From: Bacteroidales bacterium
GTDB taxonomy: Bacteria; Bacteroidota; Bacteroidia; Bacteroidales; UBA7960
Length of the DNA stretch: 64,000 nucleotides
Assembly: GCA_007129255.1 (NCBI GenBank)
Contig: SKVW01000053.1
Location: forward strand, 306-64,305
Reading direction: 5' to 3'
The notes beneath the pieces were generated by a model. The model searched no databases. It was not told the DNA's origin and was given only the letters and a program-made list of their open reading frames with translations. The position numbers were made by a program, and so were the translations under genes. Shown piece by piece: positions 1 through 64,000 of this stretch; within the stretch, counting starts at the first letter, position 1, and each line of letters opens with the position of its first letter.

Positions 1-2
1 TT

Positions 3-380
3 ATGGAAATTTTAACCAAAACCATTGGACGATTTCTTTTTGCCATTCCATTTCTTGTTTTTGGAGTTTTTCACTTCATGGATGGAAGTGGCATGGTAGG
101 GATGGTACCCGGATGGGTACCGGGTGGTCTTTTCTGGGTTTACCTGACGGGTATTGCCCTGATCGCAGCAGCCATCAGCATTATGTTACGGATGATGGAT
201 TATCTGGCGGCCGTTTTACTTGGGATTTTGCTGCTGATTTTTGTATTAACCATTCATCTTCCTGCTGTTGCAGGCGGAAATGATGGGCAAATGCCCAGTC
301 TTTTGAAAGATCTGGCCCTGGCCGGAGCTGCTTGGTTTTATGCTGGTTATGCTGCCAAAGATGCGCCAGCTGCAAAATAA
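3..380 (+). CDS. DoxX-family small integral membrane protein
   Basis: 125-aa ORF with about four hydrophobic helices. Size and N-terminal FAIPFLVFGVFHF pattern resemble DoxX-like proteins. A strong terminator follows. Confidence 0.55.
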   Translation: MEILTKTIGRFLFAIPFLVFGVFHFMDGSGMVGMVPGWVPGGLFWVYLTGIALIAAAISIMLRMMDYLAAVLLGILLLIFVLTIHLPAVAGGNDGQMPSLLKDLALAGAAWFYAGYAAKDAPAAK

Positions 381-412
381 ACAGGCCTATACCGGGAAGG
401 TTATAAATTTTT

Positions 413-443
413 GGGGTGGTTGTCAGCAACCACCCTTTTTTTG
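413..443 (+). terminator. Rho-independent terminator after the DoxX-like gene
   Basis: Perfect 9-bp GC-rich stem GGGTGGTTG / CAACCACCC (414-422 / 427-435), loop TCAG, then a T8 run at 436-443. Confidence 0.8.
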
Positions 444-513
444 TTTATATCTCACATACAGCACTTTAACATTTTTTAACTACCCTCTTTTAAAAACATA
501 AACACTGGAAAAC

Positions 514-521
514 TATTTTTG
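514..521 (+). promoter_or_regulatory. Bacteroidota-type -7 box (TAnnTTTG) upstream of the MoxR/Bat operon
   Basis: Exact TATTTTTG lies 35 nt upstream of the ATG at 556. No clear TTTG -33 element is present. Confidence 0.3.
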
Positions 522-555
522 CAGCAGTTATCTCAAAAACCCCAAAAATAAAGGT

Positions 556-1539
556 ATGGACATAAAGGAACTGAATGAGCGCATACAGCAGGAAAGCGCA
601 TTTGTGGATATCCTGACCATGGAAATGAATAAGGTCATTGTAGGTCAGAAAGATATGGTAGAGCGTTTGTTAATAGGGATGCTGGCCAACGGGCATATAT
701 TACTTGAAGGTGTTCCGGGCCTTGCCAAGACCCTGGCTATAAAATCCCTGGCCAACAGTATCAAGGCAAAGTTCAGCCGCATACAGTTTACCCCGGACCT
801 TTTGCCGGCCGACCTGATCGGTACCATGATCTACAGCCAGAAAACCGAAGAGTTTTTGGTTCGTAAAGGCCCGGTTTTTGCCAACTTTATCCTTGCCGAT
901 GAAATAAACCGTGCACCTGCCAAGGTACAAAGTGCCCTGCTGGAGGCAATGCAGGAAAGACAGGTAACCATTGGCGACCATACCTACAGCCTGGAAGAAC
1001 CGTTTTTGGTGCTTGCAACTGAAAACCCTCTTGAACAGGAAGGAACCTATCCCCTGCCTGAGGCCCAGGTAGACCGGTTTATGCTTAAAGTCATGATTGG
1101 TTATCCCACCAAAGAAGAAGAAAAAATGATATTGAGGCAAAACATGCTGAGTGAATTTCCTGTAACCAAACCTGTTTTGCAACCGGCCGATATTGTTAAG
1201 GCACGCAATGTAGTCAGGGATGTTTATGTAGATGAGAAAATTGAAAATTATATTACCGATATTGTTTTTGCAACCCGGTATCCGGATGAATATAAGCTTC
1301 CGGATTTTAAGCACCTGATCAGCTACGGGGGCTCGCCCAGGGCAAGTATTAATATGGCTCTTGCGGCCAAAGCCTATGCTTTTATCAGGCGAAGGGGCTA
1401 TGTGATTCCGGAGGATGTCAGGGCCATCTGCCCCGATGTATTGCGCCACCGCATAGGGCTTACCTATGAAGCGGAAGCCGAAAATATAACTTCTGAAGAT
1501 ATTGTGAGAGAGATATTGAATACAGTTGAGGTACCATAA
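556..1539 (+). CDS. MoxR-family AAA+ ATPase
   Basis: Walker A GVPGLAKT and Walker B LADEINRA are present. Typical MoxR length (327 aa) and the motif PLPEAQVDRF. It is the first gene of the Bat-type operon. Confidence 0.95.
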   Translation: MDIKELNERIQQESAFVDILTMEMNKVIVGQKDMVERLLIGMLANGHILLEGVPGLAKTLAIKSLANSIKAKFSRIQFTPDLLPADLIGTMIYSQKTEEFLVRKGPVFANFILADEINRAPAKVQSALLEAMQERQVTIGDHTYSLEEPFLVLATENPLEQEGTYPLPEAQVDRFMLKVMIGYPTKEEEKMILRQNMLSEFPVTKPVLQPADIVKARNVVRDVYVDEKIENYITDIVFATRYPDEYKLPDFKHLISYGGSPRASINMALAAKAYAFIRRRGYVIPEDVRAICPDVLRHRIGLTYEAEAENITSEDIVREILNTVEVP

Positions 1540-1558
1540 AACAATTTTTTCTTTTTCC

Positions 1559-2428
1559 ATGGAAACTTCTGAATTGCTTAAAAAGGTCCGTAAAATCGAG
1601 ATAAAAACCAGGGGATTGTCTAACCAGGTTTTCTCCGGGCATTATCATAGTGCCTTTAAGGGCCGAGGCATGGCTTTTACAGAGGTAAGGGAATACCATT
1701 TCGGGGATGATATCCGCAATATTGACTGGAATGTTACGGCCCGCTTCAATCATCCATATGTAAAGGTTTTTGAGGAAGAACGTGAACTCACAGTGATGTT
1801 GCTGATCGACGTAAGCGGTTCCAATGAATTTGGAGCCGTGGGAAGCATCAAAGAAGCCATGATAACTGAAATAGCAGGTGTGCTTGCCTTTTCTGCCATA
1901 AGCAACAATGATAAGGTGGGGGTGATCTTTTTCAGCGACCGGATTGAAAAGTTTATTCCGCCCAAAAAAGGAACACCACACATTTTACGCATCATAAGAG
2001 AATTGATTGATTTTAAACCGGAGCGAAAGGGAACGGATATTGCTTCTGCTTTAAGGTATTTGCGCAATGTAATAAAAAAGAGATCCGTAGCCTTTCTTAT
2101 CTCCGATTTTAATGACCGGGGATTTGAGGATGCCTTATCCATTGTCAGCAGAAAGCACGACATGGTTTGTGTGAGGGTTTTTGATCACCGTGAAAAGGAG
2201 CTGCCCCGGGCAGGGGTCATGAAGTTCAGGGATGCCGAAACCGGCCGGTCATACTGGATTGATACTTCCAGCAGGGAAGTTCAGCAGAAGATCAAGACCT
2301 GGAATTCCAGGCACGAGCAATACCTGGCTACCTCCTTTTCTAAAGCAGGTGTGGATGCGGTCAATGTTTCTACAGATCAGGACTATGTGCCCCCCTTGAT
2401 GAAACTTTTTCGCAAAAGGAGCAATTGA
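1559..2428 (+). CDS. DUF58 domain protein (VWA-like, MoxR partner)
   Basis: Contains YHFGDDIRNIDWNVTAR and the MIDAS-like LIDVSGSN. It sits in the canonical position after MoxR. I chose the ATG at 1559 over the TTG at 1526, which would overlap moxR by 14 nt. Confidence 0.85.
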   Translation: METSELLKKVRKIEIKTRGLSNQVFSGHYHSAFKGRGMAFTEVREYHFGDDIRNIDWNVTARFNHPYVKVFEEERELTVMLLIDVSGSNEFGAVGSIKEAMITEIAGVLAFSAISNNDKVGVIFFSDRIEKFIPPKKGTPHILRIIRELIDFKPERKGTDIASALRYLRNVIKKRSVAFLISDFNDRGFEDALSIVSRKHDMVCVRVFDHREKELPRAGVMKFRDAETGRSYWIDTSSREVQQKIKTWNSRHEQYLATSFSKAGVDAVNVSTDQDYVPPLMKLFRKRSN

Positions 2429-2459
2429 TACTTTTGGCTGCTAATTTTCAGAGATAAAT

Positions 2460-3500
2460 ATGGAATTCCCGTTAAGACAAAAATTTATTCGTTTTACTTA
2501 CAGTTATGTTGGGTTATTGGTTGTATTGTTATTTTTACCGTTTAATGGCAGAGCCCAGGAAGTCAACATTGATCTGGAACCCGGTGAAATAAGCATTGGG
2601 CAGCACGCCAGGCTTAGTATAGAGGTTGAATTCCAGGGAAAGAGCCTGGTCATTCTGCCGGTTTTCAATGATACCATCACTTCAGAAATAGAGGTTTTGA
2701 GCTATGGGCGACCCGATACCCTGCATCACGATCAAAACCGCCTGGCATTGCGTCAGGAGCATATCATTACTGCATGGGACGAAGGGTTTTTCCCTATTCC
2801 TCCCATGGAAATAATAACCATTGCCCATGAAGACACCTTGATTTTTGAGACCGAACCCCTCTTGCTGGAAGTTTCAGGGATAGAGGTTGATATGGCCGAA
2901 GCACCAAAAGACATTAAACCCATTTTTTCCATGCCAATTACTTTCAGGGAGTTACTGCCTTATGTTCTGGGAGCCCTGGCTTTGGCAGCCCTGATATGGC
3001 TTTTGGTCAGGTACGTTCGCCGTCCCCGGGCCCTTGAGCAAAAACCAGGTATCTGGGAAAAACCCGATATTCCTGCCCATATTGCAGCCATATCAAGCCT
3101 GGAGAGCCTGCGAAATAAAAAGCTCTGGCAAAAAGGAAAGGTTAAATTATACCACAGCGAACTTACCGATATTTTAAGAATGTACCTGGAAAAGCGATTC
3201 CGGATCAATGCCCTGGAAATGACCTCAGGGGAGATACTTAACCATATGCAACAAAAATTCGGGAACAATGAAAAACCGGATCAGCTTGGCCAGATACTTA
3301 AACTTTCCGACCTGGTTAAGTTTGCCAAATATCAGCCTGAGGCTTCACAAAATGAAAATGCACTGGAACTGGCTATACAATTTGTTAAAGAAACCATCCC
3401 AAAGGAAACAACAGAAGAAAAAACAAACCGGAAGGAAGATGGAATACTTGATAAACAAAAATCAGAAATAATTATAAATCCTAAAAATGCCAATAAATAA
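2460..3500 (+). CDS. BatD-like / DUF4381-like membrane protein of the Bat operon
   Basis: N-terminal signal or anchor, about 130-aa extracytoplasmic region, a TM helix (LLPYVLGALALAALIWLLV), then a helical tail with LSDLVKFAKYQP. That motif parallels the BatD tail LDDCEYARFAP. The stop overlaps the batA ATG (TAATG). Confidence 0.7.
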   Translation: MEFPLRQKFIRFTYSYVGLLVVLLFLPFNGRAQEVNIDLEPGEISIGQHARLSIEVEFQGKSLVILPVFNDTITSEIEVLSYGRPDTLHHDQNRLALRQEHIITAWDEGFFPIPPMEIITIAHEDTLIFETEPLLLEVSGIEVDMAEAPKDIKPIFSMPITFRELLPYVLGALALAALIWLLVRYVRRPRALEQKPGIWEKPDIPAHIAAISSLESLRNKKLWQKGKVKLYHSELTDILRMYLEKRFRINALEMTSGEILNHMQQKFGNNEKPDQLGQILKLSDLVKFAKYQPEASQNENALELAIQFVKETIPKETTEEKTNRKEDGILDKQKSEIIINPKNANK

Positions 3501-4495
3501 TGCCAGGTGACATCACTTTTGCATACAAGCCTTTTCTTTATCTTCTTTCAGTTATTCCTTTATTGGTTGCCTGGTATATCTGGAAGGAAAAGGACCGTAC
3601 GGCCGACATCCGTTATGTGCATGCTGAATATGCAAAGGGGGTAAAAAAAAGTTTACGGCTGAGGTTGCTTCATCTGCCATTTGTATTGCGGATGATTGTT
3701 CTTTGTTTGCTTATTGTGGCTCTTGCCAGGCCACAGTCGTCCAGCCGCACCCACGATGTAACCGTTGAAGGCATTGATATGATGATTGCCCTGGATATTT
3801 CCGGATCCATGATTGCAGAAGACTTTAAGCCCAACCGCATGGAAGCGGCAAAAAATGCAGCCATCGAATTTATTGATATGCGCCCGGGTGATCGGATCGG
3901 AATGACCGTTTTCAGCGGAGAAAGTTTTACACTTTGTCCGTTGACCACCGACCATGGTTTACTTAAGGAACTTACCCGGGGCCTTACCACGGGTATGGTA
4001 GAAGACGGAACGGCCATCGGTGACGGTCTGGCCACGGCCATCAACCGGCTCCGCGAAAGTCAGGCCATCAGTAAGGTAATTATTCTGCTAACCGATGGAA
4101 TTAACAATACCGGAGTGATTGATCCCCTTACTGCCGCTGAAATGGCAGCCCTTTATGACATCAGGGTTTATACCATTGGTGTGGGAAGTGATGGACCGGT
4201 CCCCTACCCTTTTCAAACCCCCTTTGGAGTCCAGTATCGCAATGTGGAAATTCCTGTTGATGAGGAATTATTACAGGAAATGGCCGATATAACCGGGGGA
4301 CAATACTTCTGGGCCCAAACCCAGGGCGCATTGGAATCAATTTACAGGGAAATTGACCAGATGGAACGTACCAAAATAGATGTAACGGAATATACCCGCA
4401 TGCATGATGAGTTTTTGATACTTGTTTTGTTGGCATTGGCTTTGCTGGGTCTGGAAGGCATACTGAAAAACACATGGCTGAGAACCATTCCATAG
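3500..4495 (+). CDS. batA: VWA domain membrane protein BatA
   Basis: N-terminal TM helices, MIDAS motif ALDISGSM with downstream DGTAIG and LTDGINN, and a C-terminal TM helix. Operon position matches BatA. Confidence 0.9.
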   Translation: MPGDITFAYKPFLYLLSVIPLLVAWYIWKEKDRTADIRYVHAEYAKGVKKSLRLRLLHLPFVLRMIVLCLLIVALARPQSSSRTHDVTVEGIDMMIALDISGSMIAEDFKPNRMEAAKNAAIEFIDMRPGDRIGMTVFSGESFTLCPLTTDHGLLKELTRGLTTGMVEDGTAIGDGLATAINRLRESQAISKVIILLTDGINNTGVIDPLTAAEMAALYDIRVYTIGVGSDGPVPYPFQTPFGVQYRNVEIPVDEELLQEMADITGGQYFWAQTQGALESIYREIDQMERTKIDVTEYTRMHDEFLILVLLALALLGLEGILKNTWLRTIP

Positions 4496-4530
4496 CAAGG
4501 TACTAACGAATAAGAAAAATTGGAACTTAA

Positions 4531-5565
4531 ATGGAAACGATTCGCTTTGATAATCCGGAATATCTGATCCTGCTGGTAGGATTGCCTGCTTTGCTTTTGA
4601 TATTTCTCCTTGGCCAATACCTTAAAGGCAAGGCCCTGAAACAGTTTGGAAATCCCGGAACTATGGCCAGACTGATGCCCTGGCGTTCTTATCGACGCCC
4701 ATGGATTAGGTTTGTAATATTCCTCATTGGTTTTGGATGTGTTTCCATGGCAGCGGTTAATCCTAAGGTTGGAAGCCGGTTGGAAAAGGCCACACGTGAG
4801 GGTGTAGACATAATGATTGCGTTGGATGTCAGCAGAAGCATGCTGGCGGAAGATGTCAGGCCAAACCGTCTGGAACGTTCAAAATCCGCTGTTTCAAGGA
4901 TTATTGACCGGCTGGAGCATGATCGTGTGGGGCTTGTTGTTTTTGCCGGGAATGCCATTACACAGGTTCCTCTCACTGCCGATCACGCTGCCGCCAAAAT
5001 GATGCTTCGTCCGGTTAACTCCCAGAGTATATCGGTGCAGGGAACCGCTATCGGGTCTGCTATTGAACGCGCCATGGCTTCTTTTCCAGATGATGAAGGA
5101 AACGCTAAGGTTCTGATTATCATCAGCGATGGAGAAAACCACCTTGATGATCCTGTGGAGAAAACCAGGCTTGCGCATCGCCATGGTATTACAATTCATA
5201 CTGTTGGCATCGGAAGTCCCGAAGGAGCTCCCATCCCTGTATACGAGGATAACCGGTTAAGCGGTTATTTGCGCGATGCACAGGGCAATACGGTGATCAC
5301 CCGTTATGATGAGGCAACCCTTAAAGCCATTGCCGATGCGGGTGGAGGCATTTTTCAGCACGGAAGAGGAGCTGATATGGGTTTGAACAGGATTGTTGAT
5401 GAGATAAGGAAAATGGAACAGCAGGAATATGAAGCCATGATCTTTACGGAATATGAAAGCCGCTATCATTATTTCGTGGCCCTTGCTTTGATTTTTCTTG
5501 TTCTTGAAATCTTTATTTTTGAACGCAAGAACAAATGGCTGGAGAAAATAAACCTTTTCGGATAA
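4531..5565 (+). CDS. batB: VWA domain membrane protein BatB
   Basis: MIDAS motif ALDVSRSM with QGTAIG and ISDGENH, plus N- and C-terminal TM helices. It is the second VWA gene of the operon. Confidence 0.9.
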   Translation: METIRFDNPEYLILLVGLPALLLIFLLGQYLKGKALKQFGNPGTMARLMPWRSYRRPWIRFVIFLIGFGCVSMAAVNPKVGSRLEKATREGVDIMIALDVSRSMLAEDVRPNRLERSKSAVSRIIDRLEHDRVGLVVFAGNAITQVPLTADHAAAKMMLRPVNSQSISVQGTAIGSAIERAMASFPDDEGNAKVLIIISDGENHLDDPVEKTRLAHRHGITIHTVGIGSPEGAPIPVYEDNRLSGYLRDAQGNTVITRYDEATLKAIADAGGGIFQHGRGADMGLNRIVDEIRKMEQQEYEAMIFTEYESRYHYFVALALIFLVLEIFIFERKNKWLEKINLFG

Positions 5566-5609
5566 CATTTAGTAGCAAAAAAAACGTTTAAAATATAAAC
5601 CGGAAACCC

Positions 5610-6317
5610 ATGATCAGGTTGTTTATTTTTACGGTCGCCATAATGCTTTGTTTTTCCCCGGAAGTTTTTGCCGGCGAGGAAAGACAATGGATCAGGGAGG
5701 GAAACAAACTCTATGAAGAGGGCCAATATCAGGAAGCCGAAATCAAATACCGGCGGGCCCTTGAAACGGATTCAGGAAATTTCAGGGCGCTTTTTAACCT
5801 TGGAAATGCCTTATACAAACAGGGACGCTTTGAGGAAGCTTCCGAAATTTTTGATATTTTGTCGCAGATTGGCACAGAAGAACAGGAAAGGGCGAAAGCC
5901 TTTCACAATTTAGGGAATGCCCATATGGGATCACAACGTTTTGGAGAAAGCATTGAAGCCTACAAAAATGCTTTGCGTCTAAACCCTGACGATGAAGATA
6001 CACGCTATAACCTGGCCTATGCGAAGAATTTTCTGGAGGATCCTCCTGAGCAGGAGCCACAGCCCGAAGACCAGAACGGAGATGGAGAAAGTGAAGAAGA
6101 TCAGGAAGGACAGCAGCCTCCTCCCCCCGGAGAAGATGATTCCGGGGATGAGGACCAGCAACCCGATGCAGGTCCCGAACCCGCTTCAGATCAACTATCA
6201 CCCCGTGATGCCGAAAGAATACTGGATGCTTTAAATCAACAGGAACAAAAAGTGCAGGAAAAGATAAATCGTGATCATCAAAAACGCGAGCCTGTCCGGA
6301 CAGAAAAAGAATGGTAA
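5610..6317 (+). CDS. batC: TPR-repeat protein BatC
   Basis: Signal peptide and TPR repeats (YEEGQYQEAEIKYRRALE, LGNALYKQGRFEEA, NLGNAHM), followed by an acidic Pro/Glu/Asp-rich tail. Operon position matches BatC. Confidence 0.8.
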   Translation: MIRLFIFTVAIMLCFSPEVFAGEERQWIREGNKLYEEGQYQEAEIKYRRALETDSGNFRALFNLGNALYKQGRFEEASEIFDILSQIGTEEQERAKAFHNLGNAHMGSQRFGESIEAYKNALRLNPDDEDTRYNLAYAKNFLEDPPEQEPQPEDQNGDGESEEDQEGQQPPPPGEDDSGDEDQQPDAGPEPASDQLSPRDAERILDALNQQEQKVQEKINRDHQKREPVRTEKEW

Positions 6318-6335
6318 TTCCATTTTAATAAAAGG

Positions 6336-8201
6336 ATGAAAATTTTTAAAACAATATTGTTTTTTTTCTTTGGACTGCTGCATTTGGCAGTTTCTGGCAG
6401 TACTATTGAGTTTAAAGCTTCTGCCCCTGAACAGGTTGCCGTTGGTGAAGGCTTTCGTCTGGTTTTTTCGCTCAATGCCCGCCCCTCAGATTTTCAACCC
6501 CCCTCTTTTGATGGATTCAGAGTGGTTTCCGGCCCCAGCCAATCCTCTTCCTCATCAACACAAATAATCAATAACCAGGTGACTACTACCATTTCATTTT
6601 CTTATAGTTACATTCTGGAGGCCACCCGTGAAGGGATTTTAAAGATTCCGGGAGCCATTACTACTGTGGATGGGGAGCAATACACAAGCAATCCTTTAGA
6701 AATAAGGGTTGAGGGACAGACAGATCCGTCTGCTTCCCCGGGGCGCCCGCGGGAACAAACTCTCCGGCCTGAAGGCCCGGCTGCAGACGATCTTTTCGTA
6801 AGAGTTCAGGCCAGTAACACCAGTCCATACCAGTCTGAGCAGGTTATTTTAAGCTATAAGATTTACACCCGGGTGCCGGTTACCCAGTTTTCTATAGAAA
6901 GGCTTCCCTCCTTCCAGGGATTGTGGACGGAAAACATCACCCCTTCGGGTCAACCATCTGCAAGCACTGAGGTAATTGACGGGGTCAGCTACAATGTGGC
7001 AGAGATTCGCAGGATGGCTATTTTCCCGCAGCGTTCAGGGAAAATTATCCTGGAACCCCTTGAGGTTGAATGTTTGGTGCGTGTGAGAGGACAGCAAAGG
7101 CGGGGAGGACTTTTTGAGGAGTTTTTTGGCAGTTCCCCATTTGGTAGTTTTGAAACGGTAGAAAAAACGATACGCTCCAATCGGTTGGAACTGGAAGTTA
7201 AGCCTTTACCTTCTCAAAACCGGCCGGCAGATTTCAAGGGAATGGTGGGCGATTTTGACCTGGGCGCCACGCTGGAACCCGCAGAGCTGGCAATAAATGA
7301 TGCAGCCAACCTGGTTGTTACCGTTCAGGGAAAAGGCAATATGCGGATGCTGGAAAAGCCCCGGGTTCAGTTACCTCCAAACCTGGAGGCTTTTGACCCG
7401 AATATTTCTGATAATATCCGCTCAGGCAGAAATGGGATCAGCGGGAGCCGAACCTTTGACTTTTTGCTAATTCCCCGAACCGGTGGCGAATTCGAGATAC
7501 CTCCAATTACCATGAGCTTTTTCGATCCTGCAAAAGAAACCTATGTCAGCAGAAGAGCCGGCCCGTTTACCCTGAAGGTTAGTGGAGAAACTCCCTCAAT
7601 AGCCGGAACTCCTGGTGTTTTGGCCCAGGAGGATGCGCAATACCTGTCAAGAGATATACGGTTTATTTATACCCGCCCGTTTGAACTGCAACCCATTGGG
7701 TTCATGTTTTATAAAAGTACGCTGTTTTATGTGCTTTTTATCCTGCCTTTGGCATTGTTTGTATTATTGTTGATTTTTTGGCGCAGGCAGATACGCTTGC
7801 AGAGGGATACGGCACTGATGAAAAATAAAAGGGCCCAAAAGCTTGCAAAAAAACGGCTCAGAAAAGCAGGCTCCTTATTGAAAGATAAGGAGGAGTCTCT
7901 TTTCTATGAAGAGATCTTCAGGACGCTATGGGGGTACATTTCAGATAAATTAAATATGCCGGTTTCAAACCTTAATAAAGCAAATGTAGCTTCGGCCTTT
8001 AAAAAGCAAAAAGTGAGAGATGAACTTGCTGCCGAATTCTTAAAAGCTCTTGACGATTGTGAATATGCGCGTTTTGCCCCCGGAAGTGCCGAAATGCGAA
8101 TGGAAGAGACCTTTGAGAAAGCCTATAATACCATTGTAACCATTGAAAAAGAATTGCGCAACAATAAAACCAATAAAGGGGTTAGGAAAAAACAGCAATA
8201 A
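6336..8201 (+). CDS. batD: BatD (oxygen-tolerance family) membrane protein
   Basis: 621 aa with a signal peptide, a large beta-rich extracytoplasmic part, a TM helix (LFYVLFILPLALFVLLLIFW) and a cytosolic tail ending in CEYARFAP. Operon position matches BatD. Confidence 0.85.
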   Translation: MKIFKTILFFFFGLLHLAVSGSTIEFKASAPEQVAVGEGFRLVFSLNARPSDFQPPSFDGFRVVSGPSQSSSSSTQIINNQVTTTISFSYSYILEATREGILKIPGAITTVDGEQYTSNPLEIRVEGQTDPSASPGRPREQTLRPEGPAADDLFVRVQASNTSPYQSEQVILSYKIYTRVPVTQFSIERLPSFQGLWTENITPSGQPSASTEVIDGVSYNVAEIRRMAIFPQRSGKIILEPLEVECLVRVRGQQRRGGLFEEFFGSSPFGSFETVEKTIRSNRLELEVKPLPSQNRPADFKGMVGDFDLGATLEPAELAINDAANLVVTVQGKGNMRMLEKPRVQLPPNLEAFDPNISDNIRSGRNGISGSRTFDFLLIPRTGGEFEIPPITMSFFDPAKETYVSRRAGPFTLKVSGETPSIAGTPGVLAQEDAQYLSRDIRFIYTRPFELQPIGFMFYKSTLFYVLFILPLALFVLLLIFWRRQIRLQRDTALMKNKRAQKLAKKRLRKAGSLLKDKEESLFYEEIFRTLWGYISDKLNMPVSNLNKANVASAFKKQKVRDELAAEFLKALDDCEYARFAPGSAEMRMEETFEKAYNTIVTIEKELRNNKTNKGVRKKQQ

Positions 8202-8215
8202 CAGGCCAATTAAAT

Positions 8216-8971
8216 ATGAAACAGCTATCCGGGATATTACTTGCCGTTATCTTTATCTTTCCCGCAAAAGGGAATGATCTCCATGACCTTGTTGAGCAGG
8301 CAAATGAAGCATATATTAAAGGAGAGTACTCTTACGCCATTGAATTGTATGAGGAAGTGATTGCAAATCAGAAAGAGGCTGCTGAGCTGTATCATAACCT
8401 GGGCAATGCCTACTTTAAAGAGACTCGTCTTGGTCCTGCTATACTCAATTACGAAAGGGCTTTGCGTCTGAGTCCCAATGATGACAACATCCGGTTTAAT
8501 CTAGAAATTGCCCGCTCAAGAATTGTTGACCGCATTGAACCGGTGCCCTTGATTTTTTATGAAAGGTGGTGGAAAGGTTTTCTGAACCTTCAGGCTGTTG
8601 ATGGATGGGCCATAACCGGCCTGATATTCCTGGTAATATTTCTGGGTTGTTTATCCCTGTATTTTTTCTCCCGAAAAACCGGATTTAGAAAAATAGGATT
8701 TTCCTTATCCCTGTTCTTTTTGCTTATGACCGGGATTTGTTTTTTTGCAGCAAATCGGCAATATCAGCATCATTATGTTGATAAGGAGGCCATTGTTTTT
8801 GTGCCAAGGGTGACGGCCAAAAGTGCCCCGGGTCAGGCAAGTACCGATATTTTTGTAATACACGAAGGTACCCAGGTCAGGATTACCGATAATTTAGGGG
8901 AATGGTACCAGATAAAGCTGGCAAATGGTAATGTGGGCTGGATAAAGCAAACCACCGTGGAAGTCATCTAA
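8216..8971 (+). CDS. batE: TPR plus SH3-like membrane protein BatE
   Basis: N-terminal TPR repeats (YIKGEYSYAIELYEE, NLGNAYFKE), two or three TM helices, and a C-terminal SH3b-like segment (GEWYQIKLANGNVGWI). It is the last gene of the operon. Confidence 0.8.
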   Translation: MKQLSGILLAVIFIFPAKGNDLHDLVEQANEAYIKGEYSYAIELYEEVIANQKEAAELYHNLGNAYFKETRLGPAILNYERALRLSPNDDNIRFNLEIARSRIVDRIEPVPLIFYERWWKGFLNLQAVDGWAITGLIFLVIFLGCLSLYFFSRKTGFRKIGFSLSLFFLLMTGICFFAANRQYQHHYVDKEAIVFVPRVTAKSAPGQASTDIFVIHEGTQVRITDNLGEWYQIKLANGNVGWIKQTTVEVI

Positions 8972-8991
8972 GCCCGAATTCAATATCCTGC

Positions 8992-9492
8992 TTATTTTCT
9001 TTCTCGTCTTTCTCTGCCACGTTGCTGGCTCTCCCTGAAAAGCATGCGGTTAAATCTTCTTTCGGCTTCGTAGAGCAGGGCCACTTTTTGAACAGGCAGT
9101 ACTTCCTTTAAATTTTCGTGAAGTTCCCTTTTAATTTCCGCCATTTTTTCAAAGCGGTGTATTTCTTTCTCAATATACAGGGCAGCCTGTTCTTCAGTCA
9201 TTTCAGATGCCTCAGGCATTTCATCACTCCTCTCTCTGAAATTATCCTGTAATGCCTGGACCTTGTTGTTGTATTCATTGTAAATCGGCCATAGCATTTT
9301 GGCTTCATCGGGTGTCAGGTCCATATATTCAGTAATAAAAGCGATCCGCCGGGTTTCAATAACCCTCATTCTTTCCTGGTGTCTTCTGCCCTGCCCCGGC
9401 TGGGAGAAAGCCGGAATGCTTAACATCACTGCCATAAACAGTAACAGCATGCTTTTGAGAGAGACTTTATGTTTAAGCAATTGTTTATTCAT
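8992..9492 (-). CDS. Periplasmic helical LTXXQ/Spy-like protein, third gene of an ECF sigma module
   Basis: Signal peptide (LLLFMAVMLSIPAFSQ), helical Glu/Arg-rich body, and the motifs LTPDEAKMLWPIY and MTEEQAALY. It lies downstream of the sigma and anti-sigma genes. Confidence 0.55.
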   Translation of the reverse strand: MNKQLLKHKVSLKSMLLLFMAVMLSIPAFSQPGQGRRHQERMRVIETRRIAFITEYMDLTPDEAKMLWPIYNEYNNKVQALQDNFRERSDEMPEASEMTEEQAALYIEKEIHRFEKMAEIKRELHENLKEVLPVQKVALLYEAERRFNRMLFRESQQRGRERRERK

Positions 9493-9553
9493 TATGTGGT
9501 TTTGTTTTTGCTAAGTTTGAAAAATTTTGGAAAAAAAGAACACTTAAAAGGAA

Positions 9554-10096
9554 TTAATTTTCCGGAAATTCAAATTCCTCATCTGCCAAAAGCATCTCTT
9601 CGACAGAAAGATCATAATAATCCATCCTCTCAAAAAGGTAAGATTCAATCAACTCATCATCTTCATAAAAATCCATATCCTGATGCAGTCCGTATTTTAA
9701 TTCTTCTTCTGTCATTTCCGACTCAAGAATCAGGTCATAGAAAAATCCCCGGTCAAAATCCATGGTCAGGGCAAAATATTCTTCATCCGGATATTCTTCT
9801 GTTCCGGTGAGGTAACCGTTTTTTGTACCGGTTTGAAAAATAAAGAAGCTGACCGAAAGGGCAATAATGAGCGCCAGGGAAGCCATAACGGTAACAAGCC
9901 GTCTTTTAAGGCTGATAGCAGGAACCTCTGCTTGCCGGCTGGCATGCCTGCTCGAAATTTCTTCACGGATTTTATGAGGAAGGGTTTCAAAGTAGCCTTC
10001 AGGTACTCCGAAGGGATCTTTTTTTGGGCGCTCCGGAAGGCTGCTGCCTAGTTGGGATAGTTCCTTTTTTATTTTCTCTTTGTTTTCTTTGTTCAT
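9554..10096 (-). CDS. Putative anti-sigma factor (single-pass membrane protein)
   Basis: It lies 43 nt downstream of the ECF sigma gene. One central TM helix (LVTVMASLALIIALSVSFFIF) and an acidic extracytoplasmic tail. No zinc-binding anti-sigma motif was seen, so the function rests on position only. Confidence 0.45.
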   Translation of the reverse strand: MNKENKEKIKKELSQLGSSLPERPKKDPFGVPEGYFETLPHKIREEISSRHASRQAEVPAISLKRRLVTVMASLALIIALSVSFFIFQTGTKNGYLTGTEEYPDEEYFALTMDFDRGFFYDLILESEMTEEELKYGLHQDMDFYEDDELIESYLFERMDYYDLSVEEMLLADEEFEFPEN

Positions 10097-10139
10097 GGCC
10101 TGTTTTTTAATTAGATAACACCTGGCAAAAAAAGTTTAA

Positions 10140-10685
10140 TCATTCCTTAATGTATTTTTCGATTTTCCTGACGGCATGATGATAAGAAGCTTTCAGGGCC
10201 CCTTCGGAGGTGTTAAGAATTTTGGCCATATCCTCGTATTTCATTTCGTCATAATACCGCAGGGTGAATACCACCCTTTGTTTTTCCGGTAAGGAAAGGA
10301 TGGCTTTTTGGATGGTTTTTTCCATGGCATCTCCTTCAAAGTAAATATCGGACTCCAAGGTGTTTTCCAGTTGTTTTTCCACATCGATCAGGGGCAGGAA
10401 ATAACGGGTTTTTTTCTTTTTCAGAAAGGATAAGGCCTCATTGGTAGCAATGCGGTAGATCCATGTAAACAGGCCCGAATCCCCCCTGAAGTTTTTAAGA
10501 GCTTTCCAAGCTTTGATAAAAACCTCCTGCACCACGTCATTGGCATCCTCATGACTGATTACCAGGCGACGAACATGCCAGTAAACCTGTTGCTGGTATT
10601 TGTTAACAATCAGGTTAAAGGCATAATCGGGATTATTCCCTGTGAAATATTGCTTCAGCAATTCATCATCGGAGTAATGTGTCAT
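10140..10685 (-). CDS. ECF-subfamily RNA polymerase sigma-70 factor
   Basis: 181 aa. Region 2 reads DANDVVQEVFIKAWKAL...FTWIYRIATNEA and region 4 reads LPEKQRVVFTLRYYDEMKYEDMAKILNTSEGALKASYHHAVRKI. Confidence 0.9.
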   Translation of the reverse strand: MTHYSDDELLKQYFTGNNPDYAFNLIVNKYQQQVYWHVRRLVISHEDANDVVQEVFIKAWKALKNFRGDSGLFTWIYRIATNEALSFLKKKKTRYFLPLIDVEKQLENTLESDIYFEGDAMEKTIQKAILSLPEKQRVVFTLRYYDEMKYEDMAKILNTSEGALKASYHHAVRKIEKYIKE

Positions 10686-10703
10686 TCAGGCCCTGAATTG
10701 GAA

Positions 10704-11657
10704 CTATTTTCTGCTCATTACTTTGCGGGCTGCTTCAACGATATTGGATGCACTCAAGCCATATTTTTTCATCAGCTCACCCGGTTTGCCGCTCTCACCA
10801 AACTGGTCATTGACAGCAACCATTTCAACGGGGGCTGGAAGGTTGGTTGCCAATGTACGGGCGATGGATTCACCCAGTCCGCCATTTATCTGGTGTTCTT
10901 CGGCAGTGACTGCGCAGCCGGTTTTTCTTACTGATTGTATGACCATCTCCAGGTCCAAAGGTTTAATGGTGTGAATATTTATTATTTCAGCCTTTATGCC
11001 TTTTTTTAAAAGGGTTTTCCCGGCTTCAAGGGCTTCCCATACCAGGTGGCCGGTGGCAAATATGGTTACATCGGTTCCTTCATTTAAAAGGATGGCTTTG
11101 CCAATTTCGAATTTTTGGTCGGGATCGGTAAAGTTCGGGACTTTGGGTCTTCCAAAGCGCAGGTAAAGGGGCCCGTGATGATCGGCAATGGCAATAGTTG
11201 CGGCCCTGGTTTGGTTATAGTCGCAAGGAACTACCACCGTCATATTGGGCAGCATTTTCATCATGCCGATATCTTCAAGATTTTGGTGGGTAGCTCCATC
11301 TTCCCCTAATGTTAGTCCGGCGTGTGAGGCACAGATCTTTACATTTTTTTCGGAGTAGGCAATGGATTGACGAACCTGATCAAAAACCCTTGCCGTGCTG
11401 AAGTTGGCAAAAGTCCCGGTATAGGGAATTTTTCCCCCGGTACTCAGTCCGGCAGCTATGCCCATCATGTTGGCTTCAGCAATGCCTACCTGGAAAAACC
11501 GGTCGGGAAATTCATTCTGAAAATCATTCATTTTTAAGGATCCGGTAAGGTCGGCACAAAGTCCTACAATTTTCGGGTTACTTCTTGCTGCTTCAAGCAG
11601 GCCGGCTCCAAACCCCGACCGGGTATCTTTCTTTTCGCTAAATGTATATTCTTTCAT
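10704..11657 (-). CDS. Transketolase, C-terminal (pyrimidine-binding plus C-terminal domain) subunit
   Basis: 317 aa with FQVGIAEANMMGIAAGL and HAGLTLGEDGATHQ, typical of a split transketolase B subunit. Confidence 0.95.
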   Translation of the reverse strand: MKEYTFSEKKDTRSGFGAGLLEAARSNPKIVGLCADLTGSLKMNDFQNEFPDRFFQVGIAEANMMGIAAGLSTGGKIPYTGTFANFSTARVFDQVRQSIAYSEKNVKICASHAGLTLGEDGATHQNLEDIGMMKMLPNMTVVVPCDYNQTRAATIAIADHHGPLYLRFGRPKVPNFTDPDQKFEIGKAILLNEGTDVTIFATGHLVWEALEAGKTLLKKGIKAEIINIHTIKPLDLEMVIQSVRKTGCAVTAEEHQINGGLGESIARTLATNLPAPVEMVAVNDQFGESGKPGELMKKYGLSASNIVEAARKVMSRK

Positions 11658-11686
11658 AGGGATTTATGGTTGAAAATTTGCGTTTT

Positions 11687-13117
11687 TTAGTTTACACTTA
11701 CCGTAATGCTTGCCCCGGGTTTAATGACAAAGGGCCGGTCAACAGAAAATGCGGTGTTGCTTGACACCCTGGAGCGGTAAACCAGCCTGTAATTACCGGG
11801 TTGGAGGTAAAGGGTCTGATTGATAATATTTTCCTGAAGGGTATGTACCGGAATTAATTCCCCATCCTTATTATGCAATATGGTGGCATAGCCCGTTCCA
11901 GGCAGCCGAATCACTGCAATTCCCGGTTGGGAGATCTCCACAACGGTTTCATGGTTGTGTTTTACTTCCACATCTTTTATATGGATTTTCGGGATGGATA
12001 ATACTTCCAGGTCATAATTCCCGGTAAGGTATTTCAGCGACTGATTCAGTGATTGAACCCTTAGGGTTTCCATGCTTCCCTTTTCCCTGACAATGATCTG
12101 GTGGTTCACCGGACTAGGGCCATCGGTTTTAATCCTTAGCGTTCCCCTGCCTGCGTCGGCGGCAATGATATTATGGGTTCCGGAAACCAGTTCGATGCCA
12201 TTAACCCTGACCTGTGGGGTGCTGTGTACTACCATATCATAGGTTACCACCGGATCCAAAAAGTATAGCGTATCGGGTAATCCCCTGTGATTTAGGGTAT
12301 GTACAAAATTTTGCTTGATTTTTCCGGTATGGTGATCATAGAAAGTTATGGGCACATTGCTTTCTGAAGGATTTCCATAGACATCCAGCAGGTTCACCTG
12401 GCTGGTGGTACTGCTGATGATCTGGGAGATGATGATATTCAGGCTGGCTTCAAATTCGCTTTCGCTGCTGCCATCAAAGTAGTGGCCCACACATTCAAAT
12501 TCTTCCCGAAAATCCCTTCCAATCCCAATAACAAAAGGCCTGAGAACAATCCCTTTTTGCTGAAGCCGTCGGGAAGCTTCGCAGGGATCTCCCCCACATT
12601 CTTCAATTCCATCGGTTATCAAAACCACAATATTGCGGCAATCCTCACAGGGAGGGAAATCATTTGCGGCTTCTTCCAGGGAAGCCGCAATGGGGGTGGT
12701 ACCCCGTGGAGTGATGGTGCGCAGGCGGTTTCGGATCCTCGAAATGTTATTTTCCCTGAAAGGCACTTCCAGTTTGGTATCGTCGCAATCCTGAGGAGGA
12801 TAACGTTTTTGATGGCCAAAGACCCTTAGCGCCACCTGCACATTGTCAATGCTCTGCAGGCTGTCAAGAAGCTCATTGAGAATATTTCGGGCAATATTGA
12901 TGCGGGTATCGGTTTGCCAGCGGGCATACATGCTCTGAGAGGCATCAAAGATAACCAGGATGCGGGTGGGTTGCTCCGGGCCGGCAGCATGATTTTTTGC
13001 TCCTATGCCCGGGTTGACTCCGCTTGCGGCAATCAAAAACAATATGATGAGAATCCTTTTCAGCAATGGAATGTTTTTAAATAATGATACGATAAATCTG
13101 TTTAATGGGTTTATCAA
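11687..13117 (-). CDS. Secreted or anchored VWA (MIDAS) domain protein with a beta-rich C-terminal region
   Basis: N-terminal hydrophobic anchor and MIDAS motifs VIFDASQSM, RGTTPIA and ITDGIEE. Three Cys clusters (QDCDD, CEDC, ECGGDPC). About 250 aa of beta-strand-like sequence follows. Confidence 0.85.
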   Translation of the reverse strand: MINPLNRFIVSLFKNIPLLKRILIILFLIAASGVNPGIGAKNHAAGPEQPTRILVIFDASQSMYARWQTDTRINIARNILNELLDSLQSIDNVQVALRVFGHQKRYPPQDCDDTKLEVPFRENNISRIRNRLRTITPRGTTPIAASLEEAANDFPPCEDCRNIVVLITDGIEECGGDPCEASRRLQQKGIVLRPFVIGIGRDFREEFECVGHYFDGSSESEFEASLNIIISQIISSTTSQVNLLDVYGNPSESNVPITFYDHHTGKIKQNFVHTLNHRGLPDTLYFLDPVVTYDMVVHSTPQVRVNGIELVSGTHNIIAADAGRGTLRIKTDGPSPVNHQIIVREKGSMETLRVQSLNQSLKYLTGNYDLEVLSIPKIHIKDVEVKHNHETVVEISQPGIAVIRLPGTGYATILHNKDGELIPVHTLQENIINQTLYLQPGNYRLVYRSRVSSNTAFSVDRPFVIKPGASITVSVN

Positions 13118-13122
13118 AAAAG

Positions 13123-13968
13123 CTAATAATCCCCAAGGGTTTCTTCAAAATTGGCCATTGCTTTTTCAAACTGCTCGTCATTCGGCGGCTTGCCGTGCCA
13201 TTCGTGGGTGCCCATCATAAAATCCACCCCATATCCCATTTCTGTATGCATGAGGATAAGCACGGGTTTTTGCTTACCGCAAAGTCCTTTGGCTTTTTCA
13301 AGCGTTTCCAGCACCTCTTCCATAATATTTCCATTCATTTCCAGCACTTCCCAGCCAAAAGCTTCCCATTTGGCTTTCAGATTACCAAGGGGCATTACCT
13401 CATCAACGGGCCCGTCAATTTGTTTTCCATTATAATCCACGATGCCAATCAAATTATCCACCTTTCTGCCGGCCCCAAACATGGCTGCTTCCCAAATTTG
13501 TCCTTCCTGTTGTTCCCCATCGCCCATCAGACAATAAACAAGGTGGGGGTCCCGGTTTAATTTTTTAGACAAAGCAGCACCAATAGCTACACTTAAACCC
13601 TGCCCGAGAGAACCGCTGGCAACCCTTATCCCCGGAAGGCCTTCTTCCGTGGCCGGATGCCCCTGCAGGCGGGAGTCAATGGCCCTGAAGGTTTTGAGTT
13701 CGGCCGTATCAAAATACCCGCTGCGGGAAAGCACACTATACCATCCTGCCGATAAATGACCATTGGAGAGGAAAAACAAATCCTCATCCTTGCCTTCCAT
13801 TTTAAAATTTTTGGAATCGTGTTTTAAAACGGAAAAATATAAAGCCGCGAACAAGTCGGCGCAGCCTAAAGGTCCACCCGGATGTCCGGATTGCGCTCCG
13901 TGCACCATTCTTAACACATCTCTGCGAACCTGTGTCGCAATTGATTTCAATTCTTTTATGTCAGCCAT
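13123..13968 (-). CDS. Transketolase, N-terminal (TPP-binding) subunit
   Basis: 281 aa with SGHPGGPLGCADLF and the TPP-binding motif GDGEQQEGQIWEA. Confidence 0.95.
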   Translation of the reverse strand: MADIKELKSIATQVRRDVLRMVHGAQSGHPGGPLGCADLFAALYFSVLKHDSKNFKMEGKDEDLFFLSNGHLSAGWYSVLSRSGYFDTAELKTFRAIDSRLQGHPATEEGLPGIRVASGSLGQGLSVAIGAALSKKLNRDPHLVYCLMGDGEQQEGQIWEAAMFGAGRKVDNLIGIVDYNGKQIDGPVDEVMPLGNLKAKWEAFGWEVLEMNGNIMEEVLETLEKAKGLCGKQKPVLILMHTEMGYGVDFMMGTHEWHGKPPNDEQFEKAMANFEETLGDY

Positions 13969-13994
13969 TCTTTTATTAATTTTTTTTGAAAAGA

Positions 13995-14002
13995 CAAAGG
14001 TA
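13995..14002 (-). promoter_or_regulatory. -7 box TAccTTTG upstream of the transketolase operon
   Basis: The minus strand reads TACCTTTG, 27 nt upstream of the ATG at 13968. No well-spaced -33 TTTG is present. Confidence 0.35.
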
Positions 14003-14179
14003 CGAAAATCAAAAAATCAGGTAGATGGTATTATTACTTAAGTTTTATTATTAATATAGGGGTGCAGATATTATAATCAAAACAGTAATAAGGAAAAAAA
14101 CTGAAACGTTTTTTTTGAAAAACCGTTTAAGAATAAAAGAATCAGGGGGGTTAACAAGGCTTCCAATGAATTACCGGAA

Positions 14180-14659
14180 ATGAAAAATTTGAGTACATTC
14201 TTTATAATTTCGTCCATCATAATAACCATTGTTTTATTTGCCAGTGGAAAAGTTTCTATGGAAGAGGCTTTCCATGAAGTTAACTATCAACAGGCACTCC
14301 TTGCCTTTTTTAAGTCGGCTTTGGTGGCGATGGTGTATACTTTTGCCATTGGGATCATGTTGGTGATTGTACTGATAGATATTTTTTTTTCTATTCTGCT
14401 TCGTTCTGAATTTCCGATTATTCTTTTTCTTTATGAAAAGGGTTACAGTGGTTTTACCCTGAACTGGTATTGGGAGGCTTTATCCGGTAATGATATTTTG
14501 ATGGGGGCTATGATCATGTTCCTTTTCGGATTTATATACCTGAATATACGTCCTCTGAGAAAAAAAGAGGTGGTGGTTTATGACCCTAACCGGTTAAACC
14601 CCAGGGACAGTGCCAGCTTCCATGGTAATGACAAAGGCTACCGCAACAACAAAGTTTAA
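14180..14659 (+). CDS. Hypothetical membrane protein
   Basis: 159-aa ORF with three or four hydrophobic helices and no recognisable motif. Confidence 0.6.
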   Translation: MKNLSTFFIISSIIITIVLFASGKVSMEEAFHEVNYQQALLAFFKSALVAMVYTFAIGIMLVIVLIDIFFSILLRSEFPIILFLYEKGYSGFTLNWYWEALSGNDILMGAMIMFLFGFIYLNIRPLRKKEVVVYDPNRLNPRDSASFHGNDKGYRNNKV

Positions 14660-16335
14660 TCTGCTTTTAACTTTCGGTATTTGATCCTTTTGGGTCTGGT
14701 ATCTCCCAGTCTTTTCTTTTTATTTTCCTCGTATTCTGAATATCCTCCTTCAAAAAAGCAAACATTGGAATCCCCTTCAAAAGCCAGGATATGGGTTGCC
14801 ACCCTGTCAAGGAACCATCGGTCGTGGGTAATGATCACCGCACAACCGGCAAAGTTTTCCAGGCCTTCTTCCAGTGCCCTGAGGGTATTAACGTCAATGT
14901 CATTGGTAGGCTCGTCCAAAAGGAGCACGTTAGCTTCACTTTTAAGGGTAAGTGCAAGGTGCAAACGGTTTCTTTCTCCTCCGGAAAGTACGCCGCATTT
15001 TTTTCCCTGGTCGGTACCGGTAAAATTAAAACGGGCCACATATGCCCGGCTGTTCATCTTTCTGCCAGACAGATTGATGAACTCATGACCCCCGGAAATG
15101 ACTTCCCATATGCTCTTTTCAGGATCTATATCGGCATGGGATTGATCTACATAGCCAATTTTTACGGTATCTCCTATTTCGAAACTTCCCCGGTCTGGGT
15201 TTTCATGGCCCATGATCATGCGGAAAAGGGTGGTTTTTCCTGCCCCGTTGGGTCCAATGATCCCGACAATGCCGGCCGGCGGCAATGAAAAGCTCAAATC
15301 TTCAAAAAGAAGCTTATCCCCAAAAGCTTTGGTTACCTGGTTGGCTTCCACGATTTTGCTTCCTAATCTGGATCCGTTGGGTATAAATATCTCGAGGCGT
15401 TCTTCTTTTTGTTTTACGTCTTCGTTGAGTAATTTGTCGTATGCGCTAAGCCTGGCCTTTGATTTGGCGTGCCGGCCTTTGGGGCTCATCCGCACCCAGT
15501 CAAGTTCCCTTTCCAATGTTTTGCGGCGCTTGCTTTCACTTTTCTCCTCCATCTCCAGGCGCTTTGACTTTTGTTCCAGCCAGGAAGAATAGTTTCCTTT
15601 CCAGGGAATCCCCTCTCCCCTGTCCAGTTCAAGGATCCATCCTGCCACATTATCAAGAAAATACCGGTCGTGTGTAATGGCGATCACGGTTCCCTTGTAT
15701 TGATGCAAATGCTGCTCCAGCCAGTCCACACTTTCAGCATCCAGGTGGTTGGTGGGCTCATCCAGCAACAGGATATCAGGTTCCCGCAGGAGCAGGCGGC
15801 ACAAAGCCACCCTGCGGCGCTCACCACCGCTGAGATGCCTCACCGGTGAACTTCCATCAGGGCAACGCAGGGCATCCATGGCCCTTTCCAGTTTGCTATC
15901 CAGTTCCCATCCTCCATGTTGTTCTATCAGGTCCGACAGCTCTCCCTGCCGCTCTATGAGCTTATTCATCTCCTCGTCGCTCATGGGTTCGGCAAACTTC
16001 ATGTTGACCTGTTCATATTCTTTCAAAACATTCACAATTTCCTGAACCCCTTCCTCCACAATTTCTTTAACAGTCTTGTTGTCATCCAGTTCCGGCTCCT
16101 GGGAAAGATGACCCACCGAATATCCGGGAGAAAACACCACATCTCCCTGGTAGGATTTCTCTTTGCCGGCAATGATGCGCATCAGGGTAGACTTTCCGGA
16201 ACCATTCAAACCGATTATACCGATTTTGGCACCGTAAAAAAAAGAGAGGTAAATGTCTTTTAAAACCTGTTTGTTAGGAGGAAAAACCTTGCTAACCCCC
16301 ACCATGGAAAAGATGATCTTTTTGTCGTCGCTCAT
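14656..16335 (-). CDS. ettA: ABC-F ATPase, energy-dependent translational throttle protein EttA
   Basis: 559 aa with two ABC cassettes (GLNGSGKST / LSGGERRR and GPNGAGKTT / LSGGERNR). No TM domain. Length and linker are typical of EttA. Confidence 0.9.
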   Translation of the reverse strand: MSDDKKIIFSMVGVSKVFPPNKQVLKDIYLSFFYGAKIGIIGLNGSGKSTLMRIIAGKEKSYQGDVVFSPGYSVGHLSQEPELDDNKTVKEIVEEGVQEIVNVLKEYEQVNMKFAEPMSDEEMNKLIERQGELSDLIEQHGGWELDSKLERAMDALRCPDGSSPVRHLSGGERRRVALCRLLLREPDILLLDEPTNHLDAESVDWLEQHLHQYKGTVIAITHDRYFLDNVAGWILELDRGEGIPWKGNYSSWLEQKSKRLEMEEKSESKRRKTLERELDWVRMSPKGRHAKSKARLSAYDKLLNEDVKQKEERLEIFIPNGSRLGSKIVEANQVTKAFGDKLLFEDLSFSLPPAGIVGIIGPNGAGKTTLFRMIMGHENPDRGSFEIGDTVKIGYVDQSHADIDPEKSIWEVISGGHEFINLSGRKMNSRAYVARFNFTGTDQGKKCGVLSGGERNRLHLALTLKSEANVLLLDEPTNDIDVNTLRALEEGLENFAGCAVIITHDRWFLDRVATHILAFEGDSNVCFFEGGYSEYEENKKKRLGDTRPKRIKYRKLKAD

Positions 16336-16394
16336 TTGTAAAAATTATAGGATGAATGGAAATGCAAATTTCCAAAAAAAAGCGGACTGTTTCG

Positions 16395-16402
16395 CAAAAT
16401 TA
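16395..16402 (-). promoter_or_regulatory. -7 box TAatTTTG upstream of ettA
   Basis: The minus strand reads TAATTTTG, 60 nt upstream of the ATG at 16335. Confidence 0.35.
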
Positions 16403-16553
16403 TCCCCGTGGCAAGAAATTATCGTTCTATCTTTGAGCAATTGTTTTTAAAAATTTTCAGCGGTTACCGTCATGGGTAACCCGTTTGGCCTGACAATTTC
16501 AGGAAGGGAATTTTTTTTTGATTGATTATTTGGGTAGTAAAAAAACACTAATA

Positions 16554-18446
16554 ATGAGTAAACTGACGCACCAGGAAATAAAGGATTTTTTAAAAGATGT
16601 TGAACTTTTTTCTGACCTTCAGCAGAAGGAGCTGGATTACTTCAGTGGGGAAATGGAAAGCAAATCCTATAAAAAAGGAGAATTGCTTTTTTCTGAGAAT
16701 ACCCCCGGTCACAAGCATTTGTTTTTGATTTATGATGGAGAGGTTGAGCTTTTTAAAAACACTCCCTTTGGCGAGGAAAAGCGTTTGTCTTTTTTCCGGA
16801 AATATGATTTTATCGGGGAAGGAACCATGTTATCGGAAGCTCCTCATAGCACCACGGCCCGGGCATTAAATAATACCAGGGTACTCATGCTGGCCGGTGA
16901 AAAATTCAAAAAAATGTTTGAGACCCATACCGGGGTTGCCCTGAAAATTTTCATGCAGGTTTCAAAGGTCATTTCCCGGCGCATGCGCCAGAGCAATATG
17001 CGGATGGTGAATGTGGCAGCACAGTATGAATCAGGACGCACGCGCAGTGAAAAGGATCTTTTGGGTCAAAGGGATGTACCTCATGAGGTGCATTATGGGA
17101 TTCAGACCTTAAGAGCCCTTGAAAACTTTAACATCAGTGGGGTAACCCTTAATTTTTTCCCGGTGCTGATTCAGGCTCTCGCCATGGTAAAAATGGCAGC
17201 TGCCAGGGCCAATCACGATCTTGGCCTGTTAAAAGCCCCGGTGACTGAAGCCATTGAGCAAGCTTGTCATGAGATCATACAGGGAAAATATGTTGCGCAG
17301 TTTGTTGTAGACATGATCCAGGGGGGAGCCGGCACTTCAACCAATATGAATGCCAATGAGGTTATTGCCAACCGGGCCCTTGAAATCATGGGATACAAGA
17401 AAGGAGATTACCGGTATTGTCACCCCAATAACCATGTAAACCTTTCGCAGAGCACCAACGATGCTTATCCTACTGCAATAAAAATTGCCCTGATCAACAG
17501 CAACACAAGGCTGGTTGAAGTGCTGGAAACACTTATTAATGGGTTGAAAGAAAAAGAAGAAGAATTTGCCGGTATTCTTAAAATGGGCCGCACACAATTG
17601 CAGGACGCCGTGCCCATGACCTTAGGGCAGACTTTTGGGGCGTATGCTACCACCCTTGAAGAGGAAATTTTCCGTCTGAATGACAATGCCGGGCTACTGG
17701 AAGAAATAAATATGGGGGGCACGGCAATCGGGACGGGGATCAATGCCGAACCTGAATACAGTGAAAAGGTGACATGGCATTTGCGCCAGATCACCGGGCT
17801 TGATCTGAAGCTTGCGCCTAACCTGGTGGAAGCCACCCAGGATACCGGGGCATTTGTAATGTATTCTTCAGTGGTAAAACGTTTGGCAGTGAAACTTTCC
17901 AAAATTTGCAACGATCTCAGGTTGCTTTCCTCCGGACCGCGCACGGGTCTGAACGAAATTAACCTTCCACCCATGCAGCCGGGGTCGTCCATCATGCCGG
18001 GCAAGGTAAATCCCGTGATTCCGGAAGTGGTCAACCAGATCGCCTTTAAAGTGATAGGCAACGACCTTACGGTGACCATGGCCGCGGAGGCCGGGCAACT
18101 GGAGCTTAATGTAATGGAACCCATCATGGTTCAAAGCCTTTTCGAGTCCATTGAAATGCTGAAAAATGGAATGACTACCCTGCTTTATCGTTGCATAAAA
18201 GGGATTACCGCCAATGAGGCGCATTGCCGCAACATGGTGTTGAACAGCATAGGACTGGTTACGGCCCTTAACCCGGTTTTGGGCTATGAGAAATGCACCC
18301 AGGTTGCCAAAGAGGCTCTTGAGCAGAATAAAGGGGTATATGAGCTGGTGCTGGAAAAAGGCTGGTTATCGCAAGCTGAGCTGGAAAATTTGCTCTCCCC
18401 TGAAAACATGCTCGGCCCCAGTATCCATAAAGATAAAAGATCATGA
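16554..18446 (+). CDS. aspA: Aspartate ammonia-lyase with an N-terminal cyclic-nucleotide-binding-like domain
   Basis: The C-terminal ~470 aa carry aspartase motifs: HYGIQTLRALENF, TSTNMNANEV and GSSIMPGKVNPVIPEVVNQ. The N-terminal ~150 aa match the CAP/cNMP-binding pattern (LFSDL...GELLFSE...YDGEVELFK...IGEGTML). I chose the ATG at 16554 over the TTG at 16518. Confidence 0.85.
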   Translation: MSKLTHQEIKDFLKDVELFSDLQQKELDYFSGEMESKSYKKGELLFSENTPGHKHLFLIYDGEVELFKNTPFGEEKRLSFFRKYDFIGEGTMLSEAPHSTTARALNNTRVLMLAGEKFKKMFETHTGVALKIFMQVSKVISRRMRQSNMRMVNVAAQYESGRTRSEKDLLGQRDVPHEVHYGIQTLRALENFNISGVTLNFFPVLIQALAMVKMAAARANHDLGLLKAPVTEAIEQACHEIIQGKYVAQFVVDMIQGGAGTSTNMNANEVIANRALEIMGYKKGDYRYCHPNNHVNLSQSTNDAYPTAIKIALINSNTRLVEVLETLINGLKEKEEEFAGILKMGRTQLQDAVPMTLGQTFGAYATTLEEEIFRLNDNAGLLEEINMGGTAIGTGINAEPEYSEKVTWHLRQITGLDLKLAPNLVEATQDTGAFVMYSSVVKRLAVKLSKICNDLRLLSSGPRTGLNEINLPPMQPGSSIMPGKVNPVIPEVVNQIAFKVIGNDLTVTMAAEAGQLELNVMEPIMVQSLFESIEMLKNGMTTLLYRCIKGITANEAHCRNMVLNSIGLVTALNPVLGYEKCTQVAKEALEQNKGVYELVLEKGWLSQAELENLLSPENMLGPSIHKDKRS

Positions 18447-19036
18447 AATCCTGCGTTCCCCCGCCGGTGATGCTCAATGGCTGGAAACACCACCTTGGCT
18501 TTGTGGTTTCAAAACTCAGGGATTTTAAAGAAAGAAAACCGCAGGATTTTGAAGCCTTCATTCTTAAGTTGAAAATGCTGGGGGAATCTCAGTTTGACCT
18601 TTACACCGGGTTTCTAACCCACGTCGATATTGCAAAAGAAGCCATAATCCATCTGGAAACCCGAACCAGCCTTGATCCACATTCATACAAGGCCTGGTTA
18701 AGTGAAGGGCAAACCCATTATAAAGAAGTTATGTTTTCCGATCAATCCACCTGGACCTTTCTCGAAGGAGATGATGAGAGTTATTTCATTCACATTCATC
18801 CCTCCAGACATTCAAAGCATAGCTGCCGAATGAAAGCCAACCATTTCCGATCGGCTTTGGGGCTTTTGGCCTATGCTGTTTTTAAAAAGCAAAAACCAGA
18901 TCTGGAGTTGTTAAACCGCCTCAGGAAGGATTATCTTGACTTGTCTGTTCTGACCCCTGTTTATGCAAATTCTATTTTTGAAACCGCAGAATTTATAATG
19001 GATAGAAGCAATATTGGAAATAATCTGAATGGTTGA
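18443..19036 (+). CDS. Hypothetical protein, translationally coupled to aspA
   Basis: 197-aa ORF whose ATG overlaps the aspA stop (ATGA). No motif recognised. It contains a His-rich patch, FIHIHPSRHSKHSC. Confidence 0.6.
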   Translation: MKSCVPPPVMLNGWKHHLGFVVSKLRDFKERKPQDFEAFILKLKMLGESQFDLYTGFLTHVDIAKEAIIHLETRTSLDPHSYKAWLSEGQTHYKEVMFSDQSTWTFLEGDDESYFIHIHPSRHSKHSCRMKANHFRSALGLLAYAVFKKQKPDLELLNRLRKDYLDLSVLTPVYANSIFETAEFIMDRSNIGNNLNG

Positions 19037-19038
19037 GA

Positions 19039-19899
19039 TTATAAAATGGTGATGAGCACTACACCTGCCAGCATAAGCAATACCCCGGCCAGGCGATGCT
19101 TCAGTCCTTTTTCCCTGAAAAATATGGCCCCAAAAACCACCACCATCAGGGCACTGGTTCGTTTGATAGATATTACATAGGCCACCAGGGTGAGTTGAAT
19201 GGCGAGCATTTGAAAAATTAGGGTGGCTGCCGTAAAAAAGCCCACCGCAAGGAATCCTTTATCAAGCAGCATCTTTTTTGGTGCCTCCTTTGGGCGGAAA
19301 AGCATCACCACCGGGATCATTCCCAGGAAAAGAAAAATACTGACGGAAACCACCCAGAACAGCGGAGAGCTGTTCATAATGCCAACCTTGTCAATATTTG
19401 CGGTAATGCTCCATAAGAATGCCACCAGCAACATCAGCCGCGGGCCTTTATCCCTTAATAATGCTTTAAATGGCATCAGCAAGCCTTTTTTTCGCACATC
19501 GAAATGCAGAAACCATGAACCTGCTACTATGGCAACAATGCCAAGAATGCCGGTAAGGTCGGGAAATTCCCCGACAATGATAGGGCTGGTTACCAGCAGA
19601 AAAAGCGGGGTAAAAGTAACCATGGGCACGGTAACCGACAACTCGGAATGTTGTATGGCCTTCATGTAGAGAATCGTGATCAAAATGTTCATCAGTCCGC
19701 CGGTGATCAGGGCAGGCCAGAATCCGGGGCCTGTTTTGGGGATGTCGATAAAAAACAGTACCGGGATCACAAAAGGCAGGGCGTACATTCTAAGTGCAAA
19801 AGCCAGCAATACCGGATCGGAAGTCCTGAGGGAAAATTTACTGAACACATCCTTCAGGGCTTCGCTCAGGGCGGTTAATATGGCCAGTGGCACCCACAT
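19039..19899 (-). CDS. EamA/DMT-family transporter
   Basis: 286 aa with about 10 TM helices and a duplicated EamA-like pattern. Confidence 0.8.
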   Translation of the reverse strand: MWVPLAILTALSEALKDVFSKFSLRTSDPVLLAFALRMYALPFVIPVLFFIDIPKTGPGFWPALITGGLMNILITILYMKAIQHSELSVTVPMVTFTPLFLLVTSPIIVGEFPDLTGILGIVAIVAGSWFLHFDVRKKGLLMPFKALLRDKGPRLMLLVAFLWSITANIDKVGIMNSSPLFWVVSVSIFLFLGMIPVVMLFRPKEAPKKMLLDKGFLAVGFFTAATLIFQMLAIQLTLVAYVISIKRTSALMVVVFGAIFFREKGLKHRLAGVLLMLAGVVLITIL

Positions 19900-19908
19900 G
19901 TAAAGCAG

Positions 19909-20460
19909 TTAAAGATAAATAAACAATAAAACCAGGGGAATGAGAATTCCGGCTCCTGTTATCCAGGCCCCCCTTCGCGTAATTCCGTTTTTTCCGCGAA
20001 TGATAAACAGCCCTGTAAAAGCCAGGATGATCAGGCTGCCGGCAAACAAATCCGAAAACCAGGTCCAGAGTTTCCGGGGGGTATTATAGTGCAGAAAGTT
20101 AACTTCATAAAAAACGGGCCTTCGGCGGATCTTTTCAATGTCCCCTTTGCCGGAAACGACATTTACATTCACTGTTCCTCCCTGTATGTAAATTCTCAGG
20201 CGGTCTCCGCTTTTGGTTTGGGTGCGGTAATTGCCTTCCTCCCCTATTTGTTCCAGAAAGTATAAAGAAAGACTGCGGTTATCCTCCTTTTCTTCAGAGG
20301 GTAATGCCAACTGAAATTCTTCTTCCGTAATGATGTAATTTGGATTCCAGTCGTGTCGGTGGTTCAGGGCAATGCCTGACAAACCATAAATGATACACAT
20401 ACCGAAAAAGAAATACCCAAGGTCGCGGTGCACGGCACGGTTTATCTTCCTTATCTTCAT
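19909..20460 (-). CDS. PepSY-associated TM-helix protein
   Basis: The N-terminus HRDLGYFFFGMCIIYGLSGIALNH is typical of PepSY-TM proteins. 183 aa with three TM helices. Confidence 0.7.
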   Translation of the reverse strand: MKIRKINRAVHRDLGYFFFGMCIIYGLSGIALNHRHDWNPNYIITEEEFQLALPSEEKEDNRSLSLYFLEQIGEEGNYRTQTKSGDRLRIYIQGGTVNVNVVSGKGDIEKIRRRPVFYEVNFLHYNTPRKLWTWFSDLFAGSLIILAFTGLFIIRGKNGITRRGAWITGAGILIPLVLLFIYL

Positions 20461-20537
20461 AATCAGAAAAGAATCAAAAGGTTTAAATCAGTTCATGAAA
20501 TTACAAATAATCCGTTTTTTGACGGCCAAACGGGGGT

Positions 20538-20570
20538 ATAAAAAAACTGCCGGCAAACTGCCGGCAGTTT
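20538..20570 (-). terminator. Rho-independent terminator after the His-rich lipoprotein gene
   Basis: 10-bp stem AAACTGCCGG / CCGGCAGTTT (20544-20553 / 20561-20570). On the minus strand a T-run follows it. Confidence 0.7.
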
Positions 20571-20589
20571 CACGATTCGGGTCCGGTTT

Positions 20590-21075
20590 TTATTTGATCT
20601 CGAAGCTGGTCAGCTCGATAAAAGCCATGATATCCGGGCTGATTCCCTTTTCTTCCAGCCGTTTGATGGCTTCCTGCGTAGAATCACAGTCGTGACCTTC
20701 TTCATGTTCATGTTCATGGTCATGGTCTTCCAATTCTTCTATGTTGCGCACCTGCGTTTTTAGCACACCCTGAACCTTAATATCACTCCCTTCAAATTCA
20801 GGCCCGAATTCGGGGGTAAAGTCGCCAAGCATCACCATAATGCTAAAGGCATCATTATCAGGCTGCATAATGCGCATTTTGTCACCACTATGGCGGCAAA
20901 TGTGGCCAATCATGCCTTCGAAACGAACTTCATAGTCTTCATATGCCATGGGGTTGCTTACCAGTTCTTCAATGGTTTTATCTTCGGCAACCCTTGCCGA
21001 ATCTTGCTCTGCTTGTTGCCCGCAGGCAAACAGGATAAACCCTGCCAGAAAGAACAAACCAATTTTTTTTGTCAT
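20590..21075 (-). CDS. Lipoprotein with an acidic His-rich segment (possible metal binding)
   Basis: Lipobox LFACG, a body with alternating, beta-strand-like sequence, and the segment EDHDHEHEHEEGHDCD. Confidence 0.6.
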   Translation of the reverse strand: MTKKIGLFFLAGFILFACGQQAEQDSARVAEDKTIEELVSNPMAYEDYEVRFEGMIGHICRHSGDKMRIMQPDNDAFSIMVMLGDFTPEFGPEFEGSDIKVQGVLKTQVRNIEELEDHDHEHEHEEGHDCDSTQEAIKRLEEKGISPDIMAFIELTSFEIK

Positions 21076-21299
21076 TTTGTTTTGGTGTTTTATAAATAAT
21101 AAAAATGGTTTTTTTTATGGGTGCAAAATTAAGATTAATAATTTAAAAACAGTTAATTATTTACTCAATCGGGAGTTAATGATGATTTGCTGAAAAATTC
21201 TGCAATAATCAGTTATTTCAGCCGTTTTGCATTAAGAAAACCAAATTATATTGTAGTTTTTTGTTTTTATCAGTCTTTTAAAAAACAGGAAGTGATTCA

Positions 21300-22328
21300 A
21301 TGCCTAAAGAAGCTGCCTTTTACATTAAGCAAAGCAATGAAAAAGTAATATGCCGGCTGTGCCCCCATGAATGCCTTATTCCAGAGAGTGGATTTGGAGT
21401 TTGCAGGGTTCGTCAAAACCGTGAAGGAAAACTCTACAGCGAAAATTACGGAATGATTGCCGCACTGCATTCCGACCCCATTGAAAAAAAACCTCTGTAT
21501 CATTTTTATCCGGGAAAAAACATTTTGTCTGCAGGAACCACCGGATGTAATTTGCGTTGCAGGTTTTGTCAAAATTACGGCCTTTCCAGGGCAGAGGTCA
21601 GGGAGTCGTTTAAAGATATGAGCCCTGTAAAGATTGAAGATCTTGTTGATCGGGTGGTGGAATCTGCCGACAATATCGGGGTTTCTTTCACCTATAATGA
21701 ACCGGCCATCTGGTTTGAATTTGTAATGGATGTTAGCAAAGAACTGCAAAAAGCCGGAAAAAGAAATGTAATGGTATCCAATGGCTTTATTAATCGCGGC
21801 CCGCTGGAAAAAATGCTGGAGTATGTTGATGCTTTCAATATTGACTTAAAATCCTTTAATGATAAATTTTACCGGGAGGTAACCCATTCCAGCCTGGGGC
21901 CGGTGCTGGAAACCATAAAAAAAATCAGTCAGAGCGACCGCCATCTTGAATTGACACACCTGGTAATACCCGGATTGAACGATAAAGTTGAGGAATTCAG
22001 TGCAATGGTAAACTGGATCGCAAATGAAACAGGCAGCGAAGTGCCCCTGCATATTTCAAGGTATTACCCGGCATACCTTATGAATAATGAGCCAACCCCC
22101 ATTGATACTTTGGAAAAGTTCTATGAAGTGGCCCGGGAGAAACTTCATTATGTTTTTCTTGGGAATGTACCCGAAATGACAGATCGCAGCAACACCTGCT
22201 GTCCTGCTTGCGGCAAGGTTTTGATAAGGCGTCGTGGTTACCGCATCACCGGCAATTTTTTAAATGAAAAAGGACAATGCAGCTTTTGTCAAACGGCCAT
22301 TGCCATCGTAAATTTGGATCCATCATGA
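21300..22328 (+). CDS. amrS: AmmeMemoRadiSam system radical SAM enzyme
   Basis: N-terminal Cys cluster CRLCPHECLIPESGFGVCRVR and the radical SAM motif CNLRCRFCQN. It is immediately followed by a Memo-like gene. Confidence 0.85.
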   Translation: MPKEAAFYIKQSNEKVICRLCPHECLIPESGFGVCRVRQNREGKLYSENYGMIAALHSDPIEKKPLYHFYPGKNILSAGTTGCNLRCRFCQNYGLSRAEVRESFKDMSPVKIEDLVDRVVESADNIGVSFTYNEPAIWFEFVMDVSKELQKAGKRNVMVSNGFINRGPLEKMLEYVDAFNIDLKSFNDKFYREVTHSSLGPVLETIKKISQSDRHLELTHLVIPGLNDKVEEFSAMVNWIANETGSEVPLHISRYYPAYLMNNEPTPIDTLEKFYEVAREKLHYVFLGNVPEMTDRSNTCCPACGKVLIRRRGYRITGNFLNEKGQCSFCQTAIAIVNLDPS

Positions 22329-23176
22329 AAACAACTGAAAAAACAAGAAAACCGGCAGTGTCGGGAAGATTTTACCCCTCAGATCCTGAAGAACTACGCA
22401 AGTTGATCCGCGAGCTTAAAGAGAAGGAAACCCCGCGTTTTAAGGAGTTGGGAGATATTGAACTGGTCGGGGGTATTGTACCTCATGCAGGATATCCCTA
22501 CAGCGGTCATCATGCAATTCATTTTTTTGAAATGGTCAGGCGGTACATGCCTGATTTTGATACGGCAGTGATTTTTTGTCCCAACCACAGCGGATGGGGC
22601 CCGGGAGTGGGCCTGGATGATAACCAATACTGGAACAGTCCTTTAGGAAATATTGAAGTGGACAGGGATTTTTATCCGCACCTGGATATTGAAGTTTCCA
22701 AAGAAGCTCATGAGTTTGAACATTCGGCTGAAGTAATGCTGCCCATGCTTCAGTATTTCTTTTCACATGATTTTAAAATACTACCGGTTAGTATTTGGGA
22801 ACAGACTCCTGAACAAGCTACTACGCTCAGTCTTAAGCTGCTTTCTGCCAATAAAAGATTGGAAAAAAAACTTTTGTTCATTGCTTCCACGGATTTTTCC
22901 CATTATGTAAGTGCGGCTTCAGGAAAAGTCCTTGATGACCGGGTATTGGAGAAGATAAGGCAGTTTGACATCAAAGGTGTTTACAAGGAGGTTGAAGAAA
23001 ATAATATTTCCGTTTGCGGCTACGGTCCTGTAATGGCCCTGTTGAGCCTGGCAAAACTGCTTTATGCAGATCCGCAATTCCAGATTTTACAAAGAGGCCA
23101 TTCCGGCGATATTGTGCCATCCGATGAAGTTGTGCATTATGTTTCGGCGGTGATGTATTCAAGGGCTATAGGTTGA
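22325..23176 (+). CDS. amrB: AmmeMemoRadiSam system protein B (Memo-like)
   Basis: Contains PAVSGRFYPSDP and VPHAGYPYSGH, typical of the Memo family. The ATG at 22325 overlaps the amrS stop (ATGA). The longer ORF from 22277 would overlap amrS by 52 nt. Confidence 0.8.
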   Translation: MKTTEKTRKPAVSGRFYPSDPEELRKLIRELKEKETPRFKELGDIELVGGIVPHAGYPYSGHHAIHFFEMVRRYMPDFDTAVIFCPNHSGWGPGVGLDDNQYWNSPLGNIEVDRDFYPHLDIEVSKEAHEFEHSAEVMLPMLQYFFSHDFKILPVSIWEQTPEQATTLSLKLLSANKRLEKKLLFIASTDFSHYVSAASGKVLDDRVLEKIRQFDIKGVYKEVEENNISVCGYGPVMALLSLAKLLYADPQFQILQRGHSGDIVPSDEVVHYVSAVMYSRAIG

Positions 23177-23304
23177 CACTGAAAACAGTCTTCCGCAATT
23201 ATCTTGTGTATTTGTAATATTTTTAAAATCAGTATTTTTTTCTAATTTTACCCATATTATTTACCATTTTACCGGTATTATCATAAAATTATTATTTAGC
23301 CAAT

Positions 23305-23943
23305 ATGAAGAAAAGCCTTATCGAAGATCTTTTGGCCGGATATGAAAAAACCATTGCACGCCTGGTTTTATATTGTATTTACGAGCTCTCCTTTCCTATG
23401 GGTTTAAAGCGTACCATTGACATACTCAAGGGAAACAAATCTTCTTTTGTAATCAATCATGAACTCAACAAGCTGGAAACTTTTTCGGTGCTTCCAGGGT
23501 ATACACGGGATCAGCTCTCAGATATCATTGATATTTTGATAAATCAGGAAATGATCGTGGTTGAAAAATTCAGCAAGGATCAGGCGGAAGGATCTGTTTT
23601 AAAGCTTGGTTCAAAAGGTAAAGATTACCTGGAGGGAAAAGGAAAAACAGAATTCGTTTTGCTGGATGTGCTGATGGATAAGGATATTCCGGAGTTATCC
23701 GAAGATGATCAGGATCTGTTTTATAAATTAAAGCTTACCCGGCGGCAACTGGCCGAAGAAAATGATATTCCGGCATTTATGGTTTGCAGTGACATGAGCC
23801 TTCGTAATATTTGTATAAAAAAGCCCATGGAACCCGAAGAACTTGAAAGGATCAAGGGGGTGGGAAAGAAATTCATGGAAAATTACAGCCGGCAATTTCT
23901 CTATGTTGTTCGTCAATATGTAACCCGCGAAAAAGGGGTTTAG
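23305..23943 (+). CDS. Stand-alone RQC-like winged-helix plus HRDC domain protein (RecQ C-terminal-like)
   Basis: The C-terminal LFYKLKLTRRQLAEENDIPAFMVCSDMSLRNICIKKPMEPEELERIKGVGKKFMENY matches the HRDC pattern of RecQ. The N-terminal ILKGNKSSFVINHELNKLETFSVL...DILINQEMIV resembles RQC. No helicase core is present. Confidence 0.65.
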   Translation: MKKSLIEDLLAGYEKTIARLVLYCIYELSFPMGLKRTIDILKGNKSSFVINHELNKLETFSVLPGYTRDQLSDIIDILINQEMIVVEKFSKDQAEGSVLKLGSKGKDYLEGKGKTEFVLLDVLMDKDIPELSEDDQDLFYKLKLTRRQLAEENDIPAFMVCSDMSLRNICIKKPMEPEELERIKGVGKKFMENYSRQFLYVVRQYVTREKGV

Positions 23944-24042
23944 TTTCTGGCCGGTTTTTCTGGAACTTTCTTAGGTTATCAAAAATTTTATTCCTTTGAT
24001 GCGTTAAGGTTTTTTGTTATTCTTGCGTGGGAATTAAAATCC

Positions 24043-24050
24043 TATCTTTG
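24043..24050 (+). promoter_or_regulatory. -7 box TAtcTTTG upstream of the EamA transporter gene
   Basis: Exact TATCTTTG lies 24 nt upstream of the ATG at 24074. Confidence 0.35.
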
Positions 24051-24073
24051 CCCCTTCTTAATTTTTTTAAAAA

Positions 24074-24964
24074 ATGGCTTACGTCGGAGAATTGGCCGCC
24101 TTATTCACGGCCATGTGCTGGACAATTACAGCCCTGTCATTTGAAACGGCCAGTCGAAAGGTAGGGAGTGTATCGGTTAATTTCATCCGTTTGGTGATGG
24201 CGCTGCTGTTGCTAGGCATTTTTTCATGGGTGCGTCGTGGCATGTTCCTGCCTTTTGATGCCACGGCCTACAATTGGTTTTGGCTGGCCCTGTCGGGTTT
24301 GGTGGGGTTTGTTATCGGCGATCTCTTTTTGTTCAAGGCTTTTACGGTTATCGGTTCGCGCCTGTCTATGCTGGTAATGACCCTGGTTCCTCCAATAGCT
24401 GCCTTTACCGGCTGGCTGTTGATGGGGGAAGTTCTTACCTGGCTGAATATTGCCGGGATGACCCTTACCATCTCCGGCATTGCCCTGGTAATCTTTCATA
24501 AACATTCCGGTAAGGCCTTGCCCGCAGACAGGATACCCCTTAAAGGATTGTTGTTCGCACTCGGAGGAGCGGCCGGTCAGGCAGTGGGTCTGGTACTGAG
24601 TAAGTTTGGAATGCAGGATTACGACCCTTTTTCAGCTACGCAAATCAGGGTCATGGCAGGCATAATCGGTTTTGCCATACTCATCAGCTTTTTCAGGCGG
24701 TGGCTGGCAGTGGGTAAAGCCACCGGAAACCGACCTGCCATGGCTTTGATGTTGCTCGGTGCTACATTCGGCCCCTTTCTGGGCGTTTCTTCTTCCCTTA
24801 TTGCCGTGCAAAATACAGCAACCGGTATTGCATCCACCATCATGGCCATTACCCCTATTCTTATCATTCCCCCAACGATGATATTTTTTAAACAAAGCGT
24901 TTCATGGAAAGAAGTGTTTGGGGCAGTAATAAGCGTTTGCGGGGTCGCGCTTTTCTTTATTTAA
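24074..24964 (+). CDS. EamA/DMT-family transporter
   Basis: 296 aa with about 10 TM helices and two EamA-like halves. Confidence 0.8.
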   Translation: MAYVGELAALFTAMCWTITALSFETASRKVGSVSVNFIRLVMALLLLGIFSWVRRGMFLPFDATAYNWFWLALSGLVGFVIGDLFLFKAFTVIGSRLSMLVMTLVPPIAAFTGWLLMGEVLTWLNIAGMTLTISGIALVIFHKHSGKALPADRIPLKGLLFALGGAAGQAVGLVLSKFGMQDYDPFSATQIRVMAGIIGFAILISFFRRWLAVGKATGNRPAMALMLLGATFGPFLGVSSSLIAVQNTATGIASTIMAITPILIIPPTMIFFKQSVSWKEVFGAVISVCGVALFFI

Positions 24965-25158
24965 AACCAGTGAACCGATAATTAAAAGCACGGGCCGGTA
25001 CAATTTGAAACTTTTTATTCCCGTTACTTTTACTTGTAAGGATCCTTTTCAAAAGCGGGAAGTTTACAAATAAATCAAATCGCATCTGTTGAAAATGTGT
25101 TTTTAAAAACTTTGGAGCCATCAAAAAAAGATTAACCCAGATATCAGACAATATACGG

Positions 25159-27510
25159 TTGTTTTTTTATGATTTGAAAACCGGTAAGATCAACGGCAAA
25201 AAGATAGTTAAAGGTTTTTCTGTTTTGTTGCTATTAATCGTTTTTACCGGAGGAATTGCTTTTGGCGGACTTTACCTTGGAGCACGCTGGGGCGTTTTTG
25301 GAAGCCTGCCTTCGAAGAGTGAACTTAAAGCCATTGACAACCATACTTCCACTGAAATTTATGCTTTCAACGGAGAGCTTCTCGGCAAGTATTATATTTA
25401 CGACCGTACCCATGTTTCCCTTGATGAGATATCTCCTTTTGTTACTGAAGCCTTGCTTGCCACTGAAGATATTCGCTTTTACCGGCACCGCGGAACAGAC
25501 TACCGCAGTATGCTAAGGGTTTTTGTGAAAAATATACTGTTGAGACAACCTGAGGCTGGAGGCGGTAGTACCATTACCCGTCAATTGGTAAAAAATATTT
25601 ATCCCCGTGAGAATGGGGGAACCATTGGACTGGTCATTGAAAAACTAAAAGAAGGCATCATCGCCGGTAGGCTCGAAAAGGTTTACAACAAAGATGAAAT
25701 CCTGTTGCTTTATTTAAATACCGTCCCTTTTGGTGAAAATGTCTTTGGGATCAGTGCGGCATCCCAGCGGTTTTTTAATAAAACCCCTATGGAACTTTCT
25801 CCCCAGGAAGCCGCAACCCTTGTAGGTATGCTAAAAGCTACTTCCAGTTTTAATCCCCGGCTCCATCCTGCCCGGGCCGAAAGCCGCCGGAATACGGTAA
25901 TTGACCAGCTAAGCAACTACAATTTCATTGAAGAGGCCTTTGCCGACTCCCTCAAATCCCTTCCCCTGGAGCTCAACTATGCCCCCCTCACCCATTTGCA
26001 TGGTCCGGCTCCTTATTTCAGGGAAATGTTGCGGTTGGAATTAAGGGATTGGCTTGAGCAATACAATGAGGCCAACAAAACAGACTACAGCCTCTACAAT
26101 GACGGTCTGAAAATATACACTACCCTGGATTACCAGCTTCAGTTGAAGGCAGAAAAGGCTGTGGGAAAACAAATGAGGCAGTTGCAAAACCTGGTGGATA
26201 TTCATTACCGCACCGCCGGGAGGTCAAGAGTGGAAGCTTTGGTAACCAACCAGGTGCGGCGTACCAAAAGATACCAGGCTTTAAAGGCTTCCGGCATTTC
26301 TGAAAAAGAAATAATGGCAATATTGAACCATCCCGAAGAAATGACCTTTTTTGGATGGGATCAGGAGAAATTGATGCATATTTCGCCCATTGATTCGGTA
26401 TTTATGGCGCAGAAGCTGTTGCACAGTGGTTTGGTAGCCATTGAGCCAGCTACCGGGTTTGTGAAGGCCTGGGTAGGTGGAAATGATTTTCGTTTTTTCC
26501 AGTTCGACCAGGTATTGTCCCGCAGGCAGGCCGGTTCGGCATTCAAGCCCTTTGTGTATGCTGTAGCCCTTGAAAATGGCATTGAACCATGTGATTTTGT
26601 ATCTAACGGGCCCGTGGTATTTGAAGAATACGGGGATTGGTCACCTTCCAATGTCAATGATCATTACGAGGGATATTACAGCATGCAGGGAGCCCTGGCC
26701 CATTCGGTAAATACGGTTTCCGCCCGATACCTTTCCAAAGCCGGTATTGATAAGGTAATTGAACTTGCCCGGCAAGCCGGTATTCAGGGTCACCTGCCTG
26801 AAGTTCCTTCCCTTAGTCTGGGAACAGCAGAAACCTCCTTGCTGGAGTTGACAGCAGCTTATGCAATTTTTGCCAACGAAGGTCAACCTGCTTCCCCCAG
26901 GTGGCTACTGCGCGTTGAAGACCGCGATGGCAAGACCTTATATCGTTCGCCTACCAATTTACCCCCTCCATCCGTTATTAAATCCGAAACGGCCCTGTTA
27001 ATGAATGAGATGCTGAAAAGTGCCGTGGATAGTGGAACCGCCCGAACCCTCAGGGACCGCTATGAGCTTTCCATTGATATTGCCGGAAAAACCGGAACCA
27101 CCCAGTACAACAGCGATGGGTGGTTTATTGGTTATACGCCAGACCTGATCACCGGTGTATGGGTGGGACTGGAGAACCCCTCTTTTAGTCGTGCATATCC
27201 CCTTCCATTTGGAGCTTCCGGTTCTGCCGTGCCACTTTGGGGCGAATTCATGCAACAGGTTTCGCGTGATCCGGAAACCATGAATTACACATCTTCAAGG
27301 TTCAGGGAGTTGCCCCCGCACCTTGCAGAAATGATGGCCTGCAACATGTATATTGAAGAACTCCCACGCCGTTCATGGTTCGAAAGGATTTTCGGAGGCA
27401 GGGATGAACCCCCCTCCCGGGAAGAAACAAAGCCCGAAAAAGAAGAGGAAAAACCTTCCCGTAAAAAAAGACGCGGGTTTTTCAGAAGGATCCTGGACGA
27501 AGTTTTTTGA
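25159..27510 (+). CDS. Penicillin-binding protein 1A (bifunctional transglycosylase/transpeptidase)
   Basis: Glycosyltransferase motifs EDIRFYRHRG and GGSTITRQL. Transpeptidase motifs SAFKPF (SxxK), SVN and KTGTT. The start is a TTG; no in-frame ATG lies near the N-terminus. Confidence 0.9.
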   Translation: MFFYDLKTGKINGKKIVKGFSVLLLLIVFTGGIAFGGLYLGARWGVFGSLPSKSELKAIDNHTSTEIYAFNGELLGKYYIYDRTHVSLDEISPFVTEALLATEDIRFYRHRGTDYRSMLRVFVKNILLRQPEAGGGSTITRQLVKNIYPRENGGTIGLVIEKLKEGIIAGRLEKVYNKDEILLLYLNTVPFGENVFGISAASQRFFNKTPMELSPQEAATLVGMLKATSSFNPRLHPARAESRRNTVIDQLSNYNFIEEAFADSLKSLPLELNYAPLTHLHGPAPYFREMLRLELRDWLEQYNEANKTDYSLYNDGLKIYTTLDYQLQLKAEKAVGKQMRQLQNLVDIHYRTAGRSRVEALVTNQVRRTKRYQALKASGISEKEIMAILNHPEEMTFFGWDQEKLMHISPIDSVFMAQKLLHSGLVAIEPATGFVKAWVGGNDFRFFQFDQVLSRRQAGSAFKPFVYAVALENGIEPCDFVSNGPVVFEEYGDWSPSNVNDHYEGYYSMQGALAHSVNTVSARYLSKAGIDKVIELARQAGIQGHLPEVPSLSLGTAETSLLELTAAYAIFANEGQPASPRWLLRVEDRDGKTLYRSPTNLPPPSVIKSETALLMNEMLKSAVDSGTARTLRDRYELSIDIAGKTGTTQYNSDGWFIGYTPDLITGVWVGLENPSFSRAYPLPFGASGSAVPLWGEFMQQVSRDPETMNYTSSRFRELPPHLAEMMACNMYIEELPRRSWFERIFGGRDEPPSREETKPEKEEEKPSRKKRRGFFRRILDEVF

Positions 27511-27572
27511 TGGATTCACCCATAATTTCAAAAAAAAATTAATGGGTTCAGCTTTCAGGATTTTTTTTTGGT

Positions 27573-27604
27573 TTTGAATTATATTTAAAAAAAAGTTAGG
27601 TTTG
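27573..27604 (+). promoter_or_regulatory. Bacteroidota-type promoter (TTTG-N20-TAggTTTG) for the symporter/TlpA operon
   Basis: TTTG at 27573-27576, a 20-nt spacer, and TAGGTTTG at 27597-27604. The ATG follows 30 nt downstream. Confidence 0.6.
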
Positions 27605-27633
27605 TTGATGGTTTTACCAAAACTGCTTTTTTT

Positions 27634-29145
27634 ATGGAAGAAGTTCAAAACATTGCACTTGAAGTAGACCGGTATGCCGTTTGGTCTTTTATCGGTTACC
27701 TTTTGCTGATCACCCTTATTGGGATTTATTCGGCCCGTTTTTCTTCCCGGGGGATTTCCAACTTTTTTATCGGGGGGCGCAAAATGGGGATGTTGGTGGT
27801 GGCCTTGTCCTCAGTGGTAAGCGGACGCAGTGCCTGGCTTTTGCTGGGCGTTACCGGAATGGCTTTTACTATGGGGTTTTCGGCTTTGTGGGCTGTCCTT
27901 GGTTACACCCTGGTGGAGTTTTTCCTGTTTTTCTTTTATGCACCGCGCATCAGGAGATTCAGCGAAAAATACGATTGCATTACCGTTCCGGATTTTTTTG
28001 CAGAACGGTTTGAGGACAAAAGCGGGGTGTTGCGTTCGGTGGTGGTGGGCATCATCATTGTTTTTATGATCGCATATGTATCAGCGCAATTTGTAGCCGG
28101 TGGCAAAGCCTTTCATTCAAGCTTTAATCTTACTGAAACGCAGGGTATTTTGCTTACCACCGGCATTATTTTATTTTATACCATGGTGGGTGGTTTTTTG
28201 GCGGTAAGCCTTACCGATACCATACAGGGAATATTTATGGTCGTGGCACTTATTGTTCTCCCTTTCATTGCGATCATGCATTTAGGCGGTTTTGGCGTTT
28301 TTTATCAGCAGGCCATTACCATTGGGGAAGGTAACTTTTTTAATCCGCTTGCACTAAGTTTTGGTGGCCTTATCGGTTTTCTTGGTATTGGGTTTGGTTC
28401 TCCCGGAAATCCCCATATCATAGCCCGTTATATGTCTATTAAAAATCCGGACCGCTTAAAAATGGTTGCCCTGGTTGGAACAACGGCCAACTTTTTGATG
28501 GCTTTGGGAGCGCTTTTTACCGGCATGGTGGGACGTATGTATTTTACCGATGTTTCCTTACTGCCCGGAGCCGATCCGGAAAATATATATCCGGTTCTTG
28601 CCAATCAGCATCTTCATCCGATCATGTTTGGAGTGGTAATCGCCTCTATTTTTGCCGCCATCATGTCTACGGCTGATTCCCAATTGCTGGTAGCTGCTTC
28701 GGCTTTGGTTCGTGATATTTATGAAAAGCTGATCAAACGCAACCTGGAAGTGCCCCAGAAAAGACTGGTTTTTCTCAGCAGGTTTTTTGTAGTGGTGCTG
28801 GTTGCCCTGGCTCTTCTGCTGGGGTTGGTTGCCGAAAAACTGGTGTTTTGGCTGGTGTTGTTTGCATGGGCAGGGCTCGGAGCTGCTTTTGGTCCCACCA
28901 GTATTCTGGCCCTTTACTGGAAAAGAACCACAAGGTCAGGAGTAATAGCAGGAATGCTTGCTGGGGCCATAACAGTGATCATATGGAACCGGGTGGAGTT
29001 TCTTGCCGGCTGGCTGTATGAACTCGTGCCTGCTTTTATTATTGCATTTTTTGTAACTTTAACAGTAAGCCTTTTTACCAGGCAATCTGAAAACCATTTT
29101 AATATTTATAATTCTCTGAAAAGGGAAAAAAAGAAAAACCCATGA
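27634..29145 (+). CDS. Sodium:solute symporter family transporter (PutP-like)
   Basis: 503 aa with about 13 TM helices. The pattern resembles the SSS family (GGRKMG..., GSPGNPHIIARYMS). Confidence 0.8.
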   Translation: MEEVQNIALEVDRYAVWSFIGYLLLITLIGIYSARFSSRGISNFFIGGRKMGMLVVALSSVVSGRSAWLLLGVTGMAFTMGFSALWAVLGYTLVEFFLFFFYAPRIRRFSEKYDCITVPDFFAERFEDKSGVLRSVVVGIIIVFMIAYVSAQFVAGGKAFHSSFNLTETQGILLTTGIILFYTMVGGFLAVSLTDTIQGIFMVVALIVLPFIAIMHLGGFGVFYQQAITIGEGNFFNPLALSFGGLIGFLGIGFGSPGNPHIIARYMSIKNPDRLKMVALVGTTANFLMALGALFTGMVGRMYFTDVSLLPGADPENIYPVLANQHLHPIMFGVVIASIFAAIMSTADSQLLVAASALVRDIYEKLIKRNLEVPQKRLVFLSRFFVVVLVALALLLGLVAEKLVFWLVLFAWAGLGAAFGPTSILALYWKRTTRSGVIAGMLAGAITVIIWNRVEFLAGWLYELVPAFIIAFFVTLTVSLFTRQSENHFNIYNSLKREKKKNP

Positions 29146-30248
29146 AAAAATACCGGATTTACCTTTTGGTCCTTGTTTTTGCCGCCTGCCAACCCGTTGA
29201 AGAAAAAACCTTTCATCTTCAGGGACAGGTTGATGGAATAGATAATGGCATGGTTTATTTGCAGGACAGGGTGCATGGGGTAATGGTCAATGTTGATTCT
29301 GCCGTAATTGCAGGAGGTAATTTCACCTTTTCAGGGAGTCTGGATCACCCCAGAATGATGTTTTTGAGAGTGAATGAGATTGACCCCCGCCTTTTTGTTT
29401 TCATGGAAAATGAGGAGATGGGGATCTTTATTGATCCGGAGCAGCCCGCTGATTATGAAGTGCATGGTTCGGCATCTCATGATATCCTGGAAGAATTTAA
29501 CCAGCTTGTTGCACTGCACAACCATAACATAAGGGAAATCCAGCAAAAGATTCTGGAAGCAGAGGTTATGGGCTTGGAGGAAGACGCAGCCGATCTGACC
29601 GAAAGCTACCATACAACAGTGGAAAGCAAGCAGAAAGCAAAGAAAAACTTTATTCGCGAACACAATGACCAAAGTGTTGCGGTTTATCTTGCTTCCCGTC
29701 ATCTTGCCCCCGGAATGGATGGAGCAGAAATGACCGAACTGGTTGAAATTTTTGATCCTTCCCTGGAGGACAATTCTTATTTTCAGAGCCTTTCCCAACG
29801 GGCGGATAGGTTGATGCAGGTTGCTGCAGGAAAAGAGGCACCGGGCTTTTCAATGACTAACCCTGTAGGAGAGAAAATCTCCCTTGAGGATTTCAGGGGC
29901 CAATACCTGCTGGTTAGTTTCTGGGCTTCTTGGTGTCCCTATTGCCGGCAGGAAAACCCTCATCTGGTAGGATTGTATGAAAAATTTCAGGATCAAAATT
30001 TTGAAATTCTGGGTGTTTCCCTGGACCGTGATAAAGAAGCATGGCTTACCGGCATTGAAGATGACGGACTTACCTGGCCCCAGGTTAGTGATCTGCGGGG
30101 TTGGCAAAATGAAGCCTCCACGCGCTACGCCGTATTCAGCATACCTTCCAATGTGCTCATCGATCCGGAAGGGGTTATTATCGGACGGAATATGAAGGTT
30201 CAGGAGCTGGAAGAAAAGCTGGAAAAGCTTTTGGGACTTCCTGCATGA
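29142..30248 (+). CDS. TlpA-family thiol-disulfide oxidoreductase lipoprotein
   Basis: Lipobox VFAAC, an N-terminal beta domain, and a C-terminal thioredoxin fold with FWASWCPYC. A 4-nt overlap joins it to the upstream symporter gene. Confidence 0.85.
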   Translation: MKKYRIYLLVLVFAACQPVEEKTFHLQGQVDGIDNGMVYLQDRVHGVMVNVDSAVIAGGNFTFSGSLDHPRMMFLRVNEIDPRLFVFMENEEMGIFIDPEQPADYEVHGSASHDILEEFNQLVALHNHNIREIQQKILEAEVMGLEEDAADLTESYHTTVESKQKAKKNFIREHNDQSVAVYLASRHLAPGMDGAEMTELVEIFDPSLEDNSYFQSLSQRADRLMQVAAGKEAPGFSMTNPVGEKISLEDFRGQYLLVSFWASWCPYCRQENPHLVGLYEKFQDQNFEILGVSLDRDKEAWLTGIEDDGLTWPQVSDLRGWQNEASTRYAVFSIPSNVLIDPEGVIIGRNMKVQELEEKLEKLLGLPA

Positions 30249-30287
30249 AAAAAACCGTCAAAAGGGTTTCTATTTCTTTTGACGGTT
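30248..30287. terminator. Hairpin terminator between convergent genes
   Basis: 12-bp stem AACCGTCAAAAG / CTTTTGACGGTT (30253-30264 / 30276-30287). An A-run precedes it on the plus strand, which is a T-run for the minus-strand Spy-like gene. Confidence 0.65.
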
Positions 30288-30336
30288 GACTATCTGAAAT
30301 TATGCAAGCTATCCTTCAGTAGTGAGATGGCTTTGT

Positions 30337-30831
30337 TTAGCGTCTGCCCCTGCGCATATCGCCGCGGCGCATGTCTCCACGTCGCATGTCATCGCCTCTC
30401 AGGCCTTGTCCTCTCCGTCCAAGGTGGCGGCTGTCAAACTGCAGACGCTGTTCTTCAGTAAGCATTTGCCGGATATCCTGCCGGTGAGCCGCATTTTCTT
30501 TCAAGTGCCTGGCACGAAGTTCTGATATTTCATCAATGATCCGGTTTACTTCATCCATGTTAGGCTGAGCTTTGGTCATTTCGGTACGTTTTTTCACTCT
30601 TAATGCGTCCATTTGGTTGCGGTGTTCTATTCTCTGTTCCAGGCGGGCATTGCGCAATTCCCTGATTTTTGTTTCCTGCTCAGAAGTAAGGTTATCTATT
30701 CCTATGCAAACTTCTGCACGGCGCTCCATGGGTCTGGCATCGCGGCGGGCCATTCCTCTTTGTGAAAAGGCCTCTGCTGCCATGCCAAAGATGAACAAAA
30801 ATGTGATGGAAAAAAACATTAACTTTTTCAT
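30337..30831 (-). CDS. Spy/CpxP-family periplasmic protein (LTXXQ motifs)
   Basis: Signal peptide, LTSEQETKI and LTEEQRLQF motifs, and a basic C-terminal repeat RGDDMRRGDMRRGDMRRGRR. Confidence 0.7.
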   Translation of the reverse strand: MKKLMFFSITFLFIFGMAAEAFSQRGMARRDARPMERRAEVCIGIDNLTSEQETKIRELRNARLEQRIEHRNQMDALRVKKRTEMTKAQPNMDEVNRIIDEISELRARHLKENAAHRQDIRQMLTEEQRLQFDSRHLGRRGQGLRGDDMRRGDMRRGDMRRGRR

Positions 30832-30950
30832 GATATTAAAATTTAAATGGTAAATATTTTCTTTACTCCTTTGATGCTTTAGGTAAGAAAAAGTTTAATC
30901 TCGTTAAAAGAAATTGTAAAACCTCCATTTGCGGCGATGAATGAGAAAGG

Positions 30951-31340
30951 TTAGGATTTTTTAGACCGGGCCCGGTCCCTGATATTTAAGGTGAGGGATA
31001 AAACAAAGGCAATGAATGCGGCAATAACCGTGATATTGTCCACCAGTCTGGCAGGCAAAGTTTGACCGGTTATTCTAAAAATCAGGTAATTGATGTAAGA
31101 GGAAGGCAGGCCGGTTTCTCCCAGCTCACGGAGTATTTGCCAATGCCATTCTGTTAGAGGACAGTAGCCTATTCCATAAAAAAGCCCAAGCAAAAACCAG
31201 GAAGCTAAAGTCAGAAGAAGCGCAATCAGGTTCCAAAAACGGGTTTTTTTCCATATCCAGCCAAAAAGGTTAAAAACTACCAGGGCCAGGTGAAACACAA
31301 AAAAGAAAATATCCAGGAATTCAAACCAGGTCATGGGCAA
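30951..31340 (-). CDS. DUF2784-like small membrane protein
   Basis: 129 aa with four TM helices and the CPLTEWHWQILRE motif that I associate with DUF2784. Confidence 0.55.
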   Translation of the reverse strand: MPMTWFEFLDIFFFVFHLALVVFNLFGWIWKKTRFWNLIALLLTLASWFLLGLFYGIGYCPLTEWHWQILRELGETGLPSSYINYLIFRITGQTLPARLVDNITVIAAFIAFVLSLTLNIRDRARSKKS

Positions 31341-31589
31341 TCCAATTCAGTGCAGGATTAATAAACTTTCAAAAAGCCTTTCAAAATTCAAAAGCATAAG
31401 TTTTCCACAAAATACAATTTTTTTCAACAATATTTTTTCCGGGCTTTTCCGTTTTGCTTAAAAGCAAAAAGAAACCAGGGTTTTTGGTCAAGGCTGTCCA
31501 AACAAAATTGAATGATAAGTTGTTTTTTATTAGGAATGATTTTTTACTTTTGTGTCAATTTTCAAAGTCTTTTAATAAAACAGTCAGAT

Positions 31590-32114
31590 ATGATCCGGAA
31601 GTTTTTTACCCCCAAGGTGCTGGTAATTACCGGCATTATTTTATTTGCTGCCGTTATGCGTCTGTTGCCGCATTATCCTAATTTTACCCCGATTGCTGCC
31701 ATAGCGCTTTTTGGAGGAGCATATTTAGGAAAGCGCTGGCTGGCCCTTTTTGTGCCGCTTTTTGCCCTGTTTGTCAGTGATCTTTTCCTGGGCTTTCATG
31801 GGTTTATGATTCCGGTTTATATCAGTTTTGCCCTTGTGGTGCTACTAGGTAATCTGATGCGAAACAATATTCGCATCCCGATGGTAATTGGCGGTTCTCT
31901 CGCCGGCTCTACCCTGTTTTTTCTGCTCACAAATTTTGCAGTATGGTTAGGAAGTCCCTATTATGCTCAGAATATCGGAGGTCTGATGACATGCTATACG
32001 GCGGCTATCCCCTTTTATCATGTTGGAATTCTGGGCGATTTATTTTACAATACCTTGTTTTTCGGTAGCTTTTACTTTTTATCCCTGCGTTATCCTGCAC
32101 TGAAACGTGTTTGA
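31590..32114 (+). CDS. DUF6580-like membrane protein
   Basis: From the ATG at 31590 the product is 174 aa. The N-terminus ...RLLPHYPNFTPIAAIALFGGAYLG resembles that family. The longer ORF from 31512 adds an unlikely hydrophobic leader. Confidence 0.5.
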   Translation: MIRKFFTPKVLVITGIILFAAVMRLLPHYPNFTPIAAIALFGGAYLGKRWLALFVPLFALFVSDLFLGFHGFMIPVYISFALVVLLGNLMRNNIRIPMVIGGSLAGSTLFFLLTNFAVWLGSPYYAQNIGGLMTCYTAAIPFYHVGILGDLFYNTLFFGSFYFLSLRYPALKRV

Positions 32115-32141
32115 AAAAATTATTGATATTAAATAAAAAAG

Positions 32142-32168
32142 CCTTTCCCTTTCCGGAAAGGTTTTTTT
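32142..32168 (+). terminator. Rho-independent terminator
   Basis: CCTTTCC...GGAAAGG palindrome followed by a T7 run at 32162-32168. Confidence 0.7.
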
Positions 32169-32187
32169 GTTTGGCATAAGTGTTGTA

Positions 32188-32217
32188 TTGGCAATTCACC
32201 CTTTTTGAGTAATTTTG
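32188..32217 (+). promoter_or_regulatory. Bacteroidota-type promoter (TTG-N19-TAatTTTG) for the small ORF and mutL
   Basis: ATTG ends at 32190, followed by a 19-nt spacer and TAATTTTG at 32210-32217. The ATG follows 40 nt downstream. Confidence 0.5.
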
Positions 32218-32256
32218 TAAAAGGGTACAAGTCCCTTTTTACCAAGAAAAAATCCA

Positions 32257-32523
32257 ATGGCCCTCACATTTTTTAAAACCCCGAGAAACAAGAAGTTTAA
32301 TTACCGTCCGGTTTATTATGACCAGAAAAAGGATGAGCGCGATCAGCGATTAAAAAGTGCTTTTGAAGAGGAAAATGCAGATTATGAAAAAGCACTTCGG
32401 GAGCGCATGCGAACGCGCTGGAAGAGAACCTCCGAAGCCAGATCGCGCCGGGCTTCCAATCAGCGATTGGTGATCATCTTTGTGATTATTTTTTTGTTGT
32501 TTTACCTGGTCTTTTTTATTTAA
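32257..32523 (+). CDS. Small tail-anchored hypothetical protein
   Basis: 88 aa with a basic Arg/Lys/Glu-rich body and a C-terminal TM helix (LVIIFVIIFLLFYLVFFI). It lies 27 nt upstream of mutL. Confidence 0.55.
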   Translation: MALTFFKTPRNKKFNYRPVYYDQKKDERDQRLKSAFEEENADYEKALRERMRTRWKRTSEARSRRASNQRLVIIFVIIFLLFYLVFFI

Positions 32524-32550
32524 AGAAACAGAAAAACCGAAATTGGCTAA

Positions 32551-34386
32551 ATGTCAGATGTAATTAAGCTCCTTCCGGATGCGGTAGCCAACCAGATTGC
32601 TGCAGGAGAGGTGATTCAGCGGCCTGCCTCAGCTGTGAAAGAATTGATGGAAAATGCCATTGACGCAGGTGCTACCCAAATAAAACTCATTATAAAAGAC
32701 GCCGGAAAAACCCTCATTCAACTGGTGGATAACGGGCATGGTATGTCGGAGACCGATGCCCGACTGTGTTTTGAGCGCCACGCCACTTCAAAGATCAATC
32801 AGGCAAGCGACCTTTTCAGTATAAGAACCATGGGATTCCGGGGCGAAGCCCTGGCTTCCATAGCGGCTATTGCCCGGGTGGAAATGAAAACCAGAAAAGC
32901 CGAAGATACCATGGGTACGGAAATGATCATTGAAGGGTCGGTAACCCAAACCCAGCAGCCCTGTCAGTGTCCTAAAGGAACCAATATTTCCGTAAAAAAC
33001 CTGTTTTTCAATACCCCTGCCCGCCGCAACTTCCTCAAGTCCGAAAACGTCGAGAAAAGCCACATTATCAGTGAGTTTATGCGGGTTGCCATTGCCAATC
33101 CGGATATTGGACTGATGATGTACCAAAACGGACAGCTTACCCACCAAATAGAACAAAGCCCTCTTAAACAACGTATTGTCAATCTTTTTGGAAACAACTA
33201 TAATCAAAGACTGGTACCTGTTGAAGAAAAAACAGAAATTGTAAATATAAACGGCTTTGTGGTTAAGCCCGAGTTTGCCAAAAAGAAAAGAGGCGAACAG
33301 TTCTTTTTTGTTAACAAACGGTTTATCCGGTCACCATACCTGAATCATGCTGTTGAACAAGCTTACCAGGAGTTGATCCCGGAGGATATGTTTCCCTCCT
33401 TCTTCGTTTTTCTTGAGCTGGATCCCGATCAGATTGATGTGAACGTGCATCCCACCAAAACGGAGATTAAGTTTCAGGACGAGCGTTACATTTACCAGAT
33501 ATTAAAAACCACCGTAAAACGATCTCTGGGGCGGCACCATATTACCCCCACCCTTGATTTTGAGCGGGAAACCGCTTTTGATCACCTATCGCCATCCAAG
33601 GGGAAGCGGGTAAATCCCCCCTCCATCCAAATCAATCCGGACTACAACCCCTTTTCTTCCGGACAAAAAGGAGGCACATCGTCCCGTAGCCTTTCCGGCA
33701 GCATCAATCCTGCTCAATGGGAAAAATTGTATCCCGACAAAGACCAGGTGCCCCATGGCCCGGGTCATGGAAAGCAAACTGCCATTACTTCCGATTGGGA
33801 TGACTTGCAGAGCCAGGATGGTAAAAAGCAATTTCTTCAGCTACGCAGCCGGTTTATTCTGGTACCGGTTAAATCAGGGCTGATGGTCATTGATCAGCAA
33901 AGGGCGCATGAAAGAATATTGTTTGAAAGGTTCTTGTTTATGCTGAAAAACCGTAAGTCCACTTCCCAGCAATTGTTGTTTCCGGAAAACATTCATCTTC
34001 CTGAAAATGATATTGAACTGCTTAGAGAAATGATGGCACAGGTGAAAGCGCTTGGATTTGAGATCAGTGAATTCGGGAAAAATACTTTTGTGGTGAATGC
34101 TATCCCGACAGATATAACGGAAAATGAATCCTTGCAGGATTTACTGGAAGGGATTATTGAAAATTACAAGAAAAACAAGATCGAACTTAAACTGGATGTT
34201 CAAACCAATGTTGCCAGGTCCATGGCAAAAAAGCTGGCCATTCGCCATGGCAAAACCCTGAGCCAGGAAGAAATGCTGGCGCTGACCAACTCGCTTTTTG
34301 CCTGCAGCATGCCCAATCAGTCCCCCGCAGGAAAGCCGATTGTGACCATCGTGGGTGAGGAAGAATTATCGGGGAAGTTCAAATAA
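32551..34386 (+). CDS. mutL: DNA mismatch repair endonuclease MutL
   Basis: The N-terminal GHKL ATPase region reads IAAGEVIQRPASAVKELMENAIDAG and FRGEALASI. 611 aa with a typical C-terminal dimerisation/endonuclease region. Confidence 0.95.
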   Translation: MSDVIKLLPDAVANQIAAGEVIQRPASAVKELMENAIDAGATQIKLIIKDAGKTLIQLVDNGHGMSETDARLCFERHATSKINQASDLFSIRTMGFRGEALASIAAIARVEMKTRKAEDTMGTEMIIEGSVTQTQQPCQCPKGTNISVKNLFFNTPARRNFLKSENVEKSHIISEFMRVAIANPDIGLMMYQNGQLTHQIEQSPLKQRIVNLFGNNYNQRLVPVEEKTEIVNINGFVVKPEFAKKKRGEQFFFVNKRFIRSPYLNHAVEQAYQELIPEDMFPSFFVFLELDPDQIDVNVHPTKTEIKFQDERYIYQILKTTVKRSLGRHHITPTLDFERETAFDHLSPSKGKRVNPPSIQINPDYNPFSSGQKGGTSSRSLSGSINPAQWEKLYPDKDQVPHGPGHGKQTAITSDWDDLQSQDGKKQFLQLRSRFILVPVKSGLMVIDQQRAHERILFERFLFMLKNRKSTSQQLLFPENIHLPENDIELLREMMAQVKALGFEISEFGKNTFVVNAIPTDITENESLQDLLEGIIENYKKNKIELKLDVQTNVARSMAKKLAIRHGKTLSQEEMLALTNSLFACSMPNQSPAGKPIVTIVGEEELSGKFK

Positions 34387-34398
34387 ACTTAAAAATAC

Positions 34399-34406
34399 TA
34401 TTTTTG
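34399..34406 (+). promoter_or_regulatory. -7 box TAttTTTG upstream of the first rhomboid gene
   Basis: Exact TATTTTTG lies about 95 nt upstream of the ATG at 34501. Confidence 0.3.
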
Positions 34407-34500
34407 CCTTTTGTCCGTAACAAGGATAACCAGAATGGTCGGTAAACTTTTTTTCCCGGCCAATGTTCTTACAATGAACCTTTAAAAATATAAATCACAG

Positions 34501-35256
34501 ATGATGCAAGTCAGACGCGGCGGATTTAGCCTGCTACCGTTGGTTGTGAAAAATTTACTGATAATTAATGGTTTGTTTTTCCTGGCCACCATTTCTTTTG
34601 GTTCTGCATTTAACCTCAATCTTATAAAGATATTGGGGCTTCACATGCCCGGCTCCCCTTTTTTTGAGCCCTACCAGCTGGTTACCCATATGTTCATGCA
34701 CGCTTCCTTTTCCCACATATTTTTCAATATGTTCGCTTTGTGGATGTTTGGTACGGCAATTGAAAACCTCATGGGTCCTAAGCGGTTTTTGACCTATTAC
34801 CTGATTACAGGGTTCGGAGCAGCTTTTTTGCATCTTGGGGTTAGTTATATTGAAATGCTTAACCTGCGCAGTGAATTGCTTGCCGCAGGTTATAGCATGA
34901 GCGACTTGCAAAGGTTTATCGATACCGGCTCATACCAGGTCATATCAGGAGTATCTGAAAGAGACCTGGTTAATTATCTGGCTAAGTTTCTGGTCCCTAC
35001 CGTAGGTGCTTCCGGGGCTGTGTTTGGCATACTGCTCGCCTTTGGAATGTTTTTTCCCAACAGTTATATTTACCTGTTCTTTGCCATTCCTGTAAAAGCC
35101 AAATATTTTGTAATGGCATACGGTGCCCTGGAATTGTTTTTTGGAATAGCCGACAGACCTGGAGATAATGTCGCCCATTTTGCCCACCTTGGAGGAATGG
35201 TTTTTGGCTTTTTACTGATCTATTACTGGCGCAGGAAAGGGAAAATTTATTATTGA
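34501..35256 (+). CDS. Rhomboid-family intramembrane serine protease
   Basis: Catalytic motifs GASGAVFG and AHLGG, plus the HASFSHIFFNM motif. Six or seven TM helices. Confidence 0.9.
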   Translation: MMQVRRGGFSLLPLVVKNLLIINGLFFLATISFGSAFNLNLIKILGLHMPGSPFFEPYQLVTHMFMHASFSHIFFNMFALWMFGTAIENLMGPKRFLTYYLITGFGAAFLHLGVSYIEMLNLRSELLAAGYSMSDLQRFIDTGSYQVISGVSERDLVNYLAKFLVPTVGASGAVFGILLAFGMFFPNSYIYLFFAIPVKAKYFVMAYGALELFFGIADRPGDNVAHFAHLGGMVFGFLLIYYWRRKGKIYY

Positions 35257-35319
35257 TCCGGGGCAATTGGTTCCGGTTTGCCAAAAGGTTTTACAATACT
35301 TTTAACTTAGTTTTCAGGA

Positions 35320-36213
35320 ATGCAAAAGTCCATTTTTCAGGAAATAAAAGATTTCTTTTTAAGGGGTTCCATCCTGGCAAGGCTCATTGGGATCAATGTT
35401 GCGGTTTTTATCCTGGTTAACCTGATCCGGGTTTTCTTTTTTTTACTCAATATTGATGGTGCCGGAGATGCCTTAGGCCATTGGCTTGCGGTATCTTCCA
35501 ATGTACATGTGATCCTTCACCGGCCCTGGACCCTCATTACCTATATGTTTCTGCATTTTGACTTTCTCCACATTTTGTTTAACATGATCGTGCTTTATGT
35601 CGGAGGAAGATTATTTTCGGAGTTTATCGGCCCGGAAAGGCTCACAGGCACTTACCTGATCGGTGGGTTGGCAGGAGCAATTTTCTATGTGGTTTCCTTT
35701 AATGTTTTTCCTGTTTTTGCAGAAGTTGCTCCCTTTTCCATAGCACTGGGAGCATCAGCTTCCGTGTTGGCCGTTTTTATCGCCATTGCCGTTTATATGC
35801 CCAATTACCAGCTTCCGCTATTGCTCCTTGGGCGGATCAGGCTAAAATACATTGCCATATTTTTTGTGGTTTTGGACATTATCAGCATAGACAAAGGAAA
35901 CCCCGGAGGACACCTGGCTCATCTTGGGGGCGCATTCTGGGGTTTTATATATGCTACCATGCTAAAAAGCGGGAAAGACCCTGCCCTGGTGCTTGGTTTT
36001 TATCTTGATAAGTTTGTCGGTCTTTTTCACCGCAGACCAAAAATGAAGGTGGAATACACCAGGGAAAGACCTGTTACAGATGAGGAATATAACCGGCAGC
36101 GTGCCGAAAGACAGAAAAAAATGGACAAGATCCTGGATAAAATTTCCAAAAGTGGCTATGAAAGCCTCACAAAGGAAGAAAAAGAACTTCTGTTTAAAAT
36201 GGGAGACAAATAA
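35320..36213 (+). CDS. Rhomboid-family membrane protein with a charged C-terminal tail
   Basis: Contains HFDFLHILFNM, GASASVLAV and AHLGGAFWG. A cytosolic Lys/Glu-rich tail of about 70 aa follows. Confidence 0.85.
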   Translation: MQKSIFQEIKDFFLRGSILARLIGINVAVFILVNLIRVFFFLLNIDGAGDALGHWLAVSSNVHVILHRPWTLITYMFLHFDFLHILFNMIVLYVGGRLFSEFIGPERLTGTYLIGGLAGAIFYVVSFNVFPVFAEVAPFSIALGASASVLAVFIAIAVYMPNYQLPLLLLGRIRLKYIAIFFVVLDIISIDKGNPGGHLAHLGGAFWGFIYATMLKSGKDPALVLGFYLDKFVGLFHRRPKMKVEYTRERPVTDEEYNRQRAERQKKMDKILDKISKSGYESLTKEEKELLFKMGDK

Positions 36214-36614
36214 GGAAACTTTCCAAATGTAATTTGATGAATAGGTCTTGGTCAAAATTATCCTTGTTGGGCAAGCTGGTCCTCTTTGTTAATTTTTTTT
36301 CTCTTTTTCCTCTCTTATTCGGCTTCTATTGATTATCGGACTTTATCCCGGAATTTGGCGGATACATTGATGGTAAAAAGGGGTATTGGACAAATCCATA
36401 TGCATGCAATCTCTGGCTTTTGCATTGTTTGCATTTTCCAGTCCGGGCAGAGAATTAAGACAAATAATTCCCATATTTGAATCCGGAAGCATACCTTCCA
36501 GGAACTATAAAATTTGAAACTTAACTTTCAAAACAAATTTAATTTTCTTAACTTTATTTTTTGTGAATTGATTGGTAATAAACCTATTCAAAAAAACTTA
36601 AAAACTACAGAATT

Positions 36615-37088
36615 ATGAAAAAGTGCATCTTTATTTTTCTGATCATGATTTTAAGTACTCAGCTTGTCATGGCACAGGATTACCAGACGGGGATCGGGGT
36701 ACGCGGAGGCGTTTTCAACGGTGTGAGTTTCAAGCACTTTGTTGCTGAAAGGGATGCGGTGGAAGCCGTAGCGGCCTTCCATTTCGGTGGATTATTCATG
36801 GCAGGGATGTTTCAGCGTCATGCGATGGCGTTCGATACACCCGGGCTTTACTGGTATTATGGTGCAGGTGCCCATATAGGATTTTATGAAGGCAGGCACC
36901 GCCCGGCCTGGTTTGACGAAAGGGACCGCGATTATGTGGTTTTTGGTGTAAATGGAGTCGTGGGTATGGAATATAAAATCGAAGAAGTTCCGATCACCAT
37001 TGGACTTGATGTTACCCCTGCTTTGAATATTGTTGATAGATTTCGGGTTTGGACCGGCGCCGGACTGACTTTGCGTTATGTTTTTTAA
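36615..37088 (+). CDS. Small outer-membrane beta-barrel protein
   Basis: Signal peptide (ILSTQLVMAQ), alternating Gly/aromatic beta-strand pattern, and a C-terminal ...LTLRYVF with terminal Phe. Confidence 0.65.
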   Translation: MKKCIFIFLIMILSTQLVMAQDYQTGIGVRGGVFNGVSFKHFVAERDAVEAVAAFHFGGLFMAGMFQRHAMAFDTPGLYWYYGAGAHIGFYEGRHRPAWFDERDRDYVVFGVNGVVGMEYKIEEVPITIGLDVTPALNIVDRFRVWTGAGLTLRYVF

Positions 37089-37205
37089 GGGTTTTCTCCA
37101 AAGCATCTGCCCTGGTAAAAGGTATTAAGTGTTTGTATGATGGTGGTCATTTTTTTGACCACCATTTTGTTTTTCCCCTTTTGGAATTATAGTAGGGGCA
37201 TTTAT

Positions 37206-37237
37206 TTTGATGCCTCAAAGTATTGTTGCTATTTTTG
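37206..37237 (+). promoter_or_regulatory. Bacteroidota-type promoter (TTTG-N20-TAttTTTG) for uvrB
   Basis: TTTG at 37206-37209, a 20-nt spacer, and TATTTTTG at 37230-37237. It sits 16 nt before the ATG at 37253, which supports that start. Confidence 0.6.
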
Positions 37238-37252
37238 CACAAAACAATTTCC

Positions 37253-39280
37253 ATGGCCTTTAAGCTCATTTCGGATTTTTCCCCCACTGGTGATCAGCCG
37301 GAAGCCATTGCCGAACTGGCAAAAGGAATGGAAATGGGTTTGCCATTTCAGACCCTGCTTGGGGTTACCGGTAGTGGAAAAACTTTTACTATTGCCAATG
37401 TTGTTGAAAGGATTCAGCGTCCCACCCTGGTATTGAGCCATAACAAAACCCTGGCTGCACAGCTGTATGGAGAGTTCAAGGCTTTTTTCCCTGAGAATGC
37501 AGTGGAGTATTTTGTTTCCTATTACGATTATTATCAGCCCGAAGCTTACCTGCCTACCACAAACACCTATATTGAAAAAGATCTTTCCATCAATGATGAA
37601 ATTGAAAAACTAAGGCTTAGTGCCAGCAGCGCACTTTTGTCTGGCAGACGCGATGTGATCGTGGTCAGTTCGGTTTCATGTATATACGGAATAGGCAATC
37701 CCGATGATTTTAATGCCAATATCATCCGTCTTACCAAAGGGGATGTAATACCCCGGAATAAACTTTTGCACCGGCTTGTAGGAAGCCTTTACAGCCGTAC
37801 CACTCTGGAATTTACCAGGGGAAGTTTTCGGGTAACCGGGGATACCGTGGACGTGTTTCCTGCCTATTCCGATACGGCTTTTCGCATTCTTTTTTGGGGG
37901 GATGAGATTGAAGCCTTGGAATCTTTTGATCCGGAAAGCGGAAAAAAGATCAGGGATTTTGAGCATATCGCCATCTATCCCGCCAATTTGTTTGTTACCA
38001 GTCAAAGGCGCATGGAGTCTGCCATACGCCAAATACAGGATGACCTGGTAAAACAGGTAGCCTTTTTTAAAGAACATGGAAAAGATCTGGAGGCCAAACG
38101 CTTGGAGGACAGGGTAAATTACGATCTGGAAATGATCCGTGAACTGGGTTATTGCTCGGGTATTGAAAACTACTCCCGATATTTTGACGGAAGAATGCCC
38201 GGCACCCGGCCTTTTTGCCTGCTGGATTATTTTCCTGAAGACTTTCTGATGGTGGTAGATGAAAGCCATGTGACCATTCCGCAGGTTCATGCAATGTACG
38301 GAGGGGATTTTTCCCGCAAGCAAAACCTTGTGGAATATGGCTTCCGGCTTCCGGCAGCTTTGGATAACCGCCCGCTTAAATTTGATGAGTTTGAGAGCCT
38401 GATGCATCAGGTAATATTTGTCAGTGCAACCCCTGCCGATTACGAACTGGAAAAGAGTGAAGGCGTGATTGTGGAACAGTTGATCAGGCCTACCGGTTTG
38501 CTGGAGCCTGCCATTGATGTGCGCCCCAGCCTCAACCAGATTGACGACCTGCTTGAAGAGATCAACCAGCGTACCGGATTGGATGAAAGGGTGCTGGTAA
38601 CTACCCTTACCAAACGAATGGCGGAAGAGCTGACCAAATACCTCAATAACGCGGGCGTCAAATGCCGGTACATCCACTCCGATGTGGATACCCTTGAAAG
38701 AGTGGAGATCTTAAGGGATTTGCGTTTGGGCAATATTGATGTACTGATCGGTGTCAACCTGCTCAGGGAGGGACTTGACCTTCCTGAAGTTTCTCTTGTA
38801 GCGATTCTGGATGCAGACAAGGAAGGTTTTTTACGTTCGGAACGATCATTGATACAAACCAGTGGCAGGGCAGCCCGGAATTTGAACAGCAAAGTGATCA
38901 TGTATGCAGATAAAATAACGCGTTCCATGCGGGTCACCATTGATGAAACCAACAGAAAACGGGAAAAACAATTAAAATACAACGAGGCCAATAACATCAC
39001 CCCTGCCCAGATCAGAAAGTCGGTCGAAGCCATTCATGGGCAAACATCCGTTGCCGATCGAAAACTAAGAGATGAAAAAGCTTATGTAGAAAAGCAGGAA
39101 GCAGATATTGCCGCCGACCCCGTTGTAAAATATATGGGTAAGGAACAGTTGCAAAAAGCCATTAACCGTAGCCGCAAACAAATGGAAAAAGCTGCCAAAG
39201 AGCTTGATTTTGTTCAGGCCGCCAAATGGAGAGATGAGTTTTTTGCCCTGGAAAAAGTTTTTAAAGAAAGATTTTTATAA
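37253..39280 (+). CDS. uvrB: Excinuclease ABC subunit B
   Basis: Contains FKLISDFSPTGDQPEAI, Walker A GVTGSGKT, and helicase motifs. The C-terminal UVR motif reads DFVQAAKWRDE. Confidence 0.95.
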   Translation: MAFKLISDFSPTGDQPEAIAELAKGMEMGLPFQTLLGVTGSGKTFTIANVVERIQRPTLVLSHNKTLAAQLYGEFKAFFPENAVEYFVSYYDYYQPEAYLPTTNTYIEKDLSINDEIEKLRLSASSALLSGRRDVIVVSSVSCIYGIGNPDDFNANIIRLTKGDVIPRNKLLHRLVGSLYSRTTLEFTRGSFRVTGDTVDVFPAYSDTAFRILFWGDEIEALESFDPESGKKIRDFEHIAIYPANLFVTSQRRMESAIRQIQDDLVKQVAFFKEHGKDLEAKRLEDRVNYDLEMIRELGYCSGIENYSRYFDGRMPGTRPFCLLDYFPEDFLMVVDESHVTIPQVHAMYGGDFSRKQNLVEYGFRLPAALDNRPLKFDEFESLMHQVIFVSATPADYELEKSEGVIVEQLIRPTGLLEPAIDVRPSLNQIDDLLEEINQRTGLDERVLVTTLTKRMAEELTKYLNNAGVKCRYIHSDVDTLERVEILRDLRLGNIDVLIGVNLLREGLDLPEVSLVAILDADKEGFLRSERSLIQTSGRAARNLNSKVIMYADKITRSMRVTIDETNRKREKQLKYNEANNITPAQIRKSVEAIHGQTSVADRKLRDEKAYVEKQEADIAADPVVKYMGKEQLQKAINRSRKQMEKAAKELDFVQAAKWRDEFFALEKVFKERFL

Positions 39281-39293
39281 AAAATATCTGGTA

Positions 39294-39977
39294 ATGAAAC
39301 TTCACGATTTGCTAAAAAAGCGCCGGTCTCAGTATTATCCAATGTTTAAGCCAGACCTGGAAAAGGACAATACGTTTATTCTGGATTTTTCAGGCCGTAA
39401 TAAGGATTTGGATGCTTTGTCGTTTTCTGACACCTTGCTGCTTGATAAATATGTTTTTGGTAAACTCACCGGTAATGGGGCGATATACGGATATGGTGGA
39501 TATATGGAGGATCGGGAGGTTTACAGAAGGAGCCCTTTGTTTGCCGGCTCACAGGAAAAAGCACGCAGTGTTCACCTCGGGATTGATGTATGGAGCGAAA
39601 AAGGGAAAGAAATATTCCTTCCTTTGAATGGCAGGGTGCACGGCTTTCAGAACAACAAACAATTCGGGGATTATGGACCGACCATTATTATGGAGCACCA
39701 GCTCGAGGATGTTGTTTTCTATACACTATATGGTCACCTTGATCTGGACTCGTTAAACGGATTGAAGATTGGAATGCCTTTTAAGGCCGGAGATTTGTTA
39801 GGCAGAGTTGGCAGTTTTCCTGTTAACGGGGACTGGCCCCCTCACCTCCATTTTCAAATCATCGGGGATTTAATGGGAAATAAAGGAGATTTTCCCGGGG
39901 TTTGCCTGCAGGAGGAAAAAGAATATTACCGCAAAATCTGCCCTGATCCTGGCATCTTTTTCCCGAAATTAAGCTGA
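39294..39977 (+). CDS. M23-family metallopeptidase
   Basis: Contains HLGIDVW (HxxxD) and PPHLHFQI (HxH). The ATG at 39294 lies just after the uvrB stop; the longer ORF from 39204 overlaps uvrB. Confidence 0.8.
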   Translation: MKLHDLLKKRRSQYYPMFKPDLEKDNTFILDFSGRNKDLDALSFSDTLLLDKYVFGKLTGNGAIYGYGGYMEDREVYRRSPLFAGSQEKARSVHLGIDVWSEKGKEIFLPLNGRVHGFQNNKQFGDYGPTIIMEHQLEDVVFYTLYGHLDLDSLNGLKIGMPFKAGDLLGRVGSFPVNGDWPPHLHFQIIGDLMGNKGDFPGVCLQEEKEYYRKICPDPGIFFPKLS

Positions 39978-40008
39978 ATATTTAGGCTGAGGGATTTAAA
40001 AAAATACC

Positions 40009-40016
40009 TATTTTTG
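40009..40016 (+). promoter_or_regulatory. -7 box TAttTTTG upstream of the alpha-oxoamine synthase gene
   Basis: Exact TATTTTTG lies 40 nt upstream of the ATG at 40056. Confidence 0.3.
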
Positions 40017-40055
40017 CCGCCAAAGCCACTGTTTCTGATTTTTGGCTATCAATGA

Positions 40056-41348
40056 ATGTCAACCATAAGATTTTTATCGAAGAAAAAAAAGTTAGCTGTG
40101 GACGTATTTAAAAAAACGACAAATAATATGGGCCCTTTGGGCCAATACGCAAGCCAGGTTCATGGTTACTGGACCTTTCCCAAGCTGGAAGGTGAGATAT
40201 CTACCCGTATGAAGTTTCGGGGAAAAGAAAAACTGGTTTGGAGTTTAAATAATTACCTTGGTCTGGCCAACCATCCCGAAGTACGTAAGGCTGATGCAGA
40301 GGCTTCTGCCCAATTCGGGTTAGCCCTTCCAATGGGTGCCCGCATGATGTCCGGCCAAACCGATCTTCATGAAAAACTCGAACAGGAGCTGGCAGATTTT
40401 GTTGGGAAAGAATCGGCTTATTTGCTCAATTACGGTTACCAGGGAATGGTATCCATCATTGATTCACTGGTTGACCGCAAGGATGTAATTGTTTATGACT
40501 CGGAATCGCATGCATGCATCATCGACGGGGTGCGCCTTCACATGGGCAAACGGTTCGTTTATCCGCATAACAACATAGAAAATCTGCGCAAGCAATTGGA
40601 GCGGGCCACCAAAATGTGTAAAGAAACAGGAGGTGGAATCCTGGTAATTACTGAAGGCGTTTTTGGCATGTCAGGCGATCTGGGCAAGCTGGATAAAATA
40701 GCCGCCCTCAAAAAGGAATTTTCTTTCAGGCTGTTGGTAGACGATGCTCATGGTTTTGGAACCATGGGAAATACTGGAGCCGGTGTTGGAGAGTACCTTG
40801 GCGTGCAGGATGAGATTGACGTGTATTTCGGAACTTTCGCCAAATCGGTAGCTTCCATAGGAGCATTTGTTGCTGCGCCCAGAGAAGTGATCGTCTACCT
40901 GATGTACAACATGCGCAGCCAGATCTTTGCCAAATCTCTGCCCATGGCTTTGGTTGTGGGTGCCCTGAAAAGGCTGGAACTGATCCGCAATCATCCTGAA
41001 TTGCGTGACCAGCTCTGGACGATCGCCAATGCATTGCAGAAAGGACTCAAAGACAGAGGATTTAATATTGGGAATACCCAGTCTCCCGTTACCCCGGTAT
41101 TTTTAAATGGCGGTCCCCAGGAAGGCGCCAACCTTGCACACGACCTTAGGGAGAATTTCAATATTTTCTGTTCTGTAGTGACTTACCCGGTTGTTCCCAA
41201 AGGCGTTATCATTATCAGGCTTATTCCTACGGCCATTCACACCCTTGAAGATGTGAACTATTCCCTGGAAGCTTTTTCGAAAATTAAAGCAAAGCTGGAT
41301 GCAGGTGAATATGCCAGTGGAAAGTTTGTTGATGTGAAGACTTCCTGA
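40056..41348 (+). CDS. Alpha-oxoamine synthase family PLP enzyme (BioF/Kbl/serine-palmitoyltransferase-like)
   Basis: Contains NNYLGLANHPEV, LLVDDAHGFG, and the PLP-lysine context GTFAKSVASIGAF. Substrate specificity cannot be read from sequence. The true start could be the internal Met at 40128. Confidence 0.8.
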   Translation: MSTIRFLSKKKKLAVDVFKKTTNNMGPLGQYASQVHGYWTFPKLEGEISTRMKFRGKEKLVWSLNNYLGLANHPEVRKADAEASAQFGLALPMGARMMSGQTDLHEKLEQELADFVGKESAYLLNYGYQGMVSIIDSLVDRKDVIVYDSESHACIIDGVRLHMGKRFVYPHNNIENLRKQLERATKMCKETGGGILVITEGVFGMSGDLGKLDKIAALKKEFSFRLLVDDAHGFGTMGNTGAGVGEYLGVQDEIDVYFGTFAKSVASIGAFVAAPREVIVYLMYNMRSQIFAKSLPMALVVGALKRLELIRNHPELRDQLWTIANALQKGLKDRGFNIGNTQSPVTPVFLNGGPQEGANLAHDLRENFNIFCSVVTYPVVPKGVIIIRLIPTAIHTLEDVNYSLEAFSKIKAKLDAGEYASGKFVDVKTS

Positions 41349-41371
41349 TAGGAGAAAATACTATGATGAAG

Positions 41372-41409
41372 ACCGGGTAGTTTTTTAAAGTGAAGCTATC
41401 CGGTTTTTT
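41372..41409 (+). terminator. Rho-independent terminator
   Basis: Stem ACCGGGTAG / CTATCCGGT with one G-U pair, followed by a T6 run. Confidence 0.55.
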
Positions 41410-41797
41410 ATATCAGCCCGTCCAGATCTTTTTCAAGATCCCTTATACAACTGTTTATTAAGGGCAAGCCTTTGGAAGCATCGGAAAGGTCGTTATTTCT
41501 GGCCTGAATATAAAGATAATTGGAAAGTTCATGCAGGCGGGAAGCACCAATGGTGCCGGCAAGGCCCTTAAGGGTATGCAAAAACTCGGTGTATGATTTT
41601 TCATCCTGATTAGCAACAGCAGCCTCCATGTTTTCGGTAAGTTCGCGGGCATCTTCAAAAAATGAAGCAAAAATCTCCTGCAAAACTGCGGGCTGGCTTT
41701 GGGTTTGCTTTTGAAGAGTGGTAAGGGTATCTCTGTTAATAACCGGTAATTGCCTTAAATCGTCCAGAAAAATATCGAAAGGTTCATTTTTCGTCAT
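41408..41797 (-). CDS. Stand-alone Hpt (histidine phosphotransfer) domain protein
   Basis: 129 aa with the Hpt signature FLHTLKGLAGTIGASRL and the phosphorylatable His intact. Confidence 0.8.
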   Translation of the reverse strand: MTKNEPFDIFLDDLRQLPVINRDTLTTLQKQTQSQPAVLQEIFASFFEDARELTENMEAAVANQDEKSYTEFLHTLKGLAGTIGASRLHELSNYLYIQARNNDLSDASKGLPLINSCIRDLEKDLDGLI

Positions 41798-42842
41798 ATT
41801 GCTTTTGTTTTTTGTACACTTCTTCTAATTTTTTTCCGGCTTCTTCAAGGGCTTTTTCCATTATTTTTACTTCAATGACCTGCCCGAGTTTCTCAGCGAT
41901 ATTTTTGATAAGGATCTTTTCATTAATGTGAAACGGGTCCTTTTTTATAATTGGTTTTTCTTCCAGGTAGCCCACGCGTATGTATCCAAGTTTTTGTTTT
42001 TTGGCTTTTATGGGAGAGGTATAGGTCCATTTGGTTTCCCGGAAATTTTTCGTGGCATACCGCTTTTTCTGATACACTATTTCCACCCAGGTATCATGCG
42101 AGTATTTAAGGCCGTAAGGAATGATATCCAGGGTGCGTTTCAATATCCCTTCAAAAGTAATACCCGGCACTCCGGTAATATCAGAAATATCAAAAAGGCA
42201 ATTTAGCTGTTTGATTTTCTGGTTCAGGGAAGAGGTGAGTTTATAAAGTTTTTCTTCTGCGTTTTTTTTATCCGTAATATCCGATAGTACCATAATGGCC
42301 CCGGACGTTTCTTCCTTATTTTTCCTGGGATAGCTTATGCTCAGGCTGGCCCAGATGGTTTCACCATCTCCCCTGCCAAGCTGAACTTCTTCTTTATGGG
42401 GCAACCCGCCTGGGTTTTGCCGGTCAAACCCCAGGTTTTGTCGGTCTTCGGCAGCCAAAACAAAATCCAAAAATGATTTTCCGTAAATATTTTCCCTGTG
42501 ATGACCTAAAATATTACAGGCGGTGGTATTGGCAAAAACGATTTGATTGTTTTCGTTGGTGAGTATCAGCCCTTCATTCATATTGGCAATCAACTTATGA
42601 TACCTTTCCTCGCTATGCTTCAGGGCATCATGGGTTTGATCTTTCTCACGTAAAAAGCGCTCAAGGATCTTGAGGTATTTCTTTTTTTCCTGGTTGCGCT
42701 GGTAAATGATCAGCAAAATGGTGCCAAACCATAAAAGCAGGATGCCGAATATGATCAGCAGGAAATTACTGGCAGAAATAGCTATCTGGGAAATAATACC
42801 TGTTATCATAATAGGCAGGATAAGGAAAAAAACAAGCACCAA
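41784..42842 (-). CDS. Membrane-anchored PAS plus GAF-like sensor protein lacking any transmitter domain
   Basis: Two N-terminal TM helices and a PAS S-box (ERYHKLIANMNEGLILT...VLSDITDKK). The C-terminal ~130 aa are GAF-like (LFDISDIT...GYIRVGYLEE...INEKILIKNIAEKL). I found no H-box or ATPase motifs. Confidence 0.75.
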   Translation of the reverse strand: MVLVFFLILPIMITGIISQIAISASNFLLIIFGILLLWFGTILLIIYQRNQEKKKYLKILERFLREKDQTHDALKHSEERYHKLIANMNEGLILTNENNQIVFANTTACNILGHHRENIYGKSFLDFVLAAEDRQNLGFDRQNPGGLPHKEEVQLGRGDGETIWASLSISYPRKNKEETSGAIMVLSDITDKKNAEEKLYKLTSSLNQKIKQLNCLFDISDITGVPGITFEGILKRTLDIIPYGLKYSHDTWVEIVYQKKRYATKNFRETKWTYTSPIKAKKQKLGYIRVGYLEEKPIIKKDPFHINEKILIKNIAEKLGQVIEVKIMEKALEEAGKKLEEVYKKQKQYDEK

Positions 42843-42932
42843 AAAAAAATTTCAAAAGATTGCCAGCAGCGTGCAGGCATTAAATTACAGAATGTTAAAA
42901 TTAAGAAAAACAGATGCGAATAGCCAATAATT

Positions 42933-43907
42933 TTAGAATAATTTGGACCTTTTAATCAAAAAAGACAGCAGTACCTGCTCATAGCCCTGATTGATATCTG
43001 CAGGCACAAAATCAATGTGGTATTGCATGCATTTAAGTTTTATTTGTTTAAAGTAATCATTCATATCTTTAATGTATTTATCCTTAACATCCTGGGGGTT
43101 TAGTTTTACTTCCTTCCCGGTTTCCAAATCAACAAACTTCAGGGGTCTGTTTTGATAGGAAAAGTCCAGTTCCCTTGTTTTTTCATAAACATGAAAAAGG
43201 ATCACTTCATGTTTGTTGTGCTTCAGATGCTGCAGGGCTGAGAATAATTCGTCCGGGCTGGCATTGTTTTCCAGCATATCGGAAAAGATAATCACCAGGG
43301 AGCGTTTATGAATATTTTCTGCTAGCAGGTGCAGCAGTTCTGCTGTATTGGAAGTTTTGTTAAGGCTTTGGTTTTGTTTATGATGCAATCTTTCCAGGTG
43401 TGAAAACAGCATGCGCTGGTGCACGGAACTGGATTTTGCGGGGGTATGCAATTCGGTATCTTCGGCAATGATGCTCAGGCCAACTGCATCTCTTTGCCTG
43501 TGCAATAAATAAGAGAGGGCTGCTGCACATTCCACGGCGAAAGAAATTTTGGAAGGTTGATCTCCGCTTTGCCCGAATGCGGGGAAATACATTGAAGAAG
43601 AGTTGTCGATAACTAACTGACATCTCAGGTTGGTTTCTTCTTCAAAACGTTTTACAAAAAGTTTTTCTGTGCGGGCATATAGTTTCCAGTCAATGTGACG
43701 GGTACTTTCGCCGGGATTGTAAATGCGGTGTTCTGCGAATTCAACTGAAAACCCGTGAAAAGGGCTTTTGTGAAGCCCGGTAATAAAGCCCTCTACAACT
43801 TGACGCGCAAGCAGCTCAAGGTTTCCAAAACGTCTGGGTACTTCAGGGTCAATTTTTTTTATCACTATACGGATATTTAAAAGGGGTGTCTGTTTGCATC
43901 CGGACAC
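42933..43907 (-). CDS. DUF58 domain protein (second, orphan copy)
   Basis: Contains FAEHRIYNPGESTRHIDWKLYART and the MIDAS-like VIDNSSSM. No adjacent MoxR gene. Confidence 0.85.
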   Translation of the reverse strand: MSGCKQTPLLNIRIVIKKIDPEVPRRFGNLELLARQVVEGFITGLHKSPFHGFSVEFAEHRIYNPGESTRHIDWKLYARTEKLFVKRFEEETNLRCQLVIDNSSSMYFPAFGQSGDQPSKISFAVECAAALSYLLHRQRDAVGLSIIAEDTELHTPAKSSSVHQRMLFSHLERLHHKQNQSLNKTSNTAELLHLLAENIHKRSLVIIFSDMLENNASPDELFSALQHLKHNKHEVILFHVYEKTRELDFSYQNRPLKFVDLETGKEVKLNPQDVKDKYIKDMNDYFKQIKLKCMQYHIDFVPADINQGYEQVLLSFLIKRSKLF

Positions 43908-43936
43908 CCCTGAATATTCTTCAAAGAAAAAAAGCG

Positions 43937-44254
43937 TTACAACAAACTTTCAATTTTTCCTGCAAGAACTGATTTGGGCACAGCCCCAACTTGTTTGTCA
44001 GCGATTTCACCGTTTTTAAAAAACAGGATGGTGGGAATATTCCTGATCCCGTAACGGGAAGCCACCTCGGGGTTGTTGTCCACGTCAAGTTTTCCAACTA
44101 CTGCCTTGCCTTCATATTCTTTTGAAATTTCCTGTACAATGGGGGCCACCATGCGGCAAGGTCCGCACCATTCTGCCCAGAAATCAACCAAAACCGGTTT
44201 GTCGGACTTCAATACCACCTCATCAAAATTGGAATCTGTTAATTCAAGTGCCAT
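43937..44254 (-). CDS. trxA: Thioredoxin
   Basis: 105 aa with the WAEWCGPCR active site. Confidence 0.95.
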
Positions 44255-44335
44255 AGCTTTTATTTTTTATAAAAAATGATTTCTGTTACTGCAAATATAA
44301 ATTTTTCTATACAAAATTTGTAGTTTTATTTACGG

Positions 44336-47300
44336 TTAGTTTAAACGGTAACTGAACTGATATTGTTTAAGCATGTCGTTGAGAAAGCCAATAGGCTCAA
44401 CTTTAATTTTTCGTGAAAGCATGTCAACCGAAAGATTTTCCACGGGGTCTACAATGGAAACCTTTAAGCGGGATTTTCCTTTGTGCTTTTTGGCATATTC
44501 CAGCATTTTTTCGGTAAGGTCATCGCTTACATCGCTAACGGGTAAAAACAACACCAGTTCTTTAAGTTCTTTTTCTGCCAGGTCGTTGAGCAGGCTGATG
44601 CTTTTTAGTCTGACCTCAATCTGGTTGGGGTTGTATTTGTTTGTGGTCACCTTTGCTTTAACGTAAATGAAATTTTGCTCCACCAAAAAATGTTTCATTT
44701 TCAGGTATTCCTCAGAGAAAAGGAAAAGCTGATGGGATTCGGTATAGTCTTCTATAACAAAAGTTCCATAGGGCTTACCGGTTTTGGTGTATTTATGTGC
44801 CGCAGAAGTGATGATGCCGGCGAAGGAAATTTCCCTGTTTTTCAAAGCCTGCAGGTTCTTAAGGTCTCCAATGCCAACATTGCAAAAGTTCTGGATCTGG
44901 ATTTTAAAATCATCCAGGGGATGGCCGGAAATATACATCCCTGTGACTTCTTTTTCCTGCCTGAGGGTTTCCAGCTTATCCCAATGAGGGCAATCCGGAA
45001 GATCGGGATCCGGCAGGGTTACTTCCGAACTGTCGTCAAAAAGATTCATCTGGGAGGTATTCTCACGCATGATGATTTGCTGGGTATGCCGTATAATTCG
45101 ATCGATGAAGCTGGTGGTGCCGTTATCATCCGAATAGAAAAACTGTGCCCTGTGGCAGCCTTCGAAGCAGTCGAAGGCACCGGCCCTGGCAAGTGACTCA
45201 AAAACCCTTTTGTTAACCGCCCGCAGGTTGACCCTTTTGGTGAAGTCAAAAATATTTTTGAAAGGTCCGTTGGTTTCCACTTCGGTAACAATGTTTTCCA
45301 CAGCTCCCTCCCCTACTCCTTTTATAGCACCAAGCCCAAAACGGATCTCACCCTTGTCGTTTACCACAAAATTGAATTTACTTTCATTGACATTCGGCCC
45401 CAGGACAGGGATCTGCTGGCGCTGGCATTCCTCCATCATGAAGGTGATCTTTTTAATGTCACTGAAGTTGTGGGTGAGCACAGCCGCCATGTATTCAGCG
45501 GTGTAATTGGCTTTAAGGTATGCGGTGCGGTAAGCAACGACCGAATAAGCGGCCGAATGTGAACGGTTAAACCCGTATTCGGCAAACCGAGCCATCACGT
45601 CAAATATTTTTTCGGCATTTTCCTGATTAACTCCTTTCTTATGGGCTCCTTCCACAAAAAAAACCTTTTGGCGCTCCATCTCCTCCATTTTCTTCTTACC
45701 CATAGCCCTTCTCAGGATATCCGCGCTGGCCAGCGAAAAGCCTGCCATGATCTGGGCAGCCTGCATGATCTGCTCCTGGTAAACCATAATTCCGAAGGTG
45801 GGTTTCAGGATGTCTTCCAGCCAGGGATGGGGGTATTCAGTTTTCTGTCGTCCGTGCTTGCGGTTGATGAACAAGGGTATAAACTCCATGGGCCCGGGGC
45901 GGTAAAGGGCGTTCATGGCAATCAGGTCCTCAATGTTGTTGGGCTTTAGCTCTTTAAGGTACTCCCGCATACCCTGGGACTCAAACTGGAAAGTGCCGAT
46001 TGTTTCACCGCGCTGGTATAGTGCATAGGTATTTTCATCATCCAAGGGAACGTTTTCAATATCAATTTTGCTGCCATAACGGCGTTCAATGTTTTTCAGG
46101 GCCTCTTTGATAATGGAAAGGGTTTTTAATCCCAGGAAGTCCATTTTGAGCATGCCCACCGATTCCACATATTTCCCGTCATATTGGGTTACGGGGAGGT
46201 CGGTATCTTTCTGGGTACTCAAAGGAAGGCATTCCTCAAGGTCTTTGGGGCCGATGATCACTCCGCAGGCATGCACCCCGGTTTGCCGGTTGGAGCCTTC
46301 AAGTATTTTGGCAAACTTAAGGGTCTGGCTTATCAGTGGGTTGGGGTCGTTCAGTGCTTTGGCCAGATCGGGTATTTCTTTGTAAGCTTTTTCCAGGGTG
46401 GTGCCGGGCCTTTCGGGCACCAGTTTGGCCAGGCGGTCGGCTTCGGGCAAAGGGAGCTTAAGCACCCTTGCCACATCGCGTATGGATGATTTGGCAGCCA
46501 TGGTTCCAAAAGTCACAATCTGGGCCACTTTTTCCCGCCCGTATTTTTGGATCACGTATTCCATGACTTTTTCCCGTCCGTCGTCGTCAAAATCAATATC
46601 GATATCGGGCATGGACACCCTTTCCGGGTTGAGGAAACGCTCAAAAAGCAGGTTGTATTTAATGGGGTCGATGGCGGTGATTCCCGTACAATAAGCCACG
46701 GCAGAGCCGGCCGCACTGCCCCTTCCGGGTCCAACGGCCACATCCATTTCCCTGGCTTTGTAGATAAAGTCTTGCACAATAAGGAAGTAACCTGCAAAAC
46801 CCATCTCCCTGATTACCTTCAATTCAAAATCCAGCCGTTCACAAATAGGTTTGGTAATCTCGGGATATAATTTTTTGGCACCTTCATAGGTGAGGTGACG
46901 CAAATAATCATCTTCGGTTTCAAAACCTTCCTCAAGCGGAAAAACCGGCAGAAGTACCTTGTTGGTGGTAATTTCAAAGTCTTCAATTTTACCGGCTATT
47001 TCATTGGTGTTTTCAATGGCTTCGGGCACATCATGAAAAAGCTCGGCCATTTCCTGCCGGGTTTTGAAATACTCCTGTCCGGTGTATTTCATACGGGTTT
47101 CATCGTCCAGGTCTTTCCCCGTTTGAAGACAGATCAGGATTTCGTGGGCTTTGGCATCTTCGGCATTGATATAATGACAGTCGTTGGTGGCGATGATTTT
47201 TACATTGTGTTTGCGGGCCATCTCAATCAACACCTGGTTTACGGGTTCTTGTTCTTCAAGCCCGTGGCGCTGAAGCTCCAGGTAAAAGTCCTCTCCAAAA

Positions 47301-47800
47301 ATTTCCAGGTATCCCAAAAGGATACTTTCGGCTTTTTCAACGCCTTTTTCCATGATTGCCTGCGGTATTTCACCTCCCAGGCAAGCCGAAGAAGCAATAA
47401 GCCCTTGATGGTAAGTCTTTAAAAGCTCCTTATCAATTCTTGGGGTATAGTAAAAACCTTCGAGATAGCCTTTGGATACCAGGCGGGAAAGATTTTTATA
47501 TCCGTTAAGGTTTTTGGCAAGCAGTATCATATGAAAACCGCTTCGGTCCTCCCTCCCCTTTTTTTCAGTGCGACTGCCTTCCGCAACATAAACTTCACAG
47601 CCAATAATGGGTTTAATTCCTAATCGGCAGGCGGTTTGTGTAAACTCAAGCACTCCATACATATTGCCATGGTCGGTAATGGCAACTGCTTTCATGCCGT
47701 CATCGGCTGCTTTTTGCAAAAGTGGGGTGATGGATGAAGCTCCATCCAAAATAGAAAACTGCGTATGTAAGTGTAAATGAGTAAACTGTGGTACGGCCAT
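44336..47800 (-). CDS. dnaE: DNA polymerase III subunit alpha
   Basis: PHP domain FTHLHLHTQFSILDGA. Conserved blocks across the full length read as the polymerase core and an OB-fold region. I chose the start at 47800 (MAVPQF...) over the 15-codon extension. Confidence 0.95.
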   Translation of the reverse strand: MAVPQFTHLHLHTQFSILDGASSITPLLQKAADDGMKAVAITDHGNMYGVLEFTQTACRLGIKPIIGCEVYVAEGSRTEKKGREDRSGFHMILLAKNLNGYKNLSRLVSKGYLEGFYYTPRIDKELLKTYHQGLIASSACLGGEIPQAIMEKGVEKAESILLGYLEIFGEDFYLELQRHGLEEQEPVNQVLIEMARKHNVKIIATNDCHYINAEDAKAHEILICLQTGKDLDDETRMKYTGQEYFKTRQEMAELFHDVPEAIENTNEIAGKIEDFEITTNKVLLPVFPLEEGFETEDDYLRHLTYEGAKKLYPEITKPICERLDFELKVIREMGFAGYFLIVQDFIYKAREMDVAVGPGRGSAAGSAVAYCTGITAIDPIKYNLLFERFLNPERVSMPDIDIDFDDDGREKVMEYVIQKYGREKVAQIVTFGTMAAKSSIRDVARVLKLPLPEADRLAKLVPERPGTTLEKAYKEIPDLAKALNDPNPLISQTLKFAKILEGSNRQTGVHACGVIIGPKDLEECLPLSTQKDTDLPVTQYDGKYVESVGMLKMDFLGLKTLSIIKEALKNIERRYGSKIDIENVPLDDENTYALYQRGETIGTFQFESQGMREYLKELKPNNIEDLIAMNALYRPGPMEFIPLFINRKHGRQKTEYPHPWLEDILKPTFGIMVYQEQIMQAAQIMAGFSLASADILRRAMGKKKMEEMERQKVFFVEGAHKKGVNQENAEKIFDVMARFAEYGFNRSHSAAYSVVAYRTAYLKANYTAEYMAAVLTHNFSDIKKITFMMEECQRQQIPVLGPNVNESKFNFVVNDKGEIRFGLGAIKGVGEGAVENIVTEVETNGPFKNIFDFTKRVNLRAVNKRVFESLARAGAFDCFEGCHRAQFFYSDDNGTTSFIDRIIRHTQQIIMRENTSQMNLFDDSSEVTLPDPDLPDCPHWDKLETLRQEKEVTGMYISGHPLDDFKIQIQNFCNVGIGDLKNLQALKNREISFAGIITSAAHKYTKTGKPYGTFVIEDYTESHQLFLFSEEYLKMKHFLVEQNFIYVKAKVTTNKYNPNQIEVRLKSISLLNDLAEKELKELVLFLPVSDVSDDLTEKMLEYAKKHKGKSRLKVSIVDPVENLSVDMLSRKIKVEPIGFLNDMLKQYQFSYRLN

Positions 47801-48159
47801 TCTGATTTTTTTTGGGCAATAAAAATATACAAAAATTCCCGGCAATCAGATAGAAATTTTTTCACAATCTGTGGTATTTATCAACCTTTATTCCGGTTCA
47901 GTTTACAGTCAGAGATTTGGATTTTTAGCTTTCCCGAATTCAGCTTAAATTATACCCATCCCCTGTTTTGTTAAAATTTGTCAGCCGTGCATTGTTGCAT
48001 GAAATAAGATGAACATCCGGATGTGTTGTCAAATTGTTCAGTACCATCTTTTCAAAACCAATTGAAAAAGGAAAAAAATGCACCCGGTTTTCCAAAACCT
48101 TTTTTCATTCAAACAAAGTGGCTTCCCAAAAGTTGGTACCTCTGGGTAATATGAAAGAA

Positions 48160-48191
48160 TTTGCTTTTTGATCAAGAACTACCTATGTTTG
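48160..48191 (+). promoter_or_regulatory. Bacteroidota-type promoter (TTTG-N20-TAtgTTTG) for the orphan gene
   Basis: TTTG at 48160-48163, a 20-nt spacer, and TATGTTTG at 48184-48191. The ATG follows 40 nt downstream. Confidence 0.6.
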
Positions 48192-48230
48192 TTGGGTGTA
48201 AGATGACAAATAATTTACTGTTTTCATACT

Positions 48231-48836
48231 ATGAGTCGATTTATTGTTTTGGCTTTTTTGGTTTTGGTTGCAACCCCTACTTTTTCGCAGGTTGAAGGCA
48301 CTGGTAGTTTACCAGATTCTATACAGGAAAACCTCACATTTGAACTTGCCCAAATATGTGGTTTTGATCAAGGAATCAGAAATGAACATTTGATGAGAAA
48401 TTATCGTAAGGAATTGGCAAAACTGCTGCCAGTTATAGATTCGCTTAATTTGGATAGATTTATAGAAATTGTCAAACAATACGGTTATCCAACCGAAACG
48501 CTTTTAGGAAAGTACTACAGTCATGAATGTGTTCGAAGAGTGGGTTCTTATATTCTTTTACATAATTCACCACGATTGGTTGAAGCGGAAATTTATCATT
48601 TGTTCAGGAATGAAGTTTTGGAGGGCAGGTTGGATGCAGAATTTTTCGCACTGGCAATGGATAAATATTATGTATTATATGAAAAGAGGTCATTGCATAA
48701 CTCTCTGTTTAAAACAAGTAACAGATTACGGGTAAACGGTGTTTGTATTACCGATAAAGAATTGTCCGACAGCCTAAGACTAGACATTGGGCTTCCCCCA
48801 CTGGAAGAGCATGAGTTTATTTATGATAACCAATAA
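48231..48836 (+). CDS. Secreted hypothetical protein (AT-rich orphan gene)
   Basis: 201 aa with a signal peptide (LVLVATPTFSQ) and a helical body. It has its own consensus promoter. By eye it is more AT-rich than its neighbours. Confidence 0.65.
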   Translation: MSRFIVLAFLVLVATPTFSQVEGTGSLPDSIQENLTFELAQICGFDQGIRNEHLMRNYRKELAKLLPVIDSLNLDRFIEIVKQYGYPTETLLGKYYSHECVRRVGSYILLHNSPRLVEAEIYHLFRNEVLEGRLDAEFFALAMDKYYVLYEKRSLHNSLFKTSNRLRVNGVCITDKELSDSLRLDIGLPPLEEHEFIYDNQ

Positions 48837-49113
48837 AAATACCTTTTCCTATATGGGGATCCATAGATTTTTCTCTTACTGAAATCATAAACTGGCAGGG
48901 AAATATTATGATAATTCAAAAAAATCGGAAGTTATTAACCTTCCCAGGTTTCCCCTCAGATGATGTACAAATGGTAAATTAACTCATATTTAATAAAAAC
49001 TGTAGAAAGGGATTAAACCATTTAATACCAAATTGTTTTTTTATTTCAAAAAAAAGCAGGATATTTGCACCCCTGAAAAACAATCATTTTTTTACTTAAA
49101 AATTTAATTTACA

Positions 49114-50022
49114 ATGCCAACAAAAATCAGACTACAGCGGAAAGGTAAAAAAGGACAACCTTTTTACCAACTGGTAGTTGCGGATGGTCGTGCACCCCGA
49201 GATGGAAAGTTTATTGAGAGACTTGGCACATACAACCCCATGACCCACCCGACAACTATAGAGATCGACTTTGATCGTTCCCTTTACTGGGTGCAGGTTG
49301 GGGCCCAACCCACAGATACTGCCCGCAGTATTTTATCACACAAAGGGGTGCTTTTGAAGCACCATTTACTTAAAGGAGTTAAAAAAGGCGCCCTTACAGA
49401 AGATCAGGTAGAGGAAAGATTTCAGGCCTGGCTGAAGGAAAAGCAGGAAAAAATTGAACAAGCTTCCAAAGATTCCGATCTTTCGGAAAAAGAACTTATC
49501 AAGAAGAGACTTGAAGAAGAGAAAAAGGTAAGCGAAGCCCGTGCAGAGGAACTTGCCAAAAAACGCGCTAAGGAAAATCTGAAAGCCGAAGAAGCCAAAG
49601 CTGAAAAAGCTGCCGAAACCGCCCAACCCGAAAAGGCCCCTGCTGAGGAAGCAAAAGGCGAAGAAGCTGCTGCTGAAAAGCCTGCTGCTGAAGAATTAAA
49701 GGTTGAAGATAAGCCCGAAGCCAAAAAAGAAGAGAAAACGGAGGAGAAAGCAGAAGTAAAGCCTGAGGAAAAGCCCGAAGAGAAAAAGGAAGAGAAAGCT
49801 GAAGTAAAGGCTGAAGAAAAACCGGAATCCAAAAAAGAAGAGAAAGCCGAAGTAAAGGCTGAGGAAAAGCCGGAAGAGAAAAAGGAAGAAAAGGCAGAAG
49901 AAAAAGCTGAAGCCAAAGCCAAAGCCGAAAAGAAAGAGGAAGTAAAAGCCGAAGACAAAGAAGAAAAGAAGTCTGAAAAAGACAAAGAAGAAAAGGAAGA
50001 CAAAGAGAAGAAGGCAGAATAA
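49114..50022 (+). CDS. rpsP: 30S ribosomal protein S16 with a ~210-aa Lys/Glu/Ala-rich C-terminal extension
   Basis: The N-terminal ~85 aa are canonical S16 ([37 protein letters not shown]). The rest is low-complexity KEA-rich sequence. Confidence 0.9.
49741..49884 (+). repeat. Three tandem 48-nt (16-codon) units inside the S16 tail
   Basis: Units at 49741-49788, 49789-49836 and 49837-49884 each encode EEKAEVK(A/P)EEKPE(E/S)KK. They are in frame and near-identical at nucleotide level. Confidence 0.8.
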
Positions 50023-50049
50023 TCCTTTTAACACATAAATACCTGGAGA

Positions 50050-50583
50050 ATGGATATTAAAGATTGCTATTATCTGGGTTTTATTTCAAAAACTTTTGGG
50101 TATAAAGGTGAGGTGGTTTGCTACCTCGATGTTGACGACCCGGAATATTACGAAAAACTGGAATCGGTTTTCATTCATCTGGAAGGGAAACTGGTTCCTT
50201 TTTTTATTGAAAAGATCACCTTTCGTCCAAGTGGGAATGAGGCAGTGATTGCCTTCGAACATGTGGATACTGAAGAAAAAGCCCTTCATTTATGTGGCAA
50301 TGAGATGTACCTTCCCCTGGAAATGCTGCCACCTTTATCGGGAAAACAGTTTTATTTTCATGAGATTACCGGTTTTGAAGTAATTGATGCTGAAAAGGGG
50401 GTGGTAGGTATCGTGGAAAAAGTGTTGGAATTACCCGGAAACCCGGTAATGCAGTTGAAAAAAGGCAATAAAGAGGTACTGGTTCCTGCCAGTGACGCGA
50501 TCATCGAGAAAGTCGACCGAAAAAAAAAGGAGATCTATATTCAAGCACCAGAGGGTCTTATTGATCTTTACCTGGAAGAATAA
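50050..50583 (+). CDS. rimM: 16S rRNA processing protein RimM
   Basis: 177 aa in the conserved position after rpsP, with an N-terminal RimM barrel and a C-terminal PRC-barrel-like pattern. Confidence 0.85.
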   Translation: MDIKDCYYLGFISKTFGYKGEVVCYLDVDDPEYYEKLESVFIHLEGKLVPFFIEKITFRPSGNEAVIAFEHVDTEEKALHLCGNEMYLPLEMLPPLSGKQFYFHEITGFEVIDAEKGVVGIVEKVLELPGNPVMQLKKGNKEVLVPASDAIIEKVDRKKKEIYIQAPEGLIDLYLEE

Positions 50584-51314
50584 TGCCCTCCGGACATTCA
50601 CAAAAAAAGTTGTTTTATTTTAAGCAGTTTTCTTTATCAGATGAAGGCTGCGGGATGAAGATCGGTACCGATGGGGTTTTGCTTGGCAGTGTTGCTGCAC
50701 AATATCCTGCCCGCCGTTTATTGGATATAGGCACCGGTTGCGGACTGATTGCCCTGATGCTTGCCCAGAAATTCCCGGGGCAGATCACGGCAATTGATAT
50801 TGATCCAAATGCCATTTCCCTGGCCCGCGAAAATGTGGCAAATAGTCCATGGCCCGAAAAGGTCAGGGTAAGGGAAATATCCTTTCAAGATTTCGTGAAA
50901 ACCACAGCCAAAAAGTATTCACTTCTGGTGTGCAACCCCCCTTACTTTCACGACAGTTTGCATTCACCCTGTAAAAAAAGATCCCTGGCAAGGCATTCCC
51001 AGGGATTACCTCAGCAGGTAATGCTCGAAGGCGTAAGACAAGTTATTGAACCTGAGGGAATTTTTGTTTTGATTCTTCCTTTTGAACAGGAAAAGGACTT
51101 TATCCAAAAAGCAAAAGGGGTTTCCCTGTTTTTAAAAAGACGGATCCGGGTAAAACCAACACCTGAAAAGATACCGTCACGTGTGATCATGGTCTTTGGC
51201 TTAAAACCCGCGGAAACTGTTATTGAGGAGGAACTGGTGATTGAGGCCGGTGGACGCCATCAATATTCTGCCAAATACAAGGCTTTGACCAGAGATTATT
51301 ACCCGGCTTTTTAA
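50583..51314 (+). CDS. tRNA (adenine-N6)-methyltransferase, TrmN6/YfiC-like
   Basis: SAM motif LDIGTGCGLIALMLA and the catalytic motif CNPPYF. A 1-nt overlap joins it to rimM. Confidence 0.75.
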   Translation: MPSGHSQKKLFYFKQFSLSDEGCGMKIGTDGVLLGSVAAQYPARRLLDIGTGCGLIALMLAQKFPGQITAIDIDPNAISLARENVANSPWPEKVRVREISFQDFVKTTAKKYSLLVCNPPYFHDSLHSPCKKRSLARHSQGLPQQVMLEGVRQVIEPEGIFVLILPFEQEKDFIQKAKGVSLFLKRRIRVKPTPEKIPSRVIMVFGLKPAETVIEEELVIEAGGRHQYSAKYKALTRDYYPAF

Positions 51315-51318
51315 AAAA

Positions 51319-52173
51319 TCAGGCAACAAATATTTTTTTATCAAAGGGTATCTGGCTGACGAAGTCTTTCATAACCAGGTGTTTTTCGATCAGGAAAGGA
51401 AGAAGTTCGCCAACTTCCCTGAATTGCATGCTTTTCAATTTGATATCCACCTGGTTTGCTATCAGGTAAAGTTGGGATGCTCCCATGCTTCCTGACATTC
51501 CCCTGATGGTGGTAATTAATTTTTCGCAGGTGATCGCATCACTCTTTTCGTAAGACCAGATAAAAGAAGCAATATAATTTTCCATTTCTTCAACAAAAGT
51601 GTTGTATAGTTTTGCCAGGGAGAACCTATTTTTTGCTGCTTGCTCTGAAAAATTGGTATAGGTTTGGAGGCTGATAACCGGGGCTTTATCAATGGAGCTC
51701 AGACAAAATACCTGCCGTTGGTGTTTTTGCATCAACATTTCTTTGTTATTTTTCCATTGCTGAAAAACCGATCTTATATGGGTTTCATCATTTGGAAAAA
51801 CAATGGCATCGTCGAACCCTTTTTTTAGCAATCGGCGTACAAATCTGTTGGTGTTTCCGTTGAGTCCGGGTTCCAGGAGGGCAAAAACAGGAGGAAGAGA
51901 ATAAAAGGTTTTCCTTAAGCCGGTTATGGTGGAGATACCGTTTTCCAGGTGGGGAAAAATGCTCATTACAATGAAATCATATTTAACCGTTCCGAAAAGA
52001 TTAAAAGGGTTAACCTGTGTTTCATTATAAAACTTCATTGCTTCTTTAAAGTTGCTGGCGATAGTGATTTCACAACCCATCTGCCGGAGCCGTTCAGAAA
52101 AGTTTCTTTTTGAAGGCACCACACATTGGAGCAAAAGCACAGCCAGCGAACTTTGCTGTAAAGTTTCATCCAT
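51319..52173 (-). CDS. Degenerate receiver-like plus His-less Hpt-like protein
   Basis: The N-terminal ~130 aa follow the REC pattern, but the acidic pocket and phospho-Asp are replaced (LLLQCV..., YDFIVMSIFPH, AIVFP). The C-terminal TTIRGMSGSMGASQL aligns with the Hpt motif HxLKGxxGxxGA, with Thr in place of His. Confidence 0.55.
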   Translation of the reverse strand: MDETLQQSSLAVLLLQCVVPSKRNFSERLRQMGCEITIASNFKEAMKFYNETQVNPFNLFGTVKYDFIVMSIFPHLENGISTITGLRKTFYSLPPVFALLEPGLNGNTNRFVRRLLKKGFDDAIVFPNDETHIRSVFQQWKNNKEMLMQKHQRQVFCLSSIDKAPVISLQTYTNFSEQAAKNRFSLAKLYNTFVEEMENYIASFIWSYEKSDAITCEKLITTIRGMSGSMGASQLYLIANQVDIKLKSMQFREVGELLPFLIEKHLVMKDFVSQIPFDKKIFVA

Positions 52174-52201
52174 ATTGGGGAGGTTTAAATATGGTAACTT
52201 T

Positions 52202-52251
52202 TAAGCTGCGTTGCTAAAAAATTCTCTAAGCTGCGTTGCTAAAAAATTTCG
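52202..52251. repeat. 25-bp tandem duplication spanning the stop codon of the Hpt gene
   Basis: TAAGCTGCGTTGCTAAAAAATT occurs at 52202-52223 and again at 52227-52248, with 22 of 22 bases identical. Confidence 0.85.
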
Positions 52252-52622
52252 TTAAGTTTATTTTTAAATTCTAAAAAAACACTTTTTATATGAGCTGAAG
52301 CTGCTTTGGCTTCGGCGTAATTTTGTTTTTTAACTGCATTTTCAATAATACGGGAAAGCTCTTTTAGCCTTTGCGCTCCAACAGAACCGCTTGTTCCGGA
52401 GAGACTGTGAGCCGTTTTGCGAAGCGTTTCATAGTCCCCGGTTTGGGAGGCATTCATAATTTCTTCGCACATTAAATCCGCATCTTCAAAAAAAGAATCA
52501 AAAAGATTCTTCAGAATGGCATTATCCCCCTGGGTATGGGTTTTCAGCATTTGGATGGTTTCCTCTTCAATAACTTCTGCTTTGCTTATTTTCTCGAGGT
52601 AAGGTGTTTTCCCATCTTCCAT
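52239..52622 (-). CDS. Stand-alone Hpt domain protein
   Basis: 127 aa with the Hpt signature AHSLSGTSGSVGAQRL. It is a paralog of the 41408-41797 product; both share FxSFFEDA. Confidence 0.8.
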   Translation of the reverse strand: MEDGKTPYLEKISKAEVIEEETIQMLKTHTQGDNAILKNLFDSFFEDADLMCEEIMNASQTGDYETLRKTAHSLSGTSGSVGAQRLKELSRIIENAVKKQNYAEAKAASAHIKSVFLEFKNKLNEIF

Positions 52623-52828
52623 TTAATCCTTGTTTTGTTAAAAATTTTATAATGGCGGTTTTACCGGCCTTTTAATTTGGCAGTATATCAAAACCGCTGA
52701 ATTTTTCAGGATTTTTTGGTCCTCAATTCCTGAAACCAAATTTAATCAGTAAAGCCTTTAAAGGCATACGTGTTTTTACGTAAATATTGGAAACTTATCC
52801 AAGGGATTCCCTTTGGTATATCTACGTA

Positions 52829-52861
52829 TAAAGCCCGGCTTTTTTATAAGCCGGGCTTTAT
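52829..52861. terminator. Hairpin, probable terminator of the upstream minus-strand lipoprotein gene
   Basis: Stem AAAGCCCGGCTT / AAGCCGGGCTTT with a T-rich loop. The flanking U-tract is weak. Confidence 0.5.
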
Positions 52862-52976
52862 TTATCGCTAATTGGTAGTAAAAAAAGAATTATTTTATCT
52901 CTGAACTATATACAGTTTTAAAGGCTGTAAATCCATGATAAAAACCAGAACTTATAAAGCTAAAAAAATATGCTGT

Positions 52977-53348
52977 TTAGTCTCTTCTCCTCCTGGTAAC
53001 AGGTTCTTCCTCGTCCTTATCCTCTTCCTGATCACGGCGTCTGCGGGTAACGGTTTCCTCTTCCTCTGCATCTTTGGCGGCCTTAAACTCAGGTACTTTT
53101 TCTTCTTTAGGTGCGGCCTTTAATTCTGGTTCTATCTCTTCCTCTTTGGTTCCGGCTGGGCCGTCGGCATCTGTTCGGGCATCGCCATAAGATTCTTCTC
53201 TTGCTATGGAGTCGAGAATGGCTTGTGCTTCTGCTTCAGCGATCGAGTCCAGTCTGGCTTGTTCTGCAGCCCGCTCCTCGGCACTTGGGCCGCATGCTGC
53301 CATTAGAAAAAACAGGACTACAGCAAATAATCCGGATAATTTTTTCAT
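52977..53348 (-). CDS. Small disordered acidic/basic lipoprotein
   Basis: Lipobox LMAACG from the Met at 53348. Low-complexity Ala/Glu-rich body with the duplicated ending EEE(T/P)VTRRRRD. Confidence 0.55.
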   Translation of the reverse strand: MKKLSGLFAVVLFFLMAACGPSAEERAAEQARLDSIAEAEAQAILDSIAREESYGDARTDADGPAGTKEEEIEPELKAAPKEEKVPEFKAAKDAEEEETVTRRRRDQEEDKDEEEPVTRRRRD

Positions 53349-53443
53349 GTGAGTGGTTTTTTGAATTTGTATTTGTTTGTCATACAAAAATAGGAATTTT
53401 GATGGCAGAAAGAAAAACTTTCAACGTTTTTAATATTTTGTCG

Positions 53444-53451
53444 TAATTTTG
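53444..53451 (+). promoter_or_regulatory. -7 box TAatTTTG upstream of the Ig-like lipoprotein gene
   Basis: Exact TAATTTTG lies 56 nt upstream of the ATG at 53507. Confidence 0.3.
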
Positions 53452-53506
53452 TTTACCTACACAATCACAAACAATTTTTTCCAAATCAAAATTAAAATTT
53501 TTTATC

Positions 53507-54142
53507 ATGAAAAGAGATTTATTTATCCTACTGGGTTTACTTGTTGCCGGTGCGGTTTTTTTTAATTCCTGTGCTGAAGATGATCCCATTGACCCTTATA
53601 TTGAACTTGTTGGCGGTGATGTTGAGTTGCAACTTGGTGAGGAGTTTGAAGATCCCGGCTATACCACCGAGGGCATTGCTGATGTTCAGCTTCTTTGGAA
53701 TCCTGAATTTGACAAACATAAAGTAAACCATTATGTGTTGACATACGTTGCCACAGATGCCAATGTGAATGCCCAGCGCAATGTATATGTTAAGAGCGAT
53801 CGACTGGCAGGGCTTTATTCAGTTACCGATGAAGATGATGAAGGGGGCTCTTTTGATTTTGAAGCTTCGGTGGTACAATCCGAGCAGGCTTTTAACCGCA
53901 TGTTTATTCAAAACTTCGGAAACTGGGAAGATATTCCCAATGTGGTAATGGAAATAATCGGGGATGAATTGATCATTGAAAAACAGGAACTCTGGACAGA
54001 GGATGAGTGGGTTGAAGCCACCGGCACCTATAACGGAGAAACCCGGTTAATCGAGCAAATCGAATACACCATGGTGGTTTTGTTTGAAGGTGAACCCGAG
54101 ACCATTAGCGGGGTGCAGACTTTTCATGAAAAGCTCAAATAA
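53507..54142 (+). CDS. Lipoprotein with an Ig-like (DUF5011-like) N-terminal domain
   Basis: Lipobox FFNSC. The segment PYIELVGGDVELQLGEEFEDPGYT is typical of DUF5011/Ig-like modules. Confidence 0.55.
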   Translation: MKRDLFILLGLLVAGAVFFNSCAEDDPIDPYIELVGGDVELQLGEEFEDPGYTTEGIADVQLLWNPEFDKHKVNHYVLTYVATDANVNAQRNVYVKSDRLAGLYSVTDEDDEGGSFDFEASVVQSEQAFNRMFIQNFGNWEDIPNVVMEIIGDELIIEKQELWTEDEWVEATGTYNGETRLIEQIEYTMVVLFEGEPETISGVQTFHEKLK

Positions 54143-54162
54143 AAGCAATGGATACAAAGTAA

Positions 54163-54198
54163 GAAAAGCCCCAAAGCAATTGAGCTTTGGGGCTTTTC
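54163..54198. terminator. Bidirectional hairpin terminator between convergent genes
   Basis: Perfect 15-bp stem GAAAAGCCCCAAAGC / GCTTTGGGGCTTTTC with a 6-nt loop. Confidence 0.75.
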
Positions 54199-54221
54199 TT
54201 CAAGCTTCCCTTATACTTTTT

Positions 54222-55451
54222 TTAAACATTAAGTTTTTCTCCTTCACTTTTTGCTACCACCACAGCGCAACAACTATCTCCCCATACATTGGCGGTTGTC
54301 CTGAACATATCTAAAATTCTGTCAACAGGCAGGATTAATGCCATCAATTCAAGAGGCAGCCCAAGAACCTGAAGAATTATAGTAATAATAACCAAACTAG
54401 CCATGGGTATTCCTGCAGTTCCTATGCTTGACAATAATGCTGTAATCAATATCAGAATCTGCTCTTGCATACCCATAACTTCTCCTTGTGCCTGTGCAAT
54501 AAACAACACCACAGCTGAAATATATATTGCTGTTCCATCCATATTTATAGTGGTGCCTATGGGGATGGTAAAATTGGTTATTTTATGCGAAACGCCTGAA
54601 TTTTCATGTGTTTCTTTCATGTTAAGGGGCAATGAAGCTGCTGAAGAGGCGGTAGAAAAGGCAGTGATTAAGGTTGTTTTAACATTGCTTAGGTGCCTGA
54701 AAGGTTTGGCTTTGCCAATATAACGGGTTATAAGGGGCAAAGTAATCAAAGAATGAATTAAAATCCCAAGTAAAACCGTTAGCATAAAAAGTCCCAAACT
54801 GGAAACCATGTTCACAAAGTCTTTTTGTTCAGCAACAACTTTTGCAATTAAACCAAAAATCCCAAAAGGAGCAAGCTTAATTACGAACATGGTTATCTTC
54901 ATAAATAACTCAAAAAACGCCTTAAAAAAATGGGAAAGGACTAAATTGTTCTTTTTATCCAGTTTACTGATAAATATACCGGCTAATATGGCAAAGAATA
55001 TCACCGCCAAAAAATCATTGGTTGCCATGGCATGAAAAATATTATCCGGAACGATATTCAGAAACACATCGGATATTTCTGGTCTTTCAATCACTATAGA
55101 TTCGTCAACAGCAACAGACGTTATATCCATTCCTACCCCTGGTTTGATTATATTTACCAGCAGCAAACCGACAATAATAGCAAAAGTGCTGGTGGTCAGG
55201 TAAAATCCAAAAGTTTTTAAGCCCAGCCTTCCAAGGTTGCCACCGCTCCCAATATTTACCAATCCCGAAATAATTGAACTTAAAATCAAAGGGATAACAA
55301 TCATCCGGAGCAGGCGCAGGAATATATCACCCATCCAGGAAACATAAATGACATGATCTTTAAAAAAGATACCAAACAATATTGCCAGAATAAACGCAAT
55401 TAAAATCTGCCAGTGCAGTTTTAGCTTAGTTAAGGATTTTAATAGTTTCAT
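54222..55451 (-). CDS. Dicarboxylate/amino acid:cation symporter (DAACS, GltP-like)
   Basis: About 410 aa with 8-10 TM segments. The SSAASLP and NMDGTA motifs are typical of the family. I chose the start at 55451 (MKLLKSL...). Confidence 0.85.
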   Translation of the reverse strand: MKLLKSLTKLKLHWQILIAFILAILFGIFFKDHVIYVSWMGDIFLRLLRMIVIPLILSSIISGLVNIGSGGNLGRLGLKTFGFYLTTSTFAIIVGLLLVNIIKPGVGMDITSVAVDESIVIERPEISDVFLNIVPDNIFHAMATNDFLAVIFFAILAGIFISKLDKKNNLVLSHFFKAFFELFMKITMFVIKLAPFGIFGLIAKVVAEQKDFVNMVSSLGLFMLTVLLGILIHSLITLPLITRYIGKAKPFRHLSNVKTTLITAFSTASSAASLPLNMKETHENSGVSHKITNFTIPIGTTINMDGTAIYISAVVLFIAQAQGEVMGMQEQILILITALLSSIGTAGIPMASLVIITIILQVLGLPLELMALILPVDRILDMFRTTANVWGDSCCAVVVAKSEGEKLNV

Positions 55452-55676
55452 AAAAGCGTCCTTTAAATATCCATTTTTTGACCGGCAATAATACGAAAAC
55501 AATTCACAAAACGCTAAAATTTTTTCAGTTCAAAAAGAGTCCGGAAATTTTGACACCCAAACATTTCAAACAAATGCCAATATGTCATAAAACCTATTGG
55601 GGGTTTGAATGGTTTAACCTTTGCAGCCGCGATGAGAAAATATTAATAGGTAATGCAATAAAAATATATAAATAAA

Positions 55677-58271
55677 ATGAATTTAAATAATTTCACAATA
55701 AAATCACAGGAGGCCATACAAAAGGCCCAGGAAATAGCCAATGGTTACCAACACCAGGCCATAGAAAACGGCCATTTGCTGAAAGGAATCCTTGCGGTGG
55801 ATGAAAATGTGGCACCTTACCTGCTAAAAAAAAACAATGTCAATGTGCAAGTGATTCAGCAAGCCCTTGATAAGATCATTGAAGGATATCCGAAAGTTGC
55901 CGGTGGCGAGGTATATTTATCTTCTTCATGCAATCAAACCCTTCAAAAGGCCATGGGTATGCTAAAGGAGTTCAATGATGAATTTATTTCCATTGAACAC
56001 CTGCTGCTTGCCCTTGTCGCCGGAACCGGGAACATTGCACAGCTGCTAAAGGATGCCGGATTAACAGTTGATAACCTCAAAGAGGCCATCAGAGACCTCA
56101 GACAGGGCTCCGGCGTTAAAAGCCAGACCGCCGAAGATACTTACAATGCTTTAAATAAATACGCCAACAACCTTAACGATCTGGCTTTATCCGGCAAGCT
56201 TGATCCGGTAATCGGGCGTGATGAGGAGATCCGCAGGATCCTGCAGATACTTTCCAGGCGTACCAAAAACAATCCCATTCTTATCGGAGAGCCCGGTGTG
56301 GGAAAAACAGCCATTGCCGAAGGGCTTGCCCACCGGATTGTAAACGGTGATGTGCCGGAAAACCTGAAATCCAAAAAGATCTTTGCCCTGGATATGGGAG
56401 CGTTGATCGCCGGAGCCAAATATAAAGGCGAGTTTGAAGAACGCGTCAAAGCGGTTGTAAAAGAGGTTGTGGGCTCTGACGGGGAGTATGTGCTTTTCAT
56501 TGATGAGATCCATACCCTGGTGGGTGCCGGAGCAAGCGGCGAAGGGGCCATGGATGCGGCCAATATTCTGAAACCGGCACTTGCCCGGGGAGAACTCAGG
56601 GCGGTGGGCGCAACAACACTAAAAGAATATCAAAGATATTTCGAAAAGGACAAAGCCCTGGAAAGAAGGTTCCAGACTGTTATTGTGGATGAGCCGTCCC
56701 GCCTGGATGCCATCAGTATTTTAAGAGGGCTTAAAGAACGTTACGAAACCCATCACCAGGTGCGGATCAGGGATGAAGCCATTATTGCTTCTGTGGACCT
56801 TTCGCAGCGGTATATTTCCGACCGTTTTCTTCCAGATAAGGCAATTGACCTTATTGACGAAGCGGCTTCCAAGCTTAGGCTGGAAATGAACTCTGTGCCG
56901 GAGGAACTCGATGAAGCCGAACGGCGCATCCGGCAGCTGGAAATTGAAAAGGCTGCCATCAAGCGTGAAAAAGATGAACCCAAACTTAAAATGCTTAACC
57001 AGGAGCTGGCCAATCTGCAGGAAGAACGAAACAAACTGAAGGCCAAATGGCAAAGCGAGAAAAACATTGTTGAAGAGATCCAGAAGCAGAAAACGGATAT
57101 CGAACGTTTTCGCTTTGAGGCCGATCAGGCTGAACGCAATGGTGATTTTGGCAAGGTTGCAGAATTGCGTTATGGCAAAATCAAGGAAGCGGAGCAAAAG
57201 CAACAGGAACTGCATGCAAAACTCCGGCAAATGCAGGCAGATGCTGCACTGATCAAAGAAGAAGTAAGTGCGGAGGATATTGCAGATGTTGTTTCCCGCT
57301 GGACAGGGATTCCCATAAGCCGCATGCTGCAAAGCGAGCGGGAAAAATTACTGTATCTTGAAGATGAGTTACACAAGCGGGTAATTGGTCAGGATGAGGC
57401 CATTGAAGCGGTGTCTGATGCCATTCGTCGCAGCCGTGCCGGACTTCAGGACTACAAACGCCCGGTTGGTTCATTTATCTTTTTAGGTACTACAGGAGTG
57501 GGAAAAACCGAGTTGGCGAGGGCTTTGGCAGAATTTCTTTTCAATGATGAGAATGCCATGGTGCGCATTGATATGTCAGAATACCAGGAACGCCATACCG
57601 TAAGCCGGCTGGTGGGTGCCCCTCCGGGATACGTGGGGTATGAAGAAAGCGGCCAATTGACTGAATCTGTCAGAAGAAAGCCTTATTCTGTTATTTTGCT
57701 GGATGAGATTGAAAAAGCCCACCCTGATGTGTTCAATATCCTGTTGCAGGTGCTGGAGGATGGCCGCCTGACAGACAACAAAGGCCGCCTGGCGGATTTT
57801 AAAAATACCATCATCATCATGACCTCAAATATCGGTTCAGGCCTGATCCAGGAAAAAATGGAACAGCTTACCGATGAGAACCGGGAAAAGGTAATTGAAA
57901 GCACGCGCGATGAGGTATTTACTGTGTTAAAAAAAACCATTCGTCCCGAGTTTATTAATCGTGTGGACGAAATCATCATGTTTAAGCCCCTGACAAGGGA
58001 AGAAATAAAGGATATCGTTTCCCTGCAGATGGAAAGGGTAAAAGAAATGCTGAGCGATAACCATATCAGTATTGAACTGACCCCTGCCGCCATCAGCTGG
58101 GTGGCAAAAGCAGGGTTTGATCCACAGTTTGGGGCAAGACCCCTAAAGCGGGTTATTCAGCGAAGTATCCTCAACAGGTTGTCCAAAGAGATCCTTTCGG
58201 GAAAAATACAGCAGAACGCAAAAGTGCTGGTGGATGAAAAAGATGGAGAGTTGGTTTTTAAGACCGAATAG
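55677..58271 (+). CDS. clpB: ATP-dependent chaperone/disaggregase ClpB
   Basis: 864 aa with two AAA+ modules ([18 protein letters not shown]), a long coiled-coil middle domain, and a Clp N-domain. Confidence 0.95.
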
Positions 58272-58314
58272 ATTTATCCGGTCGTTTCTAATATTATTCA
58301 GATCATTTTATCAA

Positions 58315-58360
58315 TTGCAAAGCCCGCTATCATTACGATTAGCGAGCTTTGCAATTTTTA
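58315..58360 (+). terminator. Rho-independent terminator after clpB
   Basis: 15-bp stem TTGCAAAGCCCGCTA / TAGCGAGCTTTGCAA with one mismatch, followed by a T5 run. Confidence 0.75.
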
Positions 58361-58395
58361 TTAAACCGGACAAGGGCTGTTAATAAGATACCTCT

Positions 58396-59460
58396 TTAAT
58401 ATCTAAGGATTGCCGCTATTTTTTCATGCTCTTTCAAAGAGCCGTTTTCTACAAAAAGAACCCTTCCCCCTTTGTTGATGGCCAGCTCTGCGACCTCGTC
58501 CACTGCATCATCCATGGTACCGTTGCCCTGCGGCTTATGCAGAAAAGTAAGTGTATTTTGGTTTTCCAGTTTTGCGGGCTGGTGGTAATCTTCCTCAATA
58601 AGCAGCAAACCGGTGCGCCCCTGTGAGGTAAAATTCCATACTTGCGACAATCCGGAGGCATATTTCCCATTACTTACAGCTTTATTCAGATCTTCAAGTG
58701 CCTCGTTGCGGACTTCCTGCATTTTTTCCTTAACCTTTGGCCAGGCTTTTTTACCAAGGTCATGGACAGAGGCATTGTCAAAGTTTCCGCTTAGCTGTGT
58801 TAAAATTATGTCCTTATTGTCTGCAACTTCCCGATATAGCGAAAGATTTTTTTCAACACCTGCCAGTACCAGCTTTTCAGGATCTTTTTTAATGATCTCT
58901 AAAACTCTTTTGTCTACATTGTTATAGAACTCTTTTAGTTTTTTCTTTTTTTCTCTTGATAGATCGGACAGATTGAACTGTGCAAATTCCATATCATTTT
59001 CCACAGGAAAGCCATCGGAAATTTCCACGGCATCGTCTCTGAAACAACTCATCAGGCGGGCCTTTTGAGCCGTAATTGCCAGTAAATAATACCGTGTGCC
59101 CCGGTTGACGCTTTTTATGATGTCCCGCGTAGCAAAGGTTTTGTCAATAATCACCCTTTCCCTCACCCTGAATGGGAGGTCAACTTTTTCAGCAAAATCT
59201 TTACTGATAAACAAGCCCAGACCATCTAAAGTCCTGCTAATATCAATATTATTGGCCAATGCTTGCATTTTTCCGATCAAGGGGGTTATATCCCTTTTAG
59301 GGAATTCGCCAAGCAGCCTTTCCTCTGCTTCCCGAACCAGATTCCTGATCCGGATAGCGTTTTTTTGATTATCCGGGGCTGTCCGATAGGTGGGCAGCAA
59401 AATGGAAACACAGGGATAATCATTTACTTCCATTAACTTTTTCAATACAATTTGATTCAT
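58396..59460 (-). CDS. eRF1/Pelota-like (bacterial aeRF1-superfamily) protein
   Basis: 354 aa. The ordered landmarks YPCVSILLPTYR, RYYLLAITAQKARL, KLVLAGVEKNLSLY, GLLLIEEDY and the C-terminal EKIAAILRY parallel the eRF1/Pelota central and C-terminal domains. No GGQ motif. Confidence 0.55.
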   Translation of the reverse strand: MNQIVLKKLMEVNDYPCVSILLPTYRTAPDNQKNAIRIRNLVREAEERLLGEFPKRDITPLIGKMQALANNIDISRTLDGLGLFISKDFAEKVDLPFRVRERVIIDKTFATRDIIKSVNRGTRYYLLAITAQKARLMSCFRDDAVEISDGFPVENDMEFAQFNLSDLSREKKKKLKEFYNNVDKRVLEIIKKDPEKLVLAGVEKNLSLYREVADNKDIILTQLSGNFDNASVHDLGKKAWPKVKEKMQEVRNEALEDLNKAVSNGKYASGLSQVWNFTSQGRTGLLLIEEDYHQPAKLENQNTLTFLHKPQGNGTMDDAVDEVAELAINKGGRVLFVENGSLKEHEKIAAILRY

Positions 59461-59643
59461 AACACGCAGATTTATTAATCGTTAAACATAACGGCTTTAT
59501 ACCCAAAATATACGCATAATTGGTATTATAAACAATTATTTTTTTGCTCCGGTCAAAATATTTCTTAAAAGCGAAAAACCTTGCGCGCACTTCTCCCGGA
59601 GAAGTTTTAAAGTTGATATACGAAATAAGGTTGTCCGGGAAAA

Positions 59644-60894
59644 ATGATAATTTTGCAAAAAAAAACCGAACCTTTGAATACTCCATTATTTATTGCCAGG
59701 AGATTGAATAAAAGCCGTGAAGGAAATAGCTTTACCGGGTTAATAAAAAAAATATCCATGCTGAGCATTGCACTTGGCCTGGCGGTGATGATCATTTCTG
59801 TGGCGGTAGTAACTGGTTTTCAGAACGAGATCAGGGAAAAGGTAATCGGATTTGGTTCCCATATTCAAATCACCAATTACGATTTTAATATTTCTTACGA
59901 AGCCCGGCCCATTGTTAAAGACCAGGATTTTGCCCGGGAGATAAAGCAAATTGAAGAAGTACGGCATGTGCAGGAATTTGCCACCAAAGCCGGGATCATA
60001 AAAACCGATGAGGACATCCATGGAATCATTCTTAAAGGGGTGGGCCCTGATTTTGACTGGACATTTTTCAGGGAGCGATTGGTTGAAGGTTCGGTGTTAA
60101 ATTTGACGGATACGGACAGGTCTGATGAGGTGATCATTTCAGGTTTTATGTCCAGGCGACTGAATATCGGTACCGGGGATGACATTTTTGTGTATTTTAT
60201 CCAGGAACCACCCCGAATCAGGCGCCTGACCATTGCCGGTGTTTATGAAACAGGCCTTGAAGAACTTGATGAGCTTTTTGTCCTTGGGGATATCCGGCAT
60301 ATTCAACGCCTTAATAATTGGAGTGAAGATCAGATTGGTGGATACGAAATCCTGGTATACGATTACCGGGACATTGCCCAAACTACCGAAGCCGTTTTCG
60401 ATATTATCCCTTATCATCTGGATGCAAGGAGTATCCGGGAGTTGTATCCCCAGATATTTGACTGGCTGGCGTTACTGGACATGAATGTTTATGTTATCCT
60501 TTTCCTGATGGTGTTGGTGGCGGGTATCAATATGATCACCACCCTGCTTATAGGGGTGCTTGAAAAAACCAACCTGATCGGTATTTTAAAAGCTGTTGGG
60601 GGCAACAATGATTTTGTCAGAAGGGTTTTTCTTTATAATGCAGCTTTTTTGATCGCTAAGGGGCTTTTATGGGGCAACCTGGTTGGCCTGACCTTTGGAT
60701 GGGTGCAAAACCATTATGGCCTGATAAAACTTGATCAGGAGTCTTATTATGTGTCAGAAGTGCCTATTAATATTGAATGGTTCCACGTAATTCTGCTAAA
60801 TGGGGGTACTTTTGCCATTTGTATGATCATGCTGCTGGTCCCATCTTACATTGTAACCCGTATTTCACCGGTAAAAGCCATTATTTTCCGCTAA
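59644..60894 (+). CDS. FtsX/LolC/LolE-family ABC transporter permease
   Basis: 416 aa with an N-terminal TM helix, a large periplasmic loop, and three C-terminal TM helices of an FtsX-type domain. Confidence 0.85.
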   Translation: MIILQKKTEPLNTPLFIARRLNKSREGNSFTGLIKKISMLSIALGLAVMIISVAVVTGFQNEIREKVIGFGSHIQITNYDFNISYEARPIVKDQDFAREIKQIEEVRHVQEFATKAGIIKTDEDIHGIILKGVGPDFDWTFFRERLVEGSVLNLTDTDRSDEVIISGFMSRRLNIGTGDDIFVYFIQEPPRIRRLTIAGVYETGLEELDELFVLGDIRHIQRLNNWSEDQIGGYEILVYDYRDIAQTTEAVFDIIPYHLDARSIRELYPQIFDWLALLDMNVYVILFLMVLVAGINMITTLLIGVLEKTNLIGILKAVGGNNDFVRRVFLYNAAFLIAKGLLWGNLVGLTFGWVQNHYGLIKLDQESYYVSEVPINIEWFHVILLNGGTFAICMIMLLVPSYIVTRISPVKAIIFR

Positions 60895-60907
60895 CTGATG
60901 CAGGATA

Positions 60908-61558
60908 TCAAAACAGCAGCCCTACACTGAAAATATATTGCTGAGGGCGGGTATTTAAGGAAAATTCATTATCATTATAGGAAAAACCATCTCCAAATCG
61001 ACTCAGGCTGCCTTCATAACGGGCGTCAAAAAGGAGGTTTCCAAAAGCCAGGCCAACCCCAACCTGGTAACCAAGCGAAAAATTTTCCAATTTTGGTGAA
61101 AAGTCATTTTCATCACCTGCATCAAAAGACTGATTCAGCAGAAAGGAAAAGGAAGGACCCACCCCTACTTTAAGCGGTCCCAATTTGGTACCTACAATTA
61201 CAGGTAAAACGAAATGATTGAAGCGGTGGGTGAAAAAGTCCGGATTTTGATCTGCAACATCTGCCGGAGGATCAATCCTGTAGTCTCTGCCGTTGCGTGT
61301 AAACAAAAATTCTGGTTGTAAATAAAAACCCGGCAAAACAATTTCACTTACCAGCCCAAAGTGAAAACCCGTGTATGCGTCAGACAGGGCAACCACTCGT
61401 TGTTCTTCGGCCATGGCAGCTTTGTCAGAAGATAAACTAGAAAAATTCATCCCGGCTTTTATTCCGAAACCTATCTTTGGCCGGGTAATGATTTGTGCGT
61501 GGGCGACACCACTGAAAATAAAAAATAACAAAACCAGGGAAACAAGATTTTTTTTCAT
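60908..61558 (-). CDS. Outer-membrane beta-barrel (porin-family) protein
   Basis: Signal peptide (FIFSGVAHAQ), alternating beta-strand pattern, and a C-terminal ...FSVGLLF with terminal Phe. Confidence 0.75.
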   Translation of the reverse strand: MKKNLVSLVLLFFIFSGVAHAQIITRPKIGFGIKAGMNFSSLSSDKAAMAEEQRVVALSDAYTGFHFGLVSEIVLPGFYLQPEFLFTRNGRDYRIDPPADVADQNPDFFTHRFNHFVLPVIVGTKLGPLKVGVGPSFSFLLNQSFDAGDENDFSPKLENFSLGYQVGVGLAFGNLLFDARYEGSLSRFGDGFSYNDNEFSLNTRPQQYIFSVGLLF

Positions 61559-61630
61559 ATCTGAAAAATTTACAGGAGTGTTTTTTTTCTATACCAAAAT
61601 ACTAAAAAAATGGTTTCTTTTTAATGATTT

Positions 61631-61656
61631 AAAAAAAAGCCGGATAAACCGGCTTT
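61631..61656 (-). terminator. Rho-independent terminator after the DUF349 gene
   Basis: Stem AAGCCGG / CCGGCTT. On the minus strand a T8 run follows it. Confidence 0.65.
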
Positions 61657-61667
61657 TCAAAAGGGTA

Positions 61668-64000
61668 TTATTCAGAGTTTCGCAAGATTTTAAGCTTTTC
61701 GTCCAGTATGGCAATTTCCTGGCGGGCCTTTTCTATTTTTTCCTCAAACTCCGCCTTTAATACATCTGCTTTTTTAGATGAGGCAAAAAAGCCGATGTTG
61801 TTTTCCCAAAGATTGATATCATTCTGTAAGGCGTTGATCTTATTGCTTATAAAGTTGCGCTCCTTGTAAATGATATTATCTGCCTGTGGCGAATTCTTGA
61901 TGTTTTCTATTTTGGTTCGGAAAGAAAGGGTGCTTTTAGCCTTCTTACTGATTTTGAGAATTTCAAATTGATCATCAATGGCTTTTCGGAATTCATTCTG
62001 GATTTTATCTTTTTGTTTGATAGGCACATGTCCGATGTCCATCCACTCACGCTGAAACTCCTTAAGCGTTTTAAGGTTTTCATTGTTGTCGTCAGCATAT
62101 TGATGGGTTTTTATCTTTTCAATGAGTGCTTTTTTCTTTTCCAGATTTTCTTCCTGTTTCTCCCCAATACTGGAGAAATGTTCGCTTTTTCTGTTGAAAA
62201 AATCATCGCAGGCTGCCCGGAAACGTTTCCATATCTTATCGGAAAACTTAGCCGGAACGGGGCCGATTTTTTTCCATTGCTTCTGCAGATCAATCAGTTC
62301 TTCGGTGGTTCGCCTCCAGTCTTCGCTGTCTTTGAGGGCTTCGGCCTGCATGCAAAGGTTTAGCTTTTGATTGTAGTTCTCTGTTTGTACTTCCTTAAAT
62401 TTCCTGAAAAACTCCTTTTTATTTTTAAAAAAGCTATCCAGGGCTGTCCGGAAACGATTCCAAATTTCATTGTTAACCTTTTTTGGGGCAAAACCAATGG
62501 ATTTCCAAACCTTGAAAAGTTCATTGATCTCATCGGTGCTTTTTTGCCATTGCCGGGGTGAATCGGGTTGACGGGAAGCAACCTCTTCTGCTTTTTCGCA
62601 AAGCAATATTTTGGCTGCATAATTCTTGTTCTGCTCTTCACGGAGGTTATCGTAATGTTCCTGCCGGCGGCTATTGAGCTTATCGGTGGCTGCTTTGAAC
62701 CGGTCCCAAAGTTCATCTTTTTTGTCTTTGGGTACCGGGCCTGTTTCTTTCCAGGCTTCATGAAGTTTTTGTAATCGCTGAAAAGATTTGGTAATAGAGG
62801 GTTCCAACAGCAGCTCTTCGGCTTTTTCGCAAAGTTCGGTTTTGGTTTCCAGGTTCTTTTTCAGGTCAAGATCCTTGAGTTCCTTGTTAATTTTTACCTT
62901 GTCAAAAAACTTTTCTACCAGGAAATGGTAGTTATTCCAAAGTGTGCCTTTGGAGCCCTGCGGTATTGGCCCCACCTGCCTCCATCTTTCCTGAAGGTCG
63001 TTAAAAAGATCATAGGTCTTTTTCAACTCCTCTTCGGAGTCGATCAGGTTGCGCAGCTCTTCAAGGATGTTTTCCTTGATTTTCAGGTTTTCCTGTTTGC
63101 GTTGTTCCAGCTCCTGGTCGTAAATGGACTTTTTTTCTTTGTAAATGGCAAAAGCGGCATCAAATCTTTCGGTCAAAGGGTCTGCAGGCTTTTCCGGGGT
63201 TTCTTCCTGGGGGTTGTCCTTATCCAGGGATTTTTCAAAATCATCCAGGGATGCTTCCTTTACCAATTTGCGGAAAGAAGCCTTAATGAATCCAATGTGT
63301 TTCCTGATGGTATTAACATCTTCCTCTTTTACAAGGTTTTCCAGGGCTTCTACCAGTTCCTCCTGCTTCATTTGGTTGTAGCGTTCGCTTAGGTCCTCGG
63401 TATCGTCTTTTTCCTCTTTATCCTCAAAGGATTTTTCAGGACCTTTGGTTTTTTCAGGTTTCCCGGTTTCTTCATCGGCGGCTTCCGCAGCAGGTTTTTC
63501 CTCTTCGGGCGATGAAACAGGAGATGAATCCGCGGTCTGCGCCGGATCAGCTACTTCCGGTCCGGGGGAAGCTGCCTGCTCTGATGTGGATTCTTTTTTA
63601 TTTACGGGGGACTTTTCTTCCTTTGCTTCGGAATTTGCTGCAGATGTTCCGGAAACGGGCTTGTTTGCATTCTCCGCTTGGGTTTCCGGTGATTTTTCTT
63701 TTTCTGCACTGGCACCATCCCGGGTTTCCTCATCCAAAGGTTTTTCAACCTGGTTTTTTTCTTCAGCGTTTTTCACCTGGTTGTCGGGGACAACAGGTTT
63801 TTCTTCTGAGGAAGCTTCTTCTGAAGACTTTTCTTTTTCTGCGGTATCAGATTCCTGAGCAGGCAGTGAAGCAATCGTCTCCTCCGTTTCCTCTTTTTTT
63901 AGCCCGGAAGTTTTTTCTCCTTTTTCAGGAGCTGGAGATGAATCAACAGTTTTTTGGTCCCCATCAGTCTTTTCGGGTGATTGTTCCTGATCTTTGGGGC
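61668..64000 (-). CDS. DUF349 repeat protein (5-prime partial; reading frame open to the window edge)
   Basis: At least five repeats of the pattern W(K/R)xxGP(V/I)P...W(N/D/K)RF+ (for example QWKKIGPVPAKFSDKIWKRFRAACDDFF). The tracked start at 63776 is a GTG. The same frame stays stop-free through 64000, encoding an acidic Ser/Glu/Pro-rich N-terminal region. Confidence 0.8.
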   Translation of the reverse strand, partial: PKDQEQSPEKTDGDQKTVDSSPAPEKGEKTSGLKKEETEETIASLPAQESDTAEKEKSSEEASSEEKPVVPDNQVKNAEEKNQVEKPLDEETRDGASAEKEKSPETQAENANKPVSGTSAANSEAKEEKSPVNKKESTSEQAASPGPEVADPAQTADSSPVSSPEEEKPAAEAADEETGKPEKTKGPEKSFEDKEEKDDTEDLSERYNQMKQEELVEALENLVKEEDVNTIRKHIGFIKASFRKLVKEASLDDFEKSLDKDNPQEETPEKPADPLTERFDAAFAIYKEKKSIYDQELEQRKQENLKIKENILEELRNLIDSEEELKKTYDLFNDLQERWRQVGPIPQGSKGTLWNNYHFLVEKFFDKVKINKELKDLDLKKNLETKTELCEKAEELLLEPSITKSFQRLQKLHEAWKETGPVPKDKKDELWDRFKAATDKLNSRRQEHYDNLREEQNKNYAAKILLCEKAEEVASRQPDSPRQWQKSTDEINELFKVWKSIGFAPKKVNNEIWNRFRTALDSFFKNKKEFFRKFKEVQTENYNQKLNLCMQAEALKDSEDWRRTTEELIDLQKQWKKIGPVPAKFSDKIWKRFRAACDDFFNRKSEHFSSIGEKQEENLEKKKALIEKIKTHQYADDNNENLKTLKEFQREWMDIGHVPIKQKDKIQNEFRKAIDDQFEILKISKKAKSTLSFRTKIENIKNSPQADNIIYKERNFISNKINALQNDINLWENNIGFFASSKKADVLKAEFEEKIEKARQEIAILDEKLKILRNSE

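Follow-up and report, generated by a model that had tools for sequence, protein, structure and literature searches.

Aspartase ties together amino-acid catabolism, ammonia release and the supply of fumarate for anaerobic respiration. Its control in model bacteria is mainly transcriptional, as with E. coli aspA under cAMP-CRP, and the reported allostery of the E. coli enzyme AspA, which L-aspartate and Mg2+ activate at alkaline pH, is not known to depend on a separate domain. Standalone aspartases are tetramers, and the solved ones are deposited with several chains per entry.

The mycobacterial proteins MtKat and MsKat carry the canonical Arg in the phosphate-binding cassette (PBC) of their cyclic-nucleotide-binding (CNB) domain. 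This N-terminal domain directly activates the enzyme fused to it (PMC5861322, citing Nambi et al. 2010). When the PBC Arg is mutated or naturally absent, most CNB domains that have been studied no longer respond to cAMP (PMC11550324, PMC2246266), and Arg-less CNB domains generally have none (PMC11550324, PMC2246266, PMC10959531). Replacement of the Arg in the trypanosomatid PKA regulatory subunit (PKAR), the Family 2B encapsulin CBD and CooA goes with non-cAMP ligands or with no cAMP binding (PMC10959531, PMC11550324, PMC2246266). The trypanosomatid subunit binds nucleosides and combines a polar residue in place of Arg with a phosphate-clashing Glu at the position equivalent to Ala202 (PMC10959531), and a His at the Arg209-equivalent of CooA ligates heme (PMC2246266).

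We found no paper in the literature in which domains binding cNMP or cyclic nucleotides are combined with aspartase or aspartate ammonia-lyase, and a 2007 census of the CNB family lists no lyase architecture; the family of CNB-aspartase fusions described here is apparently unstudied.

Results

The window is the whole 64,000-nucleotide stretch of Bacteroidales DNA that we analysed. Its ORF list holds a complete gene for a 630-aa CNB-sensor/aspartase fusion at positions 16554..18446 of the forward strand, on which all features below lie, with the stop codon at 18444-18446. Homologue N-termini align within ~3 residues of ATG 16554, supporting it as the start; initiation at the in-frame TTG 16518 is unlikely. 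The protein begins with a cNMP-binding domain, which a single long C-helix and a near-invariant linker of 10 residues connect to a full aspartase. Every peptide string quoted in the first-pass annotation of this DNA was found in the translation.

The sensor module was delimited as residues 1-156 (16554..17021) from Pfam, AF2 and Foldseek evidence. Residues ~1-150 had been read from the letters as a cNMP-binding domain, and the profile search bore this out: Pfam cNMP_binding (PF00027) matches residues 37-125 over profile positions 2-89 of 89, with 67.9 bits against a curated cutoff of 27.5 (E=7.4e-19). An AF2 model of the sensor by itself (pLDDT 81.5) predicts helices at the N-terminus, a beta-barrel whose eight strands lie between residues 35 and 114, and a long C-helix, modelled as one continuous helix over residues 126-159; by alignment to CAP and the predicted helix, we annotate the C-helix as residues 126-156 (16929..17021). 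The best Foldseek matches of this model are T. thermophilus CAP, GlxR and M. tuberculosis CRP (TMq 0.71-0.76, probability 1.00). With a single long C-helix and the CAP contacts kept, the predicted sensor looks most like the CRP type specifically. Pfam and NCBIfam searches of the 630-aa protein gave no HTH_Crp-type match and no remnant of a DNA-binding domain, and Lyase_1 comes after the C-helix.

The catalytic module occupies residues 162-627 (17037..18434), as delimited by the NCBIfam models NF008909 (751 bits, residues 162-627) and TIGR00839, the aspA equivalog (710.3 bits against a trusted cutoff of 681.2, residues 164-627). Pfam places Lyase_1 on residues 172-502 (E=5.6e-96) and FumaraseC_C on residues 568-620 (E=5.9e-22), so that all three domains expected in the first-pass annotation, PF00027 included, were recovered. 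The fumC model TIGR00979 scores 482.9 bits, far under its cutoff of 664.75, and among solved relatives the bit scores run from 639 for aspartase 6WNG and 543 for E. coli AspA (1JSW) to ~375 for fumarases. Because the aspA equivalog is above cutoff, fumC is below it and the best solved relatives are aspartases, the module is assigned to aspartase rather than fumarase. The SS loop, the catalytic loop of the fumarase/aspartase superfamily (GSSIMPGKVNP, residues 477-487, 17982..18014), reads GSS or GST in 185/185 full-length members, with the first Ser always kept and the GST variant in 12 of the 185; the motifs TSxNxNxNE, SQSTND and RTQLQDAxP are present in 183-185/185 members, including the window protein. 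On this profile and motif evidence the catalytic half is a complete, motif-intact aspartase, as had been proposed for the region after the short linker, and its predicted reaction is L-aspartate <-> fumarate + NH4+ (EC 4.3.1.1). The annotation had also put a typical AspA at about 470 aa with no sensor domain; solved aspartases are indeed 468-478 aa and have no N-terminal sensor, which leaves ~160 extra N-terminal residues in the fusion.

The fusion is widespread. An identical protein with the same neighbours occurs in three independent NCBI MAG assemblies, and all of the best 120 protein clusters share the same three-domain architecture at 605-635 aa, bar one of 572 aa whose sequence covers 90% of the query. 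The family comprises at least 185 full-length orthologues and, in a scan that used an 8-sequence alignment, 235 GTDB species genomes, most of them Bacteroidales or Ignavibacteria/Melioribacteraceae and a few belonging to other groups; its carriers include hundreds of uncultured sediment and digester lineages. Among complete genomes, the fusion occurs for example on the 2.6-Mb Zixibacteria chromosome CP070766 and the 2.4-Mb Melioribacteraceae contig CAXXXM010000002. Complete in-frame fusions were present at 65 of 80 species-genome loci; the remaining 15 comprise 10 short of full length, 2 full-length GST variants of the SS loop that the motif pattern missed and 3 without an ORF call. Every database source names these proteins just 'aspartate ammonia-lyase', and the sensor is therefore invisible in current annotation.

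An assembly error or frameshift that joined a CRP-like gene to aspA, a possibility raised in the first-pass annotation, is thus refuted: the ORF is identical in three independent assemblies, numerous studies and assemblers contributed the full-length orthologues, the peptide at the junction (QYESGRTR) is near-invariant and the protein holds no remnant of a DNA-binding domain. This peptide leads from the C-helix directly to the first aspartase strand, within an inter-domain linker (QYESGRTRSE, residues 157-166, 17022..17051) delimited by conservation. Conservation along the protein peaks in this linker, where 70% of positions are at least 97% conserved, the corresponding shares being 17% for the sensor and 47% for the catalytic part; Q157, Y158, S160, G161 and R164 are invariant in 120 homologues. 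A full-length AF2 model is mediocre, with a pLDDT of 71.7 that falls below 50 in the joining region (residues 143-200); it was discarded as a guide to where the sensor sits relative to the active site, and it lends no support to a particular domain geometry or transmission path. Pairwise divergences of the two halves are correlated (r=0.81) and, together with the architecture common to the best 120 clusters and the 235 GTDB genomes, indicate that the fusion arose long ago and that its halves evolve together.

The PBC equivalent, FIGEGTMLSEAPHSTTARA (residues 86-104, 16809..16865), was located in the translation by alignment to PKA-R, PKG and CAP. Alignments to PKA-R, the Streptomyces CRP-type protein 2pqq, PKG and E. 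coli CAP all place His98 (codon 16845-16847) in the PBC Arg column, confirming the earlier observation that this Arg reads His. The spacing from G88 to H98 is the canonical ten residues of PKA-R and PKG. H98 and E89 are each present in 185/185 full-length members, as are L66, R77 and R143, with G88 in 175/185, S99 in 177/185 and N148 in 182/185; G88, G90, P97, S99, T100, A102 and N148 are each at least 94% conserved. Arg occurs in the His98 column only in one divergent fragment (P0146). Among mapped CAP cAMP-contact positions, R82->H98 is the only change: G71->G88, E72->E89, S83->S99, S62->S79, R123->R143, T127->S147 and S128->N148 are kept and near-invariant, counting T127->S147 and S128->N148 as such, and R142-R143 and S147-N148 of the C-helix are equivalent to R122-R123 and T127-S128 of CAP. 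The Ala202-equivalent of PKA is T91 in the window protein and T, A, S or F in homologues, never Glu. A trypanosomatid-type ribose-binding cassette, which the Arg-to-His change would fit, was rejected because its defining Glu is absent.

Mean sensor identity among the 185 members is only 56%, and conserved ligand-contact positions (E89, H98, S99, R143, N148, R77) in a sensor that has otherwise drifted are the signature of a maintained binding site. The pocket is under purifying selection beyond that on the fold alone. We regard the sensor as a CNB-fold member and a candidate cyclic-nucleotide binder with His in place of the PBC Arg. Retention of the CAP contacts E72, S83, R123, T127 and S128 means that the pocket still looks nucleotide-shaped; because loss of the Arg abolishes cAMP responsiveness elsewhere, the ligand class is uncertain and the domain could be ligand-free. 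The suggestion that the ligand may not be cAMP or cGMP agrees with the literature on Arg-less CNB domains (PMC11550324, PMC2246266, PMC10959531).

Neighbouring genes are not conserved beyond lineage synteny, the commonest being a PepSY_TM-like gene (26/83 loci) and an ABC-F gene (22/83), which points to self-contained regulation and led us to discard operon context as a clue to the ligand. The ORF directly downstream (18443-19036, 197 aa) is translationally coupled to the fusion gene and belongs to an orphan family without a Pfam or NCBIfam match; elsewhere it sits behind unrelated genes, and in locus L087 a syntenic block contains this ORF but not the fusion, observations that rule it out as a ligand-making partner. 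No cyclase or phosphodiesterase genes were present among the larger ORFs scanned in the window. The window contains no tRNAs and no Rfam matches, and an upstream riboswitch or other RNA element was dismissed on the latter result; a promoter and terminator scan performed no better than shuffles.

Discussion

We consider the protein to be, with somewhat better than even probability, a ligand-gated aspartase with a ribose/purine-type effector and non-canonical phosphate recognition. Direct small-molecule gating is what the architecture and the conservation together suggest. Aspartase activity would be set allosterically by the enzyme's own N-terminal CRP-type sensor, with sensor domains pairing through their C-helices as in CRP and the pairs capping the aspartase tetramer at its ends, the site of the N-terminal domains. 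The effector, a small molecule that contains ribose and is most likely a purine (cyclic) nucleotide or nucleoside, would fill the pocket between barrel and C-helix, its phosphate being read by His98 and not by Arg, so that binding could be weaker or pH-dependent. Occupancy of the pocket would re-orient the C-helix, and the rigid linker would pass this change to the N-terminal domain and active-site region, shifting the enzyme between low- and high-activity states. The production of fumarate and ammonia from amino acids in anaerobic FCB-group bacteria would in this way be coupled directly to a cellular signal, with no need for a transcription factor. A CRP-type sensor apparently wired onto the enzyme would take, by a shorter and post-translational route, the kind of decision that cAMP-CRP makes at aspA.

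Tentatively, and with rather less than even probability, His98 and the invariant R77, E89, S99, R143 and N148 would mark a ligand specificity that is new to the CNB fold. Candidate ligands would then be nucleosides, nucleotides that are non-cyclic or non-canonical, and cyclic nucleotides gated by pH, and the family would be a bacterial counterpart of the nucleoside-for-cAMP swap of trypanosomatid PKA. On this reading a small-molecule signal so far unrecognised in FCB-group anaerobes (Bacteroidales, Ignavibacteria, Zixibacteria, Calditrichota) would act directly on a central enzyme of carbon and nitrogen metabolism. It is unlikely, though worth weighing as a sub-case of ligand gating, that the sensor binds canonical cAMP or cGMP despite His98 and that the protein is an ordinary cyclic-nucleotide-activated enzyme, with a protonated His standing in for the Arg clamp, perhaps assisted by Arg77 or Arg143, both of them invariant. 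All other mapped CAP contacts are kept, the G88-to-H98 spacing is that of PKA-R and PKG, the Foldseek matches closest to the predicted sensor are cAMP-bound CRPs, and residue 91 is T, A or S and not the phosphate-excluding Glu of trypanosomatid PKAR (PMC10959531); however, loss of the PBC Arg typically removes the cAMP response (PMC11550324; PMC2246266), and an acceptable Arg should occur in some of the 185 members, whereas only the divergent fragment has one. The invariance of His in full-length members implies that His is specifically required.

A ligand other than a nucleotide is improbable, be it heme or a metal held by His98 for gas or redox sensing or a metabolite such as 2-oxoglutarate, as in NtcA. 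Invariant His98 stands exactly at the heme-ligating position of CooA (PMC2246266), Arg-less CNB folds are known to take heme, chlorophenolacetate, 2-oxoglutarate and peptides (PMC11550324), and a 2-oxoglutarate or redox signal would be logical for an enzyme of carbon/nitrogen metabolism and fumarate respiration. Yet the cassette is full-length, with the ribose-binding Gly-Glu pair conserved; an invariant acidic Glu89 is hard to square with an anionic dicarboxylate; sequence and structure comparisons give their best matches with nucleotide-binding CRPs, PKA-R and PKG; and BLASTP against an approximate R. rubrum CooA sequence gave no alignment (E=1.6). CooA is also not known to have a Gly-Glu cassette helix, a further point against heme. 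More doubtful still is a ligand-free domain, either self-liganded like the CNB-homology domains of KCNH or a structural or oligomerisation module that may stabilise the tetramer or mediate assembly or localisation with no signal input. The Family 2B encapsulin CBD, in which Trp replaces the Arg, sets an example, as it does not bind cAMP and activity is unaffected (PMC11550324), and a rigid, near-invariant linker would also suit a purely architectural role; conservation nevertheless gathers on pocket-lining positions while the rest of the sensor has drifted, and standalone aspartases form tetramers without any such domain.

Ligand gating by the attached sensor remains our preferred reading. With Arg invariantly changed to His and the cassette otherwise canonical, the family offers a clean natural experiment on what decides which ligand a CNB domain takes, and it could be a starting point for ligand-switchable versions of the aspartases used industrially.

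Compared with described systems, the predicted sensor shares the fold and long C-helix of CRP/CAP proteins (E. coli CAP, T. thermophilus CAP 4EV0, C. glutamicum GlxR 4CYD, M. tuberculosis CRP), with His98 in place of the phosphate-clamping Arg82 of E. coli CAP. Where CRP/FNR transcription factors have a C-terminal winged-helix DNA-binding domain, the fusion has an enzyme, of which residues 162-627 match AspA/AspB (E. coli 1JSW, Bacillus YM55-1 1J3U, PDB 6WNG) over their full length. Replacement of the PBC Arg is shared with trypanosomatid PKAR, the Family 2B encapsulin CBD and CooA (PMC10959531, PMC11550324, PMC2246266). The encapsulin domain has Trp at this position, whereas the fusion has His in an otherwise canonical, full-length cassette; the CooA His matches His98 in position, with no sequence likeness detected by BLASTP against the approximate CooA sequence. 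In MtKat/MsKat, as in the fusion, an N-terminal CNB domain and a catalytic domain are covalently joined, and in MtKat/MsKat the enzyme itself is the target of the effector, after translation (PMC5861322, citing Nambi et al. 2010); we propose the same for the fusion, for which the direct activation in MtKat/MsKat would by analogy be the precedent. The mycobacterial output is a cAMP-responsive GNAT acetyltransferase, that of the fusion a Lyase_1/aspartase in other phyla, and the fusion is analogous in logic to MtKat/MsKat, not a member. A CNB domain fused to an enzyme is thus already known, and the aspartase family is a further variant of it.

Architecture and distribution of the fusion

The forward-strand open reading frame (ORF) at 16518–18446 yields a 630-aa product from the ATG at 16554, a start with which aligned homologue N-termini agree to within about three residues. 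Pfam matched the three domains anticipated by the first-pass annotation, namely cNMP_binding (PF00027; residues 37–125; E = 7.4e-19, 67.9 bits where the gathering cutoff is 27.5), Lyase_1 (residues 172–502; E = 5.6e-96) and FumaraseC_C (residues 568–620). In NCBIfam, the aspA equivalog TIGR00839 scored 710 bits (cutoff 681) over residues 164–627, class II fumarase models scored far under their cutoffs and no model spans the whole fusion. With PF00027 and TIGR00839 both over curated cutoffs, the proposed union of a cyclic-nucleotide-binding (CNB) domain with an aspartase stands, and the peptides originally quoted all occur in the translation. Solved aspartases are 468–478 aa long, in line with the ~470 aa without a sensor cited as typical, so ~160 N-terminal residues of the fusion are extra. 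GC content is 0.36–0.40 in the sensor-coding part (window 16250–17000) versus 0.47–0.50 in the aspartase part (17000–18450); the AT-richness is probably due to a composition rich in Lys, Phe and Glu and to weaker constraint, not to foreign origin.

Residues 162–627 matched solved aspartase 6WNG with 639 bits and E. coli AspA (1JSW) with 543 bits, versus ~375 bits for fumarases. The SS loop GSSIMPGKVNP (17982–18014, +) and other signature motifs are intact in 183–185 of 185 full-length members, so the family looks, by its motifs, catalytically competent as an aspartase; GST replaces GSS in 12 of the 185, with the first Ser kept.

The same protein, identical in sequence and flanking genes, occurs in three independent NCBI MAG assemblies (GCA_007118925.1, GCA_003566495.1 and GCA_003558045.1). 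How widespread the architecture might be, a question raised by the first-pass annotation, is answered by all three domains being present in 120/120 best protein clusters (70–100% identity). These are 605–635 aa long, apart from one of 572 aa at 90% query coverage, carry ‘aspartate ammonia-lyase’ as their sole source name and include a Calditrichota member. Two peptide patterns specific to the sensor, run against a single genome for each GTDB species, recovered a sensor relative in 235 genomes. Among the best 80 loci, Bacteroidales and Ignavibacteria/Melioribacteraceae labels predominate, alongside Sphingobacteriia, Zixibacteria, Salinivirgaceae and Rhodothermaceae and a few bins with Syntrophobacteraceae, Acidobacteriota or Syntrophomonadaceae labels. 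The fusion is complete and in frame in 65 of these 80; ten others are shorter than full length, three lack an ORF call and two are full-length, left uncounted because the regular expression did not match their GST SS loop. Divergent members (sensor identity 35–52%) appear in the 50%-representative protein library as N-terminal fragments, all continuing into the aspartase N-terminus. The three assemblies, the 120 clusters and the 65 complete loci rule out an assembly or frameshift artefact.

Some fusion genes whose cassettes are of Bacteroidales or Ignavibacteria type lie in bins assigned to unrelated phyla, which could reflect mis-binning or horizontal transfer. These are scanned loci L065 (Acidobacteriota), L070 (Syntrophomonadaceae), and L028 and L029, on MAGs labelled Syntrophobacteraceae that share their soda-lake sediment datasets with Bacteroidales bins. 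Two library representatives begin as the fusion and end in a histidine-kinase-like C-terminus (P0123, 422 aa) or a low-complexity Arg/Pro/Gly-rich tail (P0126, 379 aa); chimeric contigs or frameshifts in the assemblies probably account for both, rather than new architectures.

Genomic surroundings

The gene neighbourhood is kept in close relatives and not beyond. No Rfam elements or tRNAs were found in the 64-kb window, and no cyclase or phosphodiesterase genes among its larger ORFs. The ATG of a 197-aa ORF (18443–19036, +) overlaps the aspartase stop by 4 nt (ATGA). It has no Pfam or NCBIfam match; its orphan family comprises ~55 clusters, every one annotated ‘hypothetical’ and, in the few sources naming an organism, from Bacteroidales. 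Elsewhere it sits behind unrelated genes (a miaA-like IPT gene, a HAD hydrolase), its start overlapping the upstream gene, and a syntenic block at scanned locus L087 contains it and lacks the fusion gene. A sodium:dicarboxylate symporter (SDF family; 54222–55502, −), possibly an aspartate/glutamate or C4-dicarboxylate carrier, and a class I/II aminotransferase (40056–41348, +) lie 22–36 kb from the fusion gene, too distant to imply linkage. A 302-aa ORF (49114–50022, +) matches ribosomal protein S16 at residues 9–67 only and thus has a C-terminal extension of ~230 aa, and a 353-aa protein (58396–59460, −) matches baeRF_family3 (bacterial archaeo-eukaryotic release-factor-like family 3; E = 4.7e-39).

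Sensor fold and conservation

Searched by sequence against PDB, the sensor scores best with PKA regulatory subunits, PKG and CRP/FNR-type regulators. AlphaFold modelling of the sensor alone (pLDDT 81.5) gives a beta-barrel and one long helix (residues 126–159), and the model's best Foldseek matches, T. thermophilus CAP, GlxR and M. tuberculosis CRP (TMq 0.71–0.76, ~147 columns), liken the predicted fold to bacterial cAMP receptor proteins (CRP/CAP). We mapped the cAMP contacts known from established CAP structures by BLASTP alignment to E. coli CAP, pairing CAP G71, E72, S62, S83, R123, T127, S128 and R82 with fusion G88, E89, S79, S99, R143, S147, N148 and H98, respectively. The sole departure among them is the phosphate-clamping Arg82, replaced by His98; PKA-R, PKG and the CRP-type 2pqq also align Arg there, bearing out the earlier reading of His in the phosphate-binding cassette (PBC).

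Across 185 aligned full-length members, mean pairwise identity is 56% in the sensor (minimum 35%) and 79% in the catalytic half, and the divergence of the two correlates (Pearson 0.81), which fits a single fusion event and joint evolution of the two halves thereafter. L66, R77, E89, H98 and R143 are each found in 185/185, and G88 (with E89, the ribose-binding Gly-Glu), G90, P97, S99, T100, A102 and N148 are at least 94% conserved. The ten-residue linker QYESGRTRSE ranks top of all segments, with 70% of positions at least 97% conserved. In divergent fragments His98 is rarely replaced (Tyr in P0142 and P0152, Gln in P0145, Arg in P0146). Outside the family, the closest CNB relatives overwhelmingly have Arg, and the PH[ST] form is all but confined to the fusion, the exceptions being single domains of a few multi-CNB giants. 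Five non-fusion library proteins, each with 2–4 matched CNB stretches, have His at this position (P0158, 503 aa; P0138, P0167, P0178 and P0231, 867–980 aa; for example, FFGERSLLSGEPHSTS), so His-type cassettes occur sporadically outside the fusion.

Candidate ligands and comparison with known systems

The PBC arginine offsets the charge of the cyclic phosphate and forms hydrogen bonds with it. Domains of CNB type without this Arg are generally not cAMP-responsive, their ligands being heme (CooA), chlorophenolacetate (CprK), 2-oxoglutarate (NtcA) or peptides (KCNH); for the Family 2B encapsulin CBD, where Trp replaces the Arg, experiments showed no cAMP binding (PMC11550324; PMC2246266). In trypanosomatid PKA, polar residues replace the Arg, Glu at the Ala202 position shuts out phosphate and purine nucleosides bind (PMC10959531). 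The fusion differs from all of these: Gly-Glu is kept, and its G88 and H98 stand ten residues apart, the distance that is canonical between Gly and Arg in PKA-R and PKG. CooA likewise has His at the PBC Arg position, where it ligates heme at the Arg209 equivalent (PMC2246266), but CooA gave no alignment to the fusion. Because of this, the spacing, the Gly-Glu and T/A/S91, rather than the trypanosomatid Glu, at the Ala202 equivalent, we lean towards a ligand that contains ribose, probably a purine, whose phosphate is recognised non-canonically.

The canonical spacing and Gly-Glu would also suit cAMP or cGMP after all, which, set against the poor cAMP response of Arg-less domains, we regard on a rough estimate as possible though rather unlikely. 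Another nucleotide or nucleoside, purine nucleosides having a precedent in trypanosomatid PKA, is about as likely or slightly less so. A non-nucleotide ligand such as heme or 2-oxoglutarate, as in CooA or NtcA, appears improbable beside the retained ribose-binding pair, and a sensor with no ligand at all, to which the loss of the Arg might point, more improbable still.

By analogy with CRP, the sensor C-helices would pair, N148 corresponding to CAP S128, which contacts ligand across the dimer interface. Ligand in the pocket would re-orient the C-helix, a change that the invariant linker, directly continuous with the first strand of the N-terminal domain of the aspartase, could pass to the active-site region. 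In the full-length AF2 model, pLDDT is below 50 for residues 143–200, too low for that model to bear on this scheme.

Our literature search found no paper linking an aspartase with a CNB domain, and a lyase architecture is absent from the 2007 census of CNB architectures; the fusion is already visible in precomputed Pfam annotations. What makes it of interest is that the His-type cassette is invariant, the family broad and the enzyme central. Control of a fused enzyme by a CNB domain is already known in principle: in the mycobacterial acetyltransferases MtKat and MsKat, cAMP activates a GNAT domain via an N-terminal CNB domain (PMC5861322), and the logic proposed for the fusion, an N-terminal CNB domain acting on the enzyme joined to it, matches theirs.

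Follow-up and report, generated by a model that had tools for sequence, protein, structure and literature searches.

The complete reading frame at positions 58396..59460 (minus strand) of the window, i.e. the 64-kb stretch of Bacteroidales DNA analysed here, very probably encodes a Balon-type ribosome hibernation factor. Its 354-aa product is an unremarkable Balon-family protein (AOC03_06830, baeRF_family3); Balon derives from the archaeo-eukaryotic release factor aeRF1 and is a bacterial descendant without catalytic activity. Membership by sequence and fold, the missing catalytic and stop-codon motifs, the retention of family loops and purifying selection all support this assignment. The prototype, AOC03_06830 or Balon of Psychrobacter urativorans (PDB 8RD8/8RDV/8RDW; Helena-Bueno et al., Nature 2024, PMC10901736), has been resolved on ribosomes by cryo-EM, has knockouts with a phenotype and inhibits translation in vitro. 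An earlier note on this DNA had held that bacterial aeRF1-like proteins were known from comparative genomics only and had no assigned function; this no longer applies, as a 2024 study described the family together with its fold, the way it binds ribosomes and its role in cell physiology (PMC10901736). With structure and function of Balon published, the gene is therefore not an uncharacterised oddity.

A constrained gene of the Balon family

The reading frame starts with ATG, ends in a stop codon and carries all four motifs described in the earlier note, namely TRYYLLAITAQKARLM at residue 122, KLVLAGVEKNLSLYRE at residue 196, TGLLLIEEDY at residue 283 and GGRVLFVENGSLKEHEKIAAILRY at residue 331, the last running straight into the stop. 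A motif search over the full length of the protein retrieved no GGQ, NIKS or NIKL, in agreement with the absence of GGQ noted before. Since the product aligns end to end with dozens of homologs (351-377 aa) and the gene shows a dN/dS of ~0.05 relative to an 85%-identical ortholog (L001), it is a real gene under purifying selection. An identical protein (P0001) is present, without a name, in the public protein collection searched, and most relatives listed with a source go under the label “hypothetical protein”. Scans of the 64-kb window for tRNAs and Rfam families returned no matches.

The NCBIfam equivalog model NF052287 (“AOC03_06830 family ribosome hibernation factor”) matched residues 6-354 over the entire profile (positions 1-361 of 361), with a score of 374.8 bits, above the cutoff of 330 (E = 5.6e-112). 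An hmmscan against the Pfam baeRF models, one of the checks proposed in the earlier note, returned PF18845 (baeRF_family3; E = 4.7e-39, 134.9 bits versus a gathering threshold of 31.5, profile positions 1-168 of 168), and Balon itself matches the same model with 105.6 bits. The protein is hence a family 3 member within the baeRF-1 clade of the aeRF-1 superfamily (PMC6514570; Pfam baeRF_family1-12), with which it shares the two-strand insert in the Pelota-type domain and the loss of the catalytic Gln. Using phmmer, residues 5-354 aligned to the Balon chain 8rd8_B (E = 2.5e-42), and a profile built from relatives of the protein retrieved Balon (3.4e-93) as well as the mycobacterial homologs Msmeg1130 (6.7e-14) and Rv2629 (9.8e-6). 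On the mycobacterial model NF052288, the protein scored 40 bits against a cutoff of 480. Cyanobacterial members are closer to it than Psychrobacter Balon is (38-39% identity over 99% of the protein), and P0060 and P0066 among them already bear the name “AOC03_06830 family ribosome hibernation factor”. The Balon family as a whole comprises >3,000 representative clusters at E ≤ 1e-10.

An AF2 model (pLDDT 85.9, pTM 0.69) predicts the three-domain fold of aeRF1/Pelota-type proteins. When this model was searched with Foldseek, as the earlier note had likewise suggested, the top matches were the ribosome-bound Balon chains 8rd8_B, 8rdw_B and 8rdv_B (E ~1e-31 to 5e-32, TM 0.70-0.72; for 8rd8_B, E = 4.9e-32 and TM 0.71), followed by Msmeg1130 (TM 0.72) and then by aRF1/eRF1 and Pelota. 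Rv2629 was matched with a TM of 0.62. Msmeg1130 and Rv2629 (PDB 8V9J/8V9L/8V9K; NF052288) thus share the fold, along with the lack of NIKS and GGQ and the presence of a C-domain insertion, but are only 13-19% identical to the 354-aa protein and have larger C-domain insertions. Classical aeRF1/eRF1 and Pelota/Dom34 have the same three-domain architecture and fold (E from 4e-18 to 1e-7), at 12-16% identity and a global TM of 0.25-0.48. The likeness to aeRF1, with E = 4.7e-39 for baeRF_family3 and E = 4e-18 for aRF1 (4af1), is far beyond chance, and the placement in the eRF1/Pelota superfamily proposed earlier is borne out. The molecule label of PDB 8rd8_B, methyl-accepting chemotaxis protein, is an inherited misannotation; we rejected this identity for the 354-aa protein, as Pfam and NCBIfam searches gave no MCP signalling, HAMP or transmembrane sensor match.

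Homology to aRF1/eRF1 over three domains could be taken to indicate an active archaeal-type class-I release factor, or peptidyl-tRNA hydrolase, operating in a bacterium. The chance of this is close to nil, and the missing catalytic motif effectively refutes it. The protein has neither the catalytic GGQ nor the stop-codon NIKS of classical aeRF1/eRF1, the loop that takes the place of GGQ varies across the family (see also PMC6514570), and Balon leaves the peptidyl-transferase centre inert (PMC10901736). Among the Pfam eRF1 domain models none scored above threshold, eRF1_3 alone giving a match below it (E = 0.03, 15.3 bits versus 25.8, residues 252-354). As GGQ is absent, the protein should not hydrolyse peptidyl-tRNA, just as the earlier note had anticipated; unlike classical aeRF1/eRF1, it is moreover bacterial and not the main termination factor of its organism.

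Domains and loops compared with Balon

The 354-aa protein and the 369-aa Balon align collinearly over their full length, and NIKS and GGQ are missing in both. They differ in overall sequence (~30% identity) and in their hosts, a Bacteroidales MAG versus a γ-proteobacterium. The N-terminal domain (residues ~1-120; 59101..59460, minus strand), delimited by the secondary structure of the model and a gap-free alignment to Balon residues 4-120, is the predicted counterpart of the decoding-centre-binding domain of Balon, without NIKS. It includes the loop P23-T-Y-R-T-A-P-D-N31 (59368..59394, minus strand), which aligns to K-T-H-R-E-H-P-A-N of Balon, is conserved in position and length and retains the T-x-R-x-x-P-x-N pattern. 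Since KTHREHPAN contains the sole “HP” dipeptide of Balon, and the text of the papers gives no residue numbers for the motif, we infer PTYRTAPDN to be the equivalent of the published HP motif. In the 354-aa protein, the proline of this dipeptide is kept and the histidine replaced by alanine (AP instead of HP), while H24 is replaced by tyrosine. Across 225 family sequences, T24 is conserved in 192, R26 in 181 and P29 in 199. The histidine of HP is not family-wide, as the column of Balon H27 is occupied mostly by A (76), S (32) or F (28), and by H in 22 of the 225 sequences.

The middle region (residues 123-282; 58615..59094, minus strand), as delimited by the PF18845 match, is RNase-H-like and homologous to the aeRF1 catalytic domain. 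Where aeRF1 has its GGQ loop, motif search and model place a loop devoid of GGQ (residues 147-168, ISDGFPVENDMEFAQFNLSDLS; 58957..59022, minus strand), which the model predicts with the lowest confidence (pLDDT <50 at residues 160-163). F151 and P152 in this loop, i.e. the F-P element shared with Balon, are at least 80% conserved family-wide; the loop otherwise varies in length and sequence across the family. From L136 to K176, the loop measures 39 residues in the 354-aa protein versus 53 in Balon (family median 42), a difference of 14 residues that stems from a lineage-specific insertion of ~10 residues before the F-P element in Psychrobacter. Given the shorter loop, the 354-aa protein may lack the lasso around A2602 or the bL27 trap, or have them in another form, and given that the extra residues of Psychrobacter are lineage-specific, one of these two features may not be general. 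GGQ strings do occur in 17 other family members, mostly at a C-terminal KGG-x-V motif and hence outside the catalytic loop; in P0106 and P0116, a GGQ lies near residue 167.

The C-terminal domain (residues ~265-354; 58399..58668, minus strand) resembles eRF1 domain 3 and the corresponding Pelota-type domain, as judged from the sub-threshold eRF1_3 match and from Foldseek (25-27% identity to the aRF1 C-domain, 3ir9), and would correspond to the domain of Balon that faces EF-Tu and the stalk. The protein ends in R353 and Y354, which immediately precede the stop codon, are nearly invariant in the family and are also found in Balon; the terminal ILRY resembles the end of eRF1 domain 3. Residues 296-306 (AKLENQNTLTF; 58543..58575, minus strand) form a predicted β-hairpin, with model strands at 296-299 and 303-306, and align without gaps to AKVDEDAQTLTM of Balon. 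The segment from E290 to D318 is of the same length in both proteins (27 residues; family median 28). This hairpin is a candidate equivalent of the “β-loop” insertion of Balon.

The clpB neighbourhood

The convergent neighbor of the Balon gene, considered here as context only, is clpB (55677..58271, plus strand), encoding an 864-aa protein with two AAA modules (Pfam Clp_N, AAA, AAA_lid_9, AAA_2, ClpB_D2-small). Within the 124-bp spacer, a hairpin with 17-bp arms (58313..58356) lies between the two stop codons, followed on the plus strand by a T run (58355-58359); the T-rich tail on the minus strand is weaker. RNA folding of the 124-nt spacer yielded -32.0 kcal/mol for the plus and -41.5 kcal/mol for the minus strand. 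The hairpin was found by direct folding, as a consensus terminator scan missed it owing to its loop and stem limits and gave two in-gene chance sites only. It probably acts as a bidirectional intrinsic terminator, and similar GC-rich hairpins are found at the same place in four further loci (L001, L002, L003 and L010). The convergent arrangement with clpB across a strong terminator, as described in the earlier note, is thereby recovered.

Upstream, the Balon gene shares an intergenic region (59461..59643, minus strand with respect to the gene) with a divergent FtsX/MacB-type permease gene. From the gene layout, this region presumably holds the Balon promoter, and the gene would therefore be monocistronic. 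At -52, TATATTTT comes close to the Bacteroidetes -7 element; an exact TAnnTTTG was found nowhere upstream of the gene, and the best that a σ70 promoter scan produced were weak matches (9/12), most of them within the ORF. The clpB and FtsX-type neighbors contrast with the raiA gene and stress operons reported for Balon genes, which most often adjoin raiA and often lie near genes for chaperones such as Hsp20 and DnaK/J (PMC10901736). A scan of the genes from 25 to 64 kb of the window turned up no HPF/RaiA gene.

The order Balon-clpB-SDF, present in the window, recurs at L001 (85% identity), L002 (54%), L003/L004 (54%), L010 (50%) and L011 (51%), and is kept at loci with another gene upstream of Balon. 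This recurrence, together with the published proximity of Balon genes to chaperone genes (PMC10901736), might point to a functional stress module in which hibernation and disaggregation are coupled in this Bacteroidales clade, for example via shared heat-shock control or interference between convergent transcripts. We consider such a module unlikely. At each locus with the pair, the two genes converge on a strong hairpin terminator and hence are not co-transcribed; the arrangement is embedded in a wider block (DUF349-OMP-FtsX-Balon-clpB-SDF) that is syntenic in related Bacteroidales MAGs, which suggests plain lineage synteny; and the literature searched contained no link between Balon and ClpB. 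The pairing is also confined to a Bacteroidales subclade and absent in more distant homologs: clpB is not a neighbor at L005-L009, the gene for P0018 (55% identity) adjoins an RND efflux pump, that for P0047 has LepA and a SpoU methylase as neighbors, and that for P0054 likewise has no clpB partner. The comparison of ortholog neighborhoods proposed in the earlier note hence revealed conservation of clpB within the subclade and not at these other loci, and the note's caution that the pairing may be coincidental was apt.

Proposed role at the ribosome

A link between the baeRF-1 clade and translational shutdown was predicted in 2019 (PMC6514570) and later confirmed by experiment for Balon. The proteins of P. 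urativorans, M. smegmatis and M. tuberculosis bind the A site of 70S ribosomes, vacant or translating, under stress, and recruit EF-Tu·GDP, the mycobacterial homologs having likewise been seen on ribosomes (PMC10901736). Synechocystis Balon was found on LrtA-bound hibernating ribosomes and still binds the A site despite sharing just 30% identity and contacting rRNA through different residues; neither a contact between EF-Tu and Balon nor binding to translating ribosomes was seen there (bioRxiv 10.64898/2026.07.03.736309). Parts of the mechanism concerning EF-Tu and translating ribosomes may therefore not carry over. For the organism studied here, ribosome binding, stress dependence and an involvement of EF-Tu are proposed by analogy with these members.

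By this analogy, cells would produce or deploy the 354-aa protein during stress or stationary phase, and it would enter the 70S A site independently of mRNA. The loop PTYRTAPDN of the N-domain would touch the decoding centre (h44 A1492 / H69 A1913), the middle domain would adjoin the peptidyl-transferase centre without releasing the peptide for want of GGQ, and the C-domain, β-hairpin included, would point towards the L7/L12 stalk and perhaps EF-Tu·GDP. With its A site filled, the ribosome would be silenced and its active centres protected until growth returns. The ~30% identity to the characterised Balon, the alanine in place of the HP histidine, the tyrosine in place of H24, the shorter middle loop, the Synechocystis results on EF-Tu and translating ribosomes, and the lack of an HPF/RaiA gene among those scanned at 25-64 kb count against a Balon-type function.

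The earlier note had considered a role in stalled-ribosome or RNA quality control plausible, of which the association with ribosomes stands in outline, while the role demonstrated for the family is hibernation. A rival reading roughly along these lines would make the protein a non-catalytic rescue factor akin to Pelota/Dom34 that recognises stalled ribosomes and promotes their dissociation or quality control rather than their storage. The common fold (Foldseek E ~1e-10 to 1e-7, TM 0.23-0.45) is compatible with this; relief of stalled ribosomes by non-catalytic means is among the options considered for baeRF-1 proteins by Burroughs & Aravind (2019, PMC6514570), the authors of the Balon study leave other activities possible (PMC10901736), and a mechanistic parallel with RRF/Pelota has been raised (bioRxiv 10.64898/2026.07.03.736309). 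We nevertheless rate a rescue role as highly unlikely, since the match to Pelota is far weaker than that to Balon (TM 0.28 versus 0.71) and all four members examined experimentally were on hibernating ribosomes (PMC10901736; bioRxiv 10.64898/2026.07.03.736309). Balon lacks loop A of Pelota and stays ~10 Å away from the mRNA channel (PMC10901736), loop A is missing from the 354-aa protein as well, and none of the nearby genes encodes a splitting partner such as ABCE1. Orthology to Pelota was rejected on account of the much weaker structural match and the lack of any match to the Pelota N-domain model of Pfam.

A Balon-type hibernation factor hence remains our preferred reading. That the Bacteroidales clade works differently from the Psychrobacter prototype, through hibernation coordinated with ClpB or through binding without EF-Tu as in Synechocystis, has little probability in our estimate. 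The features behind this idea are the Ala-Pro in place of His-Pro, the shorter middle loop and the clpB-facing position, which is kept across the clade along with the shared terminator.

Ribosome hibernation in Bacteroidetes is poorly understood according to a 2025 preprint, and the literature searched contained no description of a Balon protein from Bacteroidota. As a discovery, the gene matters little, for the NCBI equivalog model would name it automatically. In practice, the analysis gives P0001 a name, Balon-family ribosome hibernation factor. Family-wide statistics mark the HP histidine and the long middle loop as lineage-specific features of the prototype, a point to bear in mind when generalising the mechanism worked out in Psychrobacter.

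Assignment to the Balon family

The minus-strand ORF at 58396..59460 encodes a 354-aa protein from an ATG start, exactly as the earlier note had read it, and the four peptide blocks likened there to eRF1/Pelota landmarks were found at residues 122, 196, 283 and 331. The protein ends in ...AAILRY-stop. Homologues of 351–377 aa align with it over its entire length, and comparison with an 85%-identical orthologue (locus L001) yielded a dN/dS of ~0.05; the gene is intact and under purifying selection.

Pfam searches returned baeRF_family3 (PF18845; E = 4.7e-39), with the entire model covered, confirming the suspected baeRF affinity, while baeRF families 7, 6, 8 and 11 matched more weakly and eRF1 domain 3 fell below threshold. 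The NCBIfam equivalog NF052287 ("AOC03_06830 family ribosome hibernation factor") scored 374.8 bits over residues 6–354, exceeding its curated cutoff of 330 bits. AOC03_06830 is a 41-kDa protein since renamed Balon, whose complexes with the ribosome of Psychrobacter urativorans were solved by cryo-EM (8RD8, 8RDV, 8RDW; PMC10901736). Indeed, phmmer against PDB sequences gave a single strong full-length match, to these very entries (8rd8_B/8rdv/8rdw; E = 2.5e-42); the label "methyl-accepting chemotaxis protein" on the PDB Balon chain is an inherited misannotation. A profile built from relatives of the window protein recovered Balon (3.4e-93) as well as its mycobacterial homologues Msmeg1130 (6.7e-14) and Rv2629 (9.8e-6). 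Since Balon, used as a Pfam query, also scores as baeRF_family3, the baeRF lead and Balon denote one family.

An AlphaFold2 model computed from an alignment of 34 sequences was confident (mean pLDDT 85.9, pTM 0.69), with pLDDT dropping below 50 solely at residues 160–163. Foldseek against the PDB ranked three Balon chains first (E = 4.9e-32 to 1.3e-31, TM ~0.71, 29–30% identity) and M. smegmatis Msmeg1130 second (E ~1e-21, TM 0.72), followed by archaeal aRF1 (4e-18) and then eukaryotic eRF1, Pelota and Dom34. The earlier note was thus right about the aeRF1-like fold; its premise that such bacterial proteins lack an assigned function is out of date, Balon having been characterised (PMC10901736). 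At the sequence level, the profile searches settle the identity of the window protein, which is very probably a ribosome hibernation factor of the Balon family from a Bacteroidales bacterium.

Family features and distribution

Balon is a three-domain aeRF1 homologue without NIKS or GGQ. Its "HP motif" loop makes contact with A1492 and A1913, its lasso loop and bL27 trap lie near the peptidyl-transferase centre, and its C-domain β-hairpin contacts EF-Tu·GDP (PMC10901736). Absence of NIKS together with an extended N-domain loop, absence of GGQ, and a C-domain insertion are common to Balon and the mycobacterial homologues (PMC10901736, Supplementary Fig. 5 legend). The window protein has likewise lost the catalytic and decoding motifs: GGQ, whose absence had been remarked on before, NIKS and NIKL are all missing. 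Its N-domain loop is conserved, reading P-T-Y-R-T-A-P-D-N against K-T-H-R-E-H-P-A-N in Balon; as the published text gives no residue numbers, we placed the HP motif by alignment, at the sole HP dipeptide of the Balon N-domain. The modelled C-domain β-hairpin (residues 296–306) aligns gap-free to AKVDEDAQTLTM of Balon.

Across an alignment of 225 family sequences, T24, R26 and P29 are near-invariant, whereas the column of Balon H27 holds mostly other residues (Ala 76, Ser 32, Phe 28; His just 22). The former-GGQ-loop segment spans 39 residues in the window protein and 53 in Psychrobacter Balon, with a family median of 42; the C-domain hairpin region measures 27 residues in both (median 28). These statistics mark the window protein as typical of the family and the prototype as carrying lineage-specific extras. 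Two family members (P0106 and P0116) have a GGQ in the middle-domain loop at about residue 167, the site of the aeRF1 catalytic motif; the tripeptide may be fortuitous there, or the motif may have been retained or regained.

When 1.84 billion representatives were searched exhaustively with phmmer, 5,722 clusters matched at E≤1e-3, of which 3,135 reached E≤1e-10 and 372 reached E≤1e-30. Balon homologues are reported from ~20% of representative bacteria in 23 phyla (PMC10901736). The baeRF-1 clade was defined in 2019 by Burroughs and Aravind, who predicted it to be catalytically inactive and connected it with HPF and the shutdown of translation (PMC6514570). A protein identical to ours is already in NCBI without a name; named relatives are mostly "hypothetical protein", and cyanobacterial members already bear the hibernation-factor name. 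Given the published Balon function and baeRF-1 description, the finding is known in kind, and its novelty is limited to clade-specific details, namely AP replacing HP, a shorter middle loop and synteny with clpB.

Genomic neighbourhood

The Balon-family gene is monocistronic. A divergent FtsX/MacB-type permease gene (59644..60894) lies on one side and, on the other, convergent clpB (55677..58271, plus strand; Clp_N, two AAA modules, AAA_lid_9, ClpB_D2-small). In line with the strong terminator noticed earlier, the 124-bp spacer contains a hairpin (58313..58356, arms of 17 nt) with a T run after it on the plus strand. The two genes cannot form one operon.

The gene order DUF349 – OMP β-barrel – FtsX – (HAD) – Balon – clpB – SDF symporter recurs as a block in related Bacteroidales (L001, 85% identity to the window protein; L002, 54%; L010, 50%; L011, 51%), and L003/L004 (54%) keep Balon-clpB-SDF with a MutS-like upstream gene; all syntenic loci have a strong hairpin between both stop codons. 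Functional coupling of the Balon-family protein with ClpB might be read from this arrangement. However, the clpB pairing is absent around three further homologues, P0018 (55%), where an RND efflux system adjoins, P0047 (46%; L005 4888..8928 and L006) and P0054 (40%), which fits neither pattern. Retention in some relatives and absence in others argue for clade-level synteny rather than a family trait; coupling is unnecessary to account for the data, none of the papers in the library searched connects Balon with ClpB, and we consider coupling improbable.

The P0047 gene itself sits between two ribosome-related genes, convergent lepA (EF4) and a divergent SpoU/MRM3-like RNA methyltransferase. In L002 (7434..7937) and L010 (4453..4956), a 167-aa HAD-family hydrolase gene, missing from the window, precedes the Balon gene by 44–63 bp in the same orientation, and the two may be co-transcribed in these relatives. 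The window's DUF349 protein (61668..63776, minus strand; 702 aa, five repeats), part of the block seen in L010 and L011, has an acidic, Ser/Pro/Glu-rich N-terminus of ~130 aa.

Elsewhere, a DUF58 protein (42933..43907, minus) adjoining a PAS-domain protein (41784..42842, minus), DnaE (44336..47845), UvrB (37223..39280), MutL (32551..34386) and two tandem rhomboid genes (34501..36213) indicate an ordinary chromosomal housekeeping region. Upstream of rimM (50050..50583), the 302-aa bS16 ORF (49114..50022, plus) confines its S16 domain to residues 9–67, the rest being a repetitive, K/E/A-rich low-complexity tail of ~200 residues. Adjacent ORFs of 284 and 127 aa (51319..52622, minus) each carry an HPt-like signature, H/G-S-x-S-G-x-x-G-A, and are candidate phosphotransfer proteins; the former had no Pfam match at E≤1e-8. 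Neither tRNA genes nor Rfam families were found in the 64-kb window.

Proposed mode of action

By analogy, the most likely mechanism of the window protein is that of Balon; ribosome binding and physiology in the Bacteroidales host we infer wholly from this parallel. Synechocystis Balon, 30% identical to the prototype, has different rRNA-contact residues and no EF-Tu contact was seen, yet it occurs on hibernating ribosomes (bioRxiv 10.64898/2026.07.03.736309), so such differences are compatible with the same basic function. Under stress or in stationary phase, the protein would occupy the ribosomal A site independently of mRNA, and EF-Tu·GDP and the L7/L12 stalk may help to stabilise it there. 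[quoted passage not shown]
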